DNA from: a virus
Lineage: Duplodnaviria; Caudoviricetes
Virus record (IMG/VR): IMGVR_UViG_3300025872_000066
Coordinates: 1-56,830 of that record
Direction: 5' to 3' (one strand)
Length of the DNA stretch: 56,830 nucleotides
Shown: positions 1-56,830 of the stretch, piece by piece
Position numbering within the stretch: position 1 is the stretch's first letter
How the letters are laid out: every line of letters begins with the position of its first letter
Translations under genes and position numbers: made by a program
Notes under the pieces: generated by a model
The model's input: only the letters and a program-made list of their open reading frames with translations
Told to the model about the DNA's origin: nothing
Database searches by the model: none

Positions 1-448
1 TATTACGAGACACGCTGGAGCGGTCATCGAAATACAGACTTATGCCAGTACTGGCCGAAGAGTTGTTTGTGTTGTTCAGTAAATACCGAATAGCGTCTGG
101 GTTGCTTGATGTGTCCGGTTTCCAGACAATGAACAGCGTGGAGCCGGTCGCATTGTGCAAGTAATTGAACGACGCCGTAGACGAGTCAAAGACAAGCGAC
201 TCGGTCGAATCAAAATCAACAGACCCGCGACCATTGACGCCGCTCGCGTTGTATGCGGGCTGGTTGGCCGCTGTGTTTTTTGCCGCCGGGGCTGCTGTTC
301 CACTCTTGTCTCGCCACTCGGAGACGTTGCTGCCGTTGAGCGTGATCGTTGTAATGTCAGATGCATCAAGCCACAACGACAGGCCGCTTATGCTCTTAGG
401 ACTGAACCCAGTTGAACGCGGACGCAGAAGGCGGGGGTTCATCGGCAT
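1..448 (-). CDS. 5' part of a virion/tail-associated protein with a LamG/concanavalin-like domain; runs off the window start and apparently continues at 56830-56511
   Basis: ATG at 448 reads MPMNPRLLRPRSTGFSPKSISGLSLWLDASD..., and the frame near base 1 reads ...GISLYFDDRSSVSRN. The frame matches the ORF ending at 56511. Not in the ORF track because it is truncated. Confidence 0.75.
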   Translation of the reverse strand, partial: MPMNPRLLRPRSTGFSPKSISGLSLWLDASDITTITLNGSNVSEWRDKSGTAAPAAKNTAANQPAYNASGVNGRGSVDFDSTESLVFDSSTASFNYLHNATGSTLFIVWKPDTSSNPDAIRYLLNNTNNSSASTGISLYFDDRSSVSRN

Positions 449-452
449 GCGA

Positions 453-779
453 CTACCCCTTCAGGCTGACAGTCAGCACCGCAGAAGTGCCACCCACAAG
501 CACAGGAGCCACGTGCGGAAACGCAAAGCAGGCGTCAGGCACCGGGTGTGCCCCGACAGTCACAGCCGTGGTCACGGCGGATCCATCGGCGTAAATCTGC
601 ACCGGAGTGCTTTCGGCAGCGGATGCCCCGTACCAGGCGATCTGCGTCGCCCCGCCGGTGCTGGCGATGAACACGCACCCACCGGCAAAGCGACCAAACG
701 GGAACCGCGGCGTTGTGGTGGCCGCGGAGCTTGCGGCAGTGACAGTTACCAGCGTCTGCGAGCGTTCAATTTCGTTCAT
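453..779 (-). CDS. small beta-rich virion protein (hypothetical)
   Basis: 108 aa ORF, Ala/Thr/Val/Gly-rich, tightly packed in the late operon (4-bp overlap with the upstream gene). Confidence 0.7.
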   Translation of the reverse strand: MNEIERSQTLVTVTAASSAATTTPRFPFGRFAGGCVFIASTGGATQIAWYGASAAESTPVQIYADGSAVTTAVTVGAHPVPDACFAFPHVAPVLVGGTSAVLTVSLKG

Positions 780-1309
780 TTTCCCTTCCTCTTGAGCGGA
801 TGCGCGTGCTTTTCGATGATCATGTGACGCAGGTCCTCCGGCTTCTTGCCGGGGTGGAGCTTGCGGTAGCGACGCATCTCCTCTTGGATAATGCCCTCAG
901 AGAGGACGGCCCGCTTCGGAGGAACTGGCGTCCCCTTGTGGTTGACAATGCCCTCAACCGTCAGGTTCCGCTTCCGGGCGACGCGGACGATATCCGCTGT
1001 CGAATCGATCCACGCCTCGGGGTCGCAGTAGGCGCGCTTGTCGGCAAGGCCGGCGCAGTACTGCTTGCCGTTGGTGTTAATCCCGGCAGCGGCGGCCTCA
1101 CGGATGATCCGCTGGGCCATCTTCTTGGGCATGTCGTCAAACTGCTCTTGGTTCAGGCGGCCCTGATTGAAAGCCCTGTCTGTGCCCTTAGTCCCGGGGG
1201 GCGTCTGCAGGGCGACCATCTCGGCCCATCGCTCGCCGTAGGGCAGGGCGGCCTTGTACGTTTCAACGGCCGCATAGCCGGCGTCACTGATCTGCTGGGG
1301 GATTTGCAT
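776..1309 (-). CDS. hypothetical protein downstream of portal
   Basis: Start chosen at MQIPQQISDAG (ATG 1309), overlapping the portal 3' end. The longer ORF start lies in the portal's Pro-rich tail. Confidence 0.75.
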   Translation of the reverse strand: MQIPQQISDAGYAAVETYKAALPYGERWAEMVALQTPPGTKGTDRAFNQGRLNQEQFDDMPKKMAQRIIREAAAAGINTNGKQYCAGLADKRAYCDPEAWIDSTADIVRVARKRNLTVEGIVNHKGTPVPPKRAVLSEGIIQEEMRRYRKLHPGKKPEDLRHMIIEKHAHPLKRKGK

Positions 1310-3290
1310 TCTGCGGATCCTGGGGTGGTTGCCCTGGCGGAGGACCAGGCGGCGGCGGAGGAGGCGGAGGCACCAGGTACCGCTGGACGTCGATGTCCAT
1401 GGCCCGGCCCCAGTCTTCCAACAGGGCATTGAGGACTTGCGGGTTTCCGGCCTGCATGAGCCCCTGTGCGATGGGCATGAGGACCTGCAGGGCCTGGTTG
1501 ATCTGCTCCACCTTGGTGCCCTTGTTGGGCTTCCTGGCGCTGCCGGCCTCTACGCGGAAGTCGAACTCCCGTAGCACCTCTTCTGGGCTCATCGCCTGTA
1601 CGTGCATCTGCCAGGCCTGGGCGGCCATCGGCCCCAGGAGCGGCGCGACGTCCTGCGGCTGCACCAACCACCGCGCCAGGAGGGCCTCTTTGCGGGCCAG
1701 TTCCGATAGGGCGTCTTCCAATGTGTTGGCCATATCGTCAGGCCGCACGGAAATCTGCTCGGCCTTCACGGAGGCCTCAGCAGCAGAGCGGAACTGATTC
1801 CGCGACATGCCGTACACCAGCTCGGTCAGGCCGACCCGGCGGTCGAACAGCTCAGTAACAGCCTGGATAATGTTCCACATGTCGCTGCTAACGCCCGGCA
1901 GCTGGAACACACTGATCACATCGTTGACAGACCGGCCGATAGCCTCAGATATCTCAACGATATTAAAGCCCGATTCACCGCCGTCCAGGATCTTGGACTT
2001 CAGGTTCTCGTCTGCGGCCTTTGCTACACCGATGAGCGTGTTGGACGAGGTGGCGATCTTGGTCGCCATGAAAGATACCGCCCAGTTGACGAACCTTAAT
2101 TCGCCAATGCCAGGTTTTATCAATGAGATAGGGTAACTGTACCCCGGCTTACCATGCCACTGCAGGACAGTACATGGCCAGCCGTTAGGTTCCGCCCAGA
2201 ATGGGATCGGCCACTGAGCGGCGGCAAACAGGCTCTGCGGTAGACCCGTCTCGTCTACCTCCTCCTGGAGCATTTCAGGCGAGATATTGAGCGGATGATC
2301 CACGCCCTCGCAGACGACGAGGTAACAGTAGTCGCCCAGGGCGTCGAACTTGCCGCGCAGCTCCGCATCAGCGTCCTTCAGGCGATCACCGAACCCGGTC
2401 TTGCTGTAGATTTCCCAGTAGGTGACCAGGTCGTTGGTCTGGCCGTTCTTCTTCTTCGTCTCATAGCCCCGCTCGTCCTTACGGCTGCGGGACTCATAGC
2501 TCTCAGAATGGCCTTTCAGGTCTTCGACCGACAGGCCGAACCGCTGGGCCACAAACTCCTTCGGGTGCGTCCTGCGACGGGCCAGCCAGAGGATGTCGTT
2601 CTGGTCATCAGCGTCTGGGTCCCAGACGACATTGTCGAAGGACTCGTAGAACGAGCCGGCTAGACGCATCTCTGACCCGGGCGGCTGGTACAGCTCCGTA
2701 AACCAGCACCCGGCGCCCTTGATCAGGGCCTCGTCCACCACCTTGCGGGACTGATCCTTCAGGTTCAATTCGACCGGCGTGTAGTTCAGGTAGTCCTCAA
2801 GGAGCCTGCTGATCAAGTTCCGCTTCTCGGACGCGAACTGCGTCTGCTGCAGGAGCTGCTCGTAGAACTGCTGCCCAGGGTCCGGCATCATCACCGGCTG
2901 CCCATCCGGCCCAATGACAGGCTGGCCGTCCGGCCCCATCTGCGGCACGGGCGGCTGCGGGTAGATGCCCAACATCGGCGGACTGATGATGGGGTACTGC
3001 CGCGGCGTGACGTTCCGATTCGGATTCCGGTGGTGAATCACCGCCCCGAACAGCCGCACGGCCTCCCAAACCCGGTTAATGGTCATCCGGAAGGCCGGCG
3101 GCGTGATGCCCTTCACAAAACCCTTTTCGCCCCGCATGTACTCATTGCGGAACATCCAGGCGTTTTCGCCGTCGTAGAACTGCATGGCCTCGTCAGCGTC
3201 TTCCTGGAAGGGGCGCTTGTGCTTAAGCGCGATTTCCAGCTTGCTGAGCCAGGCCTTGGCGATGGGGCGAAGTGGGTTTTGATCTGCCAT
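1284..3290 (-). CDS. portal protein (podovirus-like)
   Basis: 668 aa, downstream of TerL. Helical content, SAAEA motif, FDFRVEAGS segment and Pro/Gln-rich C-terminal tail are typical of podoviral portals. Confidence 0.85.
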   Translation of the reverse strand: MADQNPLRPIAKAWLSKLEIALKHKRPFQEDADEAMQFYDGENAWMFRNEYMRGEKGFVKGITPPAFRMTINRVWEAVRLFGAVIHHRNPNRNVTPRQYPIISPPMLGIYPQPPVPQMGPDGQPVIGPDGQPVMMPDPGQQFYEQLLQQTQFASEKRNLISRLLEDYLNYTPVELNLKDQSRKVVDEALIKGAGCWFTELYQPPGSEMRLAGSFYESFDNVVWDPDADDQNDILWLARRRTHPKEFVAQRFGLSVEDLKGHSESYESRSRKDERGYETKKKNGQTNDLVTYWEIYSKTGFGDRLKDADAELRGKFDALGDYCYLVVCEGVDHPLNISPEMLQEEVDETGLPQSLFAAAQWPIPFWAEPNGWPCTVLQWHGKPGYSYPISLIKPGIGELRFVNWAVSFMATKIATSSNTLIGVAKAADENLKSKILDGGESGFNIVEISEAIGRSVNDVISVFQLPGVSSDMWNIIQAVTELFDRRVGLTELVYGMSRNQFRSAAEASVKAEQISVRPDDMANTLEDALSELARKEALLARWLVQPQDVAPLLGPMAAQAWQMHVQAMSPEEVLREFDFRVEAGSARKPNKGTKVEQINQALQVLMPIAQGLMQAGNPQVLNALLEDWGRAMDIDVQRYLVPPPPPPPPGPPPGQPPQDPQNANPPADQ

Positions 3291-3304
3291 GAGGGCGTCC
3301 TGGG

Positions 3305-3613
3305 CTACTTCTTATTGCCCTGAACCGCCTTCTCCAGGGCCGAAAGCCGCTCGGAGATCCCGGCAATGCGGGGATCCCGCGGACGATGCTCCCAGATGCC
3401 GAACTCCCGCCACTGGGGCGAGTCCGCCAGTCGCGGGTCGTCCTTATGCCGGACGCTCGGCTTATCCACACCGCCATAGCCAGGCGACAGGGCCCACAGC
3501 TCCAGCGTCTCCTTGCCCACCTTGGTGACGAAGGCCATGTTGGGCTCGGCACCCTCATGGGCGTAATACAGCACCGTCTCGCCAACTGACACCGCGGGGA
3601 TCGTCCAGCTCAT
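3305..3613 (-). CDS. hypothetical protein
   Basis: 102 aa ORF filling the TerL-portal gap. Confidence 0.75.
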   Translation of the reverse strand: MSWTIPAVSVGETVLYYAHEGAEPNMAFVTKVGKETLELWALSPGYGGVDKPSVRHKDDPRLADSPQWREFGIWEHRPRDPRIAGISERLSALEKAVQGNKK

Positions 3614-3615
3614 CG

Positions 3616-5301
3616 CTAACCCTTTCTTTGGGGACCTAGGACCACAAAACCCTTGCCGTCATCGCCCAGCCGCTTCTTCTTGTCCGCCAGCCACTTCACA
3701 TACCAGGGCTCTGGGCCAGGTCGTTGCGGAGGGCGGTGATAGGTGGGCTCGTACGCGCACAGGTATTCCAAGCACTGACACGTATGGATTTCGCCACGGG
3801 CGTTTGGCGTGTCGGTGATGAACGGGCCGTTGGCCGTCTGGATCACCTTTTTCTTGTAGCGCCGCAGCTCGCGGAACAGCTCCGGCGTGGCCCCCTCCAG
3901 GAACTTCAGCTTCGTACTCCCGTCGCCCCGGATATGCAGCATCTGCCGGACAAGACCCGTACGGGCCTGAATGTCATCGGATCCGGCGATGAACTGGTGG
4001 CCTGTCATTTGGGCGCGGACGCCGCGGTCGCGAAGCTGCTCTGAGTACAGCTCTGACGGCAGCCGGCCTGACCCAAGGTCACGCAGGGCACCGCCGTGCA
4101 TGTCCATGATGAATGCATAGAAGTGCTGCCCGTCCACCTTGCGGGCGAACTCCTCGCCAAAGATCAGGGCGTTGCAGTTGCGGATGTAGAGTTCGTCATA
4201 GATCAGCAGGAACCGCTCGTCTGGCGGCACAGCCCCGAACACCGCAGCCATGACCGCGTGGCCAGGATCAATCGCCACGTACCGCGTCCACTCGGGCGGT
4301 ACACCTTCAGGCATCTCCGACTTTGGAAGGACATGCACCGCGGGATTAAATGACGGGTACATGAGGATGCTGTCCTGGGTGAACTCACCCTCGGCACGCA
4401 TCCGCAGCTCATCCACGCCCAGGGCGGACCACCGGGCGATGTTCTTCTCCTTCTCTTTGGAGTCGATATGGGCGTTGTCCAAAAATCTGAGGACGAACTT
4501 CCTGATGTTGGGCGGCGTGACGCCCAGCTCGGCTTCGCGGTCGGCACGCTCGCACAGACCCAGCAGCGCGTCGTTCTTAGAGTGCGGCATAGCACTCCAC
4601 AGCAGACGGCCTTTGCGGTCTGCGAGGCGGGCCTGCATTTCGCCCACCCATGCGGGCTGAGGGATATCCTCGTCAAAATGCACCAAATCGGCCTGAAACC
4701 CCTGCGGCGGCTCTGATTCGGCAGAGAAGAAGTTGATCTGCCAGCCGTTCGTCAGTGTCACCTTCTGGCAGTAGCCGGCGTTCTTCAGCACCCATGAGGT
4801 GTCCACCACAAACCGCGGCGGGATCAGCGGCGGCGCCGGCTTGCAGTCCTTGATCCTGTCGGCGTCCGTGGTCGGCCGGTACGCTCGCCACTCACCCGTC
4901 TCCAGGTCACGGATGATCTTGAAGGCCCCGGCCTTGAAGAGCATCGGGTACGCCACCAGGCCGATGTGCGGCCAGTTGCGGCCCACCACCACCAGGTTGC
5001 CGTCCTTCACCGGGTACTTCCCGAACGGGTCCTGGCCTGTGGCCGCGCGGGCATCTTCTACGAACGTAGAGAGCGACTTGCCGCTGCGGTTGCCGCCGAG
5101 AACGATCCGCTCGGAAGCCATGCAGGAGTGCATCTCCTGCTGCGAGGCCATCGGCTCGTACAGACGAAGGGCCTCTATCTTGCGGCTCTTCAGCTCCGCC
5201 TGGACCTCTTTCAGCACCTCCAGCGAGTGCGTCGATACGTTGGCCCCTAAATCCACCGGAGGTTTCGGCGGATCAGGTATCTGGCGTGGGTGCTTTTTCA
5301 A
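3616..5301 (-). CDS. terL: terminase large subunit
   Basis: Walker A GGNRSGKS, Walker B-like VHFDED, nuclease-domain YVAIDPG. Likely TTG start at 5301 after a GGAGGA RBS (ORF track start 5334). Confidence 0.92.
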   Translation of the reverse strand: MKKHPRQIPDPPKPPVDLGANVSTHSLEVLKEVQAELKSRKIEALRLYEPMASQQEMHSCMASERIVLGGNRSGKSLSTFVEDARAATGQDPFGKYPVKDGNLVVVGRNWPHIGLVAYPMLFKAGAFKIIRDLETGEWRAYRPTTDADRIKDCKPAPPLIPPRFVVDTSWVLKNAGYCQKVTLTNGWQINFFSAESEPPQGFQADLVHFDEDIPQPAWVGEMQARLADRKGRLLWSAMPHSKNDALLGLCERADREAELGVTPPNIRKFVLRFLDNAHIDSKEKEKNIARWSALGVDELRMRAEGEFTQDSILMYPSFNPAVHVLPKSEMPEGVPPEWTRYVAIDPGHAVMAAVFGAVPPDERFLLIYDELYIRNCNALIFGEEFARKVDGQHFYAFIMDMHGGALRDLGSGRLPSELYSEQLRDRGVRAQMTGHQFIAGSDDIQARTGLVRQMLHIRGDGSTKLKFLEGATPELFRELRRYKKKVIQTANGPFITDTPNARGEIHTCQCLEYLCAYEPTYHRPPQRPGPEPWYVKWLADKKKRLGDDGKGFVVLGPQRKG

Positions 5302-5815
5302 CTTCCTCCGTGATCGGCAGGACCTTGGCGTCAATCACCGGGAGGCCGCGGATCGTCGCCGCCGCCTCCAGGAGTCGCTGCCGCAGCTCGTCCTCCAGCT
5401 CATCCTCGCTCCACAGGGCCAGGGGCTTCTTCGCCCCGCCTAGGGCCGTATTGCTCGTCACCAGGCGGACGATAGTGTCCAGCTGCTTGGTGCGAAACGC
5501 CCCACCAGGAGGCGAGTCGTAGTATTGCTTCAGGAACAGGTTGGCGAACCCGCGTGTGCCGCCCATGTACTCCAGGATCGTCTCCAGCATCTCGCTGGAG
5601 TGCGGGATGTTCGCCCCGCCAAGCCTGGCAGCCTGGCAGAACGCATCCACGGAGTCGCGTTCGATCTTGTCCAGCCGCTCATCCTTGCGACGCTTGCGGC
5701 GTTTCCGCTCATACTCCGCCCGGCAGGTCTTGCAGCGAGAGTGCTTGCGCCCGTCCGACGTCACGTTGTAGGACGAGTCCGGCAGCTCTTTCTTGCAGCC
5801 CAGGCAGGTCTTCAT
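5273..5815 (-). CDS. Zn-finger protein, candidate terminase small subunit
   Basis: CxxC...CxxC N-terminus (CLGC, CKTC), basic helix and helical body; directly upstream of TerL. The TerS call is positional only. Confidence 0.55.
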   Translation of the reverse strand: MKTCLGCKKELPDSSYNVTSDGRKHSRCKTCRAEYERKRRKRRKDERLDKIERDSVDAFCQAARLGGANIPHSSEMLETILEYMGGTRGFANLFLKQYYDSPPGGAFRTKQLDTIVRLVTSNTALGGAKKPLALWSEDELEDELRQRLLEAAATIRGLPVIDAKVLPITEEVEKAPTPDT

Positions 5816-7212
5816 CGAACCCAATACCAGACGTTGCCGTCAGTTGTGTAGTTATCGAATGATTCAGCCACTGCCTGGCGAACGCCTGGGAATGTCAGAT
5901 AGTCATGCCCGGCCACTATGACCTTGGCCTTTGGGGCCCACGCCAGGATGTCGGCCAACACAGACGCATAGTCATGCTCGGCATCGATGTAGACGATGTC
6001 GAACTTCCCATCCGCAAAGTGCTTTGCGCACTCCGGCGAGCGGGCTTGGTGATAGCCGATGTCGTACATGGCTGTATTCTGGCGGAACACCTGAAGCGGC
6101 GGGCCAAATGAGCCGTCGTACGCCTGGCACCCAGCGTCGTTCTTGGACCCCTCCCACGTATCGACGCACAGCACCTTTGCTCCGGCCTTAGCCATGACGA
6201 TGGCGGACTTGCCAGCCCAGGATCCGATCTCGCACACGTACGGGCGGCGGCCGTGCCGCACCGTGAAGTCCTTGATCAGCCGCGTCAGCGCCTGGGCATC
6301 ACGCTCTGGCAGGTCCATGCCCATGCTGATAAAAGACTGCTCCCGTGGGAGGGTTGCCAGCCACGCCGGAGTCGGCAGGTCCACCAGCTTCGTCGCGCCG
6401 TCGAAGTTGCCTTCCCAGTACCCCTTCAGCTTGTCGCTAATCCCCTTGGCGTCGATCACCCGCGGCTTGCCGACGCACTTGGGCTTCCAGTGCCCGGCCC
6501 AAGAATCCCAGTTGCAGTAGACCGGGTTGTAGCCCAGCTTCTGCGTTCCGGCCATGGACAGGTCGCGGGTCTGGGTGACGTCCTCCGTGGACGCCTTCTC
6601 GGCCGCGAAGTGGTCCTTCCACTCATAGTAGAACCAGGGCTTGTCGGCGTCGCTCTTGGGCTCGGTCAGCTCAAACGCCCGCATGTCGTACATGATCAGG
6701 CCGGTCGGGAGCGCGGCGCACTCCTGGATGCCGGCCATCTTTACGGCTGTGTGGCGGTCATACATCTCCAGCTGAAAGTCCGGATTTGGGTTGTCTGACT
6801 GGAGATTGTTCCACCGGAACACGTAGACGTTCTCTACCGGCGGCGGGCCGCAATACGGGGCACCGATGACACACGGCCCAGTGTGGTAGTGATTGACCAG
6901 GAAGTCGAAGCTGCTCTTGAAGAACGGCTTCGCGTCCGGCATGCCGGCGTCCATGTCCGGCTTCATGTCCGAATCAACCATAACAAGCACATCCACGCCG
7001 TACTCACGGGCCATGACCACCGCCCTGTTGCGGGTCATGGTGATCGGCGTGTCGGACAGGTTCCAAACGCGGATGTTATCGATACGCGGGTCTTTGTGGG
7101 CTTCCAGGAGAACTGGAATCATCCACTCACGGATGTCAGGCACCTCGGAGGAAATGCCGCCGTTACCGCCGTAGGAGAAAGTAACGATGCCGACGTTGAA
7201 CTTCTGCTGCAT
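5812..7212 (-). CDS. GT-A glycosyltransferase-like domain fused to a class I SAM-dependent methyltransferase (Methyltransf_24-like)
   Basis: N-half: TRNRAV, VMVDSD (DxD), ALPTGLIMYD. C-half: CEIGSWAGKS, CVDTW, VYIDAEHDY, AGHDY. Confidence 0.8.
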   Translation of the reverse strand: MQQKFNVGIVTFSYGGNGGISSEVPDIREWMIPVLLEAHKDPRIDNIRVWNLSDTPITMTRNRAVVMAREYGVDVLVMVDSDMKPDMDAGMPDAKPFFKSSFDFLVNHYHTGPCVIGAPYCGPPPVENVYVFRWNNLQSDNPNPDFQLEMYDRHTAVKMAGIQECAALPTGLIMYDMRAFELTEPKSDADKPWFYYEWKDHFAAEKASTEDVTQTRDLSMAGTQKLGYNPVYCNWDSWAGHWKPKCVGKPRVIDAKGISDKLKGYWEGNFDGATKLVDLPTPAWLATLPREQSFISMGMDLPERDAQALTRLIKDFTVRHGRRPYVCEIGSWAGKSAIVMAKAGAKVLCVDTWEGSKNDAGCQAYDGSFGPPLQVFRQNTAMYDIGYHQARSPECAKHFADGKFDIVYIDAEHDYASVLADILAWAPKAKVIVAGHDYLTFPGVRQAVAESFDNYTTDGNVWYWVR

Positions 7213-7267
7213 GTGTCACCCAGGGGGATAGGTGGACAAACGTACCAATTTCTTGAATCTGGAACAA

Positions 7268-8209
7268 CTAAAAGTACCGACGTCCGTCAGGGCCCATCGG
7301 GCTCTGCGGCAGGTAGTGCATGTCGTTGCCCATGCCTTCTGGGCCGTAGACGTCTGGCTGTCCCGGCGGCCGGTACGGCTCGCCTTGCGACGGCGGCTCC
7401 TTTGGCTGCGCCGTCCCAGGGGTGGAAGGAGCGCCCTTAACCCATCCAGTTCCAGGCTTGGGCTGATACCCAGGGTTGGGCATCTGCACGCTTTGCCCCG
7501 TCTGCGGGTTGTGCCAGTTGACGACCATCCCGAACTGCGGGCCACCACCCGCGACGAAGTCAGGGTGCGGAGACTGCGGAGCGGCCTGCGGCGGCTGATT
7601 CTTGCGGTAGTTCTTGATGGCGAGCTGGCTCTTGCGGTAGTTCTCCTGGTTGTCGGCAATCTGCTTCTTCAGCTGCTCGTCCTTCACCTGCTTGGCAGCC
7701 TCGGCGTTCTGTGACGGCAGGAAGGGCTTGTTGTCCTTCCACATGACAGACTCGCCGTTTCGTATGGCCTCCCGCTGCAGGGCCTCTAGCTGGATCTGCT
7801 TCTGGGCCTCACGCAGGCGGTCCTGCATGTCCATCTGGGCGCGGGCCTCTTCCATCAGCTTTCGGATGGGGTCCGTGTCCTGCGGCGGGCGAGGCGGCAC
7901 GGCCGTCTGCTGCGGGGCCAGGGACCCGGTATTACGGACTCGCTCTTCGGCGGCACGGCGAACCTCTTCTGGCGTGCCTGGGGCGAACGAGATCATCGGG
8001 CCAGCGGGGCCTGGCGACGGAGCGCCGTAGCCAAGCTCCGACAGACGCTGGCGGTAGTACGATTCGATGTACTCCGGCGATGTGCCACGCGGAAAGCCGC
8101 GCAGCACGCCAAGGCGGGCCAGTTCCTCCTGGGAGGGCAGCGGACCAGAGTACGGCCCGGACGGCATAGCCAGCCGAGGATTCGTCGGATCGTCATAGGC
8201 GCGAATCAC
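7268..8209 (-). CDS. Pro/Gln-rich hypothetical protein, possible internal virion protein
   Basis: 313 aa, GTG start after a GGAG RBS, coiled-coil centre with DPIRKLME. Confidence 0.7.
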   Translation of the reverse strand: MIRAYDDPTNPRLAMPSGPYSGPLPSQEELARLGVLRGFPRGTSPEYIESYYRQRLSELGYGAPSPGPAGPMISFAPGTPEEVRRAAEERVRNTGSLAPQQTAVPPRPPQDTDPIRKLMEEARAQMDMQDRLREAQKQIQLEALQREAIRNGESVMWKDNKPFLPSQNAEAAKQVKDEQLKKQIADNQENYRKSQLAIKNYRKNQPPQAAPQSPHPDFVAGGGPQFGMVVNWHNPQTGQSVQMPNPGYQPKPGTGWVKGAPSTPGTAQPKEPPSQGEPYRPPGQPDVYGPEGMGNDMHYLPQSPMGPDGRRYF

Positions 8210-8391
8210 GGGCCTTCTCCTGTGTTCACGGTGATGGCGTTCATCCCTAGATTGCCCTGCATGGGCATGCGGAGACGCTCAGCGTCCGCTTGGGGGTTGG
8301 CGGCGCGGGACTCCATAATCAACTGTCTTAGGAAGTCCGCGTTCTGTAACGCAGCCGCGTCGCCGTACGATGGGATGAACTGCTGTTCCAT
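8206..8391 (-). CDS. small hypothetical protein
   Basis: 61 aa, 4-bp overlap with the next gene. Confidence 0.6.
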   Translation of the reverse strand: MEQQFIPSYGDAAALQNADFLRQLIMESRAANPQADAERLRMPMQGNLGMNAITVNTGEGP

Positions 8392-8395
8392 ATAA

Positions 8396-8433
8396 GCGAA
8401 AAGCCTCTGACCCAGTTGCCCAGGTCAGAGGCT
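8396..8433 (-). terminator. rho-independent terminator after the capsid/decoration genes
   Basis: AGCCTCTGACC/GGTCAGAGGCT 11-bp stem followed by a short T run on the minus strand. Confidence 0.75.
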
Positions 8434-8460
8434 CCCCCCTAGCCCCTTGCAGGGCATGTA

Positions 8461-9015
8461 TCAGCTGCGGACGAGGTTAACCACCGCCAGGACGTTCTGG
8501 CCGGTAGTGCCGGCCGAGAGCGCCCGGCCGATGTACCCATTGGCCAGGTACGTGGCCGCGCCAGTCTGAGCCTGACCAGCCGTGGTGGACACGGTGCTGG
8601 TGGCAGCCGTGAGAGCCACAAGGGCCGAATCGACCGCGGCAGTCTGGGCAGGGCCCAGCTTGACCTCGGTCGGACCACTGACGGTGATCCAGAACACATC
8701 GTTGGCCGCCACGCCGCTAGCCGGCAGATGCTCGTCCACAACACCGGCCGACGCAGCGTCCGTAGCGGACGTATAGCCGTCCACCTCGCTGAACGAGCCG
8801 CTCTTGAAGACCACTACCCGCTTCGGCAGGAGCGTCACGCCGGAGGCGTTCCGCACCGCCACGCACACCTTGCGGCGGTTAGAACGAATCTTGCCCGTCG
8901 CCGGATCTACGTCAGGAAACTCTTTGACAGCGCCCACCCAACCGCCACCATCCGACGCCGAACTGACGCCGAGAGTCTGGCCGAGAGAGAACGGAGGATC
9001 AACCAACAGAGACAT
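8461..9015 (-). CDS. capsid decoration/cement-like protein
   Basis: 184 aa directly after the MCP, AAGGAG RBS, Ala/Gly/Val-rich with AGVVD...FWITVSGP...IGRAL segments. Confidence 0.65.
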   Translation of the reverse strand: MSLLVDPPFSLGQTLGVSSASDGGGWVGAVKEFPDVDPATGKIRSNRRKVCVAVRNASGVTLLPKRVVVFKSGSFSEVDGYTSATDAASAGVVDEHLPASGVAANDVFWITVSGPTEVKLGPAQTAAVDSALVALTAATSTVSTTAGQAQTGAATYLANGYIGRALSAGTTGQNVLAVVNLVRS

Positions 9016-9030
9016 GCGTTACTCCTTAGA

Positions 9031-10137
9031 TCAGGCGAGGGCCTTCCACTTAATGAACGACCTGGGCGACTTGAACTTCAGGTTGCCCAACGTAGACACC
9101 ACAAATCGATATGACTGACTCGTTTCGTCGTAGAACGGGCCCTCACTGTTGAACATCTGCGACTCCATGTTCAGGAGTTCGCAGTTGCCGATTGCGAGGC
9201 CATACGCACAGCCAGCCGGCACGGCGTACTCGGTGCCCAGCTCCACGCCGTCGAACTCCACCGTGGTGAAGCCCAGCGACTTCAGGCCGTTCTCCTTGCT
9301 GACGACGAACCGCTGCTTGTCGTCATAGGCGTTCAGGAAGTCCACGTAGAGCTTCCGGTCCATGACGATCAGGTCAACGGCGTCTTCCTTGGTGTCGTTC
9401 CGCTTAGCAAAATGCAGGCCCTCACGGAGAGCCTTGATGCAGTTCGCCGCCCACGTGCTGCCACCGAAGTAGGTGCTGCTGTGGTTGACAATGAGAGGCG
9501 CGTAAAAGTCATACTCGCTGTCAGCCTTGCCAGCCGGCCAGACGCCCTCCAGCTGCGAGCCACCGTAGTAGCCCAGCTGCGTGCTGAGGCCGGCGTACGT
9601 GTCGCTCGGGTAGCCAAACGGGTCAGCCGCATTGGCCGAACGCTGCGTACCATCACTGACGTTAATGGTGCCGTTGTTGGACAAAAACGACTCAAGGCCA
9701 TGGTACCGCAGCTCGTTACCAGCCTGGTTACCGTCGATCCATACCTCCTGGCTGAGGTACTGTTCGATGCTCGTCAGGAGCCGCGAACTCATCTTACCGG
9801 CGACGTTAACCAACGCGCTGGCGCCGCGGTTCTCCAGCATCTCCTTGCGGAACAGCGAGTCGGTGGCTTGGTAGCCACGGTACTCCAGCTCCGCCTTCTT
9901 CCACAGGTTCTGGCGAGCGAACGAACGGGGAGTTTCTCCGTTGTTACCAGACGGCTTATGCAGGCGGTACGACACCTCCCAGTCGAAGCCCCTGCCGGCC
10001 ATGTTCATACGAACACCGCCGCGCTGCTCAATGGCAGCCAGAACCATGTACTTGCGGAGGGAAGCAATCTCTTCCTCACGCAGATGGTTTACAATCGTCG
10101 TTGCAATACTGCGCGCGAAATCCGTGGTAGACGCCAT
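9031..10137 (-). CDS. major capsid protein
   Basis: 368 aa after a scaffold-like gene, AGGAG RBS. HK97-like features: YHGLESF, VDLIVMD, LGFTTVEFDGV, GNL near the C-terminus. Confidence 0.85.
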   Translation of the reverse strand: MASTTDFARSIATTIVNHLREEEIASLRKYMVLAAIEQRGGVRMNMAGRGFDWEVSYRLHKPSGNNGETPRSFARQNLWKKAELEYRGYQATDSLFRKEMLENRGASALVNVAGKMSSRLLTSIEQYLSQEVWIDGNQAGNELRYHGLESFLSNNGTINVSDGTQRSANAADPFGYPSDTYAGLSTQLGYYGGSQLEGVWPAGKADSEYDFYAPLIVNHSSTYFGGSTWAANCIKALREGLHFAKRNDTKEDAVDLIVMDRKLYVDFLNAYDDKQRFVVSKENGLKSLGFTTVEFDGVELGTEYAVPAGCAYGLAIGNCELLNMESQMFNSEGPFYDETSQSYRFVVSTLGNLKFKSPRSFIKWKALA

Positions 10138-10146
10138 GTGTTACTC

Positions 10147-11142
10147 CTAGAGAGCCCCGTCTTTGACCAGCTGTGCCCGAAGGCGTTCCTCAAACGACTG
10201 CTTCGGGCGTGGTGCCCGGGGCTCCGTTGCCCCGCCGCTCCTGCTCGGCGCTCTGGTCGCACGCTCGCGCAGGAACTGCATGTTCTGTTGCGCAACAGGC
10301 TCAGGCTGCGGCATCGCCGGAGGGGCCGGCGGCTGCGCCATCGCATACTGCATTTGCTGATACCGCAGGTTCAGAAGGTCGCGCTCCAGCATCCCGGTGG
10401 CGTACTGCCATCTGGCATTCGGATCGGCAATCCCTGACTGAGCCGCTTGTTCGATGTAGGCCTGGATCGCCCGGCCTTCCGGGCTGACGTTTCCTTGGGC
10501 GTCGTAGAGCCAGTCAGAGTTCTGCTGCTCAAGGCTCTGGACGTAGTTTTGTGCGGTGTACTGACCGAGGCTCTGCTGGACCAGCTCCTGGGCCTTCTGC
10601 ATCGCCACTTCTTCGATGAATGGCTTGAGCGTCCCTTCAGGATCGGTGACGAACTTCTTGGCGAACTGGGCCGTGTAGGCCTGGTAGTCGCGGATGGCGG
10701 CCTGGGCCTCAAACGGAGCATCGGGGGCGATGATCTCGCGGCCAGTCTCCGGATCCCGGACGATGTACTGCTTCCAGGTGTCTTTGACCTGCGGCGGATC
10801 CCACCACTTGGGCTTGGCGGGCTGGGCTGGCGCTTGGGCCTGAGCTTGCGACTCCTGCCACTTGCGGAACTGGTCTGCGTTCCGGGCGTAGTCGGCCGTG
10901 ATGGCCTGGTACTGGCGGAGCTGCTGCTGGGCCGCCTGGTAACCCTGGCGGCTCTGGTACAGATCGCGTGCGATGGAGACGTCATCCGCGCCGGAATACT
11001 CCGGCAGCGACTTAAACGCATCCCACACGCTCTGCTGTGGCGCGGCTTGCTGCGGCGAGTTGTCAAAGGACTGCGAGGATGGAGACGACTGAACTTCAGG
11101 GGCCGGGGACGCTTCCTGACTCTGGACGACTTCTTCGCTCAT
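10147..11142 (-). CDS. capsid scaffolding protein
   Basis: 331 aa, Gln/Ala-rich coiled coil with a disordered N-terminus and a short C-terminal helix (SFEERLRAQL), immediately upstream of the MCP. Confidence 0.75.
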   Translation of the reverse strand: MSEEVVQSQEASPAPEVQSSPSSQSFDNSPQQAAPQQSVWDAFKSLPEYSGADDVSIARDLYQSRQGYQAAQQQLRQYQAITADYARNADQFRKWQESQAQAQAPAQPAKPKWWDPPQVKDTWKQYIVRDPETGREIIAPDAPFEAQAAIRDYQAYTAQFAKKFVTDPEGTLKPFIEEVAMQKAQELVQQSLGQYTAQNYVQSLEQQNSDWLYDAQGNVSPEGRAIQAYIEQAAQSGIADPNARWQYATGMLERDLLNLRYQQMQYAMAQPPAPPAMPQPEPVAQQNMQFLRERATRAPSRSGGATEPRAPRPKQSFEERLRAQLVKDGAL

Positions 11143-11217
11143 CTCTTTCCTTTCAAGCGGCTAGGGGGTGCCTGTGGAAAGAGTGCCCAGCGTCTCCAAA
11201 CGGGAATCCGATTTTTG

Positions 11218-11811
11218 CTACCGATACGGAATCGGCTCGTTCCACTTTGTGCTGAACAGCACGCCTTTTTGACGGTCGCTCATTTCCCGCGACATCTGCA
11301 TCTGCCTCTCAGCCATATAACGCTCATGCTTGAGGCGTTCGATGAGCAGTTTCAGCTCGGCATCACTGCGGGCGGACATCATCGCCTTCTCATGCTCTAG
11401 CCGCCTCGCTTCACGCTCTTGCGCGACTCGCGAGTCTAGCTCGTCACCGATAGCGCCCATGACGTCAGATGCCATGCCTCGCTGCAGGCTCATCTGCTGA
11501 TAGGGATTAAACATTGCACCTCCACTATGCTGTTCTGATTGGCGGAAAAACGTGGGCTGCTGTGTCGGGGTGGCTGGTTGGCGCGGTTGGCCTGCTTGTC
11601 TGGCTGCGGCCTCACGCTGCTTGCGGGCCTGAAGATCCTCCAGCATCTGATCCGGGGTCTCGTACATGTCGGACGAGACGTATTGCTCGCGCGCGTAGCC
11701 GCCGAGCGATGCCAGCTTCTGTAGCGTCGGCAGGTCTGCGCCCGGGTTATTGCGGACCAGCTCCTGGAGGTCCGCGTAGTACCCCTTCGTAGCTGGTTTA
11801 TAAGTGGCCAT
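11218..11811 (-). CDS. hypothetical helical protein
   Basis: About 197 aa, Met/Gln/Arg-rich, in the late operon. Confidence 0.7.
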   Translation of the reverse strand: MATYKPATKGYYADLQELVRNNPGADLPTLQKLASLGGYAREQYVSSDMYETPDQMLEDLQARKQREAAARQAGQPRQPATPTQQPTFFRQSEQHSGGAMFNPYQQMSLQRGMASDVMGAIGDELDSRVAQEREARRLEHEKAMMSARSDAELKLLIERLKHERYMAERQMQMSREMSDRQKGVLFSTKWNEPIPYR

Positions 11812-12140
11812 CACTTATCAGTGCCCTGACTGCCGGGCGGAAGGCCAAGATACTTAGCCCCGGCGTCGTTTAACCAGGCGTGTCGCTTGCGGCATCCGCA
11901 GTCCTTGACGCCCACGGCATTGGCCGCCGCCTGCGCGCGTTCCTTGGTTATCCCTACAGCGTTCAGGCCAGACGCCACTAGGTCCCCCAGGCCGGGCCGT
12001 GCCCGCGGGTAGGCCGGATGTTGCTCGTCAACAACGATGCGTTCGCCATCCTGGCTGACAATGCACGGCGCGACTTGCTCCATGGTGTAGCCTCTCTGCA
12101 AGCATCGCTCTTTCAGGTGCGAGATGCGGCAGGAAATCAT
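11811..12140 (-). CDS. hypothetical protein with GLGD...CGC..R...LN motif
   Basis: 109 aa, GLGDLVASGLNAVGIT and DCGCRKRHAWLN; coupled to the Cys-rich gene. Confidence 0.75.
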   Translation of the reverse strand: MISCRISHLKERCLQRGYTMEQVAPCIVSQDGERIVVDEQHPAYPRARPGLGDLVASGLNAVGITKERAQAAANAVGVKDCGCRKRHAWLNDAGAKYLGLPPGSQGTDK

Positions 12141-12838
12141 GGCAGCGGGTTCTCGCAGAGCGAGACTTCCAGTGAGTCGGCGCAGGCCTTATAGCCAGAG
12201 GATTGGCACGCCGCCTTGGTGATTTGCGTGCATGAAACGGCCTCCGGTCCTGTAAAGCAGGGCGGGTCGTAGAGGTAAGGCGACCCATCGCAGTCGCCGG
12301 AGATGACCTCACCGAACGGATAGTCAAAGCCGCTGACGCACTCGCTGCAATCGTCCACTACACGGACGCGATAGTACCATTGCGATCCGTAGGCCGTAGT
12401 CCAATCGTCGCATACGTTGGGGTTATAGCAGTCCCCTGTGTCGAACCTGTTTTGCCTTCCCGGCGACGTCCCGGCACAGCCTGACACGCCAGTGTTAGCC
12501 TGGTAGTACTGATACGTTGACCACACCCTCAGCGTGCCGGCCGGCTGCGATGTTGGTATCGGGTCGGACACCCGGCTGCCAGGAGAGGAATAGTCAAACT
12601 CATAGTAGGACCACACCTTCTCCGTACACAGATATCGGTACGAGCAGCACATACAGACGTTAGTACATTCAATACTGGCGTTCCAGGTTCCGCCCGCGGA
12701 TTCGCAGTCCTGCTGCGTCGTCTTTGTGTCGTCTTTAACGCCGTCCACGCAACAGCAGCCTCCACAGCAGCAGCCTTCACCAGTCGCCAACTGGCCATTG
12801 ACGAGCAGGAGCTGACCATCGCGGAGGTAGACCGTCAT
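12137..12838 (-). CDS. cysteine-rich protein
   Basis: 233 aa with 23 Cys by hand count, including CCCGGCCC. Confidence 0.8.
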   Translation of the reverse strand: MTVYLRDGQLLLVNGQLATGEGCCCGGCCCVDGVKDDTKTTQQDCESAGGTWNASIECTNVCMCCSYRYLCTEKVWSYYEFDYSSPGSRVSDPIPTSQPAGTLRVWSTYQYYQANTGVSGCAGTSPGRQNRFDTGDCYNPNVCDDWTTAYGSQWYYRVRVVDDCSECVSGFDYPFGEVISGDCDGSPYLYDPPCFTGPEAVSCTQITKAACQSSGYKACADSLEVSLCENPLP

Positions 12839-12840
12839 GG

Positions 12841-13521
12841 CTAACGCGCAGGGAGGAGCTGCCGCACCCGCTGTGCAGGATCGCTATTGGGCAGGCGGCG
12901 GATGAGCTGGCCGGAGGCGGTTTCTAGGTAAGCGGGAATCCCTTTTCCGTAGCGGGCGTTGTCGGCAGCACTGACGAGATTGGCCAGGGCGCGATAACCG
13001 TACTTGGCGGCCGGCCGAATGCCGAGCGTCATGTAGTTGGCAGGGTCGGTAGCGACGTCGATCAGCAGGCCCATGCCAGGAGAGGTGTGCTTCCGCCAGT
13101 CATCATCAGCGTCGATGCCGCCGGCCGCCATGGACGGGACGAGCGGTGACGCCACTGCCCTGCCGGCTAGCACTGCGGAGCCTTCAAAGTTGCCCTTCGC
13201 GGCCTCCTGCATCGCACGGAAGGCGGTGTCGCGCGGGCGGGCGCCGATGTTCCACACGTAGTCTGCAGCGGCGCCGGCGTCTTCATAGACCTCCGGAGTG
13301 ACGGCCGGCTTGTAAAGGGCATCGGCAGCCATGTTCATCATGGCCGCCCGTGGATCGACCTCGCCCCAGTCTCCCAGCTGCTCGCCGCGGTGCGCCATGA
13401 GCCGGAGCTGCTCGTAGGCCTGCTGGTTGCGTACTTGCTCGTAATCAGCACGCTGCTGCTGTCGGGCCATCTCTCGCTGGCCCTCGCTGCCGAACAGGTA
13501 GTCACCCCAGTTCTCGGCCAT
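12841..13521 (-). CDS. hypothetical protein, internal-virion-like
   Basis: 226 aa, TAATG coupling to the upstream gene; DVATDPANY resembles the DP-x-[NS]-Y segment of the 1178-aa protein. Confidence 0.7.
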   Translation of the reverse strand: MAENWGDYLFGSEGQREMARQQQRADYEQVRNQQAYEQLRLMAHRGEQLGDWGEVDPRAAMMNMAADALYKPAVTPEVYEDAGAAADYVWNIGARPRDTAFRAMQEAAKGNFEGSAVLAGRAVASPLVPSMAAGGIDADDDWRKHTSPGMGLLIDVATDPANYMTLGIRPAAKYGYRALANLVSAADNARYGKGIPAYLETASGQLIRRLPNSDPAQRVRQLLPAR

Positions 13522-13781
13522 TACCACTTCACCTTCGCAGCCCAGTAGGCCGCAGACGTCGGCCCCTTGTCGATGTTCTTCTGATGACGGGCGAACCAGG
13601 CCTCGCGACGGGCCCGGTAGTCCTCCGATTCACCGTCCTTGGGGGGAGAACCTTGGACGCCCTGCTCACCGAAGCGGATGATCTTCCCGTCGTACTTCAC
13701 CACATGCGACTTGGTGGGGTGATTTGGCGTGCGGACGGGGACGCCTTCTCGGAGCTTGCGGATGTTATCTTCGCTGCCCAT
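13521..13781 (-). CDS. conserved small phage protein (RFG.QG...SAAYWA.KVKW family)
   Basis: 86 aa, KIIRFGEQG, FARH and SAAYWAAKVKW; GAGG RBS. Confidence 0.8.
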   Translation of the reverse strand: MGSEDNIRKLREGVPVRTPNHPTKSHVVKYDGKIIRFGEQGVQGSPPKDGESEDYRARREAWFARHQKNIDKGPTSAAYWAAKVKW

Positions 13782-13853
13782 TCCTCAGCTCCTCCAGAAG
13801 ACGGCGGATTGCGTCTTCCTGCTTGCAGTCCTGGCACCCGCATCCCATTGGCT

Positions 13854-14192
13854 TCACCTGCCGCCACGCATCGGCGGGAACATTGGTGCGCCACGCTCGC
13901 CAGCGACCTGCATGAGCCGCTGTCGCTGAAGATGCACGGTCTTGGGATCAATGCCCTTAGCCTTCAGTGAGTCAAACTTTTCCCAGGACATCATCATGCC
14001 GTCTTCGTCCAGCACGTTAGGGTTCGCGCACTCGCCGCGCAGGTTGCGATAACCGCACTTCGTTTTATATGCGGCGATCTGGTTGCTGGTGTTTTCGTCA
14101 AAGCTGAGCGGCCCCTGAGTGTTGACCTGCTCTACCTGCATCTGGCCGCCCTGGCCAAGCAGGCTGCGGATCTTGTTGCCGTAATCATCCAT
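13854..14192 (-). CDS. hypothetical protein
   Basis: About 112 aa starting MDDYGNKIRSLL. Confidence 0.7.
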   Translation of the reverse strand: MDDYGNKIRSLLGQGGQMQVEQVNTQGPLSFDENTSNQIAAYKTKCGYRNLRGECANPNVLDEDGMMMSWEKFDSLKAKGIDPKTVHLQRQRLMQVAGERGAPMFPPMRGGR

Positions 14193-14224
14193 GGAAATCA
14201 CCTTTGTTGAGTAGAACGTCGCCT

Positions 14225-14824
14225 TTAGTAACCAGCCGGGATTCGCCTGCGCAGGATCTGCCGGTCGAACTCGTCCGCAATCGCCGTCTCTTCCGGATCA
14301 CTGTCAGGCGCAAGGGCACCGTACAGGGTGCCTCCAACCCCTACAGCAGTAGCGCCGGCGGCGACAGGGTTATCACGCACAAACCTGGCCGCACGCAGGA
14401 GCGGATCGACTGCTGCGTAAACGTGTGGGTCTTTCTGGCGATATGCGGGAACATGCCAGTCTAGAATTGCGCCCGGATCACGGGACGCGAGGCGGGCAAG
14501 CAGCTCGTCCTCAAACGGGCCGCCGCGGGCACGGGCCCAGAGCGGAACCGCATCTGCTAGGTCTGGGTTTTCCCGGGACGCACGGAAGATGCCGTGCATG
14601 GCCTCATGCCGCTTAACGGCACGTGCGTTTGGAAGAGTTGGGTCATAGAACGCCGTTGGTCGCGGCAGGCCCATCTTGGCCGCAAGAGCCTCGGGGGCGT
14701 AGAATCCCGCTTTGGGGAGCCCGTCGATGGCGCCGCTAGCAACGTCCGCGATCACACCGGATGCCGGAATGGGCTTGACGTCGAACATCCGGCGCGCGGC
14801 CAGGAGCTTACGGAGGTTACTCAT
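14225..14824 (-). CDS. putative zinc metallopeptidase-like protein (HExxH)
   Basis: RHEAMHG plus downstream EDELLAR; ATG 14824 after GAGGAG. Confidence 0.6.
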   Translation of the reverse strand: MSNLRKLLAARRMFDVKPIPASGVIADVASGAIDGLPKAGFYAPEALAAKMGLPRPTAFYDPTLPNARAVKRHEAMHGIFRASRENPDLADAVPLWARARGGPFEDELLARLASRDPGAILDWHVPAYRQKDPHVYAAVDPLLRAARFVRDNPVAAGATAVGVGGTLYGALAPDSDPEETAIADEFDRQILRRRIPAGY

Positions 14825-14856
14825 CCCACTCCTCAAACAGCCACCAGAAGGGGTTC

Positions 14857-15138
14857 TCAGCCGCGACCTTGTCGATATCCGACATACGGCGCCTGCGGTG
14901 CTGGGCGTGTGCGGCGGTAGCTAATGCCGCCGTCGAATGGGCTTTCAACAGCCTCCAGGCCGTATGCGGAGAGATCGGCGCCCAGGGCGCTCTCTGGCGG
15001 CAGCTCGTCGCTCAGGAACTGCTGCGGCTGCTGAGCGGCACGCTGCTTTTCCATGAGCCGCCGGATGCGGACCTCGGTGGGGAGCGGAACGCCATAGGGA
15101 TCGTAGAAGTCAGGATCGTAGCTGTTGGAATACGGCAC
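14857..15138 (-). CDS. hypothetical protein
   Basis: GTG at 15138 after AGGAG; 93 aa containing RIRRLME. Confidence 0.65.
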   Translation of the reverse strand: MPYSNSYDPDFYDPYGVPLPTEVRIRRLMEKQRAAQQPQQFLSDELPPESALGADLSAYGLEAVESPFDGGISYRRTRPAPQAPYVGYRQGRG

Positions 15139-15139
15139 G

Positions 15140-16180
15140 TTAGTTCTCCTGTGTACTAATGCCCACGGCAGGCACGGCCAGAAGCCCGCCGTTGCGGATG
15201 AAGTTCCGCAGAACCCACTCTGGAGTCTCGCCCATGCGTGCGGCCTGCTCACGGACCACTGCCTCCAGGGCGTGGGAGAACGTGGGGTCGGTAGACTCCA
15301 CGCCCGTCGCAGCGGCGCCGCCCATCCAGCGAGCCGACTGTAACTCCGCAGGAGAGAGCCCGGCCCGGTTGGCCATGCCGGTCATCATCTGCTCAGCCGC
15401 CACGTACTCGTTGGGCGTCAGCTGGCCCTTGGCCCAGGTCTTCTCACGGGAGTTCCAGGCTGCCGGCACGCCCAGACGCATCCCTTCATGCCGATCACCC
15501 GTCCATGGCTGCAGATTCCCACGCAGGTTCTCACGGAACGAGAGAATCTTGTGGGCCGCACCAGGCTCCGCGGCACGCCACAGCTGATCGCCAGCTAGGA
15601 AGCGGCTGGTCCACATGGCATCGTTGTTCCGTGCCACGGACCCATAGCCCTTGGGCGGAGGATTGTCGGCCAGCCACTCCTTGGCCGCCGCCTTGGTGTC
15701 GATGTCATCAGGCAGCAATCCCTCCAGGGCCTGTTGGCGGTACCAGCTCGCCTTGCGGAGGTTGCTCTTCACCGGCGCGGCAGAAGACGTCCCGGCCACC
15801 ATCGCCGTCAGGAAGTCGAACGCCTTGTTGCCCTCGTCCTCTCCAAGCTCGTAGATGAACTGCTGCCTCACGGGCTCGTTGTGGTACCAGGCATGGGCAC
15901 CATCCTGCATGCCGCGTTCAACGTCCTTGTAGAGCGTCCGTTTGCGATTCGCGAACCCCTGCTGCACATCAGAAGGCCCGCGTCTGGTCTGGTATCGGGC
16001 GATGGGGAGCTGTTCGACACCGACAACGGGAGCGACCTCACGCATCTCCAGGAGCGACAGGGCAGGGGGCCGGACTTCCCGCAACTGGCGAAGCCGCGCC
16101 AGCATGGTGTCCGTGGCGGAGGGTTTAACAACCCAGTCCACGGCAGGGGCGAGACGGCGGATATCAGACACACCGGCCAC
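15140..16180 (-). CDS. putative DNA-glycosylase-like domain protein of the type found in phage polyvalent proteins
   Basis: Motif series WY...A.TS...V..N...K..SF..N...T.D.H..R...LQS.RW, recognised from memory. Confidence 0.55.
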   Translation of the reverse strand: MAGVSDIRRLAPAVDWVVKPSATDTMLARLRQLREVRPPALSLLEMREVAPVVGVEQLPIARYQTRRGPSDVQQGFANRKRTLYKDVERGMQDGAHAWYHNEPVRQQFIYELGEDEGNKAFDFLTAMVAGTSSAAPVKSNLRKASWYRQQALEGLLPDDIDTKAAAKEWLADNPPPKGYGSVARNNDAMWTSRFLAGDQLWRAAEPGAAHKILSFRENLRGNLQPWTGDRHEGMRLGVPAAWNSREKTWAKGQLTPNEYVAAEQMMTGMANRAGLSPAELQSARWMGGAAATGVESTDPTFSHALEAVVREQAARMGETPEWVLRNFIRNGGLLAVPAVGISTQEN

Positions 16181-17172
16181 TATTCATCCTCCAGGGCAGC
16201 GCCAGCCGCAATCGGCGCGAGTAGTCCGTACTGGCGGAGGATGCGGATCTTGTCCTCGGTGCCGGGGAACATCACGTAGTTGCGGGTGCCAGTTGGCCCG
16301 TAGTTGATTCCCTGCTGCCGCGACAACTGATCCAGATACCGAATGCCCGGGAAGCCGCCGTCGCGAACCGCGTCCGCAACGAGCCTCTTGGACACCTGAT
16401 TTCCAATTTGCTCTGGCATTTTCCACGTTTCGGCGTTCTCGCTGAGCGCATCCTGCAATCTGCCGTAGGCTTGCGATCCAGAGCCGTCAATTTCCAGGAC
16501 ACGGTCAAGCATCGCCACCGGAGGCTCATGCGGAAGCGTGGTGGACATTTTCTGAAAGAACTTTAAGGCGCGTGGCTGCTGTGACAGCGGGGCATCCCAG
16601 TCCAATAGCGATTGCTCCGGGGCGTCAATCGCTACCTCGTACATGTGCCCGCTGTTATGCCCAACAGTCTTTCCAGTGTAGTAGTCCAGGCCAGCGAGCC
16701 TTTCTGCATGCCGGTCCCTGCGCACTCTCAGCTCTGCCATTTCGGCCGGCAACCCTTTTGTGGCATCACTTTCCCAGCCGCCAAGAGAGTTAAACCGCTC
16801 TTGCAATTTCGCGAGACGATCAGAAAGCCTGTCATGTTCCATCTGCGCGAATTGCCGCAAAACGGACTCGTCTTCGCCCATGGCGAGCAAGACGGCGACA
16901 TCTCTGTGCGGAGCGTTGGGGTTTAGGATTTGCCCGTCCGCTACAAGCTGGCCGGACAGCGAATCGCGGTACGACTTGGCTGTCGGCTCCGCCCCTGCGA
17001 AGTACATCCCGTACCCATACGCCTGGGCACCTTCGCCCGTGCCGATCTTGCTTGCGTCGAATCGGTTGAAGCTATGCGGGCTACCGTGATACGCCCGGAT
17101 GTACTTCTGCGGCAGAGGAACGTCAGAGACTAACGCAGCGATGCGTCGGCCCAGCTTATCGGCGGCAGGCAT
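16180..17172 (-). CDS. putative ADP-ribosyltransferase-like protein (polyvalent-protein ART-type domain)
   Basis: AYHGSPHSFNRFDASKIGTGEGAQAYGYGMYFA...GHMYEV...GIRYLD...NYVMF. Confidence 0.65.
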   Translation of the reverse strand: MPAADKLGRRIAALVSDVPLPQKYIRAYHGSPHSFNRFDASKIGTGEGAQAYGYGMYFAGAEPTAKSYRDSLSGQLVADGQILNPNAPHRDVAVLLAMGEDESVLRQFAQMEHDRLSDRLAKLQERFNSLGGWESDATKGLPAEMAELRVRRDRHAERLAGLDYYTGKTVGHNSGHMYEVAIDAPEQSLLDWDAPLSQQPRALKFFQKMSTTLPHEPPVAMLDRVLEIDGSGSQAYGRLQDALSENAETWKMPEQIGNQVSKRLVADAVRDGGFPGIRYLDQLSRQQGINYGPTGTRNYVMFPGTEDKIRILRQYGLLAPIAAGAALEDE

Positions 17173-17212
17173 ATATCACTCCCGGTACACCTATCAGTGC
17201 CCGCCAGGAACA

Positions 17213-17241
17213 AGAAAGCCCCCGGAGCGTCCTCCGGGGGC
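17213..17241 (-). terminator. terminator separating the leftward GC-rich unit from the late operon
   Basis: GCCCCCGGAG/CTCCGGGGGC 10-bp stem followed by TTTCTT on the minus strand. Confidence 0.65.
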
Positions 17242-17509
17242 GTAGTGGCTACCGTGATGTCATGCACAGTGCCGGCGGGTCGGTGACCTCCGATTCCCGG
17301 GGCCTCATATCGTTGCCCAAGCGGCGTGTTTCGTAGCCGACACGCAAGCAGCACCAGGTTGTCGCAAACGTCTTCGCCCCGGTGATACGAACCAGTGTCC
17401 AGCCGGGCCACGTGGCGCTTCAGATTGGCTGTGTTCTCGGTGGGGGAGGGGTGTCAGCGGGCCATATGGCACTTAGAGGGCGGAAAATATCCGGGGGCGG
17501 GATTGACAA

Positions 17510-17602
17510 CCCAGTCGCGAAGCGACTGGGGGGAGAGGGGGCTTCCGAGCGATAGCGAGGAAGCCACCGACAAAACCGCCGAGCATCTGCGACAGCAGAT
17601 GC
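17510..17602. other. cluster of three hairpins, one with a GCGAAGC mini-hairpin core
   Basis: CCCAGTCGC-GAA-GCGACTGGG (17510-17530); GGCTTCC/GGAAGCC (17540-17565); GCATCTGC-GACA-GCAGATGC (17583-17602). Confidence 0.7.
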
Positions 17603-18304
17603 GAGGCGGCGCCGATACTGCTCCGGTGTACACTGCCGCCAACGGCCTCGGCCGCAAGCCGTTGTCGGGCCTCGGGTTAGGTGTCCGCTACGGTTTGGAT
17701 GCCGGATCGGCCATCGTCCGGCCTGCCGCTGTGGTGCGGCTGGTTCTCTGTGGTGTGCGGTGGTGCCCGGGCGGCGGCGGCGGTCGCGGCCGGGTCGCGT
17801 GGGCCGTGCATTGCCCCTCGGCCTCCCTCCCTCCCGGCCGCGTGGACCAGGCGGCGAGCGTCGCGGGCGGTGCGTCGGCCTGGTGCCGGGCGTCGCGGGC
17901 GTGTGCGGTGCGGCAGGTCTTTGTAGCGTCGGGCGTCTGCCATTCCCCGGGGCCGTGCGCGTCCGCTCGGGCCCATGCTGTTGGATCGTCACCGCGGCCG
18001 CGGATCACCCGCGGCCGTTGGCTGGCTCCATCGGTCCTCCCTTGGTTAGTGGTGCGGCCGGATCGCGACCGCCGGTTGTGGTGTACGGTAGCCGCCGGGG
18101 TTGGCTGTCCCCCGGCGGCGTGTGGCGCCGCTGCCGGTTGCAAGCCGGAGCGGCGGATGCGGCCTGACGGCTGGCCGGGGTCGCGGTGCGCGCTACCCTC
18201 GCCCGGTGCCGTACCCGTGTCGGGTTCGCCCCTGCCGGGGCTGTGGCCGTGTGCGGTTGCCCGGGCGGCGGCGCGTGGTCGCTGCCTGCCGCCCGGGCTT
18301 GCCC

Positions 18305-18979
18305 TCATCGGGCGTAATAGGCTGCTACCTGCTGCCGGTACGCTGTGAGGTTCTCACCCGTGAGGGGTTCGGCCTGCACGGCTGCGGCCGGTCGCGGGTC
18401 CGTGTCCCGGTGCAAGCCTCGGCACCCCCTGGCCGGTGGCGTGTAGCCCGGGCCAAGGTCCGTCACGCTGGGGACGGTGTTGGGTTCGTCCCCTTCGCCC
18501 CAGCCGGTGACGGCGTCGCGGACCCATGCTTCGATCCTCGCCCGGCGGCGCGTGGCCACTGGGGACGGGATCACTGGGCCGGCGGCGCTTTCGATGGCTG
18601 CGGCGATTGCATCGGGCCCGGGGCGTCCTGAGACGTCCCGCACCATCAACGGCTCTGCGGCGGGCTGGGCCTCCTGCTGGCCGGTGCGGCGGCGGCGGCG
18701 GGCGTGGCGGTGCCCCTCCTTCGTCATGCTGCCGATGCCGTAGCGCTTGGCGGTGGCGATCCGCCAAGCCACCGCTACCCGTGGGGTGGCGGGGCTGCGG
18801 TCCTTCCATTGCCGGGTCAGGAGGTCCACTAGAACCTCCTGGGCGATCTCGCCTGCCCGGTCGCGGTCTACCCCATGCGTCACCAGCCACCCGACCAAGC
18901 GGCGGCGGGCCTGCTGCCAGTCGGCGGCGGTGGCGGCGGGGAAGTTCAAACCCTCACGGGCGGGGATGGTGGCATACAT
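18305..18979 (-). CDS. protein with a sigma70/ECF region-2-like N-terminus and no evident region 4
   Basis: ATG 18979 after GGAGG. RRRLVGWL..GVDRDRAGEIAQEVLVDL...VAWRIA resembles ECF region 2 (AED..QE). Confidence 0.5.
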   Translation of the reverse strand: MYATIPAREGLNFPAATAADWQQARRRLVGWLVTHGVDRDRAGEIAQEVLVDLLTRQWKDRSPATPRVAVAWRIATAKRYGIGSMTKEGHRHARRRRRTGQQEAQPAAEPLMVRDVSGRPGPDAIAAAIESAAGPVIPSPVATRRRARIEAWVRDAVTGWGEGDEPNTVPSVTDLGPGYTPPARGCRGLHRDTDPRPAAAVQAEPLTGENLTAYRQQVAAYYAR

Positions 18980-19028
18980 GGTATCGGTCCTCCGTTGGTT
19001 GTGCCGGTGTGTCAGCACCGGTGAGGGG

Positions 19029-19058
19029 ATTGTAAGGCAGTCCCCGGGGGCGTGTCAA
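19029..19058 (-). promoter_or_regulatory. sigma70-type promoter
   Basis: TTGACA-N18-TACAAT on the minus strand, 50 nt upstream of the 18979 start. Confidence 0.75.
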
Positions 19059-19089
19059 GTACATCGTCCCCCGGGGCTGTGTGACTGTA

Positions 19090-19302
19090 TCAAACCTGCC
19101 GCATGGTACGGGTGATCACCTGCCCGTTATCCGCAGTGTACCGGGCGTGGAGCGTCGTTCCACGGCGGCGGCCGACAACCTGCCAGCGGGCTGCCGTCAC
19201 TCGGACGGCGGCGTCGATGTTCATCACCCGATGGCGGTGCATGTCAGTGACCACCCGGCCGCGAGGGCCGCGGTAATCGGCGGTGAGTTCAACTGTCCAC
19301 AT
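19090..19302 (-). CDS. small hypothetical protein
   Basis: ATG 19302 with AGGAG RBS; 70 aa MWTVELTADY... Confidence 0.65.
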   Translation of the reverse strand: MWTVELTADYRGPRGRVVTDMHRHRVMNIDAAVRVTAARWQVVGRRRGTTLHARYTADNGQVITRTMRQV

Positions 19303-19379
19303 AGGGCAGTCTCCTGGATGGGGAAGGAATGAAGCCGGAGCCGCCCCCGTGCGGCGTGGCACGGGGGCGGGTGCCGGAC

Positions 19380-19583
19380 TCACGCCTTGACGAAGGCGGT
19401 GAGGCCGACCTTGACAACCTGCCCGTCGACCGTGATCGGCGTCGGCTGGTTGCCGTGGGTGCTGGCGACGATCTTCGTCTTCCCGGTGGACGAGAGCGGC
19501 GGGTTCGCGTTCACCGGGATTCGGACGACCAGCGTCGCGGGCTGCGTCTTGGTGGCGGGTTCCAGGGTGTAGGTGGCGGACAT
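19380..19583 (-). CDS. small conserved protein (S.[ST]GKT..VAST.GN motif)
   Basis: 67 aa, PLSSTGKTKIVASTHGN; GGAG RBS. Confidence 0.75.
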   Translation of the reverse strand: MSATYTLEPATKTQPATLVVRIPVNANPPLSSTGKTKIVASTHGNQPTPITVDGQVVKVGLTAFVKA

Positions 19584-19801
19584 GGTAGGGCTCCGTTGGT
19601 TGCCCGGGTCGCTGGGCGGCGGGCGGGCCGTTCGTCGGCTCGCCACCTACTAGCCGGGACCGGGGCCGCGAGATTTTCCGGTTTTTTGGCGGCGCCGGTC
19701 CCGGCTTATTAAGTCGGCGGTTCGCGCCGCCGTCGCGGCCGGTTTTCCGGCCGTTTTCCCCTGGTTTTCCCGCTGAAAACAGGGGTTTTCCCAGTGTAGA
19801 C

Positions 19802-19838
19802 TGTACGGCTGTTCACCTCCCCGGTGGACGGCCGTACA
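19802..19838. promoter_or_regulatory. tandem palindromic operator-like boxes in the divergent control region
   Basis: TGTAC-GGCT-GTTCA (19802-19815) and TGGAC-GGCC-GTACA (19825-19838). Confidence 0.55.
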
Positions 19839-19893
19839 CCACCGCCGGCTCCCCGCCGGCCGGTGACGGGTGCGGGCAGCGATGGGGCTGCCT

Positions 19894-19941
19894 GGACCGT
19901 GCGGACAGCGGTGTTGCTCACAGGACCGTGCGGACAGCGGT
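19894..19941 (+). repeat. 19-bp perfect direct repeat, two copies
   Basis: GGACCGTGCGGACAGCGGT at 19894-19912 and 19923-19941. Confidence 0.9.
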
Positions 19942-19962
19942 CACACCACAACGGAGAGTGTC

Positions 19963-20847
19963 ATGGCTTACAAAATTGCGACAATCCTGCAGGACGGTGA
20001 CAACAATGCGAAGATCCGACACCATGGAGATGAGTACAAGGTCTATGGGATCTCCCTGGCATCGTCTGACTCCTCTGGGTTCAACTCCTGCCCACGGGCT
20101 CTGAGGCGGTCTGTCCTGCAGGAGATGCTGGACAATGGGATGGATATCCAGGAGATCGGGCAGTGGGCCAATCGCAGGGGGCTCTCCCTGTGTTCTGGCC
20201 CCTGTGTGACCTGGGAGGCAGGCCACGGGCAGTCGGACTTCGTCAGGGATGCACGCATCAACCTGACCAAGTGGCTGTATGAGAACCCCAGGTCATTCGG
20301 AGCCTACCTCCGGCGTGACATGGACCGGGTGGAGCGGAACCGCGGTGACTACATCGTCGCTGCCCGCACCAACATCGACAGTGACGTCAACTGGCTGTCA
20401 CTGTTTCCCTGGATGTACGACTACAACTGGCGGTTCTGGGACTACACCAAATGCTCTGAGCGTCTGGGCAAGACCCCCAGTAACTATCACCTGACCTACA
20501 GTTACAACGACGGCACACAGGCCAAGGACTGGGAGCGTGTGTATCGCACCAAGTCCAACGTGGCAGTGGTGTTTGACACCGTGTGGAACCCGTGGGGTAG
20601 CGAGTTTGGCTACCTCCCCGCCACCTGGACTGACCCCAACGGGAAGGTCTGGCCTGTGGTGGACGGTGACCGGCTGGAACTGCGGTTCCTGGACCCGGTG
20701 GATGTGTGTGTCGGCCTGCGGCTGAAGGCTGCCGGCGACAAGCGTGAAGATGCGTGCGAGTCGGAGTTTGCAGTGCCGACCGGCATTGACCAGGTGGGGA
20801 ACGTACACCCCGCCGATGCTGAGCCCGGCCACTACCTGGCAGCGTGA
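19963..20847 (+). CDS. GP88-like phage protein
   Basis: ATG 19963 after GGAG. CP...C...C, R.N.DSD..W, FWDYTK, NYHLTYS, NVAVVF, VDGD...RFLDP...VGLRLK. Confidence 0.75.
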   Translation: MAYKIATILQDGDNNAKIRHHGDEYKVYGISLASSDSSGFNSCPRALRRSVLQEMLDNGMDIQEIGQWANRRGLSLCSGPCVTWEAGHGQSDFVRDARINLTKWLYENPRSFGAYLRRDMDRVERNRGDYIVAARTNIDSDVNWLSLFPWMYDYNWRFWDYTKCSERLGKTPSNYHLTYSYNDGTQAKDWERVYRTKSNVAVVFDTVWNPWGSEFGYLPATWTDPNGKVWPVVDGDRLELRFLDPVDVCVGLRLKAAGDKREDACESEFAVPTGIDQVGNVHPADAEPGHYLAA

Positions 20848-20855
20848 GGTGTGAC

Positions 20856-21110
20856 ATGGAGAAACAGTATCGCTACACGGCGTCGATTCCGGTGCGGCCT
20901 CGCGGCTCCATTGGTGCGTTCTACACCACGGAGTTTCCTGTCGTCCTGCCGGATGTGCGAGCCACCGCCGGGCAGGTGTTCGACAAGTGGCACGCCATGG
21001 CAGGCGATGTGTTTGAGCCCGGCGCGATTGTTCGCATCAACGGCGAGTTCACGCAGGGCATGGGCGTTGACTACGGGTTTTCTGGCGAGGAGACGGCCGA
21101 TGGACTTTGA
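20856..21110 (+). CDS. hypothetical early protein
   Basis: ATG 20856 after GAGG; tightly packed. Confidence 0.7.
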   Translation: MEKQYRYTASIPVRPRGSIGAFYTTEFPVVLPDVRATAGQVFDKWHAMAGDVFEPGAIVRINGEFTQGMGVDYGFSGEETADGL

Positions 21111-21336
21111 CTACATGCAATCCCTGGAGCGTGTGCCGGACTATGAACTGCGTTTCATCCGGCCTGACGAGAAGGGCTATGTCAGCCAGTGCTGGCATGC
21201 CTCCCGTGCATACGGGCAGAGCCGCAGTGAGCGGCTGGCCTATGTGGTGCGGCAGTTTGTGAGGAAGTATCCCCAGTACGACGGCCGTACTGCGGGCGTT
21301 TACAAGGACGTCTGTGGCATCTTGGAGAACGTGTAA
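21100..21336 (+). CDS. hypothetical early protein
   Basis: ATG 21100 after GAGGAG; TAATG coupling to the next gene. Confidence 0.7.
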   Translation: MDFDYMQSLERVPDYELRFIRPDEKGYVSQCWHASRAYGQSRSERLAYVVRQFVRKYPQYDGRTAGVYKDVCGILENV

Positions 21337-21806
21337 TGGGCACGCGAAGCGGCATCGGTCTGGTGGATCGCAACGAGCAGGGCAAGGTCACCCGCGTCCG
21401 CGGCATCTACTGCCACTGGGACGGCTACCTGGAGCATAACGGCGTCATTCTTGCGGGCAGTTACCGCTGCCCCGAGAAGATCAACGCCCTCCTGGACCTG
21501 GGAGACATCTCGGCCCTACGCAACGAGGTAGGCGAGAAGCATGACTTTGAAACCTACGGGGACGATTCCCCGCAGCGCGTCAACAACTGGACCACAGCCT
21601 ACGGCAGGGATCGCGGCGATAAGGACACAGAAGCCCGTGTGTTCACTGGGGCTCGGGCTGTTTCGCAGTTCGGGAAGGCGCTTGCTGCCTCATGGGCGGA
21701 GTATCTGTACCTGTTTGACAAAGGGCGGTGGATGTGGTGCCAACCTGGCGACACTGCCTGGAAGGTTCTTGGCTCGGAGTTTGCAAGCCCACAGGAGGTT
21801 GCGTGA
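21336..21806 (+). CDS. conserved phage early protein (MxTRS...IYCHWDGY family)
   Basis: IYCHWDGY, LLDLGDIS, AYGRDRG, EYLYLF motifs. Confidence 0.8.
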   Translation: MGTRSGIGLVDRNEQGKVTRVRGIYCHWDGYLEHNGVILAGSYRCPEKINALLDLGDISALRNEVGEKHDFETYGDDSPQRVNNWTTAYGRDRGDKDTEARVFTGARAVSQFGKALAASWAEYLYLFDKGRWMWCQPGDTAWKVLGSEFASPQEVA

Positions 21807-22444
21807 TGCACATGCCCAAGGCCATTGCAGCCCTGCCCAAATGGACCGATGACGAGCAGAGCCGGTATCAGCTGGAGTGCGTACGCCTCCGGCGGGAAGC
21901 CGGGACGGTGTTTGCCGAGGCCACGGACGGGCGGCGCCTGTGCCGCCTGACCTGGCAGGGCGAAGGACCGGACGGCGAGTACCGCCTGCCGGCCAAGACC
22001 CTGTCCAAGACCCTGAAAACTGTCGGCGTGCAGGATGGCGGCTACTCCGCCAGCCTGAACGGTGTGGTCACGCTGTACGGCAAGAACTGCGGGCACACCG
22101 TGCCCTCAGAGAGTGTCGATCACAAGTGGCCCAAGACTGAGGATGTGCTGTACCCGCCGGGCACGGCCAAGTGTGCCGACGTCAACGTCCGCGACCTGCG
22201 TGAGCAGGCCCGGGCAGCGATCAAGGCACAGCCCAAGGTGCATCAGTTGTTCATGGACCTGGAACTGGCGGGCGTCAAGACGCGGCTGGACGCCCGCTTC
22301 GTCCGGGACATGGCCGAGACTGCCATCCAGTGTGGATACGAACAGGTGCAGGTGTCAGCGACTGACCGACAGAGTGCCGTGCATTTCTGTGCCTTTACCG
22401 ATGTGAAGTTTGAAGCCGTGATCATGCCCCTGGCCGCCGACTGA
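21806..22444 (+). CDS. DNA polymerase III beta-clamp-like protein (truncated DnaN-like)
   Basis: SRYQL, ATDGRRL, WP....V, C-terminal AVIMPL; only 212 aa. Confidence 0.65.
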   Translation: MHMPKAIAALPKWTDDEQSRYQLECVRLRREAGTVFAEATDGRRLCRLTWQGEGPDGEYRLPAKTLSKTLKTVGVQDGGYSASLNGVVTLYGKNCGHTVPSESVDHKWPKTEDVLYPPGTAKCADVNVRDLREQARAAIKAQPKVHQLFMDLELAGVKTRLDARFVRDMAETAIQCGYEQVQVSATDRQSAVHFCAFTDVKFEAVIMPLAAD

Positions 22445-22456
22445 GGAGGAACCAAG

Positions 22457-22936
22457 ATGATTCGCCGCCTTTACAACCGACTGACAAATCGCTTCAAGGA
22501 CTACGTCCGCCAGACCGTGTCCGACGCCATTAACGATGTGTTCCCTGCCGACCCGACAGTGCTTGTCGATACCATGGAAGTTGCACGCCGCGTGCAGTTG
22601 CAGATGGACATCGACCCGATTGCTGAACGGGTGGTGGACCTGGTCAAGCAGACCGACCATGCCATTGAGTACGAGACGCTGGCTGAGTGCATCAGCATCG
22701 AAGACCTGGCCAAGCAGTTCGACATTGCTGACCTGGCCGGAGAGGTTGATCACCAGGAGATCGCTAGTGCGTTGGATACGTCCGACATCGCCAGCGAGAT
22801 CAGCGTGTCTGACTTGGCCGGCGAGTTGGACCTGGAGGATATCGCGGGGCACATCGACATCGATTCGGTAGCCGACGCCATCGACTACCGCAAACTGGCG
22901 ATTGCCCTGATTCACGCTGCGAGGGAGGGAGTCTGA
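22457..22936 (+). CDS. acidic protein with tandem 9-aa repeats
   Basis: GAGGAGG RBS; nine [IFVL][DSE]xx[DEST][LIV]Axx-like units. Confidence 0.85.
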   Translation: MIRRLYNRLTNRFKDYVRQTVSDAINDVFPADPTVLVDTMEVARRVQLQMDIDPIAERVVDLVKQTDHAIEYETLAECISIEDLAKQFDIADLAGEVDHQEIASALDTSDIASEISVSDLAGELDLEDIAGHIDIDSVADAIDYRKLAIALIHAAREGV

Positions 22937-22938
22937 CG

Positions 22939-23247
22939 ATGGACGAGTCCAATCTGCGGGAAACCATGGACCGCCTGCCACCACTTGCCATGGTGCAGCG
23001 GGACACGGCGGAGTGGGACTACATGTGGGAGCGACTGGCCGCCTGCCCCATCAACCAGGGGATGGAGAGCCCGACATCCTGCTACAATCCCGAGTTCAAC
23101 GAGGTGTGGCAGTACATGGGCTCCTCCATGCATGACGGCTGGTGGACGCATGGGTTCCGGCACCGGGCGCATCCGGGCAGCAAACTGCGGGAGTGCGTTA
23201 ACATCCCCGCTACGCTGTCCTTCATGCGTGAGGTTGTGGTAGAATAG
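22939..23247 (+). CDS. hypothetical protein (WQYMGS...H.FRHR.HP motif)
   Basis: 102 aa, GGGAG RBS. Confidence 0.75.
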   Translation: MDESNLRETMDRLPPLAMVQRDTAEWDYMWERLAACPINQGMESPTSCYNPEFNEVWQYMGSSMHDGWWTHGFRHRAHPGSKLRECVNIPATLSFMREVVVE

Positions 23248-23279
23248 GGTTGGTGTCGGCGCAAGCCGGCTCCGTTGGG

Positions 23280-23325
23280 CCCCTGCCGGGGAAAGTTGTC
23301 AGCTAGTACCCGGCAGGGGTTTTTT
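23280..23325 (+). terminator. rho-independent terminator
   Basis: CCCCTGCCGGG/CCCGGCAGGGG stem followed by T6. Confidence 0.8.
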
Positions 23326-23359
23326 CATACACGTTTCAACAGGTGTACGGAGGTACAGT

Positions 23360-23533
23360 ATGGATGTGGTTGTGGTTTTTAAGTTCCCTGACATCCCAGA
23401 TCCGGGCAGCGCCGAGGCCGACAGTGCCATCGAAAGCCTGACTCTGGACCTGAAGAAGGCCGGAATCGACTGCGAAGAGTGGTTCATTGAAGATGCCATT
23501 GGCGATGCGCAGCAAGGAGGAACCCATGGATAG
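23360..23533 (+). CDS. small acidic hypothetical protein
   Basis: 57 aa MDVVVVFKFPDIP... after GGAGG; below the ORF-track cutoff. Confidence 0.6.
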   Translation: MDVVVVFKFPDIPDPGSAEADSAIESLTLDLKKAGIDCEEWFIEDAIGDAQQGGTHG

Positions 23534-23783
23534 GATTCACACACTGAACGCTCGCGGCAGGCTGGCGGAGTACGTCGCTACGTGCGACGAGGCCGAGGTT
23601 GCCTTGCTGTACGCCGTCGCCATGGCCCGCGAGCCAGTGGAGATCACAGACAACGTCAGCGAGTCATGGACATACCATCTGCCGGCTGGGCAGCGGGCTC
23701 GCCTTGCCATGTCCATGCGGATGTGGGCAGCGTGGGAGACTCTCAAGCAGGAGGCTAGCATTGAAGACCATCGTTCACGTTAA
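23526..23783 (+). CDS. hypothetical protein
   Basis: ATG 23526 after AGGAGG. Confidence 0.65.
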   Translation: MDRIHTLNARGRLAEYVATCDEAEVALLYAVAMAREPVEITDNVSESWTYHLPAGQRARLAMSMRMWAAWETLKQEASIEDHRSR

Positions 23784-23979
23784 CCAGCACATCATCCGCC
23801 GGAACACCAAGACCGGGGAGCGTGAGCCAGTGCTGACAGTCAAGACCTATAAGGACAACCAGTACGGACACGCCGTGCGGATTAATGGACCTTGTGTTGT
23901 GCGATACGAGCCGGATGCCCCGCTCTCCTGCGGTGCCCGGGTGTGGATCGAAACCGATAGCAATGTGGAGGTGGAGTGA
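23761..23979 (+). CDS. conserved small phage protein (IHVNQH...LSCGARVWIET family)
   Basis: TTG start after GGAGG; KTIVHVNQH, PLSCGARVWIET. Confidence 0.75.
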   Translation: MKTIVHVNQHIIRRNTKTGEREPVLTVKTYKDNQYGHAVRINGPCVVRYEPDAPLSCGARVWIETDSNVEVE

Positions 23980-24182
23980 TGAGTTACGACGGCAACGCGG
24001 AGTACGACAAGCACACGCCGCAACTGGCGAAGTTGCTGATCACTGCCGAGAGGAGGCATGCCCTGCTGGCACGGCTGAACGCGGCGTGCGTGGAGGTTCT
24101 TGACTGGGCCTACGCCCAGGATGAAGAGCGTCGGCCCGAGTGGGTGGAGCGACTGGAGCGTGTGATGGAGGAGCGTCCATGA
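23979..24182 (+). CDS. hypothetical protein
   Basis: Stop/start coupled small ORF. Confidence 0.65.
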   Translation: MSYDGNAEYDKHTPQLAKLLITAERRHALLARLNAACVEVLDWAYAQDEERRPEWVERLERVMEERP

Positions 24183-24340
24183 GCCGTGGTGAGTGGGAAT
24201 ACTGCGTGGTGACTGGCACTCCAGCCGAAGGGTTTGAGGTGACAGGGCCGTTCAATAGCCATGACGAGGCGAACGAGTGGGCCAGCGAACTGGCTGATGC
24301 GTGGTGGGTCATGCACCTGTTACCCCCGGAGGCTGAGTGA
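24179..24340 (+). CDS. hypothetical protein
   Basis: ATGA overlap, GGAGGAG RBS; 53 aa. Confidence 0.65.
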   Translation: MSRGEWEYCVVTGTPAEGFEVTGPFNSHDEANEWASELADAWWVMHLLPPEAE

Positions 24341-24570
24341 TGCCTGACGTCACACAAGACAAGATTCTGAATGCCTCCCTGGATGTGGTGAAGTCCATGT
24401 CCAAGGAGATTCGCTGGCTGAAGAAGCAGGTGCGCGACCTGCTGGAGGTGGCGGACAACTGCCACTACGCCTACGCCCGCGGCGACTGGGACATCCTAGA
24501 GGCGGCAGACAGAGGGGCAGTGCGACTGCTGAAGCGGCACAAGATGTTCAACAAGGAGTACGACGAATGA
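24340..24570 (+). CDS. hypothetical protein
   Basis: Coupled small ORF. Confidence 0.65.
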   Translation: MPDVTQDKILNASLDVVKSMSKEIRWLKKQVRDLLEVADNCHYAYARGDWDILEAADRGAVRLLKRHKMFNKEYDE

Positions 24571-24779
24571 CCATGCGATTCAAGGAACTCCCCAAGCGGG
24601 AGCATGACAAACTGGTCCGCGACTACTGGAAGACCTGGCTCTCGGCCTGGAACTTCCGGGTGCGTGACAAGGCGGCGCTGGATGCTTTCGTCACCGAAAT
24701 GGAGTCCCGCGTAATGGACTTCTGCCTGGGTGGCGGCATGGAGATGGACGGCGTGACAAATCAGGAGTGGGACGAGTGA
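24567..24779 (+). CDS. hypothetical protein
   Basis: ATGA overlap, AAGGAG RBS. Confidence 0.65.
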   Translation: MTMRFKELPKREHDKLVRDYWKTWLSAWNFRVRDKAALDAFVTEMESRVMDFCLGGGMEMDGVTNQEWDE

Positions 24780-24928
24780 CCCGCATCCGCATCAACGCCC
24801 GGCCCATCTGGGGGATAGGCAAGGGGCACAACGCACACCGGAGCGGTTCCGGTGTGCATCTGGATAAGCGATCACGGCGATCCCGTACCCGTGGTGCGCA
24901 AGTGAGGCGGGCAGTGGAGGATCAGTGA
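24776..24928 (+). CDS. small Arg/His/Gly-rich basic peptide
   Basis: 50 aa MTRIRINARPIWGIGKGHNAHRSGSGVHLDKRSRRSRTRGAQVRRAVEDQ; GTGA and TGATG coupling on both sides; absent from the ORF track. Confidence 0.65.
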   Translation: MTRIRINARPIWGIGKGHNAHRSGSGVHLDKRSRRSRTRGAQVRRAVEDQ

Positions 24929-25188
24929 TGGGCTACTACTACGTGACCCTGGATGTGGTGATGCGGGACTGCGACAGCCCGGTCGATGCCGTCCGGCAGA
25001 TGGCACGGCTGCTGCCACAGCACCCCGACGAAACCACCCAGCACATGGAGTCCTGGAGCGTAGAAGTCTTGCGGTCCCCGAAAGGCGAACACTACTACCA
25101 TCGCCGCAGCGAAGAGGCAGAGAAGCGGCTGGAGATCCTGCTGGACATGGCCGAAAACCCCGCAGACTACGGAGCGCCAAACGAATGA
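24928..25188 (+). CDS. hypothetical protein
   Basis: GGAGG RBS, coupled. Confidence 0.65.
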   Translation: MGYYYVTLDVVMRDCDSPVDAVRQMARLLPQHPDETTQHMESWSVEVLRSPKGEHYYHRRSEEAEKRLEILLDMAENPADYGAPNE

Positions 25189-25364
25189 CCAGACCCTGCC
25201 CGTGCGGCTCCGGCGAGCCGTCCCACATAGAGTACGACGCCCGTGGCATCCCGCTCACCCGGGTCTGCCGCGTCTGCCGTGCCGAGAAGTTTGCCCGCTA
25301 CCGCCCGGAGGTGCTGACCAACTCGCAGTATGAGTGCGATGAACCAATAGAGGAGGACTACTGA
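25185..25364 (+). CDS. small Zn-binding protein (CPCGSG...CxxC)
   Basis: 59 aa MTRPCPCGSGEPSHIEYDARGIPLTRVCRVC...; coupled on both sides; absent from the ORF track. Confidence 0.7.
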   Translation: MTRPCPCGSGEPSHIEYDARGIPLTRVCRVCRAEKFARYRPEVLTNSQYECDEPIEEDY

Positions 25365-25579
25365 TGCTGACTGGCGACAAGAGACTGGCGAAGCACGGCA
25401 TGCAAGCGTGCCAGCGATTCGCCACAGACGATGAGATCACCAACGACCTGGGCGCAGTGATGGAGACGTTGGTTGTCAGCATCATGCACCTGTGCGACCA
25501 GAATGGTAACGATCCCTACGAGTTCATGCGGAACTGCAACCAGCGGTTCTACGAAACCCTTGTGGAGGAGGACGACTGA
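25364..25579 (+). CDS. hypothetical protein
   Basis: GAGGAGG RBS, coupled. Confidence 0.65.
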   Translation: MLTGDKRLAKHGMQACQRFATDDEITNDLGAVMETLVVSIMHLCDQNGNDPYEFMRNCNQRFYETLVEEDD

Positions 25580-25845
25580 TGCCCAACAACCCCAATGCAA
25601 CCGCCGCCATCATCGGATACGGCACGGTTCCCAATACGGTCTGCGTGCATGGCGTGGACTGGCCGATGCTGCGATCCCAGAAAGCGGCCCTGGTGTTTGC
25701 CCTCTGGCATGACCAGGCGCATCCTGGCTGGGGCATCATCTCCCTGCTGGAGTACATGCAGGAGCAGGCCGTGGAGGCGGGCGTTCCGCGGGCTGAGGTG
25801 TACGGCGAAGAGCCGGACGATCCATCCGAGGACATCGACGCATGA
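25579..25845 (+). CDS. hypothetical protein (DW..LR.QK motif)
   Basis: GGAGGAGG RBS, coupled. Confidence 0.65.
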   Translation: MPNNPNATAAIIGYGTVPNTVCVHGVDWPMLRSQKAALVFALWHDQAHPGWGIISLLEYMQEQAVEAGVPRAEVYGEEPDDPSEDIDA

Positions 25846-25858
25846 AGCAGGGACGGTG

Positions 25859-26065
25859 GTGAGCAAGAAGCAGAAGCCTAAGACATGCCCATGGGGGCAG
25901 CATCAGTGGCGCGACCGGGACTCAGCCCGGCGTGCCGGGTGGATAGCGACAGACTGCCGTGCGTGCGGTAAGTTTCTGGGTCGCAGGCCTGGCGATGAGT
26001 TTCCTATGTACGAACCTGGGCAGCGTGGCCCAGGTGGAACCTGGAGGGACGATGCCATTCAGTGA
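25859..26065 (+). CDS. small hypothetical protein with CxxCG
   Basis: GTG 25859, MSKKQKPKTCPWG...DCRACGKFLG. Confidence 0.5.
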   Translation: MSKKQKPKTCPWGQHQWRDRDSARRAGWIATDCRACGKFLGRRPGDEFPMYEPGQRGPGGTWRDDAIQ

Positions 26066-26285
26066 CAGTGAATACCCCAGCATCCTGCGGGGGAGAGACA
26101 AGCGTGAGAGCCAGCGGTTGATGGCGGCGGCGCCGAATCTGGTAGATGCCCTAGCTGCTGCAAGTCATGAGCTGTGGCAATGCTCTGTCATGCTCCGTCA
26201 GCACGGGATTGAACCATGGCCTGAGACAATGGACGCCATGCGGGGTGCGGATATTGCCATAGCCAAAGCAGAAGGGAGGGAGTGA
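26052..26285 (+). CDS. hypothetical protein (RL.AAAP.L motif)
   Basis: ATG 26052 after GGAGG; RLMAAAPNL...AIAKAEG. Confidence 0.7.
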   Translation: MPFSDSEYPSILRGRDKRESQRLMAAAPNLVDALAAASHELWQCSVMLRQHGIEPWPETMDAMRGADIAIAKAEGRE

Positions 26286-26557
26286 TGCCTAAGAAGATCA
26301 AACTGAGGTACATCGAAGACCCTGGCCACGGCTGGGCGGAAGTCCCGTCCACTCTGGCCAAGGCTATCGGAATCGGCACAGACTTCACGTACCGCAATGA
26401 CATGCTGTACCTGGAGGAGGATGCTGAGATGACTGAGCTGGACGAGGCCCTGAAGAAGCACGGCTACGATCCGACGTACGTGGAGTGCTACGTGGATGAC
26501 TTCGATGCCTGGCTGGATGGCACCGAGTGGCCCACCATCCCCAAGGAGGTGAAGTGA
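26285..26557 (+). CDS. conserved hypothetical protein (DPGHGW...YLEED motif)
   Basis: EDPGHGWAEVP, LYLEED. Confidence 0.75.
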   Translation: MPKKIKLRYIEDPGHGWAEVPSTLAKAIGIGTDFTYRNDMLYLEEDAEMTELDEALKKHGYDPTYVECYVDDFDAWLDGTEWPTIPKEVK

Positions 26558-26781
26558 TGGCCGGCTGGAAGGAAACTGTGGAGTGCTACATGGGACCTGA
26601 GTACACGTATCGCATTGAGGAAGTGCAGGACGGCGGCCGGACGGTCTATCAGGTGCATGGCCGCACATCCGCGACCGGCTACACGTGGCTGGTTGGGGAG
26701 TTCAACACGCGGGGTGAGGCCCGTGATGCGATAGTGGCACAGAATCAGCGGCGTGCCAAAGGGCTGTCCGAGGACAAGTGA
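26557..26781 (+). CDS. hypothetical protein
   Basis: AAGGAGG RBS, coupled. Confidence 0.65.
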   Translation: MAGWKETVECYMGPEYTYRIEEVQDGGRTVYQVHGRTSATGYTWLVGEFNTRGEARDAIVAQNQRRAKGLSEDK

Positions 26782-26966
26782 AGCCACGCCTGACCGACAA
26801 GGTGCGGCATGGCCTGTGGCTGATCGTTGCCAGGTCCGCCACGCTGTGGTCTGCGGAACAGACCGCCGCCGGGTTTGACCGGGATGAGAGAGAGGCCATC
26901 CTGGCTGCGGGCAGGTACGCCGAGGCCCACTGGAAACCCAAGGAGACTTTCGTTGAATCCGACTGA
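26778..26966 (+). CDS. hypothetical protein
   Basis: GTGA overlap. Confidence 0.6.
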   Translation: MKPRLTDKVRHGLWLIVARSATLWSAEQTAAGFDRDEREAILAAGRYAEAHWKPKETFVESD

Positions 26967-27008
26967 CTGACTTACTACTGTACGCATGTACGGTACTGAC
27001 GCGGTTTG

Positions 27009-27044
27009 CCCCGCCAGCAGCGTGCTGACGGGGTTTTCTTTTTT
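27009..27044 (+). terminator. rho-independent terminator
   Basis: CCCCGCCAGCA/TGCTGACGGGG imperfect stem followed by TTTTCTTTTTT. Confidence 0.7.
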
Positions 27045-27057
27045 CTAGGAGGTGCCC

Positions 27058-27786
27058 ATGACTGGTCTGATTGTTCATGCCGGCGGCCAGGTCGTTGACC
27101 GCAGCCAGATCGACAACATCGAAGTCCCCGCGTCCACCCACACCTGGACCCCCGTGGCCCACGGCGATGTGGTGCAGATGGTCGAACAGTCGCTGGTCAC
27201 CAGCGGCCTGGAGATCACCGACAGTTCGTTCGCCCTCTCCAAGGGTGGCGCCCGGATGTTCGGCGTCATCACCCTGGCCGGCGGCACGGACTACTCCACG
27301 GTCATCGGGGTGCGGAACTCCCATGACAAGTCCTTCCCGGTGTCGTTCTGCCTGGGTTCCAGGGTGTTCGTCTGCGACAACCTGGCGTTCAGCGCCGAGG
27401 TGGTGGTCAAGACCAAGCACAGCCGCCTGGTCCTGGACCGTCTGCCCCGGCTGGTCAATGAGGGTGTGGCCCAGCTGATCGACAAGCGGGGCCACCAGCA
27501 CAAGCGGATCGAAGCCTACAAGCATGAGGAGATCCGCGGCCTTCCGCACCTGCATGACCTGGTGCTGCGGTCCTACCGTGCTGGTGCGATCCCGGCCCGG
27601 GCGATCAGCGAGGTGCTGGACGAGTACGACTCGCCCCGCCACCCGGAGTTCGCTGAGCCCACGCTGTGGTCCTACTTCAACAGCGTGACCGAGGTGCTGA
27701 AGCAGTACGGCGACCTCGCCCGGCGGACGCAGCGCCTGCACGGCGTGGTCGATGCCGAGTGCGGCGCCAAGTTGCTGGCCGTCTGA
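27058..27786 (+). CDS. DUF932/DUF945-family protein
   Basis: RNSHDKS, G.RVFVCDNLAF, KTKHS, TLWSYFN; AGGAGG RBS. Confidence 0.8.
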   Translation: MTGLIVHAGGQVVDRSQIDNIEVPASTHTWTPVAHGDVVQMVEQSLVTSGLEITDSSFALSKGGARMFGVITLAGGTDYSTVIGVRNSHDKSFPVSFCLGSRVFVCDNLAFSAEVVVKTKHSRLVLDRLPRLVNEGVAQLIDKRGHQHKRIEAYKHEEIRGLPHLHDLVLRSYRAGAIPARAISEVLDEYDSPRHPEFAEPTLWSYFNSVTEVLKQYGDLARRTQRLHGVVDAECGAKLLAV

Positions 27787-28016
27787 TGAAGGAATGGAGC
27801 CCCGCCCCGGGCGTTGTGTACCACATCTGGTACGAGTCCGGGGCGGGTTGGGTGCTGCGGCGCAGTGTCAAGAACTACGGAGGGATCTCCGTATCTACGG
27901 CACTGTTCCCGCTGAAGGATACGGAACTACTGGCGTGGGTCAGTGCGATAGGTGATTGGCTGTACGGATTACTACCCCTGAGCAAGGAGAGCAATGATGC
28001 CGAAGCGCTTCAATGA
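27786..28016 (+). CDS. hypothetical protein
   Basis: TGATG coupling; 76 aa. Confidence 0.5.
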   Translation: MKEWSPAPGVVYHIWYESGAGWVLRRSVKNYGGISVSTALFPLKDTELLAWVSAIGDWLYGLLPLSKESNDAEALQ

Positions 28017-28350
28017 GGCTGATTTTGTGACCGAGTACACCCGCGTGTTCAAGGCTGGCGGCACCGTGTCGGACCTGGCCAAGGCCCTTGGCGTCACCAA
28101 CGCCATCGTCCACGGCCGCACGTTCTCGCTGCGTCAGCGTGGCTTCCGGCTCCCGCAACTGCGGAAGTCAAAGAACCACACGCTGGTCCGGGCAGCCAAG
28201 CCCGTGCAGGTGGCTGAGCCCACGCTGGGTGACGAGCTGTACTTCGACACGGCCTTTCTCCACAAGCCAGTGGAGGTGAAGGTGCATCCCAACCAGCCCA
28301 TCACCATGACGTTCCACATCACTGTGAGCCAGGAAGGCAGCGTCGCTTAA
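27994..28350 (+). CDS. HTH-containing protein
   Basis: TVSDLAKALGVT....HGR...LRQRGFRLP; AAGGAG RBS. Confidence 0.65.
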   Translation: MMPKRFNEADFVTEYTRVFKAGGTVSDLAKALGVTNAIVHGRTFSLRQRGFRLPQLRKSKNHTLVRAAKPVQVAEPTLGDELYFDTAFLHKPVEVKVHPNQPITMTFHITVSQEGSVA

Positions 28351-28483
28351 GGAGGACTATGATGCGCAAGGACGCGCAGCTGATTGCTATACTTCACATG
28401 CTGGCAGTGGCGGTGCTGATGCTGCTAACCACCGAGTTAGTCGGCATCGCCCGCACACTGCTGGCTCACACCTTGGAGGGACG

Positions 28484-28816
28484 ATGAACTTCGATGAAGT
28501 CGATCCGGACGAATGCATGCCCAGTGTGGCAGTCGATGTTGCCGACGAGTTGCGGGAACACATCCGCGACCTCTATCTGCGGCAGCATCAACGCAACCAG
28601 GAGACGAACGGCGGGATGGCGAACGTCGTCCTGGCCGGGCTGACCCTGGTCTGGTTAGAGTCGGTTCACACCGTCTGGAATACCCCAACAGGGGAGTCGG
28701 CGGTTGGCTTGATGACCCAGTTGCGGCCGGATGACAAGGAGTCTAAGCGGGATATGCAGCGTGCTGCCCGTGACTTCTTGCGGCGGAGTGGATGGTGGGT
28801 GCGGAGGACCAAATGA
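28484..28816 (+). CDS. hypothetical protein
   Basis: GGAGG RBS, 110 aa. Confidence 0.65.
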   Translation: MNFDEVDPDECMPSVAVDVADELREHIRDLYLRQHQRNQETNGGMANVVLAGLTLVWLESVHTVWNTPTGESAVGLMTQLRPDDKESKRDMQRAARDFLRRSGWWVRRTK

Positions 28817-29157
28817 AGTACCAGCAGATCATCATGGCGAAGCGTATCGGCCCGGAAGACACTGAGTTCCGGCAGTTCTACGTGCCCGTCGAAGAACGCG
28901 ACGGCAAGTGGATGCCATGCGGGGCAATGCGGGAAGAGCATGTCTCGCAGGCTTCTATGTTCGGCAGTGTTGACGAGTACGAACACGGCGGCGGCGAGTC
29001 ATGCGGCGCTCTCGCTGACCTCGCTGCCCCGGACGGGTGGTTTGTAGCGTCGCGTCTATGGCTCCCTGACAACTACGTGCCTCCCTCTGCGGAGGTCCTT
29101 GAGGAGGGCGAGCGGCGGGCACGGAAGCACCTGAAGGAGATGCTAGGTGATGAGTAG
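28813..29157 (+). CDS. hypothetical protein
   Basis: ATGA overlap, GGAGG RBS. Confidence 0.65.
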   Translation: MKYQQIIMAKRIGPEDTEFRQFYVPVEERDGKWMPCGAMREEHVSQASMFGSVDEYEHGGGESCGALADLAAPDGWFVASRLWLPDNYVPPSAEVLEEGERRARKHLKEMLGDE

Positions 29158-29217
29158 CCTGCTGTCGGCGGCGTTCTTCTGGACCATCATCCTGTTCCTG
29201 TGCTACCGGAGGCAGCC

Positions 29218-29976
29218 ATGAAACTGTGGGGATACGTGCGAGTCAGCACCGATGACCAGCAGAACTCCGTGGCCAACCAGCAGGAGTTGATCCGCGACTA
29301 CGCCCGCAAGGCTGGCGTGATCGCCTGCATCTGCGTAGACGAGGACGTCACCGGCAAGTCTCCTCTGCGGAACCGGCCGCAGGGGAGACTGCTGTGGGAC
29401 GGGCTGAACCCTGGCGACACGGTGGTGTTCGCTAAGCATGACCGGGCGTTCCGGTCCCTGCGAGATGCTGCGGACACCGTTCACATCTGGCAGGAGCGTG
29501 GCGTCAGGGCCGTGTTTTTGAACCTCGGCCTGGACCTGGGCCGCCCCGAAGGCAGGTTGTTTTTCCACCAGTTGGCTTCGTTCGCTGAGTTTGAGCGTGA
29601 GCTGATTTCGCAGCGAGTCCGCGACTGCTTCGCTTACCTGAAGCAGCACAACCGCTGCCACGGGAACCGGCCTTTCGGGTGGACGAAGGACCGGCCTGGC
29701 AAGGGCGCTTACCTGATTCCGCTGGAGTCGGAGCGTGAGCTGGGCCAGCGTGTTTGCGGGCTGCACGCTGACGGGATGAGCTACCGGCAGATTGCGATGC
29801 TGCTCCTGGAGGAGCGGGTGACGAAGCCGGGGAAGCGGTCGATAGATCAGAAGGGCGGGATCTACAGTGTGTCGGACGTTCACGCTCTGTCTCTGGCGAC
29901 TCAGCAGGGATTCCCAGCCGTAGCGAGATCGTCCTTGCGAGTCGGCGGCTCGCCAGTGCAGCCGTCCGGATGTTGA
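29218..29976 (+). CDS. serine recombinase (resolvase/invertase family)
   Basis: GYVRVSTDDQ catalytic motif, DRAFRS, FAEFERELISQR, PFGW, C-terminal HTH SYRQIA. Confidence 0.9.
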   Translation: MKLWGYVRVSTDDQQNSVANQQELIRDYARKAGVIACICVDEDVTGKSPLRNRPQGRLLWDGLNPGDTVVFAKHDRAFRSLRDAADTVHIWQERGVRAVFLNLGLDLGRPEGRLFFHQLASFAEFERELISQRVRDCFAYLKQHNRCHGNRPFGWTKDRPGKGAYLIPLESERELGQRVCGLHADGMSYRQIAMLLLEERVTKPGKRSIDQKGGIYSVSDVHALSLATQQGFPAVARSSLRVGGSPVQPSGC

Positions 29977-30415
29977 TGGCGAACTCCTCCGACAGATCCA
30001 CCAGCCGCTTCTTCTCTACGAAGCGGTAGACCGCCATCTGCTGGTCGCGCTCTGGCATGCCGGCGATGGCGTCCTGGAGGTGGTCGATGGCGTCTTCATG
30101 GGCGAACGCCGCCTCGGCATCTTCCAGGGAGATCCGCTCCCCAGGCGTACGGGTCAGCCGCCTGATCGACTTTAGCATCGCGTTCAGGATAGCCCGGGCG
30201 AAATACTTCTTGGGGTAGGGCAACTTCGCCGGGTCGTACGTGCGGGCGGCACGGCACAGGGCCAGGAACCCCTCGCCCTCTAGGTCCGGGATGTACAGCG
30301 ACCGCTGCCAGCCAGGCCGGTTCTGGACGAAGTACCTGGCCACCTGCGTGACCATCTCTGAGTATTCAGCGACGAGCTGCTGTTGCCGCTTGGAGAGCCG
30401 TGATCGCCCGCTCAT
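29504..30415 (-). CDS. phage-encoded sigma-70 family factor (regions 2 and 4) with an unusual C-terminal extension
   Basis: DLEGEGFLALCRAARTYDP (region 2); LQDAIAGMPERDQQ...RF (region 4). Confidence 0.8.
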   Translation of the reverse strand: MSGRSRLSKRQQQLVAEYSEMVTQVARYFVQNRPGWQRSLYIPDLEGEGFLALCRAARTYDPAKLPYPKKYFARAILNAMLKSIRRLTRTPGERISLEDAEAAFAHEDAIDHLQDAIAGMPERDQQMAVYRFVEKKRLVDLSEEFAINIRTAALASRRLARTISLRLGIPAESPETERERPTHCRSRPSDLSTASPASSPAPPGAASQSAGSSSRQRAARKHAGPAHAPTPAESGKRPCQAGPSSTRKAGSRGSGCAASGKRSSRGLAAKSAHAQTQRTKPTGGKTTCLRGGPGPGRGSKTRP

Positions 30416-30566
30416 GTCGTTCCAACTGGACCTGGGTCTGATGCACCAGTTCCGGGAGCCCTTCCATGGCATGTGCGATCATCGTCACCTTCGCGTGCAT
30501 GCTCATGGCCCAGGGAACCACCGCCACCAAGACGGTGATGCCTATCAGTACCTGGTCAGTCGTCAT
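30366..30566 (-). CDS. small membrane protein (TM plus coiled coil)
   Basis: VLIGITVLVAVVPWA hydrophobic segment; C-terminal HERAITAL. Confidence 0.65.
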   Translation of the reverse strand: MTTDQVLIGITVLVAVVPWAMSMHAKVTMIAHAMEGLPELVHQTQVQLERHERAITALQAATAARR

Positions 30567-30741
30567 CAATCCCCTCCGCGATCAGCTCTAGCAAACCGCC
30601 GGCCGCCTCGTCCGGCAACGAACCTGCCCGTACGTCGGCCATGATCTTTCTCACGGCAGACCGCCACTGACCAGGGGGGAATTGGTAGATCCACGTGTGC
30701 CCAAAACCCTGGGCCTTCACCCGGACTATGGTTTTGGGCAT
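30556..30741 (-). CDS. hypothetical protein
   Basis: Fills the gap between coupled genes; start uncertain. Confidence 0.55.
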   Translation of the reverse strand: MPKTIVRVKAQGFGHTWIYQFPPGQWRSAVRKIMADVRAGSLPDEAAGGLLELIAEGIDDD

Positions 30742-30959
30742 CGTCCATCGGGGCATGCTGCCCTCTCCGTGCAACTGCAGTCCGTCCAATGCTGTCCATC
30801 TCCCGTGCGAACCTTGCCGGTGCCACTGCACTTCACGCACTTGGGGTCGGCAGGCTTGGGCGGAGCGGGGGATGGGCTCGCCTGCTCGGCATCCAGCGCA
30901 GCGTGGATGGCGATGACGGCAACGTAGTGCGGGGTGTACTCGTTCCAGTAGAGCGGCAT
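30726..30959 (-). CDS. small protein with hydrophobic N-segment and DnaJ-type CxxCxGxG Zn finger
   Basis: CVKCSGTGKV...CSC, C-terminal CPDGRCP. Confidence 0.7.
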   Translation of the reverse strand: MPLYWNEYTPHYVAVIAIHAALDAEQASPSPAPPKPADPKCVKCSGTGKVRTGDGQHWTDCSCTERAACPDGRCPKP

Positions 30960-31897
30960 CAGATTCTCCCTATGCTACCCAGGTCAGGCAGCGGGCGGGC
31001 AGGGTAGCCCTGGACGTCGGAGTACGCCCAGATGTCTTCGCTCTCCACGCACGTGGCGTAGCCGGCATCGTCAGTGACGATCATGCCGGGGATCTGCTCG
31101 GGGTAGATCGATGGCCAGTCCTTGACCGGCTGGTTCCACCGCCCCCAGCTATTGGCTATGAACCAGACCCGGAACGGCCAGAACTCCTTTGTGTCGTCAT
31201 AGCCCACGGTGGCCATATCATGGGCCCATCCCGGGCTGACACGCGGGTGGATGTTCTTGCTGCTTGGCCTGTCGGACCAGGCTGCCATCTGCCCAGAGTG
31301 GATGCCGTACCCGTTGAACAGGGCATCCATGGCATCGTCCATGGTGCGGACAAGGGCGATGGTCCCCACCTTGTTGCGGTTGCACAGGTCCAGCACCGCC
31401 TTGGGGACGCCTGTCGATCCCCACCTGGCACCCAGGGCACCGTTGTAGACCGACAGATCCACCACGCCATCGAACTTCTGGCGTGCCAGGAAGCCCGTGT
31501 CGCGCTCAAACCTGGCCGCCCGGGCCGGGCTCATGCCTGCACCGGAGTGACCGCGGGCCCCGTACGTGGGCTCCGTGGCGGTGCGGACAACCCACTCCTC
31601 GGGCTTGCCCTTCAGCAGGATCGACACGGCGCGGCTGCAATCCCTGGCGTTCCGGCTCCCATGTGAGACACAGTCGCCTTCTGTCTGTTTTTCGCTGAAC
31701 GCACCTGGGTCCAGCTGCCGCACGTATCCCCAGAGCATGGCACGCTTCCCTTTCCCACTGCCAGGCGACTGGAACGAACGCAGCGGGTTCGTCTCCAGGA
31801 ACTCCATCTTCTCCCGTGGGCTCGGCACGTAGCCGGCCAGGCCGCCAAACTGGTAGGCCCGCACCAGCTCTTCTGTGCTGTCGAAGTCACCTGGCAT
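30959..31897 (-). CDS. papain-like (C1-type) cysteine peptidase
   Basis: QTEGDCVSHG (Gln, Cys), WAHDMATVGY (His), IANSWG (Asn). Confidence 0.85.
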   Translation of the reverse strand: MPGDFDSTEELVRAYQFGGLAGYVPSPREKMEFLETNPLRSFQSPGSGKGKRAMLWGYVRQLDPGAFSEKQTEGDCVSHGSRNARDCSRAVSILLKGKPEEWVVRTATEPTYGARGHSGAGMSPARAARFERDTGFLARQKFDGVVDLSVYNGALGARWGSTGVPKAVLDLCNRNKVGTIALVRTMDDAMDALFNGYGIHSGQMAAWSDRPSSKNIHPRVSPGWAHDMATVGYDDTKEFWPFRVWFIANSWGRWNQPVKDWPSIYPEQIPGMIVTDDAGYATCVESEDIWAYSDVQGYPARPLPDLGSIGRI

Positions 31898-32300
31898 CAG
31901 CGGCCACCTTCTGCAATGCCTTCACCAGGGCAGCCCGCTTGTTCGTCTCGCCGTCCAGGCCGGTGTTGTCCTTGCCAACCGCGGCCACCAGCTCGTCATC
32001 GATGGCCACATCCAGGCCGATGTACTTGCCGGGGAGGTCAGTCCCCTTGAAGGCCTCGTCCAGGCTTGTGGCATGCACCCGGCGGAACCCATCCATGGTG
32101 GTGATCGACTTGCTGCGGGACACCACATCCGCCATGGCATCGTAGAACGATGACACCCGCGTGCGATCCGCCTTGGTGGCTGGCCGCAGGGCCATGCCCA
32201 CCTTCGACACGGCGGCCGGAGGGGCGGGCTTGGGGACCTCGGGCATGAACGCCCAGATCAGGCCGACTGCCGCCAGGGCCGCGAAGACATGCTTCATCAT
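31887..32300 (-). CDS. signal-anchored/exported protein
   Basis: MMKHVFAALAAVGLIWAF followed by a Pro linker. Confidence 0.7.
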   Translation of the reverse strand: MMKHVFAALAAVGLIWAFMPEVPKPAPPAAVSKVGMALRPATKADRTRVSSFYDAMADVVSRSKSITTMDGFRRVHATSLDEAFKGTDLPGKYIGLDVAIDDELVAAVGKDNTGLDGETNKRAALVKALQKVAADAR

Positions 32301-32509
32301 TTGATTCCCAGCAGGGCCTCCATCAGGGCGTTGCATGCCTGCGTCACCTCGGGCGTGCGGTACGAGTCGCGCACGGCAATGACGTTGCGGATATGGGTCA
32401 GCAGGACAGGGGCCCGGCTTCCCTGAAAGGCCCACTGGACCAGCGGCCAGAGGTACATCACCGCCACGCCAGCGGCTGACAACAGTGCCACAATCTGAGT
32501 TGCCGTCAT
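32297..32509 (-). CDS. small membrane protein
   Basis: N-terminal TM IVALLSAAGVAVMYLWPLV; ATGA overlaps. Confidence 0.7.
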   Translation of the reverse strand: MTATQIVALLSAAGVAVMYLWPLVQWAFQGSRAPVLLTHIRNVIAVRDSYRTPEVTQACNALMEALLGIK

Positions 32510-33393
32510 ACGATCACCCTGCATCCGTTCCCAACCAGGCTGGTTGGATTGATTAAGCCCCACCCGTACATGCCGTCCTTGCCAGGATCCCCGGCATCCG
32601 TGGACGTCTCTCGGAGAATCTTGCTGGCCTTCTGCGCCAGGCCAGCCGTGCCGCACTTGCCGGCGTGCAACGCCAGGACGCCGGCCACAAACGGGGCGGC
32701 CATGCTTGTGCCAGAGAGGGTGGCGTACTTGCCACCCAGCCAGGCGCTGGTGATCTGATAGCCAGGGGCGGCAACGGCAATCTCACGCCCGCGGCAGCTG
32801 AACTCGCAGACCTGCCCATCCTGGTCCACGGCCCCAACGGCGATCACGCTGCCGTATGCCGCTGGGTAGTTGACACTGCCGCCGTCATTCCCAGCGGCGC
32901 AGACAACCGCAATACCCTGCTCTGCGGCATTGGCGCATGCCTCCTGCAGATACGGCACGCTGACAGGGCAGCCCAGGCTCATCACAATGATGTTGGCCTT
33001 GGCTTCAATGGCGGCATGGATCGCCTGCGTCACGTGCTGCAGTGATCCGGCGCCGTTGTTGTTTAGGACCTTGAACGACAGCAGCTCCGCCTGGGGAGCC
33101 ACGCCACGCATCGAACCCCTGCCGGCCAGGACGCCCGCCACATGGGTCCCGTGGCCGTTGGTGTCGTAAGGGCTGCAGTCGGTGGTGAAGTTGCGATGCT
33201 CCTTCACGGCACCCTCCATGGCCGGATGGCCGGGCTCTATTCCGGAATCCAGGATCGCCACCCGCACCCCGGCCCCCTGGTGCTGACTCCAGAGGGCCGG
33301 GATGCCGTACGCGGAGAGCGACCAGTCCACGCCGGAGGAGGGGAGGGCGTGTGCGACTGCCTCTACACGGTACGGTGGGAGGTGGCCGATCAC
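32506..33393 (-). CDS. subtilisin-like (S8) serine protease
   Basis: VAILDSG, NGHGTHVAG, AAGND, SGTSMAAPFVAG; GTG start at 33393 overlapping the upstream stop. Confidence 0.93.
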   Translation of the reverse strand: MIGHLPPYRVEAVAHALPSSGVDWSLSAYGIPALWSQHQGAGVRVAILDSGIEPGHPAMEGAVKEHRNFTTDCSPYDTNGHGTHVAGVLAGRGSMRGVAPQAELLSFKVLNNNGAGSLQHVTQAIHAAIEAKANIIVMSLGCPVSVPYLQEACANAAEQGIAVVCAAGNDGGSVNYPAAYGSVIAVGAVDQDGQVCEFSCRGREIAVAAPGYQITSAWLGGKYATLSGTSMAAPFVAGVLALHAGKCGTAGLAQKASKILRETSTDAGDPGKDGMYGWGLINPTSLVGNGCRVIV

Positions 33394-33716
33394 TTCTGGT
33401 TGCGCCTGGCGATGAAGACCTGGATGAGCGTCGAAACGATGGGCGCGACCACCGTCAGGAGAATCGGAATCGGGATCCCGTACTCCGCCTGGGCAGTGGC
33501 CATGACCTCGTCCTGCTCCTCGGCCGACAGGGCCTGGGCCTGGAACAGCGGGAAGGTTTCGATCACCGGCAGGACCGCCTTGGCGATCAGGTAAACGATC
33601 TCCAGCTTCTGCGAGAGGCTGAGACTGTCGCTCCAGCCGGCGACGATGTTGGCGATCTCCTTCAACACCGTGGTGTTGGACAGGAGCCACCGGACGATCA
33701 GGAACTTGTCAGTCAT
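33390..33716 (-). CDS. membrane protein, holin-like candidate
   Basis: Hydrophobic segments and a basic C-terminus (IARRNQK); AAGGAG RBS. Confidence 0.55.
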   Translation of the reverse strand: MTDKFLIVRWLLSNTTVLKEIANIVAGWSDSLSLSQKLEIVYLIAKAVLPVIETFPLFQAQALSAEEQDEVMATAQAEYGIPIPILLTVVAPIVSTLIQVFIARRNQK

Positions 33717-34104
33717 TTAGGGGCTCCTTGCGCCGTTCACAGGCAATAGCGACCACCGCATGGCCGGCGATGTCCATGAGGGTCTTCTGTCTAGTAATTG
33801 TCTCCAGCGGCCCCCTTAGCCGGCGGGTTTTCTCTCCGATCCTGGCCGTCTGGTACTGCCAGGCCGGGATGCCGTCCTGCTCCACGCCCAGGGCGTTTTC
33901 CAGGGGGTCTTCCTTGCACCCGTAATAGCTCCGCTTCCTGGTCAGGAGGCGGTACAGCTCGTCGCAAATCTCCCGGTAGGGGTCACCACTGATACTCCCT
34001 GCTGGCTCCGACAATGCGTCCGTATTCGGCCCAAAAGACGCTGTGATGGGGGTCTTCTTCCCGATCACACAGATACGCGGTTCTTGCATGTGCCCACTCC
34101 TCAC
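33709..34104 (-). CDS. DUF1599/Nmad1-like all-helical nucleotide-modification-associated protein
   Basis: RKRSYYG...RIGEK..RL...TLMDIAGHAV; true start uncertain because of overlap with the upstream gene. Confidence 0.6.
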   Translation of the reverse strand: MRSGHMQEPRICVIGKKTPITASFGPNTDALSEPAGSISGDPYREICDELYRLLTRKRSYYGCKEDPLENALGVEQDGIPAWQYQTARIGEKTRRLRGPLETITRQKTLMDIAGHAVVAIACERRKEPLND

Positions 34105-34321
34105 AGCATGTGTCTAAAAAACTATCCCGTGTCAGCGTGTTACTAATGACAATGAGCCCACGCATCTCATCCTCGTTGAACTCAAAGTACCCCAGCATCC
34201 CCGGCAGCTTGGCCGGGGGTCGCAGGTAGACTCTCACCGGATACGGCAGTGGGAAGTTCGCCTGTGCCCAGCGCCGAAAGCGCTTGAGCAGCCGCGGCCT
34301 CCAGTCTGGCGTGGAACTCAT
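33983..34321 (-). CDS. metallopeptidase-like protein (EEWAH variant of HExxH)
   Basis: DTCCEEWAHA...HHSVFW..YG. Confidence 0.55.
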   Translation of the reverse strand: MSSTPDWRPRLLKRFRRWAQANFPLPYPVRVYLRPPAKLPGMLGYFEFNEDEMRGLIVISNTLTRDSFLDTCCEEWAHARTAYLCDREEDPHHSVFWAEYGRIVGASREYQW

Positions 34322-34616
34322 ACAACCTCTCCAGCGGCAGCGTGATCAGCCACGGCTCCCTTGCCTTCTTGCTCAGGACCACCGGAACCAGGCCGCCTGA
34401 ATCCGCCTCGGCCTGCTTCATCCAGGACCGGATCGATTCCCGCTCTACGAACTTGACCTCCCAGTGGACGCCTTCCAGCTCCACCTCCAGGTCGGCCGAG
34501 TCGGCGCCCCCCTTGAATTGCACGCCACGCCTGGCCGGCAAGCGGATTGCCTGGGACACCGCTTTTGCGGCCAATCGCTCGCCCCTTTTCCCCTTCTCCC
34601 TCTGGCTACGGCCCAT
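34182..34616 (-). CDS. PD-(D/E)XK Holliday junction resolvase-like protein
   Basis: SQREKGKRGER, SADL, HWEVK, PWLITL. Confidence 0.8.
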   Translation of the reverse strand: MGRSQREKGKRGERLAAKAVSQAIRLPARRGVQFKGGADSADLEVELEGVHWEVKFVERESIRSWMKQAEADSGGLVPVVLSKKAREPWLITLPLERLYEFHARLEAAAAQALSALGTGELPTAVSGESLPATPGQAAGDAGVL

Positions 34617-34881
34617 GCTTGGTCCTCACAAACAGCGGCCCATCGGGCCCCACGTACGCCCCCAGGGTGTTGAAGCTCAGGTACTCCACGGCCTCGTCCT
34701 CAGACAGGCCGTCCTCCATCAGCTTCTGGACGCAGGCATTCAGGTCGTACACGGCCACTACCGGGTGGTGGTGGTTGCATGTGTAGCCAATCAGGGCGTC
34801 TTCAAACCCGTCCGCCAGGAGAGCCTCGGGGTTCTCCTCGGCCAGGTCAGCGAACAAGTCTTCCGGTGGGATGGCGATCAT
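34606..34881 (-). CDS. conserved phage protein (ADG.D.A.IG...EA.EY..FN..GAY.G family)
   Basis: LADGFEDALIG, VAVYD, EAVEYLSFNTLGAYVG. Confidence 0.8.
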   Translation of the reverse strand: MIAIPPEDLFADLAEENPEALLADGFEDALIGYTCNHHHPVVAVYDLNACVQKLMEDGLSEDEAVEYLSFNTLGAYVGPDGPLFVRTKHGP

Positions 34882-35285
34882 GGCTTCCTTGCCCTGGTCA
34901 GGTTGATCTCACGCTCGTTCAGATACCACTCGTCCGGCGGCTCGGGCTCGTAGCCCAGGTGCCGCTTCATCCGCAGGCTGGCGAGGTACTCCGGGTCGTA
35001 GTTCTCTGGGTCCGACTGCTCCTTAGCCCACAGCAGTGTGCTTTTGTACAGCGGCGGGAAGTTCCCGGCAACCAAACCGTCATGTAAAACGTCATGGCAC
35101 CGGCCGCAGAGCCGGAGGTAATTCCGGACGTCATGCCTTCGCCCGGCTCCACCCTGAAGGTGATGCACCTCCAGCTGGCGGCGGCCATCAGACTCCGGCC
35201 ACCAGCACACGGCACAGCAGCGGTGGTACTGCACCCAATCCGCGATGGCGGCCCGCTCGGCCTTAGTCATCCGTGCCATGTACAT
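34878..35285 (-). CDS. HNH endonuclease
   Basis: CAVC...LEVHH...NYLRLCGRCHDVLH. Confidence 0.8.
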   Translation of the reverse strand: MYMARMTKAERAAIADWVQYHRCCAVCWWPESDGRRQLEVHHLQGGAGRRHDVRNYLRLCGRCHDVLHDGLVAGNFPPLYKSTLLWAKEQSDPENYDPEYLASLRMKRHLGYEPEPPDEWYLNEREINLTRARKP

Positions 35286-35567
35286 TCCTCAGCGCAGACC
35301 CATTCCCTGCTGAGAGGCAAGGGGTTGACTCTCAGTTGGCCCAGTGGCCACCAATGGCTGCCTTATCGTTAGGCTCTCAGCTATCGACCGGGACGCATGG
35401 GGGGTGCTGGATCTAGTACCAGCGCGTTGCCCGGCTTTCGCGCAACCATTAGCCAACTTGTGCGGACTAGCCGCTCCTGCATAGGCAGGCGTTTGTTTAT
35501 GCTCGCGCTTTTGGTTAACAGCCGGCGGGTGCTGCGAGAAGATGAACCGCCTCGGGGGAACTGTGTA

Positions 35568-35756
35568 CTACCTAGGGCCGGTGTCGGCAACAAAAGTCAT
35601 GTGCGGACACTGGGCCGGAGTTTTATTGACGAGGTTCTCTAGCTCAGTAAGCCTCGCCCGCATGGACTCTGCGGTGTGTCTGTACTGTGCAATGACGTCC
35701 TCTAGCTGGACGATCCGATGCAGGAGGAAAAGAGCGTCTTCACTGCTCATATGCAC
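35568..35756 (-). CDS. small coiled-coil protein
   Basis: 62 aa helical ORF coupled to the upstream gene. Confidence 0.5.
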   Translation of the reverse strand: MHMSSEDALFLLHRIVQLEDVIAQYRHTAESMRARLTELENLVNKTPAQCPHMTFVADTGPR

Positions 35757-35968
35757 CTCTTAACTGGCACCTCTGGGTGCGGAATGTCGTACATTTCGTT
35801 GCCCATGACTCTCACTTCTGCGGAGTCAACGTGTACTACCTCGCCTGTGTCGAACCGCTGTACTACCCAGACGCTGTTCAGGTGCGGCCCGTAGTCGATC
35901 AGCACCAGGGCGAACCCTTCACCGAGAGGCGTGGCAACCCAGATCGGCGGGTTTAACTGGAGCATCAT
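35747..35968 (-). CDS. conserved small phage protein (QLNPPI.V.TP.G...IDYG family)
   Basis: MLQLNPPIWVATPLGEG...IDYG...WVV. Confidence 0.75.
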   Translation of the reverse strand: MMLQLNPPIWVATPLGEGFALVLIDYGPHLNSVWVVQRFDTGEVVHVDSAEVRVMGNEMYDIPHPEVPVKRCI

Positions 35969-36301
35969 TTGGCCATCATCCACAGGCCGATGTTGGCTAC
36001 TGCATAGGACGCCCAAGTAATAAAACCAGGCACGTTTTTCTTACATAACTGCTCGCAAGCTACGTAGGCGTAGATGCACATGGTCAATAGGATCAGGTGT
36101 CTGCTCATGCTGTCAACTGTCACTTTCCGCCAGTTTGTGGGCGTTCGCGTTATGCGGCAGATAAGCCGTAGAACACGCTGGTCCGCTTTTCTGATTTAAG
36201 CTGAAGCCCCTGCGCCGCATCGACTTCCACCGCACGGCCCGGAACGCCTTGGGACGTTACCCAGCAAGCCGGTCGTTTATACGGGTCTGCAGAAACACTG
36301 G

Positions 36302-36586
36302 TTATGCGAATGAAAAATGCCGCTTACCAGATTGCGGCGACGGTGTTGAGCCCCGTCGGTTCGCCTTGCCCGCCCGGCTCGGAGGCTCGGCCATACGTCG
36401 CATCACCCACCGACAATAGGCAAGGAGTGGCGGCACCGGGAGATCATCCCGGCCTCGTACTCTCGGCGCGCTTTCCGATTTCCTTAGTCGCGTCACTTGC
36501 CGCCGTCGCTCCATCAAATGTCGTTCACGCATAACCACGCGATACAGCGGACTCGCGAGAGCGTCGGTTGGTTTGTTCATGGTCAT
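36302..36586 (-). CDS. cassette C ORF (Arg-rich; may be non-coding)
   Basis: ATG inside attC3, stop TAA inside the GCATAAC box. Confidence 0.35.
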   Translation of the reverse strand: MTMNKPTDALASPLYRVVMRERHLMERRRQVTRLRKSESAPRVRGRDDLPVPPLLAYCRWVMRRMAEPPSRAGKANRRGSTPSPQSGKRHFSFA

Positions 36587-36618
36587 AGGTCGCGGGCCGC
36601 TGATCGCTGGCGTTCTAT
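36529..36618 (-). repeat. attC-like site 3
   Basis: ATAGAAC...GATCAGCGG...CCGCTG(T)ATC...GTTATGC with one extra-helical base. Confidence 0.75.
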
Positions 36619-36827
36619 TACTCGCTCCAGCCACACCACGCGCATTGACCAGTAGCAACGACAGGACTCCAGTTCTCTCGCCCTCGCTCGCCGCAGCACG
36701 CATAGCACCGAACAAGAAATAGCCGGCCTTTGCTGTCCCGAAAGTTTGGCGACCGATCCTGCAACGTCATAGAGCCAGCGGATGCAGAAGACGGCTCGGC
36801 ACCGCCCTGCGTGTTATCATCGCTCAT
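36618..36827 (-). CDS. cassette B ORF, small Zn-ribbon protein
   Basis: MSDDNTQGGAEPSSASAGS leader, then RCYAC...REN...CAWCG. Confidence 0.65.
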   Translation of the reverse strand: MSDDNTQGGAEPSSASAGSMTLQDRSPNFRDSKGRLFLVRCYACCGERGRENWSPVVATGQCAWCGWSE

Positions 36828-36858
36828 AGTTCGCCGCCCCTGATCCTTGTCGTTCTCA
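36769..36858 (-). repeat. attC-like site 2
   Basis: TGAGAAC...GATCAG...CTG(C)ATC...GCTCTAT (GTT core mutated); close copy of site 1. Confidence 0.7.
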
Positions 36859-37116
36859 CTGCACCGTTTCGCAGCCTTCTGATGAACCGTTTCGCAGATC
36901 GCCTTCCTCTGGCCGCAAACCCAGATCGCCACTCGTTTCCCACTCTGGACGCAACCTGATGAGCAGCGACAGCAGGATGCCGTAGTCCCCCATGCAGGCG
37001 ATTCGGCCTTCGACCACAACGTATTCCAGCGCGTCGATCTCGGCCTCTGACAGCCCGTGAGAACCAGCGGATGCAGGAGACGGCTCGGCACCGCCCTGCG
37101 TGTTGTCAGTGTTCAT
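36856..37116 (-). CDS. cassette A ORF, hypothetical
   Basis: MNTDNTQGGAEPSPASAGS leader; stop TGA inside TGAGAAC. Confidence 0.65.
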   Translation of the reverse strand: MNTDNTQGGAEPSPASAGSHGLSEAEIDALEYVVVEGRIACMGDYGILLSLLIRLRPEWETSGDLGLRPEEGDLRNGSSEGCETVQ

Positions 37117-37147
37117 CGCTCGCCGCTCCTGATCCTTGTCGGTCGGT
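37058..37147 (-). repeat. attC-like site 1
   Basis: GATCAGGAG...CTCCTG(C)ATC...GTTCTCA; the R'' AAC is degenerate (ACC). Confidence 0.7.
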
Positions 37148-37374
37148 CATGTCTTGTCCTCCTCGTTGGCCCACAGCAGCGCAGCCTGCTCATCCCAGCA
37201 GTCAGCACGCCCAATGTCGAACCAGTGGGGGAAATGCCGCAGCACAGCCCTCGCCTCCTGGCGTACCTCTCGGCGGATCCCCTTGATGCCGCCCTCCACG
37301 TAGACGTTGGAGAGCCGCACCAGGAAATTGCGGGCGAGGAGGACCGCCAGCGTTCGTTCGCATGGAAGGGTCAT
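37147..37374 (-). CDS. conserved small protein (MT.P.ERT.AV...FL...LRHFP family)
   Basis: MTLPCERTLAV, ARAVLRHFP. Confidence 0.7.
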   Translation of the reverse strand: MTLPCERTLAVLLARNFLVRLSNVYVEGGIKGIRREVRQEARAVLRHFPHWFDIGRADCWDEQAALLWANEEDKT

Positions 37375-37637
37375 GGCCAATTCGGGTACAGCAGCACGCC
37401 GCACCGCGTCTCCTGGTCCAGGACCTCAACCGCAGCCGTCCGCGGGAACTCGCCGGAGATCAGGGCACAGATGCCATCAAACGGCATCTTCGCCAGCATC
37501 TCCGAATGCTCGTCGCAGTAGGTCTGGATCGCCGCGTGATCGCAGGCGAACCCAGGATCGCCATCGCCGCAGTTGACCCACACCCGCAGCGTGAACCGCG
37601 GCGTGCTGACGGCCACCATGTTTTCCCTAATCTTCAT
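37371..37637 (-). CDS. hypothetical protein
   Basis: ATG 37637 after AGGAGG; ATGA overlap. Confidence 0.65.
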   Translation of the reverse strand: MKIRENMVAVSTPRFTLRVWVNCGDGDPGFACDHAAIQTYCDEHSEMLAKMPFDGICALISGEFPRTAAVEVLDQETRCGVLLYPNWP

Positions 37638-37696
37638 CGCGGACCTCCTTGCTATCGCGGACCACCAACTCTTCCCCTGGGACGTCTCCCCAGGAG

Positions 37697-38287
37697 TCAA
37701 CCAGGATCTTTCGGAGCCTTGCGACCTCGGCCTCTAGGCGTCGGATCGCACTTGTCAGCCGGCGGTTCTTCGCCTCGGAAGCCGCCAACGTCTCCTTCCA
37801 CCCACTGCAGGGCGTCTTGCCTGAACAGGATGCTGCACAGCTCGTCTGCGTGTCGCAGGTGCTTGCTGGGTGCGACGAGCGTGGGCACGTTGAAACCACG
37901 CATGGAGTCCCAGACGGTCTGCTCGGTCCAGCTTTCGTCCTGGTCAAGGACAGAGAGCCAGACCCAGGCTCCGGTGTGCTGGGAGATGTAGATCCAGGCG
38001 AATGGTTTTCCACGGCTGAGTCCGTTCAGGTCGTCAACGAATACTGTGGGGTAAGGGAAGTCATCCGGCCCTGTGAACTGCAGGCTGCGAACCTTGATCT
38101 CCAGGGACACGGCCGCCACGGCGTCTGGCGTCGGGCAGAAGTCCTTCTTGGGATTGTGGTCTGGCAGTACGAGCTTGACCCCGTGCGCTATAGCGAGCCC
38201 ACGGTCGCGCTGCGTCTCCACCCACGCCTTCTCCGCCTTGTGGGCAATCTTTAAGACGCTCAGAAAGCGGTCTTTCGTCCAGGCCAT
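37697..38287 (-). CDS. PD-(D/E)XK-type nuclease-like protein
   Basis: AE...TPD...LEIKVRS; GGAGG RBS. Confidence 0.6.
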   Translation of the reverse strand: MAWTKDRFLSVLKIAHKAEKAWVETQRDRGLAIAHGVKLVLPDHNPKKDFCPTPDAVAAVSLEIKVRSLQFTGPDDFPYPTVFVDDLNGLSRGKPFAWIYISQHTGAWVWLSVLDQDESWTEQTVWDSMRGFNVPTLVAPSKHLRHADELCSILFRQDALQWVEGDVGGFRGEEPPADKCDPTPRGRGRKAPKDPG

Positions 38288-38774
38288 TGCCCCTCCATGT
38301 GCTGCGAACGTCCGCGGCTCTCGCCGCCGCTTCCTGCGGATGGACGTCCTCTTCAGTCAGGTCTTCCCACAGCTCCGTGCTGAGGGGCTCCGTGCGCCGA
38401 ATGGTCGATGCCATGCGGGCACACTCTTCAACAGCGTCAACCGTGACGGCGAAGGCCGCTGCGATCTCGGCGTACGTCCGTTCCGGGTAATCCAGAGACA
38501 GGACCATCAAACGCTTGGTGGTAGGGAGCCCGTGCCGCTTCAGCAGCATGGTCATCCGCTTGCCGACTTCCTCGCTCAGCTCCAGCTCCCCCCACACCTT
38601 CCGCGGCGGCTCCTGGTTGATCACCACCCGGCGATACAGCACTGGCGCAACGGCCAGAGGAACGCCAGCCGAACCAACCCTTAATTCGTTGCCACCAAGT
38701 TTGCACGGCCTCATCCTTCTCCTCCTCCATGGGTTCAAACGGGAACACTTCATCCAGGTGAAACAGGTCAGCAA
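38061..38774 (-). CDS. HTH-containing hypothetical protein; boundaries uncertain
   Basis: TYAEIAAAFAVTVDAV HTH-like segment. The ORF 3' end overlaps the next gene by more than 200 nt. Confidence 0.45.
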   Translation of the reverse strand: MLTCFTWMKCSRLNPWRRRRMRPCKLGGNELRVGSAGVPLAVAPVLYRRVVINQEPPRKVWGELELSEEVGKRMTMLLKRHGLPTTKRLMVLSLDYPERTYAEIAAAFAVTVDAVEECARMASTIRRTEPLSTELWEDLTEEDVHPQEAAARAADVRSTWRGNGLDERPLSERLKDCPQGGEGVGGDAARPWARYSARGQARTARPQSQEGLLPDARRRGGRVPGDQGSQPAVHRAG

Positions 38775-38782
38775 TCTGTTCT

Positions 38783-40297
38783 TCAGTTACGGACAAGAGC
38801 ACGCCGTCTAGCCTTCTCTTTGGCGAAGAAGGAGCGCTGCCATCCGGCGAGGCTGCGGTTTCTGAGGGCCCATTCGATGTAGTCATCGTCAACCTCTCCC
38901 ATCGTTCGACCGGCGTACCGCCCACGCAGCGGCACCCGGTACTCCGAGATGTCTTTCTTGCGACCGTCCAGCGAGACGTCGCGGCCATGCACCTTGCCGC
39001 CGGCCTGGCCTTCCATGCCCTTCAGCCCGGCTTCGATCAGCTTGGCCTTGCGGACGTCATCCGCGGCCTGCTCCAGCAGGTCAGCCGGATCCTCGGCCTC
39101 AGCGTCATCATCGGCTGCACGCCTGCGGGCCTCGGCCAGGACCTCACGTGGCGTTCCTTCCTCAGCGAACATGTCCACGCCCGTGCGGATGGAGTGGTTC
39201 TCCACGCTGTCGGTGACGTCAACAATCTTGAACCAGGGCTTCTCGCTCGCAGCGATGGCGGCAATCCGTGCCGCGGGCGTGTTCTCCGCACCATCCACCA
39301 CACCAGGCAGCGGGCGAGTGGCACGCCCCCAAATCTGCAGGGCCAACGTCCGGCTCTTCGTCGGCCGGAACATGAAGATCGTCTGCGTCAGCGGAGCGTC
39401 GAAGCCCATGGTGGCGATCTGACAGTTGCACAGCAGGTCGATCTCGCCGGCCCGGTACTTGTTGATGATCCGGTTCCGCTCGTCCTGGGTCTGCAGGTAC
39501 TCGTTGCCGCAGATCCACGCGGCCCGCATGCCGTAGTTCTTCTCAGCCATCTCAGCGAGAGCGCGGGCGCTGGCCACGCCGGGGAGGAAAGCGATGGCCG
39601 CGCCAACGCGCTCCCGCTGGATGGTGAGGCAGAACTGATGAAGCCTGGAGCTGACGCCGATCACCATCTCCAGGTCGGCAGCGGAGTAGTCGCCTCCGGT
39701 CACCTTGACCTTGCTCAGGTCCAGGTCGGCACACTGAACGACACGGGCTCGGGGCGGCACGCACCAGCCGTCCTTGATACCCTGGGCCAGGCCGTAGTCG
39801 AACGCCACGTGCTGGTAGAACTTCATCAGCGGCTTGCCGTCCATCCGGAACGGCGTGGCCGTGAAGCCGATGACGATGGCTCCGTTGGCCTGGAACTCCC
39901 GGAGCATCTCCAGAAACGGCTCTGAGAACTGCGTGTGGGCCTCGTCTACGATGACCAGGCGAACGCCCAGAAGCCTCTTGTAACGCTTCTCTTTGCCGGC
40001 CAGGAGCGTGTTTCGGCAGGCCACCGTGACGCGGTTGCCGCCCGCCCAGGAGCCGGCCATCTCAACGTCCGTGTACTCCTCCGTGATTCGGTCGGCCGTG
40101 TCAGCCGCCTGCCAGACCAGCTCCCGCATGGGGGCGATGATCAGGATCTTGCTGTTGAACAGCATCTTGGCGAGCAGCGAGAAGATCACCGTCTTCCCGG
40201 CGCCCGTGAACAGGACACACAGGATGGCCGTGAAACCCTTCGCCGTGGCGTCCAGAATCGCATCGCAGCACTGCTGCTGGTAATCCCTTGCCTGCAT
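38783..40297 (-). CDS. superfamily 2 (DExH) helicase
   Basis: RDYQ, TGAGKT, VDEAH, GFTATP, TMGFDAP, QIWGRATR; GGAGG RBS. Confidence 0.92.
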   Translation of the reverse strand: MQARDYQQQCCDAILDATAKGFTAILCVLFTGAGKTVIFSLLAKMLFNSKILIIAPMRELVWQAADTADRITEEYTDVEMAGSWAGGNRVTVACRNTLLAGKEKRYKRLLGVRLVIVDEAHTQFSEPFLEMLREFQANGAIVIGFTATPFRMDGKPLMKFYQHVAFDYGLAQGIKDGWCVPPRARVVQCADLDLSKVKVTGGDYSAADLEMVIGVSSRLHQFCLTIQRERVGAAIAFLPGVASARALAEMAEKNYGMRAAWICGNEYLQTQDERNRIINKYRAGEIDLLCNCQIATMGFDAPLTQTIFMFRPTKSRTLALQIWGRATRPLPGVVDGAENTPAARIAAIAASEKPWFKIVDVTDSVENHSIRTGVDMFAEEGTPREVLAEARRRAADDDAEAEDPADLLEQAADDVRKAKLIEAGLKGMEGQAGGKVHGRDVSLDGRKKDISEYRVPLRGRYAGRTMGEVDDDYIEWALRNRSLAGWQRSFFAKEKARRRALVRN

Positions 40298-40405
40298 GTT
40301 GCCTCCTCCTTCGGCGTGGGCCTCGGGGCGGCGTCCTGCCAGCCCCGGGCCCGCATCCATGTCTCGCCGTCCACCCTCCTGGTGAACCCTTCCCTGAGTG
40401 CCCTC

Positions 40406-40735
40406 CTAAAACGGGGACGAGGCCTCCGCCTTCTCCCGCGAACCAAGCAGCGTCAGCTCGCGGACGTCCAGTCCACAGGCCTGACGCTTCACGCCATCCT
40501 TCTCGTACTCCCGGCACTTCAACTGGCCGGTCACCGCCACCTGCTTGCCGCGGGTCAGGTACTCAGCCACCTTCCCGGGACGCCACAGGTCGCAGTTCAA
40601 AAACAGCACCTCACCGTCCTTGCGGCCGTTGACGGCGATGGCAAACGCGGCCACCTCCGACTCACCCACCTCGCGGACCTCGGCATCCCTGGTCAGGTTG
40701 CCGGTGAACGAACAGCTATTCAGCGACGCCATCAC
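40406..40735 (-). CDS. ssb: single-stranded DNA-binding protein
   Basis: GNLTRDAE, YLTRGKQVAVTGQL, C-terminal PF. Confidence 0.9.
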   Translation of the reverse strand: MMASLNSCSFTGNLTRDAEVREVGESEVAAFAIAVNGRKDGEVLFLNCDLWRPGKVAEYLTRGKQVAVTGQLKCREYEKDGVKRQACGLDVRELTLLGSREKAEASSPF

Positions 40736-41385
40736 GCACCTCCAAACTTGGTATTCACGTACTCCGAAACACGGTCGTAGACCGACTGGTCGCAGACCTT
40801 CTCACTCACACGCAGCTTGACCAGGTCCAGGATGGGCTTGGCCGCATCCCGGTCCTTGGCCTTGTCGATGGCCTTGCGGGCCTTGTCTTCGATCTCCAGG
40901 CCACGGCTCAGGGCCTGCGGGCTGGACGCCTTCGTCCGCGTGACGGGCATGGCCTTCTGGGCATCGTCATCGTCCTCAGCCCACGCACCTACCAGGCCCA
41001 GGAGCAGGTACTTCTTGGCGTACGTGTACGCCGAACCCAGGCTCTGCATGTCCTGCCGCTGGTTCCCCTCCTTGTCCGTGCCCAGGAACACCGGGCACAG
41101 GCTGGTGACGAACTCGCCGCTGTTGTGCCGCAGCGTTCCAACGGCAATCCACTCGCCGCCAACGCGGGTCAGGCAGACCTGCGGCAGGATGAAGCCAGCC
41201 TCATTCAGCGGCTCACGCAATGCCTCACAGATGTCGGAGTACCGCATGTAGCGGTACTTGCCGAACTTGTTGTCGCCGCCCTTTTCGACGGCCGGGAACT
41301 TCGACTGGGCCTTGACGAGCGCCGCCACCAACTTGGTGGTGTCGGGGCTCGTTGTCAGACCTGGCAATCCATGGTCAATCATCAT
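40732..41385 (-). CDS. ERF-family ssDNA annealing protein
   Basis: ALVKAQ, QSLGSAYTYAKKY, EDDDDAQ. Confidence 0.88.
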   Translation of the reverse strand: MMIDHGLPGLTTSPDTTKLVAALVKAQSKFPAVEKGGDNKFGKYRYMRYSDICEALREPLNEAGFILPQVCLTRVGGEWIAVGTLRHNSGEFVTSLCPVFLGTDKEGNQRQDMQSLGSAYTYAKKYLLLGLVGAWAEDDDDAQKAMPVTRTKASSPQALSRGLEIEDKARKAIDKAKDRDAAKPILDLVKLRVSEKVCDQSVYDRVSEYVNTKFGGA

Positions 41386-42263
41386 GCCTCTCCTCCTCTG
41401 AGAAACGCTGGGAACTCCAGCTCACACTCCTCGTCATCCTCCGGGCTGCTGTAGACGCCCAGCTCGCGTCGCAGCCGGATCTGATCCAACGTGACCCGGA
41501 TCTGCTCGCGGGCCTGCTCCACCAGCTCCTCTGGCAGCGTGAACACACGCACGCCATGAGGCTTGCTGGTCTGGGCAAAGACAAACTTCAGCGAGTGGTG
41601 ATCCCACCCGCACGCCATAGCAGCGTCCACGTACCAGGCAGCTTGCCACAGGTAGCCGTAGTCAACGCAACTGCGCCAGAGCTGCTTCCAGTCGCTACTG
41701 GTGGTCTTGAAGTCCCACAGGTAGTCGGGCGTTACGCCGTCCGCGAGGCCCTTCCGCTGGTGGCCGGCGGCATCGACATGCCGGAAGGCAGCCTGCATGT
41801 CCGTTGTGGCTTCCAGGATCGCAGCAGCGGCCGGGTGCCGTGTGACGTTCCTGATGATCCGCTGCAGCCTCCACCAGTCAGCGGCAGTGAGGATCGACTT
41901 ATCAAGGTTGTCGGCCACCCAGTCGGTGTACGCCTTTCCACGGCGGGCCCCGTTGGAAAGCACTTCCTCCGGCACCACCGCCAGATGGTCCTCCAGAGCC
42001 ACCCCCGCCACCACCATGGGGATCGCCCGGTCAACCAGCGATCCAAAGTCCGTGGCGGCGTTACCGCTGAACAGTTGTTCCCCATTATCCAGGGCCTCCT
42101 GTGCCAGCGGCCCGCCACGGAAGACGGCGTGAGCGTACGACCGCGTGAAGTGTCCATCGTCACGGCGGTACGCCGCGTCGATTTCGGCCTGGTTCAGCAG
42201 GGCCTTGCCGGAATCAAGCTGCGCAATGCAGCCAGGCGTATAACTACCAGTGGCTGTGACCAA
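41382..42263 (-). CDS. RecE/exonuclease VIII-like PD-(D/E)XK nuclease
   Basis: FGSLVD, KGLADG, WDFKTT, YGYLWQAAWY; adjacent to ERF. Confidence 0.8.
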   Translation of the reverse strand: MVTATGSYTPGCIAQLDSGKALLNQAEIDAAYRRDDGHFTRSYAHAVFRGGPLAQEALDNGEQLFSGNAATDFGSLVDRAIPMVVAGVALEDHLAVVPEEVLSNGARRGKAYTDWVADNLDKSILTAADWWRLQRIIRNVTRHPAAAAILEATTDMQAAFRHVDAAGHQRKGLADGVTPDYLWDFKTTSSDWKQLWRSCVDYGYLWQAAWYVDAAMACGWDHHSLKFVFAQTSKPHGVRVFTLPEELVEQAREQIRVTLDQIRLRRELGVYSSPEDDEECELEFPAFLRGGEA

Positions 42264-42439
42264 GTGTCGCCTCCCTCAGCAGGACAAGAGCCTTCTGAGG
42301 GTGGCCGATGACCAGCATGGTCACGGCCGCCGCCACGCAAGTGGCGGCAATGGCAAGGGATCGCAGGCAGCTAGACAACTGAGCTAGTTGCCCGCGCCCC
42401 TTGACAAACCTCAGAAATGCGGAATTGTCGGGGTACATC

Positions 42440-43261
42440 ATGCTACTCACTGACTTTGCGAAACGCTACGCCAACCGCGTAGGGGCTTCTCCAGGCTATT
42501 TGGAGCAGCTTTTGGTGTTCACCAAGCGCCTGGACTGGCAGGTGGAGGAGATCACCACCGAAATGGTGGACTCCTACTTGACTGCCGCTCTGGGGGGTTT
42601 GAGCCCCAATACAGTCGCCAATCACCGCAGACTCCTCACAACCCTCATGCGCGAAGCTAATCGCACCGGCCTGAACACGTGTATAGCGAATGGATTCCGC
42701 CGCGTCAAGGTGCCTAGGCCGATCCCCAGGGCGCTGTCGCATGCGGAGATTCGTCAGGCAGTAGAAGCTGCCCGGCAGACGCCCGGTCATTTCCGTGACC
42801 TCCAAAAGTCCGACTTCCTTGTCGCCTGGTTCTTGACCGCGTATTCGCTAGGCCTGCGTGCGGGCGACCTAGTCGAAATCCGGTGGGATCAAGTACGTGG
42901 GCGGAAAATCTATCTGGGCCAATCGAAGACGTCAACTCCCCATGTCTCGCTTTTTACTGACGAGGCGTTGTGCGCGTGTAAGGCCCTTCCGAAGCGCACG
43001 CGGATCTTTGGGGACTTCGCTGCGCTCAACACAATCCAGCAGTGGGTGAAGGCCTGCATGGTGAGCGCAGGCCTGGATGCGTCAACGAAGTTCCTGCGAC
43101 GCTCAGCCGCGACATATGCCAAGGTCCAGGGCAAGTCGCCCAAGGCGGTGCTGGGGCATTTGACCGAAGGCCTAGCCGAAAGGCACTACGTCGATCAGCT
43201 GCTGTACGAAGAGGAGACTGGCCTGAACCAGGAGCCCCTGCCGTCCGTGATGGGCGCCTAG
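42440..43261 (+). CDS. tyrosine recombinase/integrase
   Basis: GLRAGDL (R), SKT (K), KFLRRS (HxxR variant), VLGH, RHY (Y). Confidence 0.88.
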   Translation: MLLTDFAKRYANRVGASPGYLEQLLVFTKRLDWQVEEITTEMVDSYLTAALGGLSPNTVANHRRLLTTLMREANRTGLNTCIANGFRRVKVPRPIPRALSHAEIRQAVEAARQTPGHFRDLQKSDFLVAWFLTAYSLGLRAGDLVEIRWDQVRGRKIYLGQSKTSTPHVSLFTDEALCACKALPKRTRIFGDFAALNTIQQWVKACMVSAGLDASTKFLRRSAATYAKVQGKSPKAVLGHLTEGLAERHYVDQLLYEEETGLNQEPLPSVMGA

Positions 43262-46200
43262 GCGTAATCGACGCCCAGGATGGCGAGCGGGTCTTCTGCC
43301 TGCTTCTTCTTGTCCCGTGCCCGTTTCGCGGCCTCGGACTGCAAAACGCGGTACAGCAAATACTGCCGCTGCTCGGGCTCGCTGAGGCGGGCGAGGTCCT
43401 CGGGCTTAATGAAGAGGTTCTCGTAGGTGCTGACGCCGGGGGCCGCATCCAGCAGTTGGTTCAGCGTGGTGCGTGCCGCCAGCCGCAGCGTCTTGTCCTG
43501 GTCAACGTCCTGGAACTTCATGCCAGTCAGCGTGTTGAACGCTAGCTTGGCGGCACGCTCTGCAGGGCTGATGCGGTTGTCGCGGAGCTGACGCATCAGG
43601 CCTAGGACCCGCGAGCCGCCCGGGGCGTTGACGGCGATCTGCTCGGCCATCCGCCCCCAAGAGCCAAGGTAGGGGCTCAGTGATCCCAGGTCATGCTCCA
43701 GCATGCTGTAGAGGTCACTGAGCTGCCGGCCGCTATAGAACTGCCGGTTCAGCACGCTCTCTAGCGGGCCCTTCAGGAGCGGGTTCGCCTGGCCCAGGAT
43801 GTTGGACCCGGTCTTCATCAGCGAGTCAGACACACGCTGGGCGACGTTGTTTCCAATGCCAGGCGTAAACAGGTTCAGCAGCGACTCATGCGGCAGGTCG
43901 ATGTTGGTAAGGAACCGCTGCACGCCAGGGGTCTTGACGCCGAAGATAGAAGAGGCATCGACAGGGATCGCAGCCGACTGCCGCAGGTACTCTGGCGTGA
44001 ACTGGTCCTCGCTCGGCTCGCTGCCGCGGTTGATCGCCCGCATCGACTGGCCCGTCAGGCCATACGGCCGCTCCACCAGCTCCTTGGCGACGAACGGGGT
44101 GATGCCCTTCTGGAAACGATAGAACGGAAAAATCTTGGTGAGGAAGTCGCGCTCAAAGGATGTGAAGTTCTCCGGCCCGTACAGCACCTGCGTTAGGTCG
44201 GTGAGCGCCTTCGCAGCCTCGGGGCTGTCGCCCTTGCGGACGCGGTTCAGGAACGTGCCCAGACGATTGCCAGCGTCAGTGAATGATGCAGCCCGGTCGC
44301 TGAGGTCCAGCAGGAAGTTGGGGTTGCTCGTCCGGCCGCGAGTAGCAAACGGGTTCCAGGTCTGCCAGGAGAGCCATGGCTTGTCGCGGACGTTCCGGAA
44401 CAGCCCGCCGGCCGCCCCAGGGAACGCCTCGTTCATTTGCAGGTTTGTTGCCTGCCGGCCCAGGTCATCTGCCACGGTGCCGGACGTCAGCCCCTGGCCA
44501 CCGGCCGCCTTCAGGAACTTGCGGGCCCGGGCCTCAGCCAGCTGCTCTTCAGTGACGAGCGTATAGCCAGCCGGAAGCGATGCACCGGGCTTGCCGACAA
44601 CAACGTCGCCTGGGAAGAGGTCTTCGACCCTGTACCCCTTGGCGTTCTGCAGTCGCTTAGACAGGCCGGCATAGTCGCCGCCAGCAACACGGGCGCCGGT
44701 CAACCAGTCAGTCGGGCTGAACCCATCCCGGGTCGCACTAGCAAAGGCCCCTGAATAGGCATCACGTAAATGGCGTGCCGGGCTCGCCAAGGCTAACGTC
44801 TTAAATGAGTCGGTGAAGTTCTGGAAGTTCTTCAGCAACCCCTCGGCCTCGCGGGGCGTGCGGGCGGTGACCATCCGCTCGTTGAGCCGGTCCACTAGGT
44901 CCTTGCTCATCGACATGCGTGAGAGCGTGTCGGCGTCCCTGCCCATGCGATTGGCCAGCGACTGTACTGCGTCCTCCGTAAAGCCAAGGGCCTTGAGGGC
45001 GTCAGGCAATGCGATGTGCGTCCCGCCCGGAACGCTCTCGGCCATCTGCAGCAGGACGTCATAGCCGCCCCGCTTGAAGTCGTCGGAAATGAAATCCAGC
45101 AGCGAGTTGGCGTTCGCACGCATGCGACCGCGGTTCATTAAATAGGACGAGAAGTCGTTGAGGCTGTTGCCGAACTTCGGGATCCCCTGCTCGGCTGCCT
45201 GGAGCGGCGTGCGGCGAAGGCTGTCGGCCAGGCCAACGTACATGTCCTGCGTCCGCTTCAGCAGCTCGTCGCCCTCAAACTGATCCGCCAGAAAGCCGAA
45301 TGGACCTCCGGCAGGATTCCAGTCCGGGACGTTGCGTGCCAGCCAGTCATCGATCACGCCTGGGGCGTTGTCGGCAAACCACTCGGCGTTGGTGGCTTCC
45401 CTGAGACGCTTCTGCAGTGCCGGGTCTTGGGCCATCTTGTCCAGCACCCACGCCGGGAAAGCGCGGTTGTAGTCACGCCGGGATGCCGTGCCGCCTTCGC
45501 GGACGCCGCCAATCGCAGACCCCTTGCGGCTCCGGTTCACCTTGGGCTGATAGCCATCGGCGTACCGCGGGCGGTCGATCTCTGCCTGCTGGCGAGGGAA
45601 CCAGAAGATGTCGTTGGGGAGGTTTTCCTTTTCCAGAGGAATCCCCAGTTCCTTGGCGCGTGCCAGTTCGTCGTCCATCCGCTGACGCATCCACATCAGC
45701 AGGTTGCGGCCCCCATCTGACTGCAGGGCTCGCATGATTTCCGGATCGGTTACCTGCGACGTCTGGTTCTCTAAAACGTCGCGAACGGCCTTGGCGAACT
45801 CTGGCTTGCGGATGATGTTGTCTGGAATGTCGAACGCCGCATCCACCATGTTGTCGGCAATGTCCTGCCGAACGCGGGCCAGCTCTCGCCGCTGACCCTC
45901 GGTAATGCGGCGGGCGATGTACTGCCCCTTCTCGTCCGTGAAGCCCATAACCCTAGGGTCGAAGATCGCCTGGGCACCGCGGACCACCGGACCAAGGACC
46001 GGAGCGGCACGGGCGTAGTCTCCCAGCTTGTCGCTGGTCTTCGCCAGCCAGTCGCCGGCCGTCTTTCCGTAGAGGTCAGCAGAGCCTTCAACCATGCCCG
46101 GGATGGAGATTCGGTTAGTGCGAGCGAGCGGCTGGCCAAGAAGCTCCTCGGCCGCAGCGCCGGCGTACTCCTCCCACTTGGCCTTGGCAGCCGCCTGCTC

Positions 46201-46794
46201 GGCGGCGTCACCCGCCATGTCGATCAGCGTCTGCGGGGTGGACTCGCGGAGAAACTGGGCCGTGCCCATGTTCTTCTGCTTGGCCAGGAGTCCGATATCG
46301 CCGGCCATGAGCCCGGCCTTCTCGGCGGTCTTTGCGGCGGCCGTCTTGGCCCCGCGACCCAGCAGGCCGATGCCGACGTAACTGAGGGGGTCCAGGGCGA
46401 TCTCGGCCAGCATGCCACCCGCGAAGTTTCTCCAATTGTCCTCAGAGCCCGTCAGGCCGTATTGGCGGGCCAGTTCCCGGCCGGTGACTCTTTGTTCACT
46501 ATCTTCCCAGAGGGCCGACAGGGCCTTCCCAGGGCCTCCAGAGAGCAGTCCGCGGACAACGGCCCCGGGAGTGTCTAGAGCCCAGCCGAATAAGGAGAGG
46601 CCAGACGAGCCAGCGTTGGCAAGCTGGCGAAGGAGGGTGGTCTTCTCTTCTTCCGGGAGGAGGTCGGCTACCTGGGGCTGCCGTTTGCGGATCGGGATCA
46701 CGCCAAGGATATCGGCGTCGCCCATGGGCGTTCCGATTCGCTGGCGGATCTCCCCCTCTGGGTCGTAGATGTCAAAGAGGGGCGAGAGTGCCAT
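43258..46794 (-). CDS. large internal virion/DNA-ejection protein
   Basis: 1178 aa, last gene of the late operon; DPLSY, IFPFYRF and NPLLK..E...NRQFYSG segments seen in podoviral ejection proteins. Confidence 0.7.
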   Translation of the reverse strand: MALSPLFDIYDPEGEIRQRIGTPMGDADILGVIPIRKRQPQVADLLPEEEKTTLLRQLANAGSSGLSLFGWALDTPGAVVRGLLSGGPGKALSALWEDSEQRVTGRELARQYGLTGSEDNWRNFAGGMLAEIALDPLSYVGIGLLGRGAKTAAAKTAEKAGLMAGDIGLLAKQKNMGTAQFLRESTPQTLIDMAGDAAEQAAAKAKWEEYAGAAAEELLGQPLARTNRISIPGMVEGSADLYGKTAGDWLAKTSDKLGDYARAAPVLGPVVRGAQAIFDPRVMGFTDEKGQYIARRITEGQRRELARVRQDIADNMVDAAFDIPDNIIRKPEFAKAVRDVLENQTSQVTDPEIMRALQSDGGRNLLMWMRQRMDDELARAKELGIPLEKENLPNDIFWFPRQQAEIDRPRYADGYQPKVNRSRKGSAIGGVREGGTASRRDYNRAFPAWVLDKMAQDPALQKRLREATNAEWFADNAPGVIDDWLARNVPDWNPAGGPFGFLADQFEGDELLKRTQDMYVGLADSLRRTPLQAAEQGIPKFGNSLNDFSSYLMNRGRMRANANSLLDFISDDFKRGGYDVLLQMAESVPGGTHIALPDALKALGFTEDAVQSLANRMGRDADTLSRMSMSKDLVDRLNERMVTARTPREAEGLLKNFQNFTDSFKTLALASPARHLRDAYSGAFASATRDGFSPTDWLTGARVAGGDYAGLSKRLQNAKGYRVEDLFPGDVVVGKPGASLPAGYTLVTEEQLAEARARKFLKAAGGQGLTSGTVADDLGRQATNLQMNEAFPGAAGGLFRNVRDKPWLSWQTWNPFATRGRTSNPNFLLDLSDRAASFTDAGNRLGTFLNRVRKGDSPEAAKALTDLTQVLYGPENFTSFERDFLTKIFPFYRFQKGITPFVAKELVERPYGLTGQSMRAINRGSEPSEDQFTPEYLRQSAAIPVDASSIFGVKTPGVQRFLTNIDLPHESLLNLFTPGIGNNVAQRVSDSLMKTGSNILGQANPLLKGPLESVLNRQFYSGRQLSDLYSMLEHDLGSLSPYLGSWGRMAEQIAVNAPGGSRVLGLMRQLRDNRISPAERAAKLAFNTLTGMKFQDVDQDKTLRLAARTTLNQLLDAAPGVSTYENLFIKPEDLARLSEPEQRQYLLYRVLQSEAAKRARDKKKQAEDPLAILGVDYA

Positions 46795-48306
46795 TTACCA
46801 CGTTGTAGTCGGAAGGTCGCCAGGGTCTGCGGAACCATCGTCACCAGGCGGTGGTGCGGCGGGCGCGGTCTTGCGTTTGCGAGCCGCAATTGCAGAAACA
46901 ATTACCTTGGCCCGCTCAAGGGGAATGCGGTGCTTCTGGCTGAGATATAGCGCCGCCTGCTCCTGCTCGGCCTCCGAGAAGTCGCTGGCGAAGGACCCCC
47001 AGAACCCACTCTGGTCCCATGCAAAGTTATCGTTGATGTATTTTTCAGCGTCCGCAACAATGTCTGCGTCTCGCTTGGCCTGAGCGTCGGCAACTTGCTG
47101 CTGTGCCACAGGGTTGTTCTGGAACATGCCCTGCGCGAGATTCATGCCCTCAAGCATGCGCAGCGCATTACGTACGCCCATCGCTTCGACGTCCAGCGGC
47201 CTGGCCCCGCCGAGAATGGCCGCCTGCTGCCCTGGGTCTAGACCAGGAAGCGCAAGCGCGCCGATGGCGTTCCCGGCCTGGATCATGGTGCGAGGCCGCC
47301 ACTGCAACTCTCGGTCGCGGGCGTCTTGAGCCCTGTTCGATGCTATGACGTCCCGGAGCTGATCGTCGGAGTATCGCGAGGCCGTGGCTGGATCCAGGCC
47401 GGACTGCGCCATCAATCTGCGGCGAATCTGCGGATCGCGAGCGTCACGCACTCTCTTATCCTGCTCCCGCAGGGCCTTCCGCGCTGTGTCATCGCCACGC
47501 ATGGCGGCGTCCTCGTTTGCGCGGCGCGTCGCGTTCATGCTGTTCTGGTGGGCAGTATGCGGAACGTAAGTACTGCCCTTTTCGTAAGCCGCCCGCGCCT
47601 TCTGCTCCTCGTCCGGGCCGTAGCGCTGGCGGATGTGGACAAAGGCAGCCTCCATTTCCTCTTTTCGCTTTTCTGCCTGCTGCAGGGCGTACTCTTCCGG
47701 ACGCCATCGCTGCATCTCGTCCGGATTGGATGTGACAAACTCCTCCCAACTGGCCTGCTGCGCCGGCGTGCCAGGATCAACCGGCGTCTGAGGATGCAGT
47801 CCAGCGCGGATGATGCGACCCTGCTCGCGGGCATAACGCTCGCTGTCGTCCCACTGCCGCTGCAAGGTGGGGCTGGGGCTCTGATGGCTCGGCGCCCCGG
47901 TGGCCGTGAAGTAATCGTCGTACATCTGCTGGTGACGGGCGTTGGCAGCGCGGTTTTCGGATTGGGCCTGGACGAGACGAGCCATGCCCTCGGGCGTCTG
48001 GTACTCCTGGTAGAGCCCGGCCGCCCCAGCTGGGCCGTAGGTGGCAACCTGATTGGCTCCAAGGCGGTAGGCGTCGGCCGGAGAAGCACCGGCGTCGCGG
48101 TGCATCTCGGCCAGCGACAACGCAACGGTCGGCTGCCCGCTCATGTCCTGGGCATCTAGAGACTGCATGACGCGGGATCGCGCCATCTGCTGGGCCTGCT
48201 CAGGAGTGATGTCGTACGTGCGGTACAGCTCGCGGGCCAGGGCATCCACCGCCTGGTCAGTGTCATCCTTAATCGGCAGCGTAGGCGCACCATCCAGGCG
48301 ATTCAT
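46795..48306 (-). CDS. internal virion protein (helical, Ala/Gln-rich)
   Basis: 503 aa, upstream of the large ejection protein. Confidence 0.65.
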   Translation of the reverse strand: MNRLDGAPTLPIKDDTDQAVDALARELYRTYDITPEQAQQMARSRVMQSLDAQDMSGQPTVALSLAEMHRDAGASPADAYRLGANQVATYGPAGAAGLYQEYQTPEGMARLVQAQSENRAANARHQQMYDDYFTATGAPSHQSPSPTLQRQWDDSERYAREQGRIIRAGLHPQTPVDPGTPAQQASWEEFVTSNPDEMQRWRPEEYALQQAEKRKEEMEAAFVHIRQRYGPDEEQKARAAYEKGSTYVPHTAHQNSMNATRRANEDAAMRGDDTARKALREQDKRVRDARDPQIRRRLMAQSGLDPATASRYSDDQLRDVIASNRAQDARDRELQWRPRTMIQAGNAIGALALPGLDPGQQAAILGGARPLDVEAMGVRNALRMLEGMNLAQGMFQNNPVAQQQVADAQAKRDADIVADAEKYINDNFAWDQSGFWGSFASDFSEAEQEQAALYLSQKHRIPLERAKVIVSAIAARKRKTAPAAPPPGDDGSADPGDLPTTTW

Positions 48307-49253
48307 CAGTATCCTCCAACGCGCCGAGGCGGAAGCCTCTGGCTAGGGTAAGTGCCCATCAGACGCGGCCGGACACGCACTTCGTCCACCAGGTCTGCGT
48401 CACTGAATGCGTCCGACTCTGGGCGAAACAGGTCGTCGGGTTCGATCTGGAAGTCTGGCATAGTGAGGTCTGCGAGCGCGGCGTGGATGTCGGAGTCGCC
48501 CCCCGGAGCGATAGACGCACCAGCCAGGCCGCTAAGGAAGGCATCCTCAGCTGCCGCCAAAGCGCGAGCCCGTGCGCCATCGTCCGCCTCCAGGCCCCAC
48601 GGGTAACCATCTGCGTCCGCGGCCCGCCCCCACGCATCCGAATCCAGGGCGGCAGCCTCTACGGAGACTGCATTGGCTGCAGCATCAGCGGCCTGGCGGC
48701 GCTGCCTCTCAGCCATGGCGTTCTGGATGGCAATACCACCAGCCGCCGTGGCCGCAGCTCCAGCCGCGGCCGGGAGAACGTACGGTGCAACGCGGCCCAA
48801 GGCCTCTCGCGTCCGCGCCGGGCGGGCGGCATCCATCTGCCGGCGGCGACGGGCGGCGGTGTCGAACGAGTCTGCAATCGACTCCAGCGACGTCATCGCA
48901 GACCCACGCGGATTGGCGGACGGGAATGGCACCTGCGAGTCGATCCACTGGCGAAGCGCCGCATTCTCTGGACCAAGGCCAGCAGCGGCGGACGCATCGG
49001 CAGCGTCCACAAGACGGCGAGCAGCAGACGGCATCGGAAGGCCAGCGGCCAGGAACTGCTCGGCCGTTGACAGCGTGCGAGGGGCAGCCTCCAGGACGGG
49101 CTCGGCAACCTGGGGCGTGCGGCCGTAGAACTCGTCCAGGAATCGAACCTGGTCGTCGTACCGCTGCGACCGCATCAGATCGTCCAGGTACCGCGCCGCC
49201 GTGGCGTCATCCAGGTGAGGTAGTGCCTGCCTGGCAATCCCTGCCCAGTCCAT
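48306..49253 (-). CDS. Ala-rich putative internal virion protein
   Basis: 315 aa, coupled on both sides, central hydrophobic Ala/Gly segment. Confidence 0.65.
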   Translation of the reverse strand: MDWAGIARQALPHLDDATAARYLDDLMRSQRYDDQVRFLDEFYGRTPQVAEPVLEAAPRTLSTAEQFLAAGLPMPSAARRLVDAADASAAAGLGPENAALRQWIDSQVPFPSANPRGSAMTSLESIADSFDTAARRRRQMDAARPARTREALGRVAPYVLPAAAGAAATAAGGIAIQNAMAERQRRQAADAAANAVSVEAAALDSDAWGRAADADGYPWGLEADDGARARALAAAEDAFLSGLAGASIAPGGDSDIHAALADLTMPDFQIEPDDLFRPESDAFSDADLVDEVRVRPRLMGTYPSQRLPPRRVGGY

Positions 49254-49498
49254 TAGCCCATCCTCGTCTTCTTGGGAGCCACTTCCTCTTCCTCGGGCGT
49301 GACGCGGGACGGCTTGCCACGCTTCTCTTCGACCAGGTCGGCCAGGTCGTTGCGCTCCTTGTCGGCCACCTCACGCTGCGACAGCTTTTCCAGGATGGCC
49401 TTCTCCTCGCCATCGCTCGCGACCAGGAGCTGGGCGACGAGCCGCTTCAGGGCACCCTTAGTCAGGTCATCGACGCTGAAGTTCATCTGTGCCGCCAT
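49253..49498 (-). CDS. small hypothetical protein
   Basis: 81 aa, TAATG coupling. Confidence 0.7.
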   Translation of the reverse strand: MAAQMNFSVDDLTKGALKRLVAQLLVASDGEEKAILEKLSQREVADKERNDLADLVEEKRGKPSRVTPEEEEVAPKKTRMG

Positions 49499-49974
49499 TA
49501 GAGGAGCCCCTGGAGAAGCGAGTTTGCGAGCTGGCTGCGACCACCGAAGCCGCTCATCATGTTTCCGAATACGTCGCCCATGAAGCCGGTCGCATTGCCG
49601 ATGGTCTGCAGTTGATTCATGGCCTGGTTCTGCGTGCGCTGCTCATTCAGCCGGGCGAGGGCCGTGCCGAACTGATCGCTGCGGATCTGATCATCCAGGT
49701 GCATGCCGGCGTTGTAGTAGGCGTCGCCCATCCGCACGCCCTCGGCGCCGGCCATGTTCTTGGCGTAGGCGTCCGCACTGGCCGCAGACCCGGCATATGC
49801 GGTGCCCTTGCTGGACGAGAGCCCGGCGCGCTGGTACTGCTTGCCGGTGAAGCGAGGGTTGGCCTCATAGTCGGCCATCGCACGCTGGTAGTTGGCGGCG
49901 GCGTTCGTCTGTTCCGGCGTGTACTGCGGCGAGTTCTGGTTGTGGTTGATGCGGATGTTCTGGTTCCAGGCCAT
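49498..49974 (-). CDS. putative internal virion protein
   Basis: Starts MAWNQN at 49974 (TAATG); ends ANSLLQGLL. Confidence 0.7.
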   Translation of the reverse strand: MAWNQNIRINHNQNSPQYTPEQTNAAANYQRAMADYEANPRFTGKQYQRAGLSSSKGTAYAGSAASADAYAKNMAGAEGVRMGDAYYNAGMHLDDQIRSDQFGTALARLNEQRTQNQAMNQLQTIGNATGFMGDVFGNMMSGFGGRSQLANSLLQGLL

Positions 49975-50339
49975 TACAACAGCCCTCCCAGCAACGAGTT
50001 GGCACCATTGAACATGTCGCCCATCCAACCGTAGGCAATCTTCTGGGCCGCCTGATTGCGAGCCATGGCGTTGGACTCCTGGTCAGCCAGGAGATTCAGG
50101 CCAGCCAGGGCAGACTGATTCGCGGCGTCAGAGGCCTTGCCGAAATACTGGCCAGCCGCCTGCGTGTTGGCCCGCCCAAGGTCAATGGCGGCAGCCTGCC
50201 CCATGGGACGGTAGAGGTCCGCAAAGTGCTGCTGGTTTGTGCCGCCGTAGAGTTTCGGGGCCGGGGCCTGCAACCGCTCCATCCCTGCGGACGGGTTGTA
50301 GACCTGCTTGTTGGGATTGATCTGCGTGCGGAGCTGCAT
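49974..50339 (-). CDS. putative internal virion protein
   Basis: 121 aa; ends ANSLLGGLL. Confidence 0.7.
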   Translation of the reverse strand: MQLRTQINPNKQVYNPSAGMERLQAPAPKLYGGTNQQHFADLYRPMGQAAAIDLGRANTQAAGQYFGKASDAANQSALAGLNLLADQESNAMARNQAAQKIAYGWMGDMFNGANSLLGGLL

Positions 50340-51274
50340 CAGAACCCTGCTCGGCCACGGAACGGCCGCTGGCTGACGCCAGCAGCGCCCGTGTTGAAAC
50401 CGTAATCCGACTTGTCATAGAGCCCGTCCAGGGCCCCATAGCCCATCCGCATCTGGGCCATCATGTCGTTGCGGATGCTGGGGTCCATGAGGTTCTTCTG
50501 GGTCATGCCGAACCCGGCGTTGACGTCCTGGCGGAGCCAGTTGCCCATGGAGTTCTTGTCGCTTAGGTCGTTGCGGAACTTGTCCAGCGAGCGAAACCCA
50601 GAGTCAATGGGCGTGTACGGGTTGTACTGCTGCCCACCTCCGCCGCCACCGCCGCCACCTCCGCCGCCGCCGCCGCCGCGCCGTCCGCCGCCGAAACTTC
50701 CAGAGCCAGAAAAGCCGTCGCCAGAGAAGTTGAATCCGCCACCAAACCCACCTCCGCCCGTGAGCCCGCCAAGGGCACCAGACATGGCGTTGGCACGGTT
50801 GGAGTCGGCGCCGGCAGCAGCACCGGCAGCACCAAGAGCAGCGGAGTAGTGCATGCCCTGGCCCATGGTGTTGTAGTAGGCGTTAGCCATCTGTCCCATG
50901 GCGTTGGCCTGGGCGATCTGGCTGTTGACCAGGGCCTGGTCCTTGCCAATGCCGTACTGGCCCATGGCGTTCTGGCCGGCAATGCCCAAGTTGGCAGCCG
51001 CCGTCATGGCCGCCTGGTCTTTTCCAGTCTGGGCAGCCACGCCGGCCTGATAGGCCTCATTGGATGTCGGCCGAATGCCGCCAGTGGGCGTGTACTGGTA
51101 CGGGCTGGCGGGAGGCCGGTAGTTAGGGTTGGGCGTGAAGTTGGACGGCTGGCCCTGGCTGTACATCATGGTCGGCTGGAACGGCTGCTGCTTCGACACA
51201 AGCCCGCCGCCGCCGCTCATCCAGGAACGCCCCTCGGGACTCATTTGCGGCTTTCCGCCAGAACCTGAAAGCAT
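50339..51274 (-). CDS. Gly/Met/Gln-rich pilot/ejection-like protein
   Basis: 311 aa, AGGAG RBS, poly-Gly run. Confidence 0.7.
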   Translation of the reverse strand: MLSGSGGKPQMSPEGRSWMSGGGGLVSKQQPFQPTMMYSQGQPSNFTPNPNYRPPASPYQYTPTGGIRPTSNEAYQAGVAAQTGKDQAAMTAAANLGIAGQNAMGQYGIGKDQALVNSQIAQANAMGQMANAYYNTMGQGMHYSAALGAAGAAAGADSNRANAMSGALGGLTGGGGFGGGFNFSGDGFSGSGSFGGGRRGGGGGGGGGGGGGGGQQYNPYTPIDSGFRSLDKFRNDLSDKNSMGNWLRQDVNAGFGMTQKNLMDPSIRNDMMAQMRMGYGALDGLYDKSDYGFNTGAAGVSQRPFRGRAGF

Positions 51275-51324
51275 GTGTTTTTCTCCTACCCATTAATGCC
51301 CAAGACCGGGAAATCGCTGCACGG

Positions 51325-52176
51325 CTACTCAGGACAGGACGTCCCGGACAGGAGGGTGGTCACCTCCTCGTCGTCCGCAGTGCCATAAATCACGGCCTGA
51401 CGGGTCTTGATCGTCAGGTCTGTGCCGTCCCACTCCACCCCTGTCACAATAGGGATATTCATGGGGTTCAGTTCCGATCCGCCAACGATGACCGGGCCTG
51501 TGAGCGTCACCGGACCCTCGTAGTACGTAGGCCCGTCGTAGTACGTCTCGTCGTAGTGGTAGGTCGGGCCGTGGTTGTGCGTGAAATAGTTGTGGGCCAC
51601 CTCGGTGTGGACCTCATGGCGGTTGATCACGTTGTTGTTATTGATCACCGGGCCCTGGTTGATCACCTGATTGCGGTGCGTGACGCGGCGGTCTACAAAC
51701 ACGTTGCCGCCGATGAAGACGTCGCCATCCTGGTAGATGTCCCCGCCGTTGATGATGTCGCCTTCGTTGTTGATGGTGGTGCTGTTGTTGGTGACGGTCG
51801 TTGTTTCCGGCGTCTGCATTGGCCCGGCTTGGACTGGGCCATCAATGACAACGACCGGCGGATCCAGATATGGCGTGTCCTTCCACTCCGGCCACTCGGG
51901 GTACGGAATAGGCGTGAACGGGACGTTCTGCCACGGCGGGATGTTGATGGTGATGTTCCGCGCGTCCACCATCTGCTGCGGAAACGACAGGCTCGGGCCA
52001 GCAGGGCCAAGCGTCGGGAAGAAGTTCTGCGTCGGCCGCGAGATGGTCAGGTTGCCGCGGTGCTGGATCGGCGCCTGGCAGTTCGCCAGCGACTGCACCA
52101 TCTCTTTGGCGGAGATGTCGCCCATGCCTCCAAGGCGGAGGGCGTTTTCGATCTGGCCGGACTGGCTGGTGAACAT
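51325..52176 (-). CDS. tail-associated protein with short beta-strand repeats (needle/spike-like)
   Basis: ~6-residue periodicity INNEGD/IINGGD/IYQDGD/VFIGGN and TYYDGP/TYYEGP/VTLTGP. Confidence 0.55.
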   Translation of the reverse strand: MFTSQSGQIENALRLGGMGDISAKEMVQSLANCQAPIQHRGNLTISRPTQNFFPTLGPAGPSLSFPQQMVDARNITINIPPWQNVPFTPIPYPEWPEWKDTPYLDPPVVVIDGPVQAGPMQTPETTTVTNNSTTINNEGDIINGGDIYQDGDVFIGGNVFVDRRVTHRNQVINQGPVINNNNVINRHEVHTEVAHNYFTHNHGPTYHYDETYYDGPTYYEGPVTLTGPVIVGGSELNPMNIPIVTGVEWDGTDLTIKTRQAVIYGTADDEEVTTLLSGTSCPE

Positions 52177-54824
52177 TACTGAGCGACTCCCTCCACGGCC
52201 ACGCCGTAAAGGATCGCCGGCTCGCCTGACGGGCGGGTTGTGGAGATCGCAACGGCCAGGTGCCTATCGCCACCGGAGGAACGCTCGTCCATGCGCCCGG
52301 AATACGAACAGATCGCGTACCCTGTCGCATCGCCCAGGGCGGAGCGGGTCTTCTTTAGGTTCAGCGTGGCGTTCGACCCTCCCTCTGTGACGAATCCGGT
52401 GCCGCGGTCAGTCATCACAGCCGCCGTACGCGGCGTGGTGGAGTTGTTGTAGTGCAGCCCCAGCGTCAGCGTGCAGTCGGCGGTGGTCGGCTTGTAGAGG
52501 AAGCGGATGCCGCGAGACGACTCTTTGGGGTCGAAGCTGAAATTGCTGGTCCGCAGCGTGCAGGCGATGCCAGCTGCGGCGCCAGCGGAATCGACGTCCT
52601 GGGCACCAGAGTCAAACAAGTACATCGACCCCGTCTGGCCGCCGGCAATGACCCGTTGGCGGCCAGATGTCTTCAGGCACTCGGCTGCGGCAAAGTCCTG
52701 GGAGTAAGACTCTACCCACCAGGCCTTGGTGATGGGGTGGAAGCACAGGGCCTTGTCTGGAAGACCGGCGGACTCCGTATAGAAAAACCGGACAATCCGC
52801 GTCTGCGGGTCCACGCGGACAAAGAAGTGGGCCGATGACGCAAAGTGGATGATGTCGTCTGTCCAGAACGTGTCGATGGCGTCCGACAGCGGGACGGCGC
52901 TAGTCCCGTCCAGCATGTACATCCCTGCGGCATCGACCACATACGCCACGCCATCGTATTGGTCCCAGCACCGCTGGTTCAGGCAGCCTCGCTGGCAGAT
53001 CAGCGAGATGTTGGCGTCCAGGATGGGCTGCGAAACATATGACAGGCGGTAAGCGTGCCGCTCTTGGAACACCACCATGCCGCCGCCGAACGGCATCAGA
53101 GCCGTGATGCGGTCCTGGCCCTTGACGTTCTCCTGGATGATGAGTTGGTTCACATCCGGAACCGACTCGGGTTCATCCAGCTCCGAAAAGTACAGCACGT
53201 TGGGCTCCGCCGCGGACGAGTCCGTGGTGCCGTCGAACTTCCTCCCTGCGACGTCAACGCCGTACCAGGCCCTGTCCTGGAACATGGAGATCACGGCCTT
53301 ATTCTGCGGCGGAGGCGTAAACCGGCGGGCGTTCACCTGCCCGTTGGGAAGCGTGATCGGCAGGGCCCCAAACCCGTCGCGGCTCGGATCAACGAGCTGC
53401 GCGTCCTGGAGCGAGTCCGTGTAGGAAGTGACGTTGTTGGCGACCTCGGCAACCTTGTACAGCACCAGGGCCTGGTCGGCGCTCGTCCGCCACAGTTCGA
53501 TCTTGTGAACGCGGGCGTCCATCCCGGAGTTGGACCAGCTCCAGCTCAGCGACTCTGAGTTGTTCGTCACTTCGATCTCAGCAAACTCAGAGATGGACGA
53601 TGGAATTGGCCCGCTCTTCGCCTCAACGGTGTCATCGATGTACCGAATTGCACACCAGTATTTTCCGATGATGCCAGGGCTCAGGACTGGCTTCAGCACG
53701 GCGCGCTTTGGGTCCTGCTCGCCGTCTGCGACGATGGTCGCAGTCGGGGGAGAGGAATAGGCTCCGCCGTGGATTAGGCGGACAGACTGAATGCTGCCGG
53801 TTTTGCTTACAACCACTTCACCCACGGCACCGCCGCCGTTGCCGTTAAACACCACCCGCGGGTTACCCGTGTAGCCAGAGCCGCCGTTAGTGACAGACAC
53901 ACCCGTGACGCGATACCGCATTCGCGGCGACAGGCTCAGCCCAGTGCCGCCACCACCGGATGTGGTGATGGTCGGCGGCTCCGTATAGCCGTCGCCCTGA
54001 TTCAGGACAGGGATGGCGTTGACGTTTCCGATGTAGTTGCGGATGGGCGCCAGCTCGCAATCGCCGCTATCGGGAGACGCGGTCGGGGGAGATGTGTAGT
54101 CTCCACCCTGATCGTCCACGTTAACGCCAACAACGCGGCCGGAAACAGTCAGCGAGAGCGTGGCCCCTGAACCCTTGTTGGAATCCTGGATTGGCGCGGC
54201 ACACTCCACAGTCGGCGCTTCGGAGTACCCGATGCCGTACCGCAACAACTTGACCGATTTCACAGCACCGTTCTTGACGGTCGCCTTGGCAACAGCCTGC
54301 GCGCTGACGTCTGCGGTCGCCGCCCCAGAGGCCAGGTCAGAAGTGACGTTGACGGCCGTGCCGCCTGGAGTCGCAGCGAGCTGGAACGTGTTGGTTGCAG
54401 CGGCAATTACGTAGTAGGTCGTTGTGCTGCTCAGGCCAATGGCAGAGGCCATCGCCGTGCTTAGCCGCACTTCTCGCCCGTTTGTCAGGCCATGCGCCGC
54501 CAGCGTGAACGTATCAGTTGCCGCGCTCGCGGACAGCGTGACTGGAACTCCACCGCTAACGGTGACGGCCGGCGTCTCTTCGTAGCCGAAACCGCCATTC
54601 ACCACATCGATGCCGGCCAGATAGTATTTGGCGGACGCTGCATTGGACGAGACAGTGGGCGCGGCAGCGGGGGCCTTGATGCCCAGCTGCTCCACGTTGG
54701 CCGTGACGGTGTCCCACCGCAGGCCGCGCTCCAGGCCGTTGACGGCGTACACATCACCATTCCGGCCGCGGGCGAAACACAGGGGCGTCGTTGCCGAAAA
54801 CGCCGAGGAGGTGATTTGGGTCAC
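52176..54824 (-). CDS. tail nozzle/DNA-stabilisation protein (tail tubular protein B-like) with inserted beta-repeat domains
   Basis: LYFSE..EPES, ITAL, VVFQE, GC propeller-type motifs; several GGxGYxxxPTV repeats; GTG start at 54824. Confidence 0.7.
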   Translation of the reverse strand: MTQITSSAFSATTPLCFARGRNGDVYAVNGLERGLRWDTVTANVEQLGIKAPAAAPTVSSNAASAKYYLAGIDVVNGGFGYEETPAVTVSGGVPVTLSASAATDTFTLAAHGLTNGREVRLSTAMASAIGLSSTTTYYVIAAATNTFQLAATPGGTAVNVTSDLASGAATADVSAQAVAKATVKNGAVKSVKLLRYGIGYSEAPTVECAAPIQDSNKGSGATLSLTVSGRVVGVNVDDQGGDYTSPPTASPDSGDCELAPIRNYIGNVNAIPVLNQGDGYTEPPTITTSGGGGTGLSLSPRMRYRVTGVSVTNGGSGYTGNPRVVFNGNGGGAVGEVVVSKTGSIQSVRLIHGGAYSSPPTATIVADGEQDPKRAVLKPVLSPGIIGKYWCAIRYIDDTVEAKSGPIPSSISEFAEIEVTNNSESLSWSWSNSGMDARVHKIELWRTSADQALVLYKVAEVANNVTSYTDSLQDAQLVDPSRDGFGALPITLPNGQVNARRFTPPPQNKAVISMFQDRAWYGVDVAGRKFDGTTDSSAAEPNVLYFSELDEPESVPDVNQLIIQENVKGQDRITALMPFGGGMVVFQERHAYRLSYVSQPILDANISLICQRGCLNQRCWDQYDGVAYVVDAAGMYMLDGTSAVPLSDAIDTFWTDDIIHFASSAHFFVRVDPQTRIVRFFYTESAGLPDKALCFHPITKAWWVESYSQDFAAAECLKTSGRQRVIAGGQTGSMYLFDSGAQDVDSAGAAAGIACTLRTSNFSFDPKESSRGIRFLYKPTTADCTLTLGLHYNNSTTPRTAAVMTDRGTGFVTEGGSNATLNLKKTRSALGDATGYAICSYSGRMDERSSGGDRHLAVAISTTRPSGEPAILYGVAVEGVAQ

Positions 54825-55090
54825 TGCAGCCCCTTGGCGATGAAGACATGCCCAGAGGCGTTCTGGTAGATCACGCTCTCGTTGGCACCGATAGGGCAGC
54901 GGAACATCTCTACGATGGCCACCGCCGAACCAGAGTGCGTGGTGAACGTCACAGAGGCCTGGCCGTTGCGGGCATTCAGCTCGCCCGGCCGGCGGCACTG
55001 GAAATTGGACTGGGTGACCGCTGCACCCACAGGAAGCGCATACGGGCTGCCGTTGGTGACCAGGCCCTTCCAGGTGTCAATTACGATCAT
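54821..55090 (-). CDS. small protein resembling the N-terminus of tail nozzle proteins
   Basis: WKGLVTN.SP...N....GEL..R.G; coupled on both sides. Confidence 0.6.
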   Translation of the reverse strand: MIVIDTWKGLVTNGSPYALPVGAAVTQSNFQCRRPGELNARNGQASVTFTTHSGSAVAIVEMFRCPIGANESVIYQNASGHVFIAKGLQ

Positions 55091-56226
55091 CCCTGGTCTG
55101 GCAAGAGCGGACTGCGCCAGCCTCCATCATGGTAGACCTGGCGGCTGCGACCACTGAGCGGGGCGAGCTGATCCTGCTCCATGGCCAGGCGGAGGTCCCT
55201 TTGATACATCTGGAATACCTTGTCCACTGACTGGTTGCGGATCCGGGCCAGCCAGTAGTCACAGCAACTATCCAGGGCAGCCTGCATGTGCGGGGCCACA
55301 TCCATCGGATCGGTGATCAGGTACTTGGTCGAACTGGCGACCGTCCCAGACTCATCGGTAGTCAGCCCAGCGGTAGAGCCAACGGCCGTAATCTGGCACT
55401 CCGACACCCACGGGGTGAGCGATTCGATAGGGCCCGGGATGTTGGTGGTGTCGCCAACCCGGAGAACGGACCCCAACATGGCCGCGGAGAAGGCCGTGCC
55501 AGTCCCGGTCACTGAGGTGGTGCTGCGGCTGATCGTTCCCTGCCGCAGAGCGGCCTCATGGCCGGAATAGCGAATCGGCCTGGCAGCTCGCCGGTAGGTG
55601 AAGTCGATGGTTTCCTTGGCGGTCGGCCAGCCAACCAGCTTGATGGCCCAGTTGGCGCTGTGTGGATCTTTGATTAGCGTCCAGTGGTAGGGCTCGCCGG
55701 AGCTGTTACTGACCCGTTCAATCTTCATCGCCTCATCGGGCGTCACATACAGGCCGCTCCACCAGTTGAACTCGTCGCTCGGCTCGTCCATGTTTTTAAA
55801 GTCAGCCGGCAACGGGTAGATGGCGCGGAACAGGGTGTAGGAAGACCCTGCGGAAACATCGATCCCAGAGAACGCCGACTCCAGCGTCACCGCGGTGGCG
55901 CTGGAATATGATGCGAGTGGATACGAACGGTCGCCTGTACGGATCGTCCAGTGCTTGGCGTTCGCCGCAGTCACGCCGGCCGTGGCAAACGATCCTCCGG
56001 TGAGCGTCACGGCCCCGGAGGTGATGCCGATGGTCCCGGTGGTGTACGCCGGGTTGGTGACAATGCGGCCGTGAACGGAGTAGTAGCCCCAGTCCCGGAT
56101 CGTTGTCAGCTCGTTGTACGCCTTGTGAATGGCGGAGCGGATGTCTCGCTGCTCGGCGTCCTGCGGGCCGCCGTAGGAGGAGACGATCAGCGATTCGACA
56201 AGGTCAAAATAAGTCAGGTATCCCAC
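55087..56226 (-). CDS. head-tail adaptor (tail tubular protein A-like)
   Basis: 379 aa; YPLPADF, GEP.HW, GWPT, helical termini; upstream of the nozzle gene. Confidence 0.65.
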   Translation of the reverse strand: MGYLTYFDLVESLIVSSYGGPQDAEQRDIRSAIHKAYNELTTIRDWGYYSVHGRIVTNPAYTTGTIGITSGAVTLTGGSFATAGVTAANAKHWTIRTGDRSYPLASYSSATAVTLESAFSGIDVSAGSSYTLFRAIYPLPADFKNMDEPSDEFNWWSGLYVTPDEAMKIERVSNSSGEPYHWTLIKDPHSANWAIKLVGWPTAKETIDFTYRRAARPIRYSGHEAALRQGTISRSTTSVTGTGTAFSAAMLGSVLRVGDTTNIPGPIESLTPWVSECQITAVGSTAGLTTDESGTVASSTKYLITDPMDVAPHMQAALDSCCDYWLARIRNQSVDKVFQMYQRDLRLAMEQDQLAPLSGRSRQVYHDGGWRSPLLPDQG

Positions 56227-56514
56227 TTACGTCCCCTCCGCCTGCCGAATAGCCATGTACTCGCTCTCGGTTATCTCTTCGACGGCACCGCTGGCGAGGA
56301 GTTGCGGCAGCAGTTCGGCCGGGAGGTTGTAGTCGCAGTAATCCGACGCAATTGCGAGATAGACGCGATCTTGTGCGTCATGTAGCGCATCGGCCGCAGG
56401 CGTGATGCTCGTCAGAGTCTTCGTCTCGGCGTTCGGGTAGCCGTAGGCAGCATCTAATTGCGCCCGAATAGACTCGTAGACGGCGTCGGTTGACCTGAAG
56501 AATCGCGTTGTCAT
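56227..56514 (-). CDS. hypothetical protein
   Basis: 95 aa, ATGA overlap with the LamG-like gene. Confidence 0.7.
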   Translation of the reverse strand: MTTRFFRSTDAVYESIRAQLDAAYGYPNAETKTLTSITPAADALHDAQDRVYLAIASDYCDYNLPAELLPQLLASGAVEEITESEYMAIRQAEGT

Positions 56515-56830
56515 GCGACCGTGATTCCGTACTTCTTTCCAAGGTACCGTTCAACGGCCTGGCGCGCCGCCGTGCCGAGCGCGCCCTGATAGAACAGAAT
56601 CTCCGCTACACTCGCCGGCGAGCCTCCACCGCCGAAATTTCCGATGGTGAGGTTTAGCGAGGCGTTGCCAGTGGAGGCTGCGTTCGTCAGCGTGTTTGAA
56701 ACACCAGATGATGCTCCATTGTGGTAGAGAAACAATCGATTGGCAGCCGTTGCGTTCGCAGCGTCTGCAACCACAGAAAAGACGAAGAAAACGTTGGCCG
56801 CTACGACGAAGTCGTTGTTGGTGGTGATGC
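56511..56830 (-). CDS. 3' part of the LamG-like virion protein spanning the window junction
   Basis: Open to the window end; LTIG...VAEILFY..AL...RQAVERYL..KYG C-terminus. Confidence 0.75.
   Translation of the reverse strand, partial: ITTNNDFVVAANVFFVFSVVADAANATAANRLFLYHNGASSGVSNTLTNAASTGNASLNLTIGNFGGGGSPASVAEILFYQGALGTAARQAVERYLGKKYGITVA

Follow-up and report, generated by a model that had tools for sequence, protein, structure and literature searches.

In the holin-endolysin-spanin cassettes of phages, an enzyme is flanked by small transmembrane (TM) proteins; these cassettes include SAR and secreted endolysins and the disulfide-caged lysozyme of P1, a lysis enzyme under disulfide control. 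Viral cysteine peptidases that break an unusual host wall or tissue at release include PeiP and PeiW, the pseudomurein endoisopeptidases of methanogen phages, and baculovirus V-CATH, which are set beside the peptidase described below as functional analogies by name only. Papain-superfamily cysteine peptidase domains also occur in endolysins, an example described in PMC3314691 being N5 of mycobacteriophage Lysin A (LysA). We present here an eight-gene region containing a papain-fold peptidase, E, from a 56,830-bp viral sequence (Duplodnaviria; Caudoviricetes; IMG/VR record IMGVR_UViG_3300025872_000066), referred to as the window. On balance, we read the region as a lysis cassette in which E would be the wall-breaching enzyme.

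Gene content and organization

The region (30366-33716, minus strand) holds eight translationally coupled genes, A to H, with overlapping stop and start codons (GTGA, ATGA, and TGATG, read directly), and all of the genes listed there by an earlier note on this DNA are present on that strand (Table 1). B is corrected to begin not at 33690 but with a GTG at 33393 that overlaps the stop codon of A. Coupling reaches upstream into 33709-34104 and downstream into a sigma-factor gene, so it does not delimit the module. Upstream, the cassette is coupled to recombination and nuclease genes, which, like its position ahead of the sigma factor, weighs against the lysis reading. The sigma factor, a possible late regulator that the cassette precedes rather than follows, matches Pfam Sigma70_r2 (E, 6.7e-7) and NCBIfam sigma70-ECF (E, 5.9e-12, above cut-off). 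The record is rated 100% complete by CheckV; 8 of its 91 ORFs have a hydrophobic segment, and 4 of these 8 lie inside the module, the sole cluster of such ORFs.

Table 1. Genes of the region and the coupled downstream gene
Gene	Coordinates	Strand	Description
A	33390-33716	-	108-aa membrane protein; hydrophobic segments 40-58 and 79-104; basic C-terminus
B	32506-33393	-	295-aa S8 subtilase, intracellular (ISP) type
C	32297-32509	-	70 aa, N-terminal TM helix
D	31887-32300	-	137 aa, signal-anchored: TM helix, Pro-rich linker, four-helix bundle
E	30959-31897	-	312 aa, papain-fold (C1-like) cysteine peptidase
F	30726-30959	-	77 aa, CxxCxGxG...CxC, zinc-ribbon or thiol-redox-like
G	30556-30756	-	~66-aa soluble protein; start uncertain, second ATG at 30741
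H	30366-30566	-	66 aa, N-terminal TM helix, helical C-terminus
Sigma factor	29504-30415	-	ECF-type sigma-70 factor, coupled downstream of H; Pfam and NCBIfam matches

By architecture only, A is holin-like and H is holin- or antiholin-like. A has no Pfam, PHROGs, or NCBIfam match, and Pfam and PHROGs assign no small membrane protein to a known family of holins or spanins. Homologues of A and of G were found in the window clade only.

Search for a peptidoglycan hydrolase

The earlier note had recognized no peptidoglycan hydrolase in the genome, and at the HMM level this stands. None was found with Pfam (90 ORFs at E ≤ 0.01 and 46 unknown ORFs at E ≤ 1), PHROGs (90 ORFs, E ≤ 1e-3), or NCBIfam (55 ORFs, E ≤ 0.1), and six-frame searches at E ≤ 1 yielded no Amidase_2, Phage_lysozyme, SLT, M23, CHAP, NLPC_P60, M15_4, or C39_2, models that each gave signal in control genomes. 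This negative covers HMM-level methods only, and a cryptic endolysin may lie among the ~50 window ORFs without an assigned function. In related loci, no hydrolase was detected in 72 ORFs of two contigs of a second phage type (group 2, described below), 80 ORFs of L044 to L047, or 48 ORFs of L054 and L057. Two PHROGs matches were rejected as lysis enzymes, as they probably fall on non-lysozyme regions of multidomain profiles. One, phrog_873 (endolysin; E, 7e-4), covers residues 23-72 of the ORF at 16180-17172, the same stretch as an ART-PolyVal match; the other, phrog_1922 (baseplate hub and tail lysozyme), covers residues 298-363 of a 940-aa tail protein with 13 other structural-protein matches in the same part (residues 156-798).

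The cysteine peptidase E

E had been called papain-like from its Q/C/H/N motifs, and both the fold model (pLDDT, 92.8; pTM, 0.90) and the conserved residues Q71, C76, H226, and N249 agree. Foldseek retrieved procathepsin B (E, 7.5e-9) and xylellain (E, 1.6e-8), and VIA-align placed E on xylellain with Z 21.5 and an rmsd of 2.7 over 229 residues. Papain-family proteases fill the first 50 rows of each fold search, with the exception of Cwp84, a related cell-surface cysteine protease at Foldseek rank 46. Xylellain, procathepsins B, K, and L, and pro-Der p 1 align to E with Z 18-21.5 and rmsd 2.7-3.9 over 208-252 residues; these C1 zymogens share with E the order Gln/Cys/His/Asn-Ser-Trp and an N-terminal segment aligned with the pro-region. 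Unlike them, E occurs in a phage context and is accompanied by, or fused to, the membrane-anchored protein D; it retains only the last ~45 pro-region residues, and identity in the structural alignments is 10-17%.

An alignment of 55 sequences shows no variation at Q71, C76, and H226 and at least 90% conservation of S250 and W251; N249 does not vary among the 12 closer sequences. The Pfam C1 model scores E below its cut-off (11.8 versus 20.7 bits) and matches 1 of the 55 family members. E belongs to a large uncharacterised phage family, for which 818 cluster representatives were retrieved at E ≤ 1e-3, although a tblastn search with E of 50,697 phage records gave no match. One homologue lies outside any phage context, as a lone gene with metabolic neighbours on a Bacteroidota chromosome (L054). 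Insertions of at least 100 residues are present in 35 of 150 representatives, at about Cys76 (28), about His226 (5), or about residue 255 near the NSWG motif (1). Junctions read in a subset fall between TGD and C and between H and C, and 18 of 29 tested match intein, HINT, or LAGLIDADG models of Pfam; the insertion points of inteins in homologues fall exactly on catalytic residues. The invariant residues and the insertion sites mark E as a genuine, strongly constrained enzyme.

In the window, E has a pro-region-like N-terminus and no signal peptide. Its homologues in L044 and L047 carry N-terminal anchors, P0041 has an N-terminal RRHFL motif read as Tat-like (Pfam TAT_signal matches 1 of 55 family members), and P0147 has a lipoprotein-like signal. 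TM-D-E fusions, with a D-like domain N-terminal to E, were found in 6 of 150 representatives by HMM and ~13 by eye. The anchors, signals, and fusions of these homologues point to a site of action outside the cytoplasm, in the periplasm, and the variants (no signal, signal anchor, Tat-like, or lipoprotein-like) parallel the types of endolysin.

LysA N5 (Peptidase_C39_2) and N4 (NlpC/P60) are clan-CA cysteine peptidases like E and, as proposed here for E, are encoded in phage lysis cassettes, as described in PMC3314691 and bioRxiv 10.1101/2025.01.22.634383. In LysA the peptidase domains are short and joined to a wall-binding domain and to a glycosidase or amidase, whereas E stands alone as a complete two-lobe enzyme of C1 type with a pro-region and is the sole enzyme of its cassette, the inserted B aside. 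An hhalign comparison of the E family profile with Bxz2 gp11 gave a weak local match (probability, 42%; E, 2.7e-4; 63 columns) around the catalytic His and a GYDDT motif. PF13529 matches one distant E homologue at 21.8 bits and has no match in the window at E ≤ 1.

Synteny and the partners of E

The order A-B-C-D-E-F-G-H-sigma is kept in 11 of 11 related loci (L002 to L012), H included, and the cassette is retained in every related phage examined. The second, unrelated phage type (group 2; lambda-type portal and a fused protease-capsid gene) has homologues of D, E, and F without S8. There, D' carries a signal anchor, a lipobox is present in F' at 6 of 6 loci, and more TM proteins flank the genes. 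The cassette is found either upstream of the terminase or with capsid genes on one side and head-decoration genes on the other, places where P2-like and lambdoid phages have their lysis cassettes. Two group-2 copies are in contigs of 0.9 and 5.5 Mb of a Thermoguttaceae genome. In three distant prophages in Planctomycetota chromosomes (L044, L046, and L047) and an isolated cassette (L045) that lies among host genes and has no phage gene within 20 kb, E sits amid 2-4 small TM or lipoprotein genes. E is the one enzyme common to every related cassette.

D is the conserved partner of E: group-2 prophages have a homologue of D just ahead of E, and the two genes are tightly coupled across all contexts. 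Its model (pLDDT, 91.6) gave no informative match in the fold search (best Z, 6.8), and C and D are fused in three related loci (L002, L005, and L008). F shows weak DnaJ zinc-finger (E, 0.048) and anti-TRAP (E, 0.017) matches and is homologous to the lipoprotein F'; F in the window has no lipobox, so an outer-membrane component is not evident. A membrane-anchored thioredoxin takes the position of F immediately downstream of E in L044 and L045 (by Pfam), as it appears to in L046 (WCKWC motif only); a thiol-redox protein, F or thioredoxin, adjoins E in all cassette types. The relatives' cassettes resemble spanin-containing ones in having a type II membrane protein and a lipoprotein on either side of the enzyme. 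They differ from holin-endolysin-spanin cassettes in having no sequence match to holin, spanin, or endolysin families, a cathepsin-like peptidase as the enzyme, and a dedicated redox partner and helical-bundle partner D that have no counterpart there.

The subtilisin B

B is an S8 subtilisin with intact motifs, as had been noted (Pfam Peptidase_S8; E, 7.9e-52), and all 12 sequences compared, from the window and the 11 loci, have D49, H81, N169, and S230. Its closest solved relatives are the intracellular serine proteases (ISPs) 6f9m, 7y6m, and 7xr8 (E, ~1e-49), to which it aligns from residue 4, HLPPYR against their HLIPYR; HLPPY is present in 12 of 12 sequences and HLPPYR in 11. The N-terminal HL(I/P)PYRVE motif, which is autoinhibitory in ISPs, is common to B and Bacillus-type ISPs, and both lack a signal peptide and an I9 prodomain. 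B differs from the ISPs in being phage-encoded, in lying inside a membrane-protein operon, and in having no C-terminal extension. Of the 27 loci examined, only 11 have B next to E, and it is missing from every other cassette. Homologues occur in 94 cultured-phage records, and in the two cultured phages whose neighbourhoods were read, Tsamsa and a Moorella phage, they sit among replication and other early genes, which makes a role for B in lysis doubtful. We regard B as a clade-specific insertion of an intracellular-type subtilisin, and the two proteases as not equivalent.

Alternative readings

B and E might both be lysis enzymes that digest a proteinaceous, disulfide-cross-linked planctomycete wall, with the redox partner reducing the cross-links and no cleavage of peptidoglycan. 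The complete cathepsin-type fold and pro-region of E, its papain-family neighbours in fold searches, and the redox protein beside it would fit, as would the presence of S8 in 11 of 11 loci, precisely those where F lacks the lipoprotein and coiled-coil part. S8, however, belongs to the intracellular type and no other cassette has it, and the disulfide control of P1 lysozyme means that a redox partner need not indicate a wall substrate. Cysteine-rich YTV proteins are reported in planctomycete walls in PMC12673574, but the protein-walled planctomycete from which the earlier note argued is a dated premise: as described in PMC4432640, planctomycete sacculi contain lysozyme-sensitive peptidoglycan, surviving boiling SDS and being destroyed by lysozyme, so peptidoglycan would have to be breached even on this reading. 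A planctomycete host of the window phage clade is itself unproven; a search of 301 Planctomycetota genomes did not find its portal, relatives are binned into MAGs named for five different lineages, and the Bacteroidota homologue of E also weighs against this reading. We consider it unlikely.

Quite unlikely, in our estimate, is a non-lysis role as an envelope-remodelling or exclusion accessory of temperate phages, for example in trimming surface or periplasmic proteins such as receptors, with cryptic lysis genes elsewhere. The L045 cassette among host genes, the early or middle operon that holds the cassette in the window, its shifts of genomic position, like those of accessory genes, and the many window ORFs of no assigned function favour this. 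Against it, a record rated complete contains no other membrane-protein cluster and no hydrolase, and every related phage examined has the cassette, at positions typical of lysis cassettes.

It is very improbable that both proteases work in the cytoplasm, in host takeover, counter-defence, or virion maturation, with unrelated membrane-protein neighbours. In favour of this, neither B nor E has a signal peptide in the window, B is ISP-like and has homologues among early or replication genes, and E lies inside the head gene block of group-2 prophages. Against it, some E homologues are anchored, carry N-termini that read as Tat-like or lipoprotein-like, or are fused to TM-anchored D; D-E coupling is tight throughout; and group-2 head modules have a protease of their own, fused to the capsid protein.

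Proposed role in lysis

The protease-based lysis put forward in the earlier note survives in part: the region looks like a lysis cassette, no canonical endolysin is detectable, and E is kept in every related cassette, but B and E are not equivalent. From gene order, folds, catalytic residues, conservation, and the fusions and signals of homologues, we infer function, topology, order of events, and substrate as follows. The core of the lysis cassette would be the D-E pair and F, surrounded by the small membrane proteins A, C, and H. E would be made in a zymogen-like form, its first ~45 residues corresponding to the cleft-filling part of the C1 pro-region. As E of the window clade has no export signal, its entry into the periplasm would depend on holin-like permeabilisation of the inner membrane by one of the small membrane proteins. 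There it would meet the membrane-anchored D domain and cut peptide bonds that hold the envelope together. F, or thioredoxin in other cassettes, may use thiol-disulfide exchange to regulate or shield the catalytic cysteine. B could be an activator of E, a helper acting on envelope proteins, or a protein of unrelated cytoplasmic function. Given the LysA N5 precedent in endolysins, E may simply be a peptidoglycan peptidase, and for its substrate we lean slightly toward the peptide stems or cross-links of peptidoglycan over wall proteins.

Genome context and gene layout

On balance, we regard the eight minus-strand genes A to H as a candidate lysis cassette in which the peptidase E is the putative wall-breaching enzyme. 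The 56,830-base record is rated 100% complete (CheckV). Pfam and PHROGs assignments for its 90 ORFs place the portal, large terminase, major head protein, and tail-type proteins on the minus strand and identify a tyrosine integrase and a small serine recombinase. A to H, encoded on the minus strand within 33800-30300 and joined by stop/start overlaps, belong to a minus-strand block that runs from 42450 to 29504 and holds exonuclease, Erf, SSB, helicase, HNH, RusA-like/PDDEXK nuclease, A-H region, and sigma factor. The coupling extends upstream to 33709-34104 and downstream to the sigma-factor gene, so coupling alone does not delimit the module. Hydrophobic segments are found in 8 of 91 window ORFs, 4 of them in the module, and there is no other membrane-protein cluster. 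Between 28800 and 36500 there are two promoter-like sites (1.4 expected), both on the strand opposite the cassette, and 10 terminator-like sites (4.7 expected), just one of which is on the minus strand.

Genes of the candidate cassette and features of their counterparts in the group-2 loci (L013-L018)
Gene	Position	Strand	Product and features	Group-2 counterpart
A	33390-33716	minus	108 aa, two hydrophobic segments	A', TM helix at C-terminus
B	32506-33393	minus	295 aa, S8 subtilase; GTG start overlapping the stop of A	
C	32297-32509	minus	70 aa, TM at N-terminus	C', TM helix
D	31887-32300	minus	137 aa, TM at N-terminus	D', signal anchor, Pro-rich linker, helical domain
E	30959-31897	minus	312 aa, peptidase of papain fold	
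F	30726-30959	minus	77 aa, CxxCxGxG...CxC	F', signal peptide and lipobox (6/6 loci), CxxC...CxxC, coiled coil
G	30556-30756	minus	about 66 aa, uncertain start	
H	30366-30566	minus	66 aa, TM at N-terminus	H', TM helix at N-terminus and coil

Several other features of the window were recorded. The sigma-factor ORF (29504-30415, minus) overlaps a convergent serine-recombinase gene (29200-29976, plus) by about 470 bases, and its low-complexity C-terminal tail is alignable in four related contigs to residues 286-287. Overlapping ORFs occupy both strands at 17200-19870, with a G+C content of 0.70 around 18001-20000; one ORF here (18305-19018, minus) has weak sigma-70 matches, including one to a "Rhodopirellula/Verrucomicrobium family" model (E-value 0.026). 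Outside the module, two more small ORFs have a strongly hydrophobic segment, at 28359-28487 (plus, 42 aa) and 42244-42450 (minus, 68 aa), the latter adjoining the integrase gene.

Search for a peptidoglycan hydrolase

The earlier note had recognized no peptidoglycan hydrolase in this genome, and at the HMM level this is borne out by Pfam, PHROGs, NCBIfam, and six-frame searches. No peptidoglycan hydrolase was found with Pfam in the 90 window ORFs (E-value of ≤0.01) or the 46 unassigned ones (≤1), nor with NCBIfam in 55 ORFs (≤0.1), and no PHROGs match in the 90 ORFs (≤1e-3) was read as one. A six-frame search of the whole record (≤1) found no Amidase_2, Phage_lysozyme, SLT, M23, CHAP (PF05257), NLPC_P60 (PF00877), M15_4, or C39_2 (PF13529, the LysA N5 domain); all eight models were positive in control genomes. 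The same result was obtained for 72 ORFs from two group-2 contigs, 80 from L044-L047 (distant loci from Planctomycetota genomes), and 48 from loci L054 and L057, none of which matched a peptidoglycan hydrolase family.

Two PHROG matches carry lysis-related names: phrog_873, at residues 23-72 of the ORF at 16180-17172, and phrog_1922, at residues 298-363 of the 940-aa tail protein. We infer that neither is a lysozyme domain, as the first coincides with a match to ART-PolyVal, the ADP-ribosyltransferase of polyvalent proteins, and the second lies among 13 other structural-protein matches at residues 156-798. The former ORF (minus, 330 aa) heads the structural block, and the ART-PolyVal match at its N terminus is weak (E-value 6.9e-5, sub-cut-off). 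A cryptic hydrolase may nevertheless lie among the roughly 50 unassigned window ORFs, below HMM-level detection.

Peptidase E and its papain-fold family

E has no Pfam match at an E-value of ≤0.01. Its sole weak match, to Peptidase_C1 (PF00112; E-value 0.26), scores 11.8 bits, under the gathering score of 20.7, so we prefer to assign E to a new family with a C1-like fold rather than to Pfam C1. Across 55 E-family members, one matches PF00112 at ≤0.01 and none matches PF13529; the distant homologue in L047 reaches 22.2 bits against PF00112. The catalytic motifs that the earlier note had read in both proteases are correct. In E, Q71 (oxyanion), C76, and H226 are invariant across 55 diverse homologues, and S250 and W251 are conserved in at least 90%; N249 of the Asn-Ser-Trp motif is invariant in 12 close sequences but is not among the ≥90% positions of the 55-sequence alignment.

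A model of E built from that alignment (mean pLDDT 92.8, pTM 0.90) has a two-lobe papain fold. The best Foldseek matches are procathepsin B (E-value 7.5e-9), xylellain (1.6e-8), and other papain-family enzymes, with the Clostridioides difficile surface protease Cwp84 at rank 46. VIA-align gave xylellain (Z 21.5, rmsd 2.7, 229 residues), pro-Der p 1 (Z 20.2), and procathepsin K (Z 19.7), and the best 50 matches listed are C1 enzymes throughout; no CHAP or NlpC/P60 fold is among the best 50 listed by either program. Mature C1 enzymes align to the model from residues ~34-50 up to ~296 and the pro-forms from residues 2-5. Given this earlier start, the model indicates that E is a full C1-type fold whose first ~45 residues are pro-region-like, corresponding to the last part of the pro-region. 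The E sequence profile also weakly finds cathepsins and caricain (E-value ~1e-3).

An exhaustive HMMER search recovered 818 cluster representatives of the E family (clusters defined at 50% identity) at an E-value of ≤1e-3 and 81 at ≤1e-30; the 120 closest clusters are without a name or Pfam domain. Neither blastn of 29500-35300 nor tblastn of E returned a match in cultured phages.

Insertions of at least 100 residues are present in 35 of 150 E representatives, 28 of them near Cys76, 5 near His226, and 1 near residue 255 close to the NSWG motif. Intein, HINT, or LAGLIDADG Pfam matches were obtained for 18 of 29 representatives scanned, and the junctions read in a subset are TGD/C...HN/CVSHG and H/C...HN/CM (slashes mark the junctions). 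LAGLIDADG inteins lie before Cys76, after His226, and after NSWG, and some proteins have two; intein-bearing homologues include P0002, P0005, P0006, P0010, P0026, and P0037. Insertion at these three motifs marks them as the conserved catalytic center of a strongly constrained enzyme. Reports of inteins mostly concern proteins of DNA metabolism and packaging. Separately, the large terminase of one group-2 prophage (L028:2918-6223 in G002:C302; 1101 aa) has a LAGLIDADG-type insertion, probably an intein.

Subtilisin B

B is a member of the S8 family (PF00082; 176.8 bits against a cut-off of 21.8, E-value 7.9e-52), with the triad D49, H81, and S230 in Asp-His-Ser order and the oxyanion N169 invariant in 12/12 sequences. 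Its nearest solved structures are the intracellular serine proteases 6f9m, 7y6m, and 7xr8 (E-value 1e-49 to 8e-49). The alignment to these begins at residue 4, where HLPPYRVEAV stands opposite HLIPYRVEQV; all 12 sequences retain HLPPY, and 11 of them HLPPYR. Intracellular subtilisin proteases (ISPs) are marked by a short N-terminal extension bearing a LIPY-type motif, which is autoinhibitory in them. B lacks a signal peptide, an I9 prodomain, and a hydrophobic segment, and from these relatives, the motif, and the lack of signal and prodomain it is, judged by sequence, an ISP-type subtilisin. In cultured phages, 94 records, mostly of large Bacillus phages, contain homologues that are 35-43% identical; the neighbors of the gene are hypothetical genes, an RNA ligase, and a DNA ligase in Tsamsa and primase, helicase, RuvC-like resolvase, and DNA polymerase genes in a Moorella phage. 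B adjoins E in 11/11 loci of the window's own clade (L002-L012) and in 0/16 other loci (L013-L021, L044-L047, L054, and L057).

Cassette conservation and context

Synteny across related phages, suggested as a check in the earlier note, is conserved in L002-L012: six viral contigs (E 56-76% identical) and five genome-bin contigs all share the order A-B-C-D-E-F-G-H-sigma. The group-2 loci L013-L018 (E 47-50% identical) come from another type of phage, which has a lambda-type portal and a single gene for a protease-capsid fusion, and two of the copies lie inside 0.9- and 5.5-Mb contigs of a Thermoguttaceae (Planctomycetota) genome. Their cassette order is C'-D'-E-F'-A'-H', S8 being absent, and D/D' and F/F' are homologous by BLASTP. 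The cassette is located between the capsid and head-decoration genes in L014-L018; in L013 it has the primase gene on one side and the ParB-methylase and terminase genes on the other.

In the distant loci L044, L046, and L047, E homologues (24-27% identical) adjoin terminase, portal, Gam, or methylase genes, and all four of L044-L047 have two to four genes for small TM proteins or lipoproteins around E. The next gene downstream of E encodes a membrane-anchored thioredoxin (Pfam) in L044 and L045 and, in L046, a protein with a WCKWC motif and no Pfam match; the F position is thus filled by another CxxC protein. L045 (G274:C1:864000-883900) has a full E cassette at ~8400-11900, comprising four small TM/lipoprotein genes, E, and the thioredoxin, surrounded by host genes only, with no phage gene within the 20 kb examined; this cassette may be domesticated or a remnant. 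A lone E homologue (L054, G777:C1:2730500-2750400, at 9800-10735; profile E-value 6.8e-96, 29% identity) is present on a Bacteroidota chromosome beside a short-chain dehydrogenase, an agmatine-deiminase-type gene, and a CN hydrolase and lacks adjacent genes for membrane proteins, which indicates that the E family has cellular members.

Window E has no signal. The homologues of L044 and L047 have an N-terminal TM anchor, the P0041 N terminus bears an RRHFL motif (read as Tat-like), and P0147 has a lipoprotein-like signal; the Pfam TAT_signal model matches 1 of 55 E-family members. Canonical, SAR, and secreted endolysins have similarly varied export, which the E homologues appear to parallel. 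A TM anchor, a D-like domain, and E are combined in a single protein in about 13 longer homologues identified by eye, and an HMM of the D alignment (E-value of ≤1e-3) detects a D-like domain in 6 of 150 E representatives. These gene fusions make D and E predicted partners that would act jointly beyond the inner membrane. C and D are a single ORF in the close relatives L002, L005, and L008, encoding a two-TM protein with the D domain, and so are probably one functional unit. The D model consists of a TM helix and a four-helix bundle (pLDDT 91.6) and has no informative structural match; the best, at Z 6.8, is in the chance range for helical bundles and gives no support to D as the missing helical part of a C1 propeptide.

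Host range of the family

A profile search for E (profile A1, E-value of ≤1e-5) matched 11 of 301 Planctomycetota genomes, 5 of them below 1e-20. In the phylum of a Rubrivivax-labelled genome it matched 1 of 301, this strong match being the center genome itself, and in that of a Chitinophagales-labelled genome 13 of 301, with two strong matches, the center genome and G777, which holds the non-phage locus L054. By these counts the E family is enriched in Planctomycetota and not exclusive to it. Two points favor the planctomycete host assumed in the earlier note: the cassette is shared with prophages in Planctomycetota chromosomes, and 8 of 14 genome-bin loci carry names from that phylum. Against it, the window-clade genome-bin contigs, all ≤55 kb, are named for five lineages (Synechococcaceae, Chitinophagales, Myxococcales, Pirellulaceae, and Rubrivivax), and a search of 301 Planctomycetota genomes (E-value of ≤1e-10), run without a positive control, did not recover the window portal. 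The window has no tRNA genes, and NCBIfam matches of the sigma factor and recombinases give no host clue.

Function of the cassette

Five observations fit a role in lysis. No membrane-protein cluster other than the module is present in this complete genome; E is the single conserved enzyme of the module and has periplasm-pointing homologues; a type II membrane protein and a lipoprotein lie beside the enzyme in relatives; unrelated phage backbones have acquired the unit, at positions usual for lysis cassettes; and no endolysin was found in any context. As in a holin-endolysin-spanin cassette, small membrane proteins (A, C, D, and H) flank the enzyme, and the same holds in L013-L018 and L044-L047. 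Unlike the components of such a cassette, however, A, C, D, and H have no holin or spanin match in Pfam, PHROGs, or NCBIfam, nor do their group-2 counterparts in PHROGs. The signal-anchored D' and the lipobox-bearing F' of relatives may correspond to the type II inner-membrane protein and outer-membrane lipoprotein of a spanin pair; window F has no lipobox.

The lack of a holin or spanin family match and of a lipobox in window F count against lysis, as do the coupling of the cassette to nuclease genes ahead of a sigma factor and the non-phage occurrences in L045 and L054. A role for E in head maturation can be set aside, since the group-2 head modules already have a protease-capsid fusion and group-2 E is embedded in a set of five genes for membrane proteins or lipoproteins. 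The redox partner of E might keep or release a caged catalytic cysteine; P1 lysozyme has such a cysteine. Alternatively, the partner might act on a disulfide-rich substrate. A full-text search of open-access papers turned up none that describes which genes planctomycete phages use for lysis or that reports a lysis cassette with a C1-type peptidase. What we rate as novel here is a holin-type cassette around a new enzyme family with its own partners.

Substrate and significance

As the substrate of E, we lean slightly toward a peptidoglycan peptide over a wall protein. The sacculi of planctomycetes resist boiling in SDS and are broken down by lysozyme (PMC4432640), which implies that lysis requires the cutting of peptidoglycan. 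Endolysins are already known to contain cysteine peptidase domains of the papain superfamily, as in LysA N4 and N5 (PMC3314691; bioRxiv 10.1101/2025.01.22.634383) and in a Gordonia phage lysis cassette (PMC4982276). A weak local match of the E profile to Bxz2 LysA (gp11) near the catalytic His (hhalign probability 42%, E-value 2.7e-4) also favors peptidoglycan. For a wall-protein substrate speak the fold of E, which is that of true proteases and has a pro-region, the constant presence of a redox partner, the second protease added in the window clade, and the Cys-rich YTV proteins reported in planctomycete walls (PMC12673574).

Taken jointly, it is unlikely that phages of Planctomycetota, and possibly of other hosts, lyse by means of a membrane-tethered, cathepsin-like cysteine protease zymogen (D plus E, split or fused) that is activated in the periplasm by a thiol-redox partner of its own and digests Cys-rich wall protein, with no peptidoglycan hydrolase and, in the window clade, with a recruited subtilisin that is lytic or activating. 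If true, it would be the first case of lysis by proteolysis among tailed phages of bacteria, and a wall-protein substrate would in itself make it a new kind of phage lysis.

If E, the enzyme of our candidate lysis cassette, is the lytic one, its 818 representatives would constitute a large new family of phage lysis enzymes entirely missed by current annotation. Its regulation would be unusual, with a zymogen-like pro-region, a redox partner, inteins at catalytic residues, and a membrane-anchored partner, in some cases joined to E in one protein. The apparent lack of an endolysin in such phages and prophages would be explained, and E, through what it cuts, muropeptides or wall proteins, would provide an experimental handle on which part of the planctomycete envelope is load-bearing.

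Follow-up and report, generated by a model that had tools for sequence, protein, structure and literature searches.

The window analysed here, a stretch of 56.8 kb (56,830 nucleotides), is the genome of a freshwater tailed phage, in which portal, large terminase, major head protein and helicase genes were found and for which the completeness rating is 100%. Three integron-type cassettes together span positions 36302–37141, each consisting of a small minus-strand gene and an attC-like hairpin, and a conserved site lies at the end of the array (Table 1). The three genes (ORF1, ORF2 and ORF3) match no known family in Pfam or PHROGs, and five ORFs neighbouring the array gave nothing in PHROGs. A megablast search of positions 30000–45000 against GenBank phages returned no match, so that there is no annotated relative, and the GC content of the array (0.59–0.62) is the same as that of its flanks and thus carries no composition signal. 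The initial annotation had read this locus as integron-type attC sites bounding mobile cassettes in a phage genome; this reading is borne out, and the genome is that of a genuine tailed phage.

Table 1. Features of the cassette array and their positions in the window.
Feature	Position	Strand	Remarks
attI-like array-end site	36141..36301 (about)	+	conserved motif next to last cassette
Cassette 3	36302..36612	+ (top-strand coordinates)	TTATGCG, then own attC, then G of G|TT
ORF3, 94 aa	36302..36586	-	ATG in long attC loop; stop TAA in CGCATAAC box
attC of cassette 3 (copy 3)	36525-36623	-	covariance model R1, 60 bits
Cassette 3 box pair	GTTATGCG vs CGCATAAC 36528-36535		8/8 complementary
Cassette 2	36613..36852	+ (top-strand coordinates)	boundaries set by consensus crossover position
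ORF2, 69 aa, CxxC...CxxC	36618..36827	-	Shine-Dalgarno, ATG and 19-aa leader inside attC
attC of cassette 2 (copy 2)	36765-36863	-	R1, 101 bits; 88% direct repeat of copy 1
Cassette 2 box pair	GTTCTAT 36612-36618 vs ATAGAGC 36769-36775		6/7 complementary
Cassette 1	36853..37141	+ (top-strand coordinates)	viral locus L012 shares 36849-37144
ORF1, 86 aa	36856..37116	-	AGGAG and ATG in attC loop; stop TGA in GTGAGAAC
attC of cassette 1 (copy 1)	37054-37152	-	R1, 100.8 bits
Cassette 1 box pair	GTTCTCAC 36852-36859 vs GTGAGAAC 37057-37064		8/8 complementary
Backbone gene, 85 aa	37147..37404	-	reads into array; stop overlaps degenerate box

The three 90-bp imperfect palindromes were found where they had been described, and they score 60–101 bits with the covariance model R1, while the next best match in the 56.8-kb window reaches 12 bits (E 0.28); the 33 phage elements on which R1 was trained include the window's three copies. 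Copies 1 and 2 form an 85-nt direct repeat, whereas copy 3 resembles them only loosely in sequence. Even so, the GAT-CAG ... CTG-N-ATC stem with its one unpaired base, another feature pointed out initially, is kept in the divergent copy 3, where the inner stem is compensated. The 19-nt core common to the elements occurs four times (three of these being the elements) against 0.32 expected, and none of 100 shuffles reaches four; a chance origin of the repeats is excluded. The minus strand of the window corresponds to the attC bottom strand. With three sites within 630 nt and no intI anywhere in the 56.8-kb genome, the array is a CALIN (cluster of attC sites lacking an integron integrase), a term that applies to at least two neighbouring attC sites when the vicinity contains no integron integrase (PMC9892861).

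Folding of the hairpins, one of the checks proposed initially, did not add to this picture, since the energies were no better than those of shuffled sequences (z-scores −2.1 to +1.5 as DNA and −1.4 to +1.1 as RNA), and fold energy was dropped as evidence. Because the hairpins are thermodynamically unexceptional, the argument is built on covariation and comparative evidence and not on energy. An Rfam scan of positions 35000–38500 gave nothing relevant, the curated attC model not being part of Rfam.

Reading the boxes from the sequence confirmed that each unit-start box complements the box that closes the unit, and the stop codons of all three minus-strand ORFs (36856–36858, 36618–20 and 36302–04) do fall inside the boxes, as had been claimed. 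The start of unit 3 had been placed wrongly, however, at position 36149. The box GTTATGCG is present twice, at 36149–36156 and at 36301–36308, and it is the copy at 36301–36308 that delimits the ORF and coincides with the breakpoint in relatives, so unit 3 starts at 36301/36302; the stretch 36149–36300, including the other copy, belongs to the separate conserved array-end site. Two boxes deviate from the consensus. The outer box of copy 1, at the junction with the phage backbone, is degenerate (ACC, not AAC). One end of copy 2 reads GCT, and cassette 2 starts with GCT, not GTT, in the coding sense.

The elements belong to a large family. A strict pattern derived from copies 1 and 2 matches 31 viral contigs. 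With R1, the element was detected in 31 of 32 viral loci, with 107 copies in all and as many as eight to an array. The 94 distinct element sequences fall into 75 long (at least 90 nt) and 19 short (58–67 nt) ones. The array-bearing viral genomes, 57 kb to 204 kb, are unrelated and uncultivated, and apart from one shared cassette the nucleotide similarity among them is confined to the element itself. In the stem, pair 30–72 is GC in 24, AU in 5 and CG in 2 copies, and pair 31–71 is GC in 25 and UA in 5; covariation scores 0.113 in the alignment and 0.059 in shuffles, with none of 500 shuffles reaching the observed value. The AAC/GTT pairs 10–92 and 12–90 are invariant in all 33 aligned copies, and beyond AAC/GTT the R boxes do not match the extended consensus RYYYAAC/GTTRRRY.

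Set against the published description of attC sites (Nivina et al. 2016, PMC5027507), the elements show a polarity, in that the bulged bases occupy the arm opposite to the one with 5'-AAC. The 3' arm, G-T-CTCCTG-C-ATCC, has a bulged T (distal), six paired bases and a bulged C (proximal), the bulges falling at positions 16 and 23 by our count. The proximal bulged base is thus a C, as against the usual G of attC sites, and the unpaired spacer (5+4 nt) is slightly short of the usual 5–6. Matched elements are 58–101 nt long, inside the range of 57–141 given for attC sites in the same source. One orthologous attC, that of cassette 3, exists in long-loop and short-loop variants, with a compensatory stem change in viral locus L132.

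The complementarity of unit ends holds across the family. Among 66 non-redundant adjacent pairs, the 7 nt after the start GTT and the 7 nt before the end AAC are complementary at 5.0 of 7 positions, whereas the two boxes of one element reach 3.24 and permuted pairs 3.21 ± 0.15 (none of 5000 permutations reaches 5.0). Bacterial integron arrays, used as a positive control, gave 5.63 in the same test against 4.04 permuted. These data show that the repeats are built like attC sites, that they form a large family and that they bound units with complementary ends.

Comparison with relatives argues for movement. The whole of cassette 3 (36301–36614) is contained in locus L131 at 97.5% identity with different flanks on both sides, and in L129, L132 and L136 the homology begins exactly at the GTT of its start box, the attC or attI-like site in front of it being a different one in each of the three. 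On metagenome contigs, cassette 3 is present at 96–97.5% identity in at least four other contexts, and contigs of three freshwater or lake-water sequencing runs (X6, X4 and X2) start matching at 36301. For cassette 1, L012 shares 296 nt at 85.5% identity and nothing else nearby, its upstream context being different as far as the AAC; no relative carrying cassette 2 was found. In L002, which is related to the phage in its backbone (93.8% identity over 6115 nt), the homology is lost at 37140, and both the element and the array are absent. In this breakpoint comparison, which had been proposed initially, the natural breakpoints lie at G|TT of the top strand for cassette 3 and within 3–4 nt of it for cassette 1, and they are indirect evidence for recombination by an integron integrase at AA|C of the bottom strand.

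Some comparisons are less regular. The body of cassette 3 also occurs in L133, L135 and L137, where its start box is another one, mismatched to the end box, and in L133 and L135 no hairpin follows the body. The same body has a long hairpin at L013:2446 and a short one at L005:1878, the same upstream sequence and hairpin precede different bodies in L003 and L009:6578, and some breakpoints are located within the hairpin or at its far end. When discordant pairs were compared, hairpin identity was only modestly higher with the predicted partner body (60-nt and 100-nt flanks), and no pairs passed with 120-nt flanks. Since this linkage test came out only slightly canonical, the conclusions drawn here are based on bulge polarity and on the comparisons of cassettes 3 and 1. 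Many of the 'same upstream' pairs in the test are DUF551 paralogues. Read-contig joints 36858>37060 and 36616>37057–37059 were set aside, their sides being only 20–22 nt long.

The array-end site is itself conserved. On the top strand it terminates in ...CTGCAGAAACACTG-G|TT, where the first cassette joins, and in the minus sense the last cassette of the window, like that of eight other viral loci, is succeeded by the motif AAC|CAGTGTTT(C/A)TGC(A/G)GACCC; in none of these nine does another element come after it. L136 has the same array-end site as the window, joined to the same cassette (cassette 3). In the bacterial integron L119, a similar AAC|CATTGTTTC, partly resembling the phage site, is placed between intI and the last cassette. 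The array-end site may act as an attI.

The same attC type was found in bacteria beside genuine integron integrases. Of 68 bacterial loci from a genome scan with a degenerate 22-mer, 21 contain R1 matches; the other 47, including all four Brevundimonas loci, were rejected as chance matches. An intI above the TIGR02249 cut-off is present in 4 of 5 genomes checked versus 0 of 14 control genomes. Locus L118 has 17 R1 matches arrayed at 12147–19831 beside intI and none in its first 12 kb, and in L119 the matches lie upstream of intI. Such intI-linked arrays occur in Acidobacteriota and Planctomycetota genomes, so the search for the same attC family beside intI, suggested in the initial annotation, was successful; the metagenome-assembled genome holding L067 and L102 has no integrase above the same cut-off. 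Ten of 151 Planctomycetota genomes matched R1, a figure that is not a prevalence, as scoring covered just 27 candidates in each genome and yielded nothing for G014 despite its known sites.

These sedentary chromosomal integrons of Planctomycetota and Acidobacteriota (L119/G014, L121/G015 and L118/G012) resemble the phage arrays in the stem (the motif common to Planctomycetota attCs being GATCAGCGGC...G-T-CCGCTG-C-ATC), in the bulged T and C, the AAC/GTT boxes and the complementary unit ends, and in the relative order of attC, cassette and attI. They differ in that intI above the TIGR02249 cut-off adjoins the arrays and that the genes lie on the top strand, ending at the attC. The strand was established by reading individual cassettes in the three intI-linked arrays and from one weak Pfam match among 10 ORFs, to Hydrolase_4 and below its cut-off, in place of an ambiguous assignment by ORF length and GC3. 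In the phages, by contrast, 61 of 61 distinct cassette ORFs are on the attC bottom strand. Read in the R1 sense, the phage cassette ORFs have Pfam matches to C-5 methylase (153 bits), N6_N4 methylase (76 bits), HNH (48 bits) and DUF551 (40 bits), all typical phage genes. A tblastn search of the 61 phage ORFs against seven bacterial loci (L118, L119, L062, L060, L047, L089 and L099) gave no homologue, so that no cassette protein is shared between the two sets in this comparison. Given the opposite gene strand, the phage-type genes and the lack of homologues in these seven loci, the initial suggestion that the phage samples its host's own cassette pool is not supported. The cassette pool looks phage-specific, although its attC type is that of Planctomycetota integrons. 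Judging from this attC similarity, Planctomycetota is probably the host phylum of the phage.

Regarding the enzyme, no intI gene adjoins the array and TIGR02249 has no match at E ≤ 10 in the whole 56.8-kb window. The sole tyrosine-recombinase-like ORF (42401–43261), 5 kb from the array, is Xer-like and reaches 24.5 bits on PF00589, below the cut-off, in agreement with the earlier statement that the phage's own recombinase is not IntI-like. We consider it very probable that the region 36141–37141 is an integrase-less integron platform, in which an attI-like site and three cassettes, each a small gene with its own attC, would be served by a host IntI in trans. The attC bottom strand, which is the coding (minus) strand, may fold as single-stranded DNA during infection, and a host integron integrase, probably of Planctomycetota origin, would cut it between the A and C of 5'-AAC. 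Cassettes would be excised as circles and reinserted, with the attI-like site or any other attC as the target, and phages infecting intI-bearing hosts could in this manner exchange accessory genes. Transcription of the cassette genes would come from the phage backbone and run through the array toward the attI-like site.

It is unlikely that the cassettes, though real, are moved by a phage enzyme such as the Xer-like recombinase at 42401–43261 and its counterparts in other phages. Besides the weak ORF of the window, tyrosine recombinase ORFs occur in 5 of the 10 further viral records with arrays. The integron integrases of archaea are Xer-like too, and the phage ORFs match weakly to NF040815, an NCBIfam model named 'site-specific tyrosine recombinase/integron integrase'. 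However, the five phage ORFs tested reach only 22–45 bits against cut-offs of 220–335 bits, none being IntI-like, and two complete, terminally repeated genomes (G001, 204 kb, and G002, 61 kb) carry elements and have no PF00589 match at E ≤ 0.01. The occurrence of this attC type next to canonical intI in bacteria also points away from a phage enzyme.

Equally improbable is an inert relic, captured once and immobile since. The degenerate outer box of copy 1, the GCT start of cassette 2 and the lack of an integrase in the genome would fit such a relic, but the recurrence of cassette 3 at near identity in at least four other contexts, the matches starting at 36301 in contigs of three runs, and cassette 1 at 85% in L012 indicate recent movement of at least cassettes 1 and 3.

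The start signals of the cassette genes raise a different question. In the phage cassettes the Shine-Dalgarno sequence and ATG are often inside the attC loop, an in-frame ATG lies within the hairpin in 37 of 52 units behind long elements versus 1 of 13 behind short ones, and the C-5 methylase domain starts at residue 21, right behind the attC-encoded leader. As the long loop carries AGGAG, ATG and about 19 codons, the attC may double as a translation start region, and the same hairpin, if formed in the mRNA, would bury the ribosome-binding site. One could regard the repeats as hairpins of the mRNA that control or couple translation, accompanied by a duplicated leader peptide and shuffled by homologous recombination with nothing site-specific. 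The hairpin is indeed on the mRNA strand, stop codons lie 1–12 nt ahead of it, a G-U pair that can form on the coding strand alone is seen in 4 of the 33 aligned copies, hairpins that are 88–100% identical over 75–99 nt would allow homologous exchange, and the breakpoints within hairpins or at their far end described above would follow. Yet this explanation is very improbable, as it does not account for complementary unit ends combined with non-complementary boxes in one hairpin, for short forms without any start signal, for arrays beside bacterial intI that are antisense to the genes there, or for breaks on G|TT behind unrelated hairpins. A role in the mRNA may well be an added one rather than a rival to the integron platform.

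Phage attC clusters without an integrase are already known, though rare. The screen of 10,705 isolate phage genomes by Qi et al. (2023, Front Microbiol 14:1091391, PMC9892861) gave 21 phages, 17 of them with CALINs of at least two sites each, some in virulent phages; like the present array, these lack intI, have cassettes encoding DNA methyltransferases (here elsewhere in the family) and were proposed to use bacterial IntI in trans, and IntI1 recombined 5 of 6 phage attCs tested there. Relative to that description, the present case comprises one attC family with 107 copies in 31 uncultivated viral contigs and arrays of up to eight, in which the genes lie on the bottom strand, the attC contains start signals and an attI-like site at the array end is conserved. 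A word search of the main text of Qi et al. finds no mention of start codons or Planctomycetes. A literature search on attC in phages returned this report only, and none on reversed, attC-initiated phage cassettes.

Among bacterial attC sites, the repeats of the Vibrio cholerae superintegron (VCRs) are described as long, with large variable loops and high similarity within the pool (PMC5027507), as are the phage elements. The VCRs belong to a different sequence family and a different host. We know of no VCR loop that carries the start of a cassette gene. Among phages, T4-type hyperplastic regions have repeated promoter/stem-loop junctions and shared leaders that favour shuffling by homologous recombination, and, as in the window, small accessory genes of the early region are separated by repeated structured junctions. 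To our knowledge, those junctions have no complementary unit ends, AAC/GTT crossover or link to an integrase.

Integrons are known chiefly as bacterial gene-capture platforms. Somewhat short of an even chance, in our judgement, is the broader idea that freshwater phages, probably those of Planctomycetota, keep a mirror-image cassette pool of their own, with genes on the bottom strand, starts in the attC loop and an integrase-less, attI-like landing pad. If this is so, one hairpin would have two roles, as the single-stranded DNA substrate of a borrowed host integrase and as a translational gate in the mRNA that couples each cassette to the preceding one, and integron recombination would be a regular engine of phage accessory-gene exchange rather than an occasional capture of host DNA. 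The presence of one attC family across dozens of unrelated phage genomes points to a cassette market shared among phages and run on a host enzyme, whose cargo would be methylases, HNH nucleases, DUF551 proteins and many small early-region proteins of no known family. Anti-defence genes are typical of the phage early region. The reversed orientation and the starts inside the attC bear on the origin of cassettes and on how promoterless cassettes may be expressed away from an integron promoter. The attC type could also be used as a host predictor for uncultivated phages, and the element family is abundant in lake metagenomes.

The array lies in a complete tailed-phage genome (56,830 bp; completeness estimate of the virus record, 100%) that encodes portal, large terminase, major head protein and helicase genes, and every gene around it is carried by the minus strand. 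It very probably consists of integron-type cassettes bounded by attC sites, and this reading, already put forward in the initial annotation, is supported by the complementarity of the unit ends, by arrays of the same element beside bacterial integron integrase genes (intI) and by breakpoints at G|TT. Each of the three cassettes holds a complete bottom-strand gene, with its stop codon within the first bases of the cassette, and the loop of the attC of that same cassette contains the start codon and the ribosome-binding site.

Layout of the array in the window, in top-strand (+) terms
Feature	Position
attI-like site	about 36141-36301
Cassette 3	36302-36612
Cassette 2	36613-36852
Cassette 1	36853-37141
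Backbone (phage genome outside the array)	from 37142
Hairpin element, copy 1	37054-37152
Hairpin element, copy 2	36765-36863
Hairpin element, copy 3	36525-36623

The three palindromes noticed at the outset are real. The covariance model R1, built from an alignment of 33 phage elements that includes them, recovers exactly these three copies in the window (next best match, 12 bits). Copies 1 and 2 form an 85-nt direct repeat of 88% identity, and copy 3 is loosely similar to them in sequence. The annotated stem GAT-CAG ... CTG-N-ATC with one bulged base is common to all three, and the inner stem varies in sequence with its pairing kept. A 19-nt core common to the copies occurs four times in the window (three are the elements) against 0.32 expected, a count reached by 0/100 shuffles. 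Folding gave no unusual hairpin stability (z-scores −2.1 to +1.5 as DNA, −1.4 to +1.1 as RNA). The inner stem shows covariation in the 33-copy alignment, one pair being GC in 24, AU in 5 and CG in 2 and the next GC in 25 and UA in 5; the covariation score of 0.113, versus 0.059 in shuffles, was reached by none of 500. Read in the gene sense, the stop of the upstream ORF falls inside a box ending in AAC, as had been claimed. Next come a 5-nt spacer, the 5′ arm of the stem with its AGGAG, and a loop in which an ATG and about 15 codons lie. The 3′ arm, where a T and a C are bulged, is separated by 4 nt from GTT, which runs with its variable box in frame into the ORF body.

A strict pattern drawn from copies 1 and 2 matched 31 viral contigs, and R1 found 107 copies in 31 of 32 viral loci. 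With the window counted, the elements amount to 94 distinct sequences, and an array holds between 1 and 8 elements. Most (75) are long; the 19 short ones (58-67 nt) are plain hairpins without a start signal. When window 34000-39000 is compared with these contigs, the elements are the sole nucleotide similarity besides the backbone of one relative (L002) and one shared cassette. Two copies are also present in L010, a complete, terminally repeated jumbo-phage genome of 204 kb that lacks a tyrosine recombinase.

According to Nivina et al. 2016 (PMC5027507), the recombined bottom strand of attC has 5′-AAC on the arm facing the extrahelical bases; the first of these (position 16) is usually G, the last (position 23 or 24) is T, and 6 bp of stem separate the two. 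Cleavage occurs between A and C. In the gene sense of the phage element, AAC is on the 5′ arm and the bulged C and T are on the 3′ arm with exactly 6 paired bases between them, at positions 16 and 23 counted from the outer end of the 7-nt box; the proximal bulge is C, however, instead of the usual G. The AAC on the 5′ arm and this bulge geometry indicate that the gene-sense strand, the window minus strand, is the attC bottom strand, and the plus strand the top strand. In the phages, 61/61 distinct cassette ORFs run in the R1 sense, and four of ten tested on that strand gave clear Pfam domains (C-5 methylase, N6_N4 methylase, HNH and DUF551). The bacterial arrays fit this strand assignment: the R1 matches are antisense to the cassette ORFs in the locus L118 and, by direct sequence reading, to the intI-adjoining cassettes of L119 and L121.

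The first bases of an integron cassette derive from its own attC, and end complementarity is a known signature of such cassettes. The complementary start and end boxes claimed for the units are borne out in 66 non-redundant pairs of adjacent elements: the 7 variable bases that follow GTT at the start of a unit and the 7 that precede AAC at its end are complementary at a mean of 5.0/7 positions, compared with 3.21 ± 0.15 for permuted pairs (5.0 reached by 0/5000 permutations) and 3.24/7 for the two boxes within one element. Bacterial integron arrays gave 5.63 versus 4.04 in the same test. The rule holds for more than a dozen box types, so it does not go back to a single inherited event. The phage boxes fit the published consensus at AAC/GTT only. 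Many of the phage cassettes belong, as paralogues, to one of two families of small proteins, whose conserved C-termini and stops extend into recurrent AAC boxes, so that box type tracks protein family. One family is DUF551-like and ends in ...HWMPLPAPP..K, and the other has LTDEEREAI and ends in ...LRGLLER(T/L)(K/G); both recur among the cassettes of L005, L009, L016, L020, L022, L026 and L030.

Breakpoints of relatives at G|TT, a proposed check, were seen for cassette 3, and lie within 3-4 nt for cassette 1. The metagenome contig L131 carries cassette 3 (window 36301-36614, 97.5% identity) with both flanks different, and in three other such contigs (L129, L132 and L136) the homology starts exactly at GTTATGCG; what precedes it is a short attC in L129, a long attC of another type in L132 and an attI-like site in L136. 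Past the cassette's own attC, these four contigs and the window diverge directly after G|TT; the L132 copy of this attC has a compensatory stem change. Contigs from three freshwater or lake-water sequencing runs match from 36301, and depth spikes on the elements show that the family is abundant in those runs. Cassette 1 in L012 corresponds to window 36849-37144, 3-4 nt from the predicted ends, and in L002, with a 94%-identical backbone, homology ends at 37140, where another gene and no element are found. In some contig comparisons the break falls on the distal side of the hairpin, the linkage of hairpin to body is only weakly canonical, and the cassette-3 body of L133, L135 and L137 comes with a start box that does not match. 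Besides the site-specific events, there is probably also homologous exchange between hairpins of near-identical sequence.

The same attC family was also sought beside intI in bacteria, and was found in arrays of L118 and L119. A degenerate 3′-arm pattern matched 68 bacterial or archaeal contigs, 21 of which R1 confirmed, many with several copies; they are mostly Planctomycetota, with some Acidobacteriota, Nitrospiraceae and Verrucomicrobia. Three of the 21 have phage-like R1 scores of 78-83 bits (L067 and L102, from a bin labelled Beijerinckiaceae, and L077). These and L053, all from bacterial MAG bins, carry phage-grade elements and phage cassette proteins, and probably represent misassigned phage contigs. 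The integron integrase model TIGR02249 scored above its curated cut-off in 4/5 element-bearing genomes versus 0/14 controls. In L118 (Acidobacteriota), 17 R1 matches fall in an array (12147-19831) adjoining intI and none in the preceding 12 kb, and in L119 (Planctomycetota) the matches lie directly upstream of intI. The Planctomycetota sites and the phage element have the stem and both bulges in common. Published work (PMC8352920) shows attC types to be taxon-specific; Planctomycetes and Acidobacteria each have a model of their own. The L118 intI (9916-10863) is directed towards the array and runs in the same direction as the cassette genes, an arrangement that this paper mentions as 'inverted intI'. 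The further claim that the phage draws on its host's own cassette pool found no support.

On sequence grounds, the loop ATG is a real start, as best illustrated by the methylase of L008, in which the Pfam domain begins at residue 21, directly past the leader encoded by the attC; the unit offers no other in-frame start until 74 nt inside it. An in-frame hairpin ATG is present in 37/52 units behind long elements and in 1/13 behind short ones. The orthologous cassette-3 attC sites of L129, L132 and L136, compared with those of the window and L131, differ in having or lacking a loop of about 45 nt that bears the ATG, and sequencing-run contigs have joints in window 36550-36596. The short-loop gene would need the ATG inside the GTTATGCG box as its start; loop gain or loss therefore alters the protein N-terminus.

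Past the last cassette, the window shares a conserved sequence with 8 further viral loci; in the gene sense it reads AAC|CAGTGTTT(C/A)TGC(A/G)GACCC, and in 9 of ten occurrences no further element lies beyond it. Its position corresponds to that of attI, and the intI-proximal site of L119 is similar (AAC|CATTGTTTC), which makes it a putative attI. A GTTATGCG direct repeat (36149-36156 and 36301-36308) flanks the 152-nt attI-like stretch, and this region of related phages contains two direct repeats resembling GCATA(R)(Y)ACGCC; these recall the accessory integrase-binding repeats of attI1.

In Qi et al. 2023 (PMC9892861), a screen of 10,705 phage genomes yielded 3 complete integrons, one In0 and 17 CALINs (attC clusters lacking an integron integrase), phage methyltransferase cassettes are described, and IntI1 recombined 5/6 phage attCs; integrase-less phage attC clusters are therefore already known. 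The window array is of this known kind. What appears new is the widespread phage attC family of Planctomycetota type, the bottom-strand genes with start signals in the attC loop and the integrase-less attI-like site, none of which was found in the literature searched, including a word search of PMC9892861.

No integron integrase is encoded in the 56,830-bp genome, and its own tyrosine recombinase indeed does not look IntI-like: the sole candidate ORF (42401-43261, +; 286 aa), on the strand opposite to its neighbours, is a weak match (PF00589, 24.5 bits, below cut-off) and Xer-like, and may serve the phage as an integrase in lysogeny or in dimer resolution. A tyrosine recombinase gene is present in 5/10 other array-bearing viral records, and none was found in two complete, terminally repeated genomes with elements. 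With no integrase in the window and no recombinase gene in some array phages, the most economical reading would be that host IntI acts in trans on the phage cassettes. Outside the array, the minus strand also carries a DNA methyltransferase-like gene in the backbone (5815-7212; phrog_2675, 56 bits) and a protease-like gene (32509-33690; phrog_3677, 256 bits).

Follow-up and report, generated by a model that had tools for sequence, protein, structure and literature searches.

In this study, we propose that the hairpin repeats in the accessory-gene region of a phage are very probably integron attC sites, arranged as an array of three cassettes without an integrase (CALIN), with the cassette ORFs on the attC bottom strand and their starts in the attC loops. 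The window, i.e., the whole stretch of DNA analyzed (56,830 nucleotides), is a complete phage record of 56.8 kb. Its elements likely belong to the family of the chromosomal integrons of Planctomycetota, which is also the likely host phylum. The proposal is built on the structure, covariation and geometry of the elements, their linkage to host integron integrases (IntI), the place and frame of the start codons and the coding strand.

The array was apparent from an 85-nt direct repeat with 88% identity (37060-37144 versus 36771-36855) and from a 27-nt core with two exact copies in the window, against none in 100 shuffles. A covariance model of the element, for which 50 copies served as input, detects exactly three full-length elements of 88 nt in the window, all on the minus strand and together spanning 617 nt, the next match having an E-value of 0.43 (Table 1). 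Each of the three is altered at a nearly invariant position: the 5' box of attC_A has ACC where AAC is usual, the 3' box of attC_B (36775-36773) has GCT where GTT is usual, and the second extrahelical base of attC_C (36544) is a T where C is usual. The sites may thus be decaying as recombination substrates. By single-sequence folding they are unexceptional (z about -0.4, +0.3 and -2.0). The DNA fold of the minus strand recovers the stem and both bulges of attC_A (-15.7 kcal/mol, z -0.38), the minimum-energy fold of attC_B, which has two G.T pairs within its 6-bp stem, does not recover the attC shape (z +0.3), and attC_C, a diverged stem type with compensatory changes, folds with -15.9 kcal/mol (z -2.0). 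Variants of attC_C occur in DNA run X1, where the loop is reduced to two letters in one contig, giving a short form of 47 nt, and to five letters in another. In a related phage locus (L017), the CATAAC box that closes the array forms the beginning of a further attC, while in the window it is followed by no hairpin and by no covariance model match downstream.

Table 1. Elements of the proposed attC array, cassette ORFs and a recombinase gene in the window (positions refer to the window).
Feature	Coordinates	Strand	Description
attC_A	37059..37146	minus	88 nt; covariance model E 2e-21
attC_A parts, minus-strand reading			5' box 37146-37141; 5-nt spacer; 5' arm 37135-37122; loop ATG 37116-37114
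attC_A 3' side			extrahelical T 37080; 6-bp stem; extrahelical C 37073; 4-nt spacer 37068-37065; GTT 37064-37062
attC_B	36770..36857	minus	88 nt; covariance model E 1e-21
attC_B parts			5' box GAGAAC, overlapping ORF A TGA; loop ATG 36827-36825; extrahelical T 36791, C 36784
attC_C	36530..36617	minus	88 nt; covariance model E 1e-12
attC_C parts			loop ATGs 36586, 36580; extrahelical T 36551; GTT 36535-36533, then directly ATG 36532-36530
Lone 5'-type box CATAAC	36301..36306	minus	closes the array; homology with L017 ends exactly here
Upstream small ORF	37147..37374	minus	TGA 37149-37147 abuts attC_A
Cassette ORF A	36856..37116	minus	86 aa; starts in attC_A loop; TGA within attC_B 5' box
Cassette ORF B	36618..36827	minus	69 aa from loop ATG; second in-frame ATG 36770-36768 just past 3' box
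Cassette ORF C	36302..36586	minus	94 aa from loop ATG; TAA inside lone CATAAC box
Divergent phage tyrosine recombinase	42401..43261	plus	PF00589 24.3 bits (cut-off 27.1); best NCBIfam match XerC, 22.7 bits

Read on the gene-sense strand, the element consists of an AAC box, a 5-nt spacer, a stem arm, a variable loop, a T bulge, a 6-bp stem, a C bulge, a 4-nt spacer and a GTT box. Among 50 distinct phage copies, 92.1% of the cells pair compared to 83.3% in shuffles, and 74 cells show changes on both sides compared to 22.7; among 150 distinct copies from bacterial genomes, pairing amounts to 91.5% against 74.6% and double changes to 450 against 138. In either set, none of 500 shuffles reached the observed number of double changes. 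Compensatory changes affect 11 of the 14 pairs of the long stem in the genome copies, and slid controls reach a pairing of 27-48% only, with 30-48% for the phage copies. Of 73 distinct rows, one of them truncated 5', the three AAC/GTT columns are paired in 72, 72 and 71, and of the 150 genome copies in 149, 149 and 147; the outer box beyond them pairs weakly in phage copies (83.7%). Spacings and bulges are nearly invariant. The 5' spacer measures 5 nt in 201 of 203 viral and 133 of 136 genome copies, and the 3' spacer 4 nt in 198 and 134, respectively. The first, near bulge is a C in 202 of the viral and 135 of the genome copies, and the second, far bulge, exactly 6 bp on, is a T in 192 and 120. 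The inner part of the element counts 4-5, 10-13 or 40-47 nt, with a nearly fixed loop length, and the sites come in lengths of 47, 53-56 or 83-95 nt.

This geometry is in line with that of known attC sites. In the passages of Nivina et al. (2016; PMC5027507) on site structure, the AAC lies in the bottom-strand 5' box, the extrahelical bases are on the arm of the GTT box with a 6-bp stem separating the first of them from the last, the far one is a conserved T, the spacer measures 5-6 nt and the loop varies from 3 nt to long. The elements described here likewise are imperfect hairpins of one strand with AAC/GTT boxes, an unpaired spacer, two extrahelical bases on the GTT arm 6 bp apart and a variable terminal structure; numbered from the 3' end of a 7-nt GTT box, the bulges would be positions 16 and 23. 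They also resemble attC arrays and CALINs in forming same-direction arrays of diverse small cassettes, with IntI in the host phylum and not in the phage. Differences concern the near extrahelical base, which is C where the published base is 'usually G', the 3' spacer, shorter than the published 5-6 nt, the fixed size classes of 47, 53-56 and 86-89 nt, the first of which falls below the quoted range of 57-141 bp, and the boxes, which are mostly GAGAAC/GTTCTC and depart from the consensus RYYYAAC/GTTRRRY. As the three bases 5' of AAC, phages mostly have GAG or CAG, genomes CCG, GCG or CAG, and the consensus-fitting CCT precedes AAC in 7 of 136 genome copies. Since all attC sites have just three nucleotides in common (PMC5371416), we consider the departure of the boxes a difference between families and no disqualifier.

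The element is spread among phages. All 24 viral contigs found with an exact 20-mer carry it 5' of diverse genes, a pattern far beyond chance, and this DNA evidence answers whether diverse C-termini follow the leader, as the earlier note had asked. A degenerate pattern retrieved at least 120 stretches each from viruses and from genomes. In 82/82 loci, the elements all lie on a single strand (median gap 278 nt), the largest phage array counts at least 17 sites in one locus (L179), and 144 cassette bodies fall into 102 protein clusters. Phage GenBank records yielded no relative of 36300-37450 but one chance-level match of 55 nt, and a 15-mer scan of genome contigs gave chance matches, with the element in 0/120 loci by nhmmer. 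A regular-expression scanner proved too loose (252 matches on reversed sequence versus 891 real) and only added 19 short sites near known ones.

The same element family makes up arrays beside bona fide IntI in chromosomes of Planctomycetota MAGs. In four of five array-bearing genomes, the integron integrase model TIGR02249 scores 430-465 bits (cut-off 265) adjoining the arrays, while none of 14 control genomes exceeds the cut-off, and tblastn reveals 13 genome loci with an IntI at 54% identity or more. This linkage, together with geometry and covariation, bears out the term 'attC-like' used in the earlier note. In phages, on the other hand, TIGR02249 has no match in the window or in five other records (two of them at least 98% complete), and tblastn with host IntI detects none in the window and none in 138 viral loci. 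CALINs are defined, in the text of Cury et al. (2016; PMC4889954) on this class, as at least two attC sites without intI nearby. The window has three attC sites and no IntI in the entire record, and because the phage records searched lack IntI, we regard its array as a CALIN of three cassettes and not as a complete integron, which comprises intI, attI and a cassette promoter. The divergent tyrosine recombinase of the phage (Table 1) is not an integron integrase, TIGR02249 having no match in the window.

Phage and host arrays differ in the strand that codes. Host strand assignment was limited to ORFs with Pfam matches in three arrays; all Pfam-supported host cassette ORFs lie opposite to the bulge strand (5/7 plus DUF2442 versus 0/3, then 4/6 versus 0/4), and the host arrays beside IntI thus appear to keep the usual cassette layout. 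In phages, the gene-sense strand has the layout published for the attC bottom strand, which places the predicted ORFs on the bottom strand, each attC at the 5' end of its own ORF. The predicted frame agrees with the distribution of mismatches in 44 homologous phage cassette pairs, i.e., 229, 158 and 397 at codon positions 1, 2 and 3. Counts of longest ORFs are uninformative as a coding-strand test in GC-rich DNA, and Pfam matches and codon positions were used instead. ORF A and ORF B match no PHROG family.

The ATGs at 37116, 36827 and 36586/36580, which the earlier note had placed in the loops and in frame with the cassette ORFs, indeed lie in the terminal loop, at element positions 31, 31 and 32/38, and the ORFs that begin there count 86, 69 and 94 codons. 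The long-form loop (of sites of about 88 nt) contains a Shine-Dalgarno sequence (SD), an ATG and about ten codons, and the reading frame continues through the 3' arm and the GTT box. Among 179 long phage attCs, 150 have an internal start with an ORF of at least 30 codons past the element, compared to a start in the loop in none of 27 attCs beside host IntI. The start is ATG in 138 of these 150, preceded by an SD-like tetramer in 126 of the 138 (42% at control positions), and its frame relative to GTT is 127/22/1, so the frame conservation at issue in the earlier note holds for 127 of the 150. Translation would begin at the loop ATG, but for cassette C the refuting case named in the earlier note, a start downstream of the GTT core, applies. 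In-frame ATGs occur at or after the GTT box in cassettes B and C, and the L017 relative, whose cassette is 97% identical to cassette C, has an attC of 47 nt without a loop, so that its start must be the ATG located within the GTT box or past it. The ATG at 36532-36530, kept in L017, is the more likely start of cassette C. Our searches of open-access text yielded no account of an attC loop that contains a start codon.

The leader shared between two cassettes was seen correctly: ORF A and ORF B have 17 of their first 19 residues in common and little likeness afterwards. Copy C has a leader of unrelated sequence. Across the family, unrelated proteins begin similarly with ...S-x-A-S-x-G-S, in the window EPS(P/S)ASAGS, and stem variants alter leader residues while preserving the base pairing. 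Rather than a tag, as the earlier note had considered, the leader looks like a by-product of translating the conserved recombination site in its 3' arm. For annotation, this would explain the low-complexity N-terminus common to many unrelated small phage proteins, and such a shared N-terminus should not be taken for a domain or targeting signal.

The best-resolved shared unit, from the L017 alignment, is bounded by AAC on either side. Where stretches are shared, their left ends fall at element positions 1-4 in 12 of 27 cases and inside the arms or loop in 13, their right ends at positions 7-8 in 7 of 21 cases and inside the arms or loop in 14. The 12 left ends at positions 1-4 indicate that an attC moves in its entirety together with its downstream ORF; because many ends are located within arms or loop, homologous recombination probably acts as well, and the AA|C point is placed less finely than to the base. 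Leaders are nonetheless exchanged where recombination takes place inside the arms. The type of element shows no clear linkage to either the upstream or the downstream cassette (medians 0.705 and 0.682; background 0.678 and 0.705).

According to the section of PMC5027507 on cleavage, the cut made by IntI lies on the bottom strand in the 5' AAC box, between A and C. A host IntI would move the phage cassettes in trans by this AA|C cut upstream of the loop, the bottom-strand hairpin being the predicted substrate of recombination, and the ORF downstream would be carried with its own attC. Translation would proceed from the loop ATG through the 3' arm and the GTT box. Because the cut falls upstream of the loop, leader and ORF body would form one cassette. 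The expression of incoming cassettes as N-terminal fusions, as had been suggested, finds no support, given this cleavage point and units that run from AAC to AAC. Tentatively, one may go further: phages of Planctomycetota possibly keep a distinct cassette class with a bottom-strand ORF, in which the attC loop serves as an inbuilt region for initiating translation, host IntI acts in trans, recombination in the arms re-pairs leaders and ORFs, and the mRNA hairpin may couple the translation of each ORF to that of the preceding one. If this doubtful extension were true, new small genes would be both stored and fashioned in phage arrays, and each cassette would be translatable anywhere in a transcribed region, without need of attI and Pc.

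Since the mRNA has the bottom-strand sequence, it would fold too, and the hairpin might act mainly as RNA, gating translation of the small ORFs via upstream coupling or the binding of a regulator, with the attC ancestry being history. The sites would be transcribed in the folding sense, 56 of 126 SDs overlap the 5' arm and the other 70 lie in the loop, the upstream stop overlaps the 5' box, loop length is near-fixed, and G.T pairs outnumber A.C pairs on the sense strand of the long stem (19 versus 8); moreover, all three window sites are altered at a residue expected to be relevant to recombination, yet retain SD and ATG. We nevertheless hold this reading to be unlikely. The G.T excess is small and also expected for single-stranded DNA, Rfam has no family in 33000-39000, and the identities and spacings of the bulges are the same in host arrays with ORFs on the other strand, which argues that the bulges are set by the recombinase and not by a function of the RNA. 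A crossover at the GTT box 3' of the loop, which would fuse a start-less incoming cassette to a resident ATG and leader, appears very unlikely, given that the published cleavage in the cited section of PMC5027507 is at the bottom-strand 5' AAC box, upstream of the loop, and that the cleanest unit and the left ends at positions 1-4 point to the same box. One ORF can, however, be served by a long or a short site, as in cassette C versus L017 and in the short-loop variants of attC_C. Four left ends lie at the 3' arm, 22 nt before the element ends, another lies 14 nt before it ends, and a stretch shared by L008 and L167 begins 7 nt before the end of the L008 element, with no element listed at the matching position of L167. 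For top strands, recombination is about 1000 times rarer but does occur (PMC5371416). Ordinary recombination between arms that resemble each other accounts for the breakpoints in the 3' arm.

Homology-driven exchange might even suffice, the elements then being regulatory repeats, similar to PeSL or SAS/ESAS, that shuffle genes without any role of an integrase. Breakpoints are scattered over arms and loop, one element (L005:4340-4427) is a chimera of two loop types with an unpaired inner stem, the phage encodes ERF, a PDDEXK nuclease, SSB and RusA and, as in the other five phage records searched, no IntI, and the elements differ far less from one another than do the genes beside them (144 bodies yield 139 clusters at 75% nucleotide identity). 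This is nonetheless the least probable of the readings weighed here. The same family with the same geometry stands beside bona fide IntI in host chromosomes, compensatory changes reflect selection on a folded single strand that exchange by homology does not need, and 36200-37500 contains no promoter-like site (by the sigma-70-type consensus only) and no terminator-like site on the minus strand. Homologous exchange probably acts too, without explaining the structure.

Comeau et al. reportedly described PeSL (promoter-early stem-loop) as mobile regulatory cassettes of T4-type phages in 2014. PeSL and the present elements have in common that they are short repeats of conserved sequence next to small non-essential ORFs, in plastic phage regions, and that they coincide with breakpoints of modular shuffling. 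As far as their description in Arbiol et al. (2010; PMC2839356) goes, PeSL of T4-type phages consist of a sigma-70-like promoter and a terminator, whereas 36200-37500 has no sigma-70-like promoter site and no minus-strand terminator-like site, and the present elements show attC geometry, covariation and a start codon inside the hairpin. In the portion of Pope et al. (2011; PMC3203893) that deals with Cluster K mycobacteriophages, SAS (start-associated sequence) is a 13-bp sequence upstream of the start, ESAS adds imperfect inverted repeats, and the ESAS hairpin is little supported by paired changes. By that account, the likeness extends to one orientation, starts of non-structural genes, AGGAG mostly followed by ATG, and different gene families; abundant compensatory changes, the start in the loop and the linkage to integron integrases set the present elements apart. 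Phage CALINs have been reported before: the relevant part of Qi et al. (2023; PMC9892861) counts 17 phage CALINs as well as 21 phages that carry parts of integrons and calls the association infrequent, unlike the present family with its at least 120 viral stretches. The number of phage CALINs would thus be extended from a handful to a whole environmental phage group, with Planctomycetota phages as carriers of cassettes.

Integron cassettes usually consist of a promoterless ORF followed by attC and are expressed from a platform promoter. The phage arrays have the opposite layout: attC comes first and would bring along a ribosome-binding site, a start codon and the initial residues. Unlike in known attC sites, the ORF is on the bottom strand, with the site on its 5' side, the loop holds SD, ATG and about ten codons, and the 3' arm is predicted to be translated. 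This bears on the origin of cassettes and on the expression of cassettes far from the platform promoter, and offers a testable case of a recombination site that doubles as coding and translational signal.

Several other candidates were considered for the repeats. A translational hairpin that hides the SD fits copy A, with AGGAG in the stem, but is set aside as the main reading in view of variants with the SD in the loop and of loop-less forms of 47 nt. A promoter for the ECF-type sigma factor of the phage (29504-30472) was dropped as well, since, judged by eye, the 47-nt form alone offers a suitable 'GAAC, 17 nt, CGTC'. An RNase III site, a REP/RAYT element and an N4-type hairpin promoter were set aside once the linkage to IntI had been found. 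In the one true metatranscriptome among the RNA runs, where joints with about 20 letters on the shorter side (36616/37058 and 36858/37060) were left out and no element was covered, contig coverage was confined to 36320-36489 within ORF C, which documents only the presence of this stretch in an RNA library.

The attC layout in this phage, with a start codon in the loop and the ORF on the bottom strand, is a variant of the known integron attC/CALIN system. The virus record (56,830 bases, rated complete) carries minus-strand genes at ~30-47 kb for an ERF recombinase, a PDDEXK nuclease, SSB, a helicase, RusA, an HNH endonuclease and an ECF-type sigma factor, and three small ORFs at 36530-37146. 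An 85-nt direct repeat (88% identical) lies 5' of the first two ORFs; for the copy before the third, likeness to the others is confined to its first 39 nt and its fold. In the window search a covariance model recovers all three as full elements (E of 1e-12 to 1e-21) and no further element at E < 0.4. The earlier note had placed ATGs (37116, 36827 and 36586/36580) in the loops of attC-like elements, and this is borne out: they occupy element positions 31, 31 and 32/38, within the terminal loop, and open ORFs of 86, 69 and 94 codons. ORFs A and B have 17 of their first 19 residues in common and little likeness beyond. The name attC is likewise upheld by the fold, the geometry and the adjoining integron integrase (IntI) in hosts.

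The three attC elements preceding cassette ORFs A, B and C
Element	Position	Strand	Basis
attC_A	37146-37059	minus	covariance model, 88 nt
attC_B	36857-36770	minus	covariance model, 88 nt
attC_C	36617-36530	minus	covariance model, 88 nt

In diverged copies the three-part stem is maintained by full compensatory changes. Across 50 distinct copies, 92.1% of cells are paired versus 83.3% in shuffles, and 74 cells are changed on both sides versus 22.7 (0/500 shuffles reach the observed value); slid controls pair at 30-48%. The 150 distinct bacterial-genome copies have 91.5% of cells paired versus 74.6% in shuffles and 450 both-side changes versus 138 (again 0/500), with slid controls at 27-38%; compensation is present in 11 of 14 long-stem pairs, and the three outer box pairs also co-vary. 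Alignment A3 comprises the best 150 of 173 hits and alignment A4 the best 150 of 208. On the gene-sense strand the layout is nearly invariant: the AAC box is followed by a 5-nt spacer (201/203 viral and 133/136 genome copies), the far bulge is a T followed by exactly 6 bp (192/203 and 120/136), the near bulge is a C (202/203 and 135/136), and a 4-nt spacer precedes the GTT box (198/203 and 134/136). A variable loop between the arms is the sole difference between size classes of 47, 53-56 and 86-89 nt.

As described in the relevant passages of Nivina et al. (2016; PMC5027507), the attC bottom strand has AAC in its 5' box, cut by IntI between A and C, extrahelical bases on the GTT-box arm, the first and last a 6-bp stem apart and the far one a conserved T, unpaired spacers, and a terminal structure from 3 nt to long; the bulges of attCaadA7 are numbered 16 and 23. 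The elements here share the AAC 5' box, the bulges on the GTT arm, the 6-bp stem, the far T and the variable terminal structure, and their bulges would correspond to positions 16 and 23 if counted from the 3' end of the 7-nt GTT box, a presumed numbering origin. They differ from the plan published for attC in the near bulge (C instead of the usual G), in the box flanks (GAGAAC/GTTCTC versus RYYYAAC/GTTRRRY) and in a 3' spacer of 4 nt.

Another 24 viral contigs contain the exact loop 20-mer, and each of them has the whole element followed by differing sequence. Profile and covariance searches recovered 81 copies in these 24 loci, and an additional 57 viral loci gave 173, the longest array being 17 copies in one locus (L179). 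The model was run on 81 of 138 viral loci (24 + 57) and on 60 of at least 120 bacterial-genome loci, the latter yielding 208 copies, and both collection counts are lower bounds. Strand is uniform within every locus (82/82), and the median gap between copies is 278 nt (145 gaps). Clustering of the 144 inter-copy bodies gives 139 groups at 75% nucleotide identity and, once the leader is removed, 102 at the protein level: 95 singletons, five pairs and two larger families with 20 and 19 members. The repeats are therefore conserved far beyond the genes between them. The largest cluster of cassette-region ORFs, from a clustering that retained the shared leader and may thus join unrelated ORFs, comprises L016:1052-1393, in a viral locus, and 129 relatives in 82 loci; these proteins of ~113 aa end in LLERTK or similar, with the stop codon within the next AAC box.

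IntI was found neither in the window nor in five other phage records (two at least 98% complete), nor in the 138 viral loci by tblastn with host IntI. A tyrosine recombinase at 42401-43261 of the window was rejected as IntI, being a weak Xer-like match. By the definition that Cury et al. (2016; PMC4889954) give of CALINs, clusters of attC sites lacking an integrase, the window holds a CALIN. Qi et al. (2023; PMC9892861) report 17 CALINs in phages, call the association infrequent and demonstrate recombination with attI1 for five of the six phage attCs that they tested; the phage CALINs described there differ in orientation from those here, whose ORFs lie on the bottom strand.

A start inside the element followed by an ORF of at least 30 codons past it is present in 150 of 179 long phage elements, with ATG in 138, so the in-frame loop start proposed earlier proves to be a lineage-wide trait of these arrays. 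The suggested check of frame conservation relative to GTT gave one frame in 127 of the 150 (22 and 1 in the others). An SD-like tetramer lies 4-14 nt 5' of the ATG in 126/138, versus 42% at control positions, and 44 homologous cassette pairs have 229, 158 and 397 mismatches at codon positions 1, 2 and 3 of the predicted frame. Of 34 short elements, 19 have the start downstream and 8 at the GTT box; the other seven have a nominally internal start that is probably noise from GTG or TTG. Host-array loops have no start signal over the opposite-strand control (72/144 versus 66/137), with mixed start types and frames. An SD plus open in-frame ATG is present in 0/27 long attCs in loci also holding IntI and in 9/119 in other genome loci, all nine in five phage-derived-looking loci. 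The loop start signal is specific to phages. We found no prior description of a loop-encoded start in attC in open-access text; supplements could hold one.

The degenerate arm pattern matches bacterial genome contigs in at least 120 stretches; among the 80 matches listed, Planctomycetota MAGs are the large majority (Pirellulales, Planctomycetaceae, Planctomycetia, Kuenenia). Copies are clustered in arrays in five whole genomes, in four of which an array directly adjoins an ORF that exceeds the NCBIfam cut-off for integron integrases (430-465 bits against 265); none of 14 control genomes exceeds that cut-off. With one such IntI as query, tblastn gave matches of at least 54% identity in 13 of the 120 genome loci. 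In three arrays, all Pfam-supported host cassette ORFs lie opposite the bulge strand, in the same direction as intI: in genome G001 a Pfam match is present for 5/7 ORFs opposite the bulges, plus DUF2442 beside the array, versus 0/3 on the bulge strand, and in loci L295 and L308 for 4/6 versus 0/4. Host arrays therefore keep the usual ORF-then-attC layout, and the assignment of the "bottom" strand is confirmed independently. These matches are methyltransferases, DUF4262, a beta-lactamase-fold protein, DUF2442, EamA, an esterase and an AAA_21 ATPase. Ordinary chromosomal genes flank the G001 arrays. One of these arrays (L382; G001:C6:1-20000) contains at 2170-12739 two copies of a cassette pair of methyltransferase and DUF4262, as well as a beta-lactamase-fold (PF00144) cassette, with a DUF2442 gene just past the last detected attC. 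In the Planctomycetota chromosomal integrons, cassette ORFs and intI are codirectional and the array lies past the 3' end of intI (G001:C6:716-1660 with 2069-13696; G005:C19:6874-7815 with 668-6105; G002:C47:3385-4326 with 136-2839). The usual arrangement of intI and cassettes is divergent; the literature also has an "inverted integrase" group.

The earlier note further proposed that an incoming cassette can be expressed as an N-terminal fusion. Because the published cut, at the A/C of the bottom-strand 5' box, lies upstream of the loop, the SD, ATG, leader and ORF body would form one cassette, and insertion would make no fusion. The best-resolved comparison supports cassette limits upstream of the loop: window cassette C and that of viral locus L017 are 97% identical from AGAAC of attC to the stop-containing CATAAC and unrelated outside. 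Fusion on insertion is thus not supported. Among 48 alignment ends lying within elements in both partners, 12/27 left ends fall at element positions 1-4 and 7/21 right ends at positions 7-8; the others are spread from the 5' arm through the loop into the first part of the 3' arm. This scatter, together with an element that visibly combines two loop types (L005:4340, a chimera), indicates that homologous exchange within the conserved arms also occurs. Such exchange re-pairs leaders with ORFs, and the phage ERF, nuclease, SSB and RusA may be its agents.

The earlier note counted translation from downstream of the GTT core against the loop start, and for cassette C this case applies. In L017 a 47-nt loop-less attC precedes the cassette C ORF, and in DNA run X1, which contains this phage, the attC_C loop (45 nt, window 36551-36595) is replaced by 2 letters in one contig, giving the 47-nt short form, and by 5 letters in another; the X1 contigs show one attC to be polymorphic within a population, with long and short forms. 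The short forms point to the ATG that immediately follows GTT, at 36532-36530, as the conserved start of cassette C, and its 18-codon N-terminal extension appears to be optional. No RNA contig spans the elements.

Within the leader, the conserved C-terminal portion (EPS-P/S-ASAGS in the window) results from translation of the 3' arm, spacer and GTT box. Stem variants change residues radically and keep pairing (ERSVASAGS, AGSAPMLGS, MSAASRGS; 115 distinct leaders in 138 sites), which argues for selection on the fold, not the peptide; for the suggested role of the leader as a tag there is no evidence.

All three window sites deviate at a nearly invariant position: copy A has ACC in place of AAC, copy B has GCT in place of GTT, plus two G.T pairs and a minimum-energy fold differing from the attC fold, and copy C has T as near bulge. 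Copies A and B are the only ones of the 50 aligned that deviate at the middle base pair of the AAC/GTT triplets. The window sites may be decaying as recombination substrates and persisting as translation starts.

Inspected by eye, the 47-nt form of attC has GAAC, a 17-nt interval and CGTC, a possible likeness to ECF promoters; the window encodes its ECF-type sigma factor at 29504-30472 (-), with a TIGR02937 score of 45.3 bits (cut-off 42.9). A subtilase gene (Peptidase_S8, 176.8 bits) at 32506-33690 (-) lies between the accessory region and the sigma factor gene. The window segment 18001-20000 has 70% G+C versus ~62% elsewhere and a strong AT skew. Two proteins without Pfam or NCBIfam family (30959-31897 and 31887-32435, both minus) have homologues in 27-28 and 9-26 array-bearing viral loci, respectively, depending on the method, ~4 kb from the arrays, and are core genes of this phage group.
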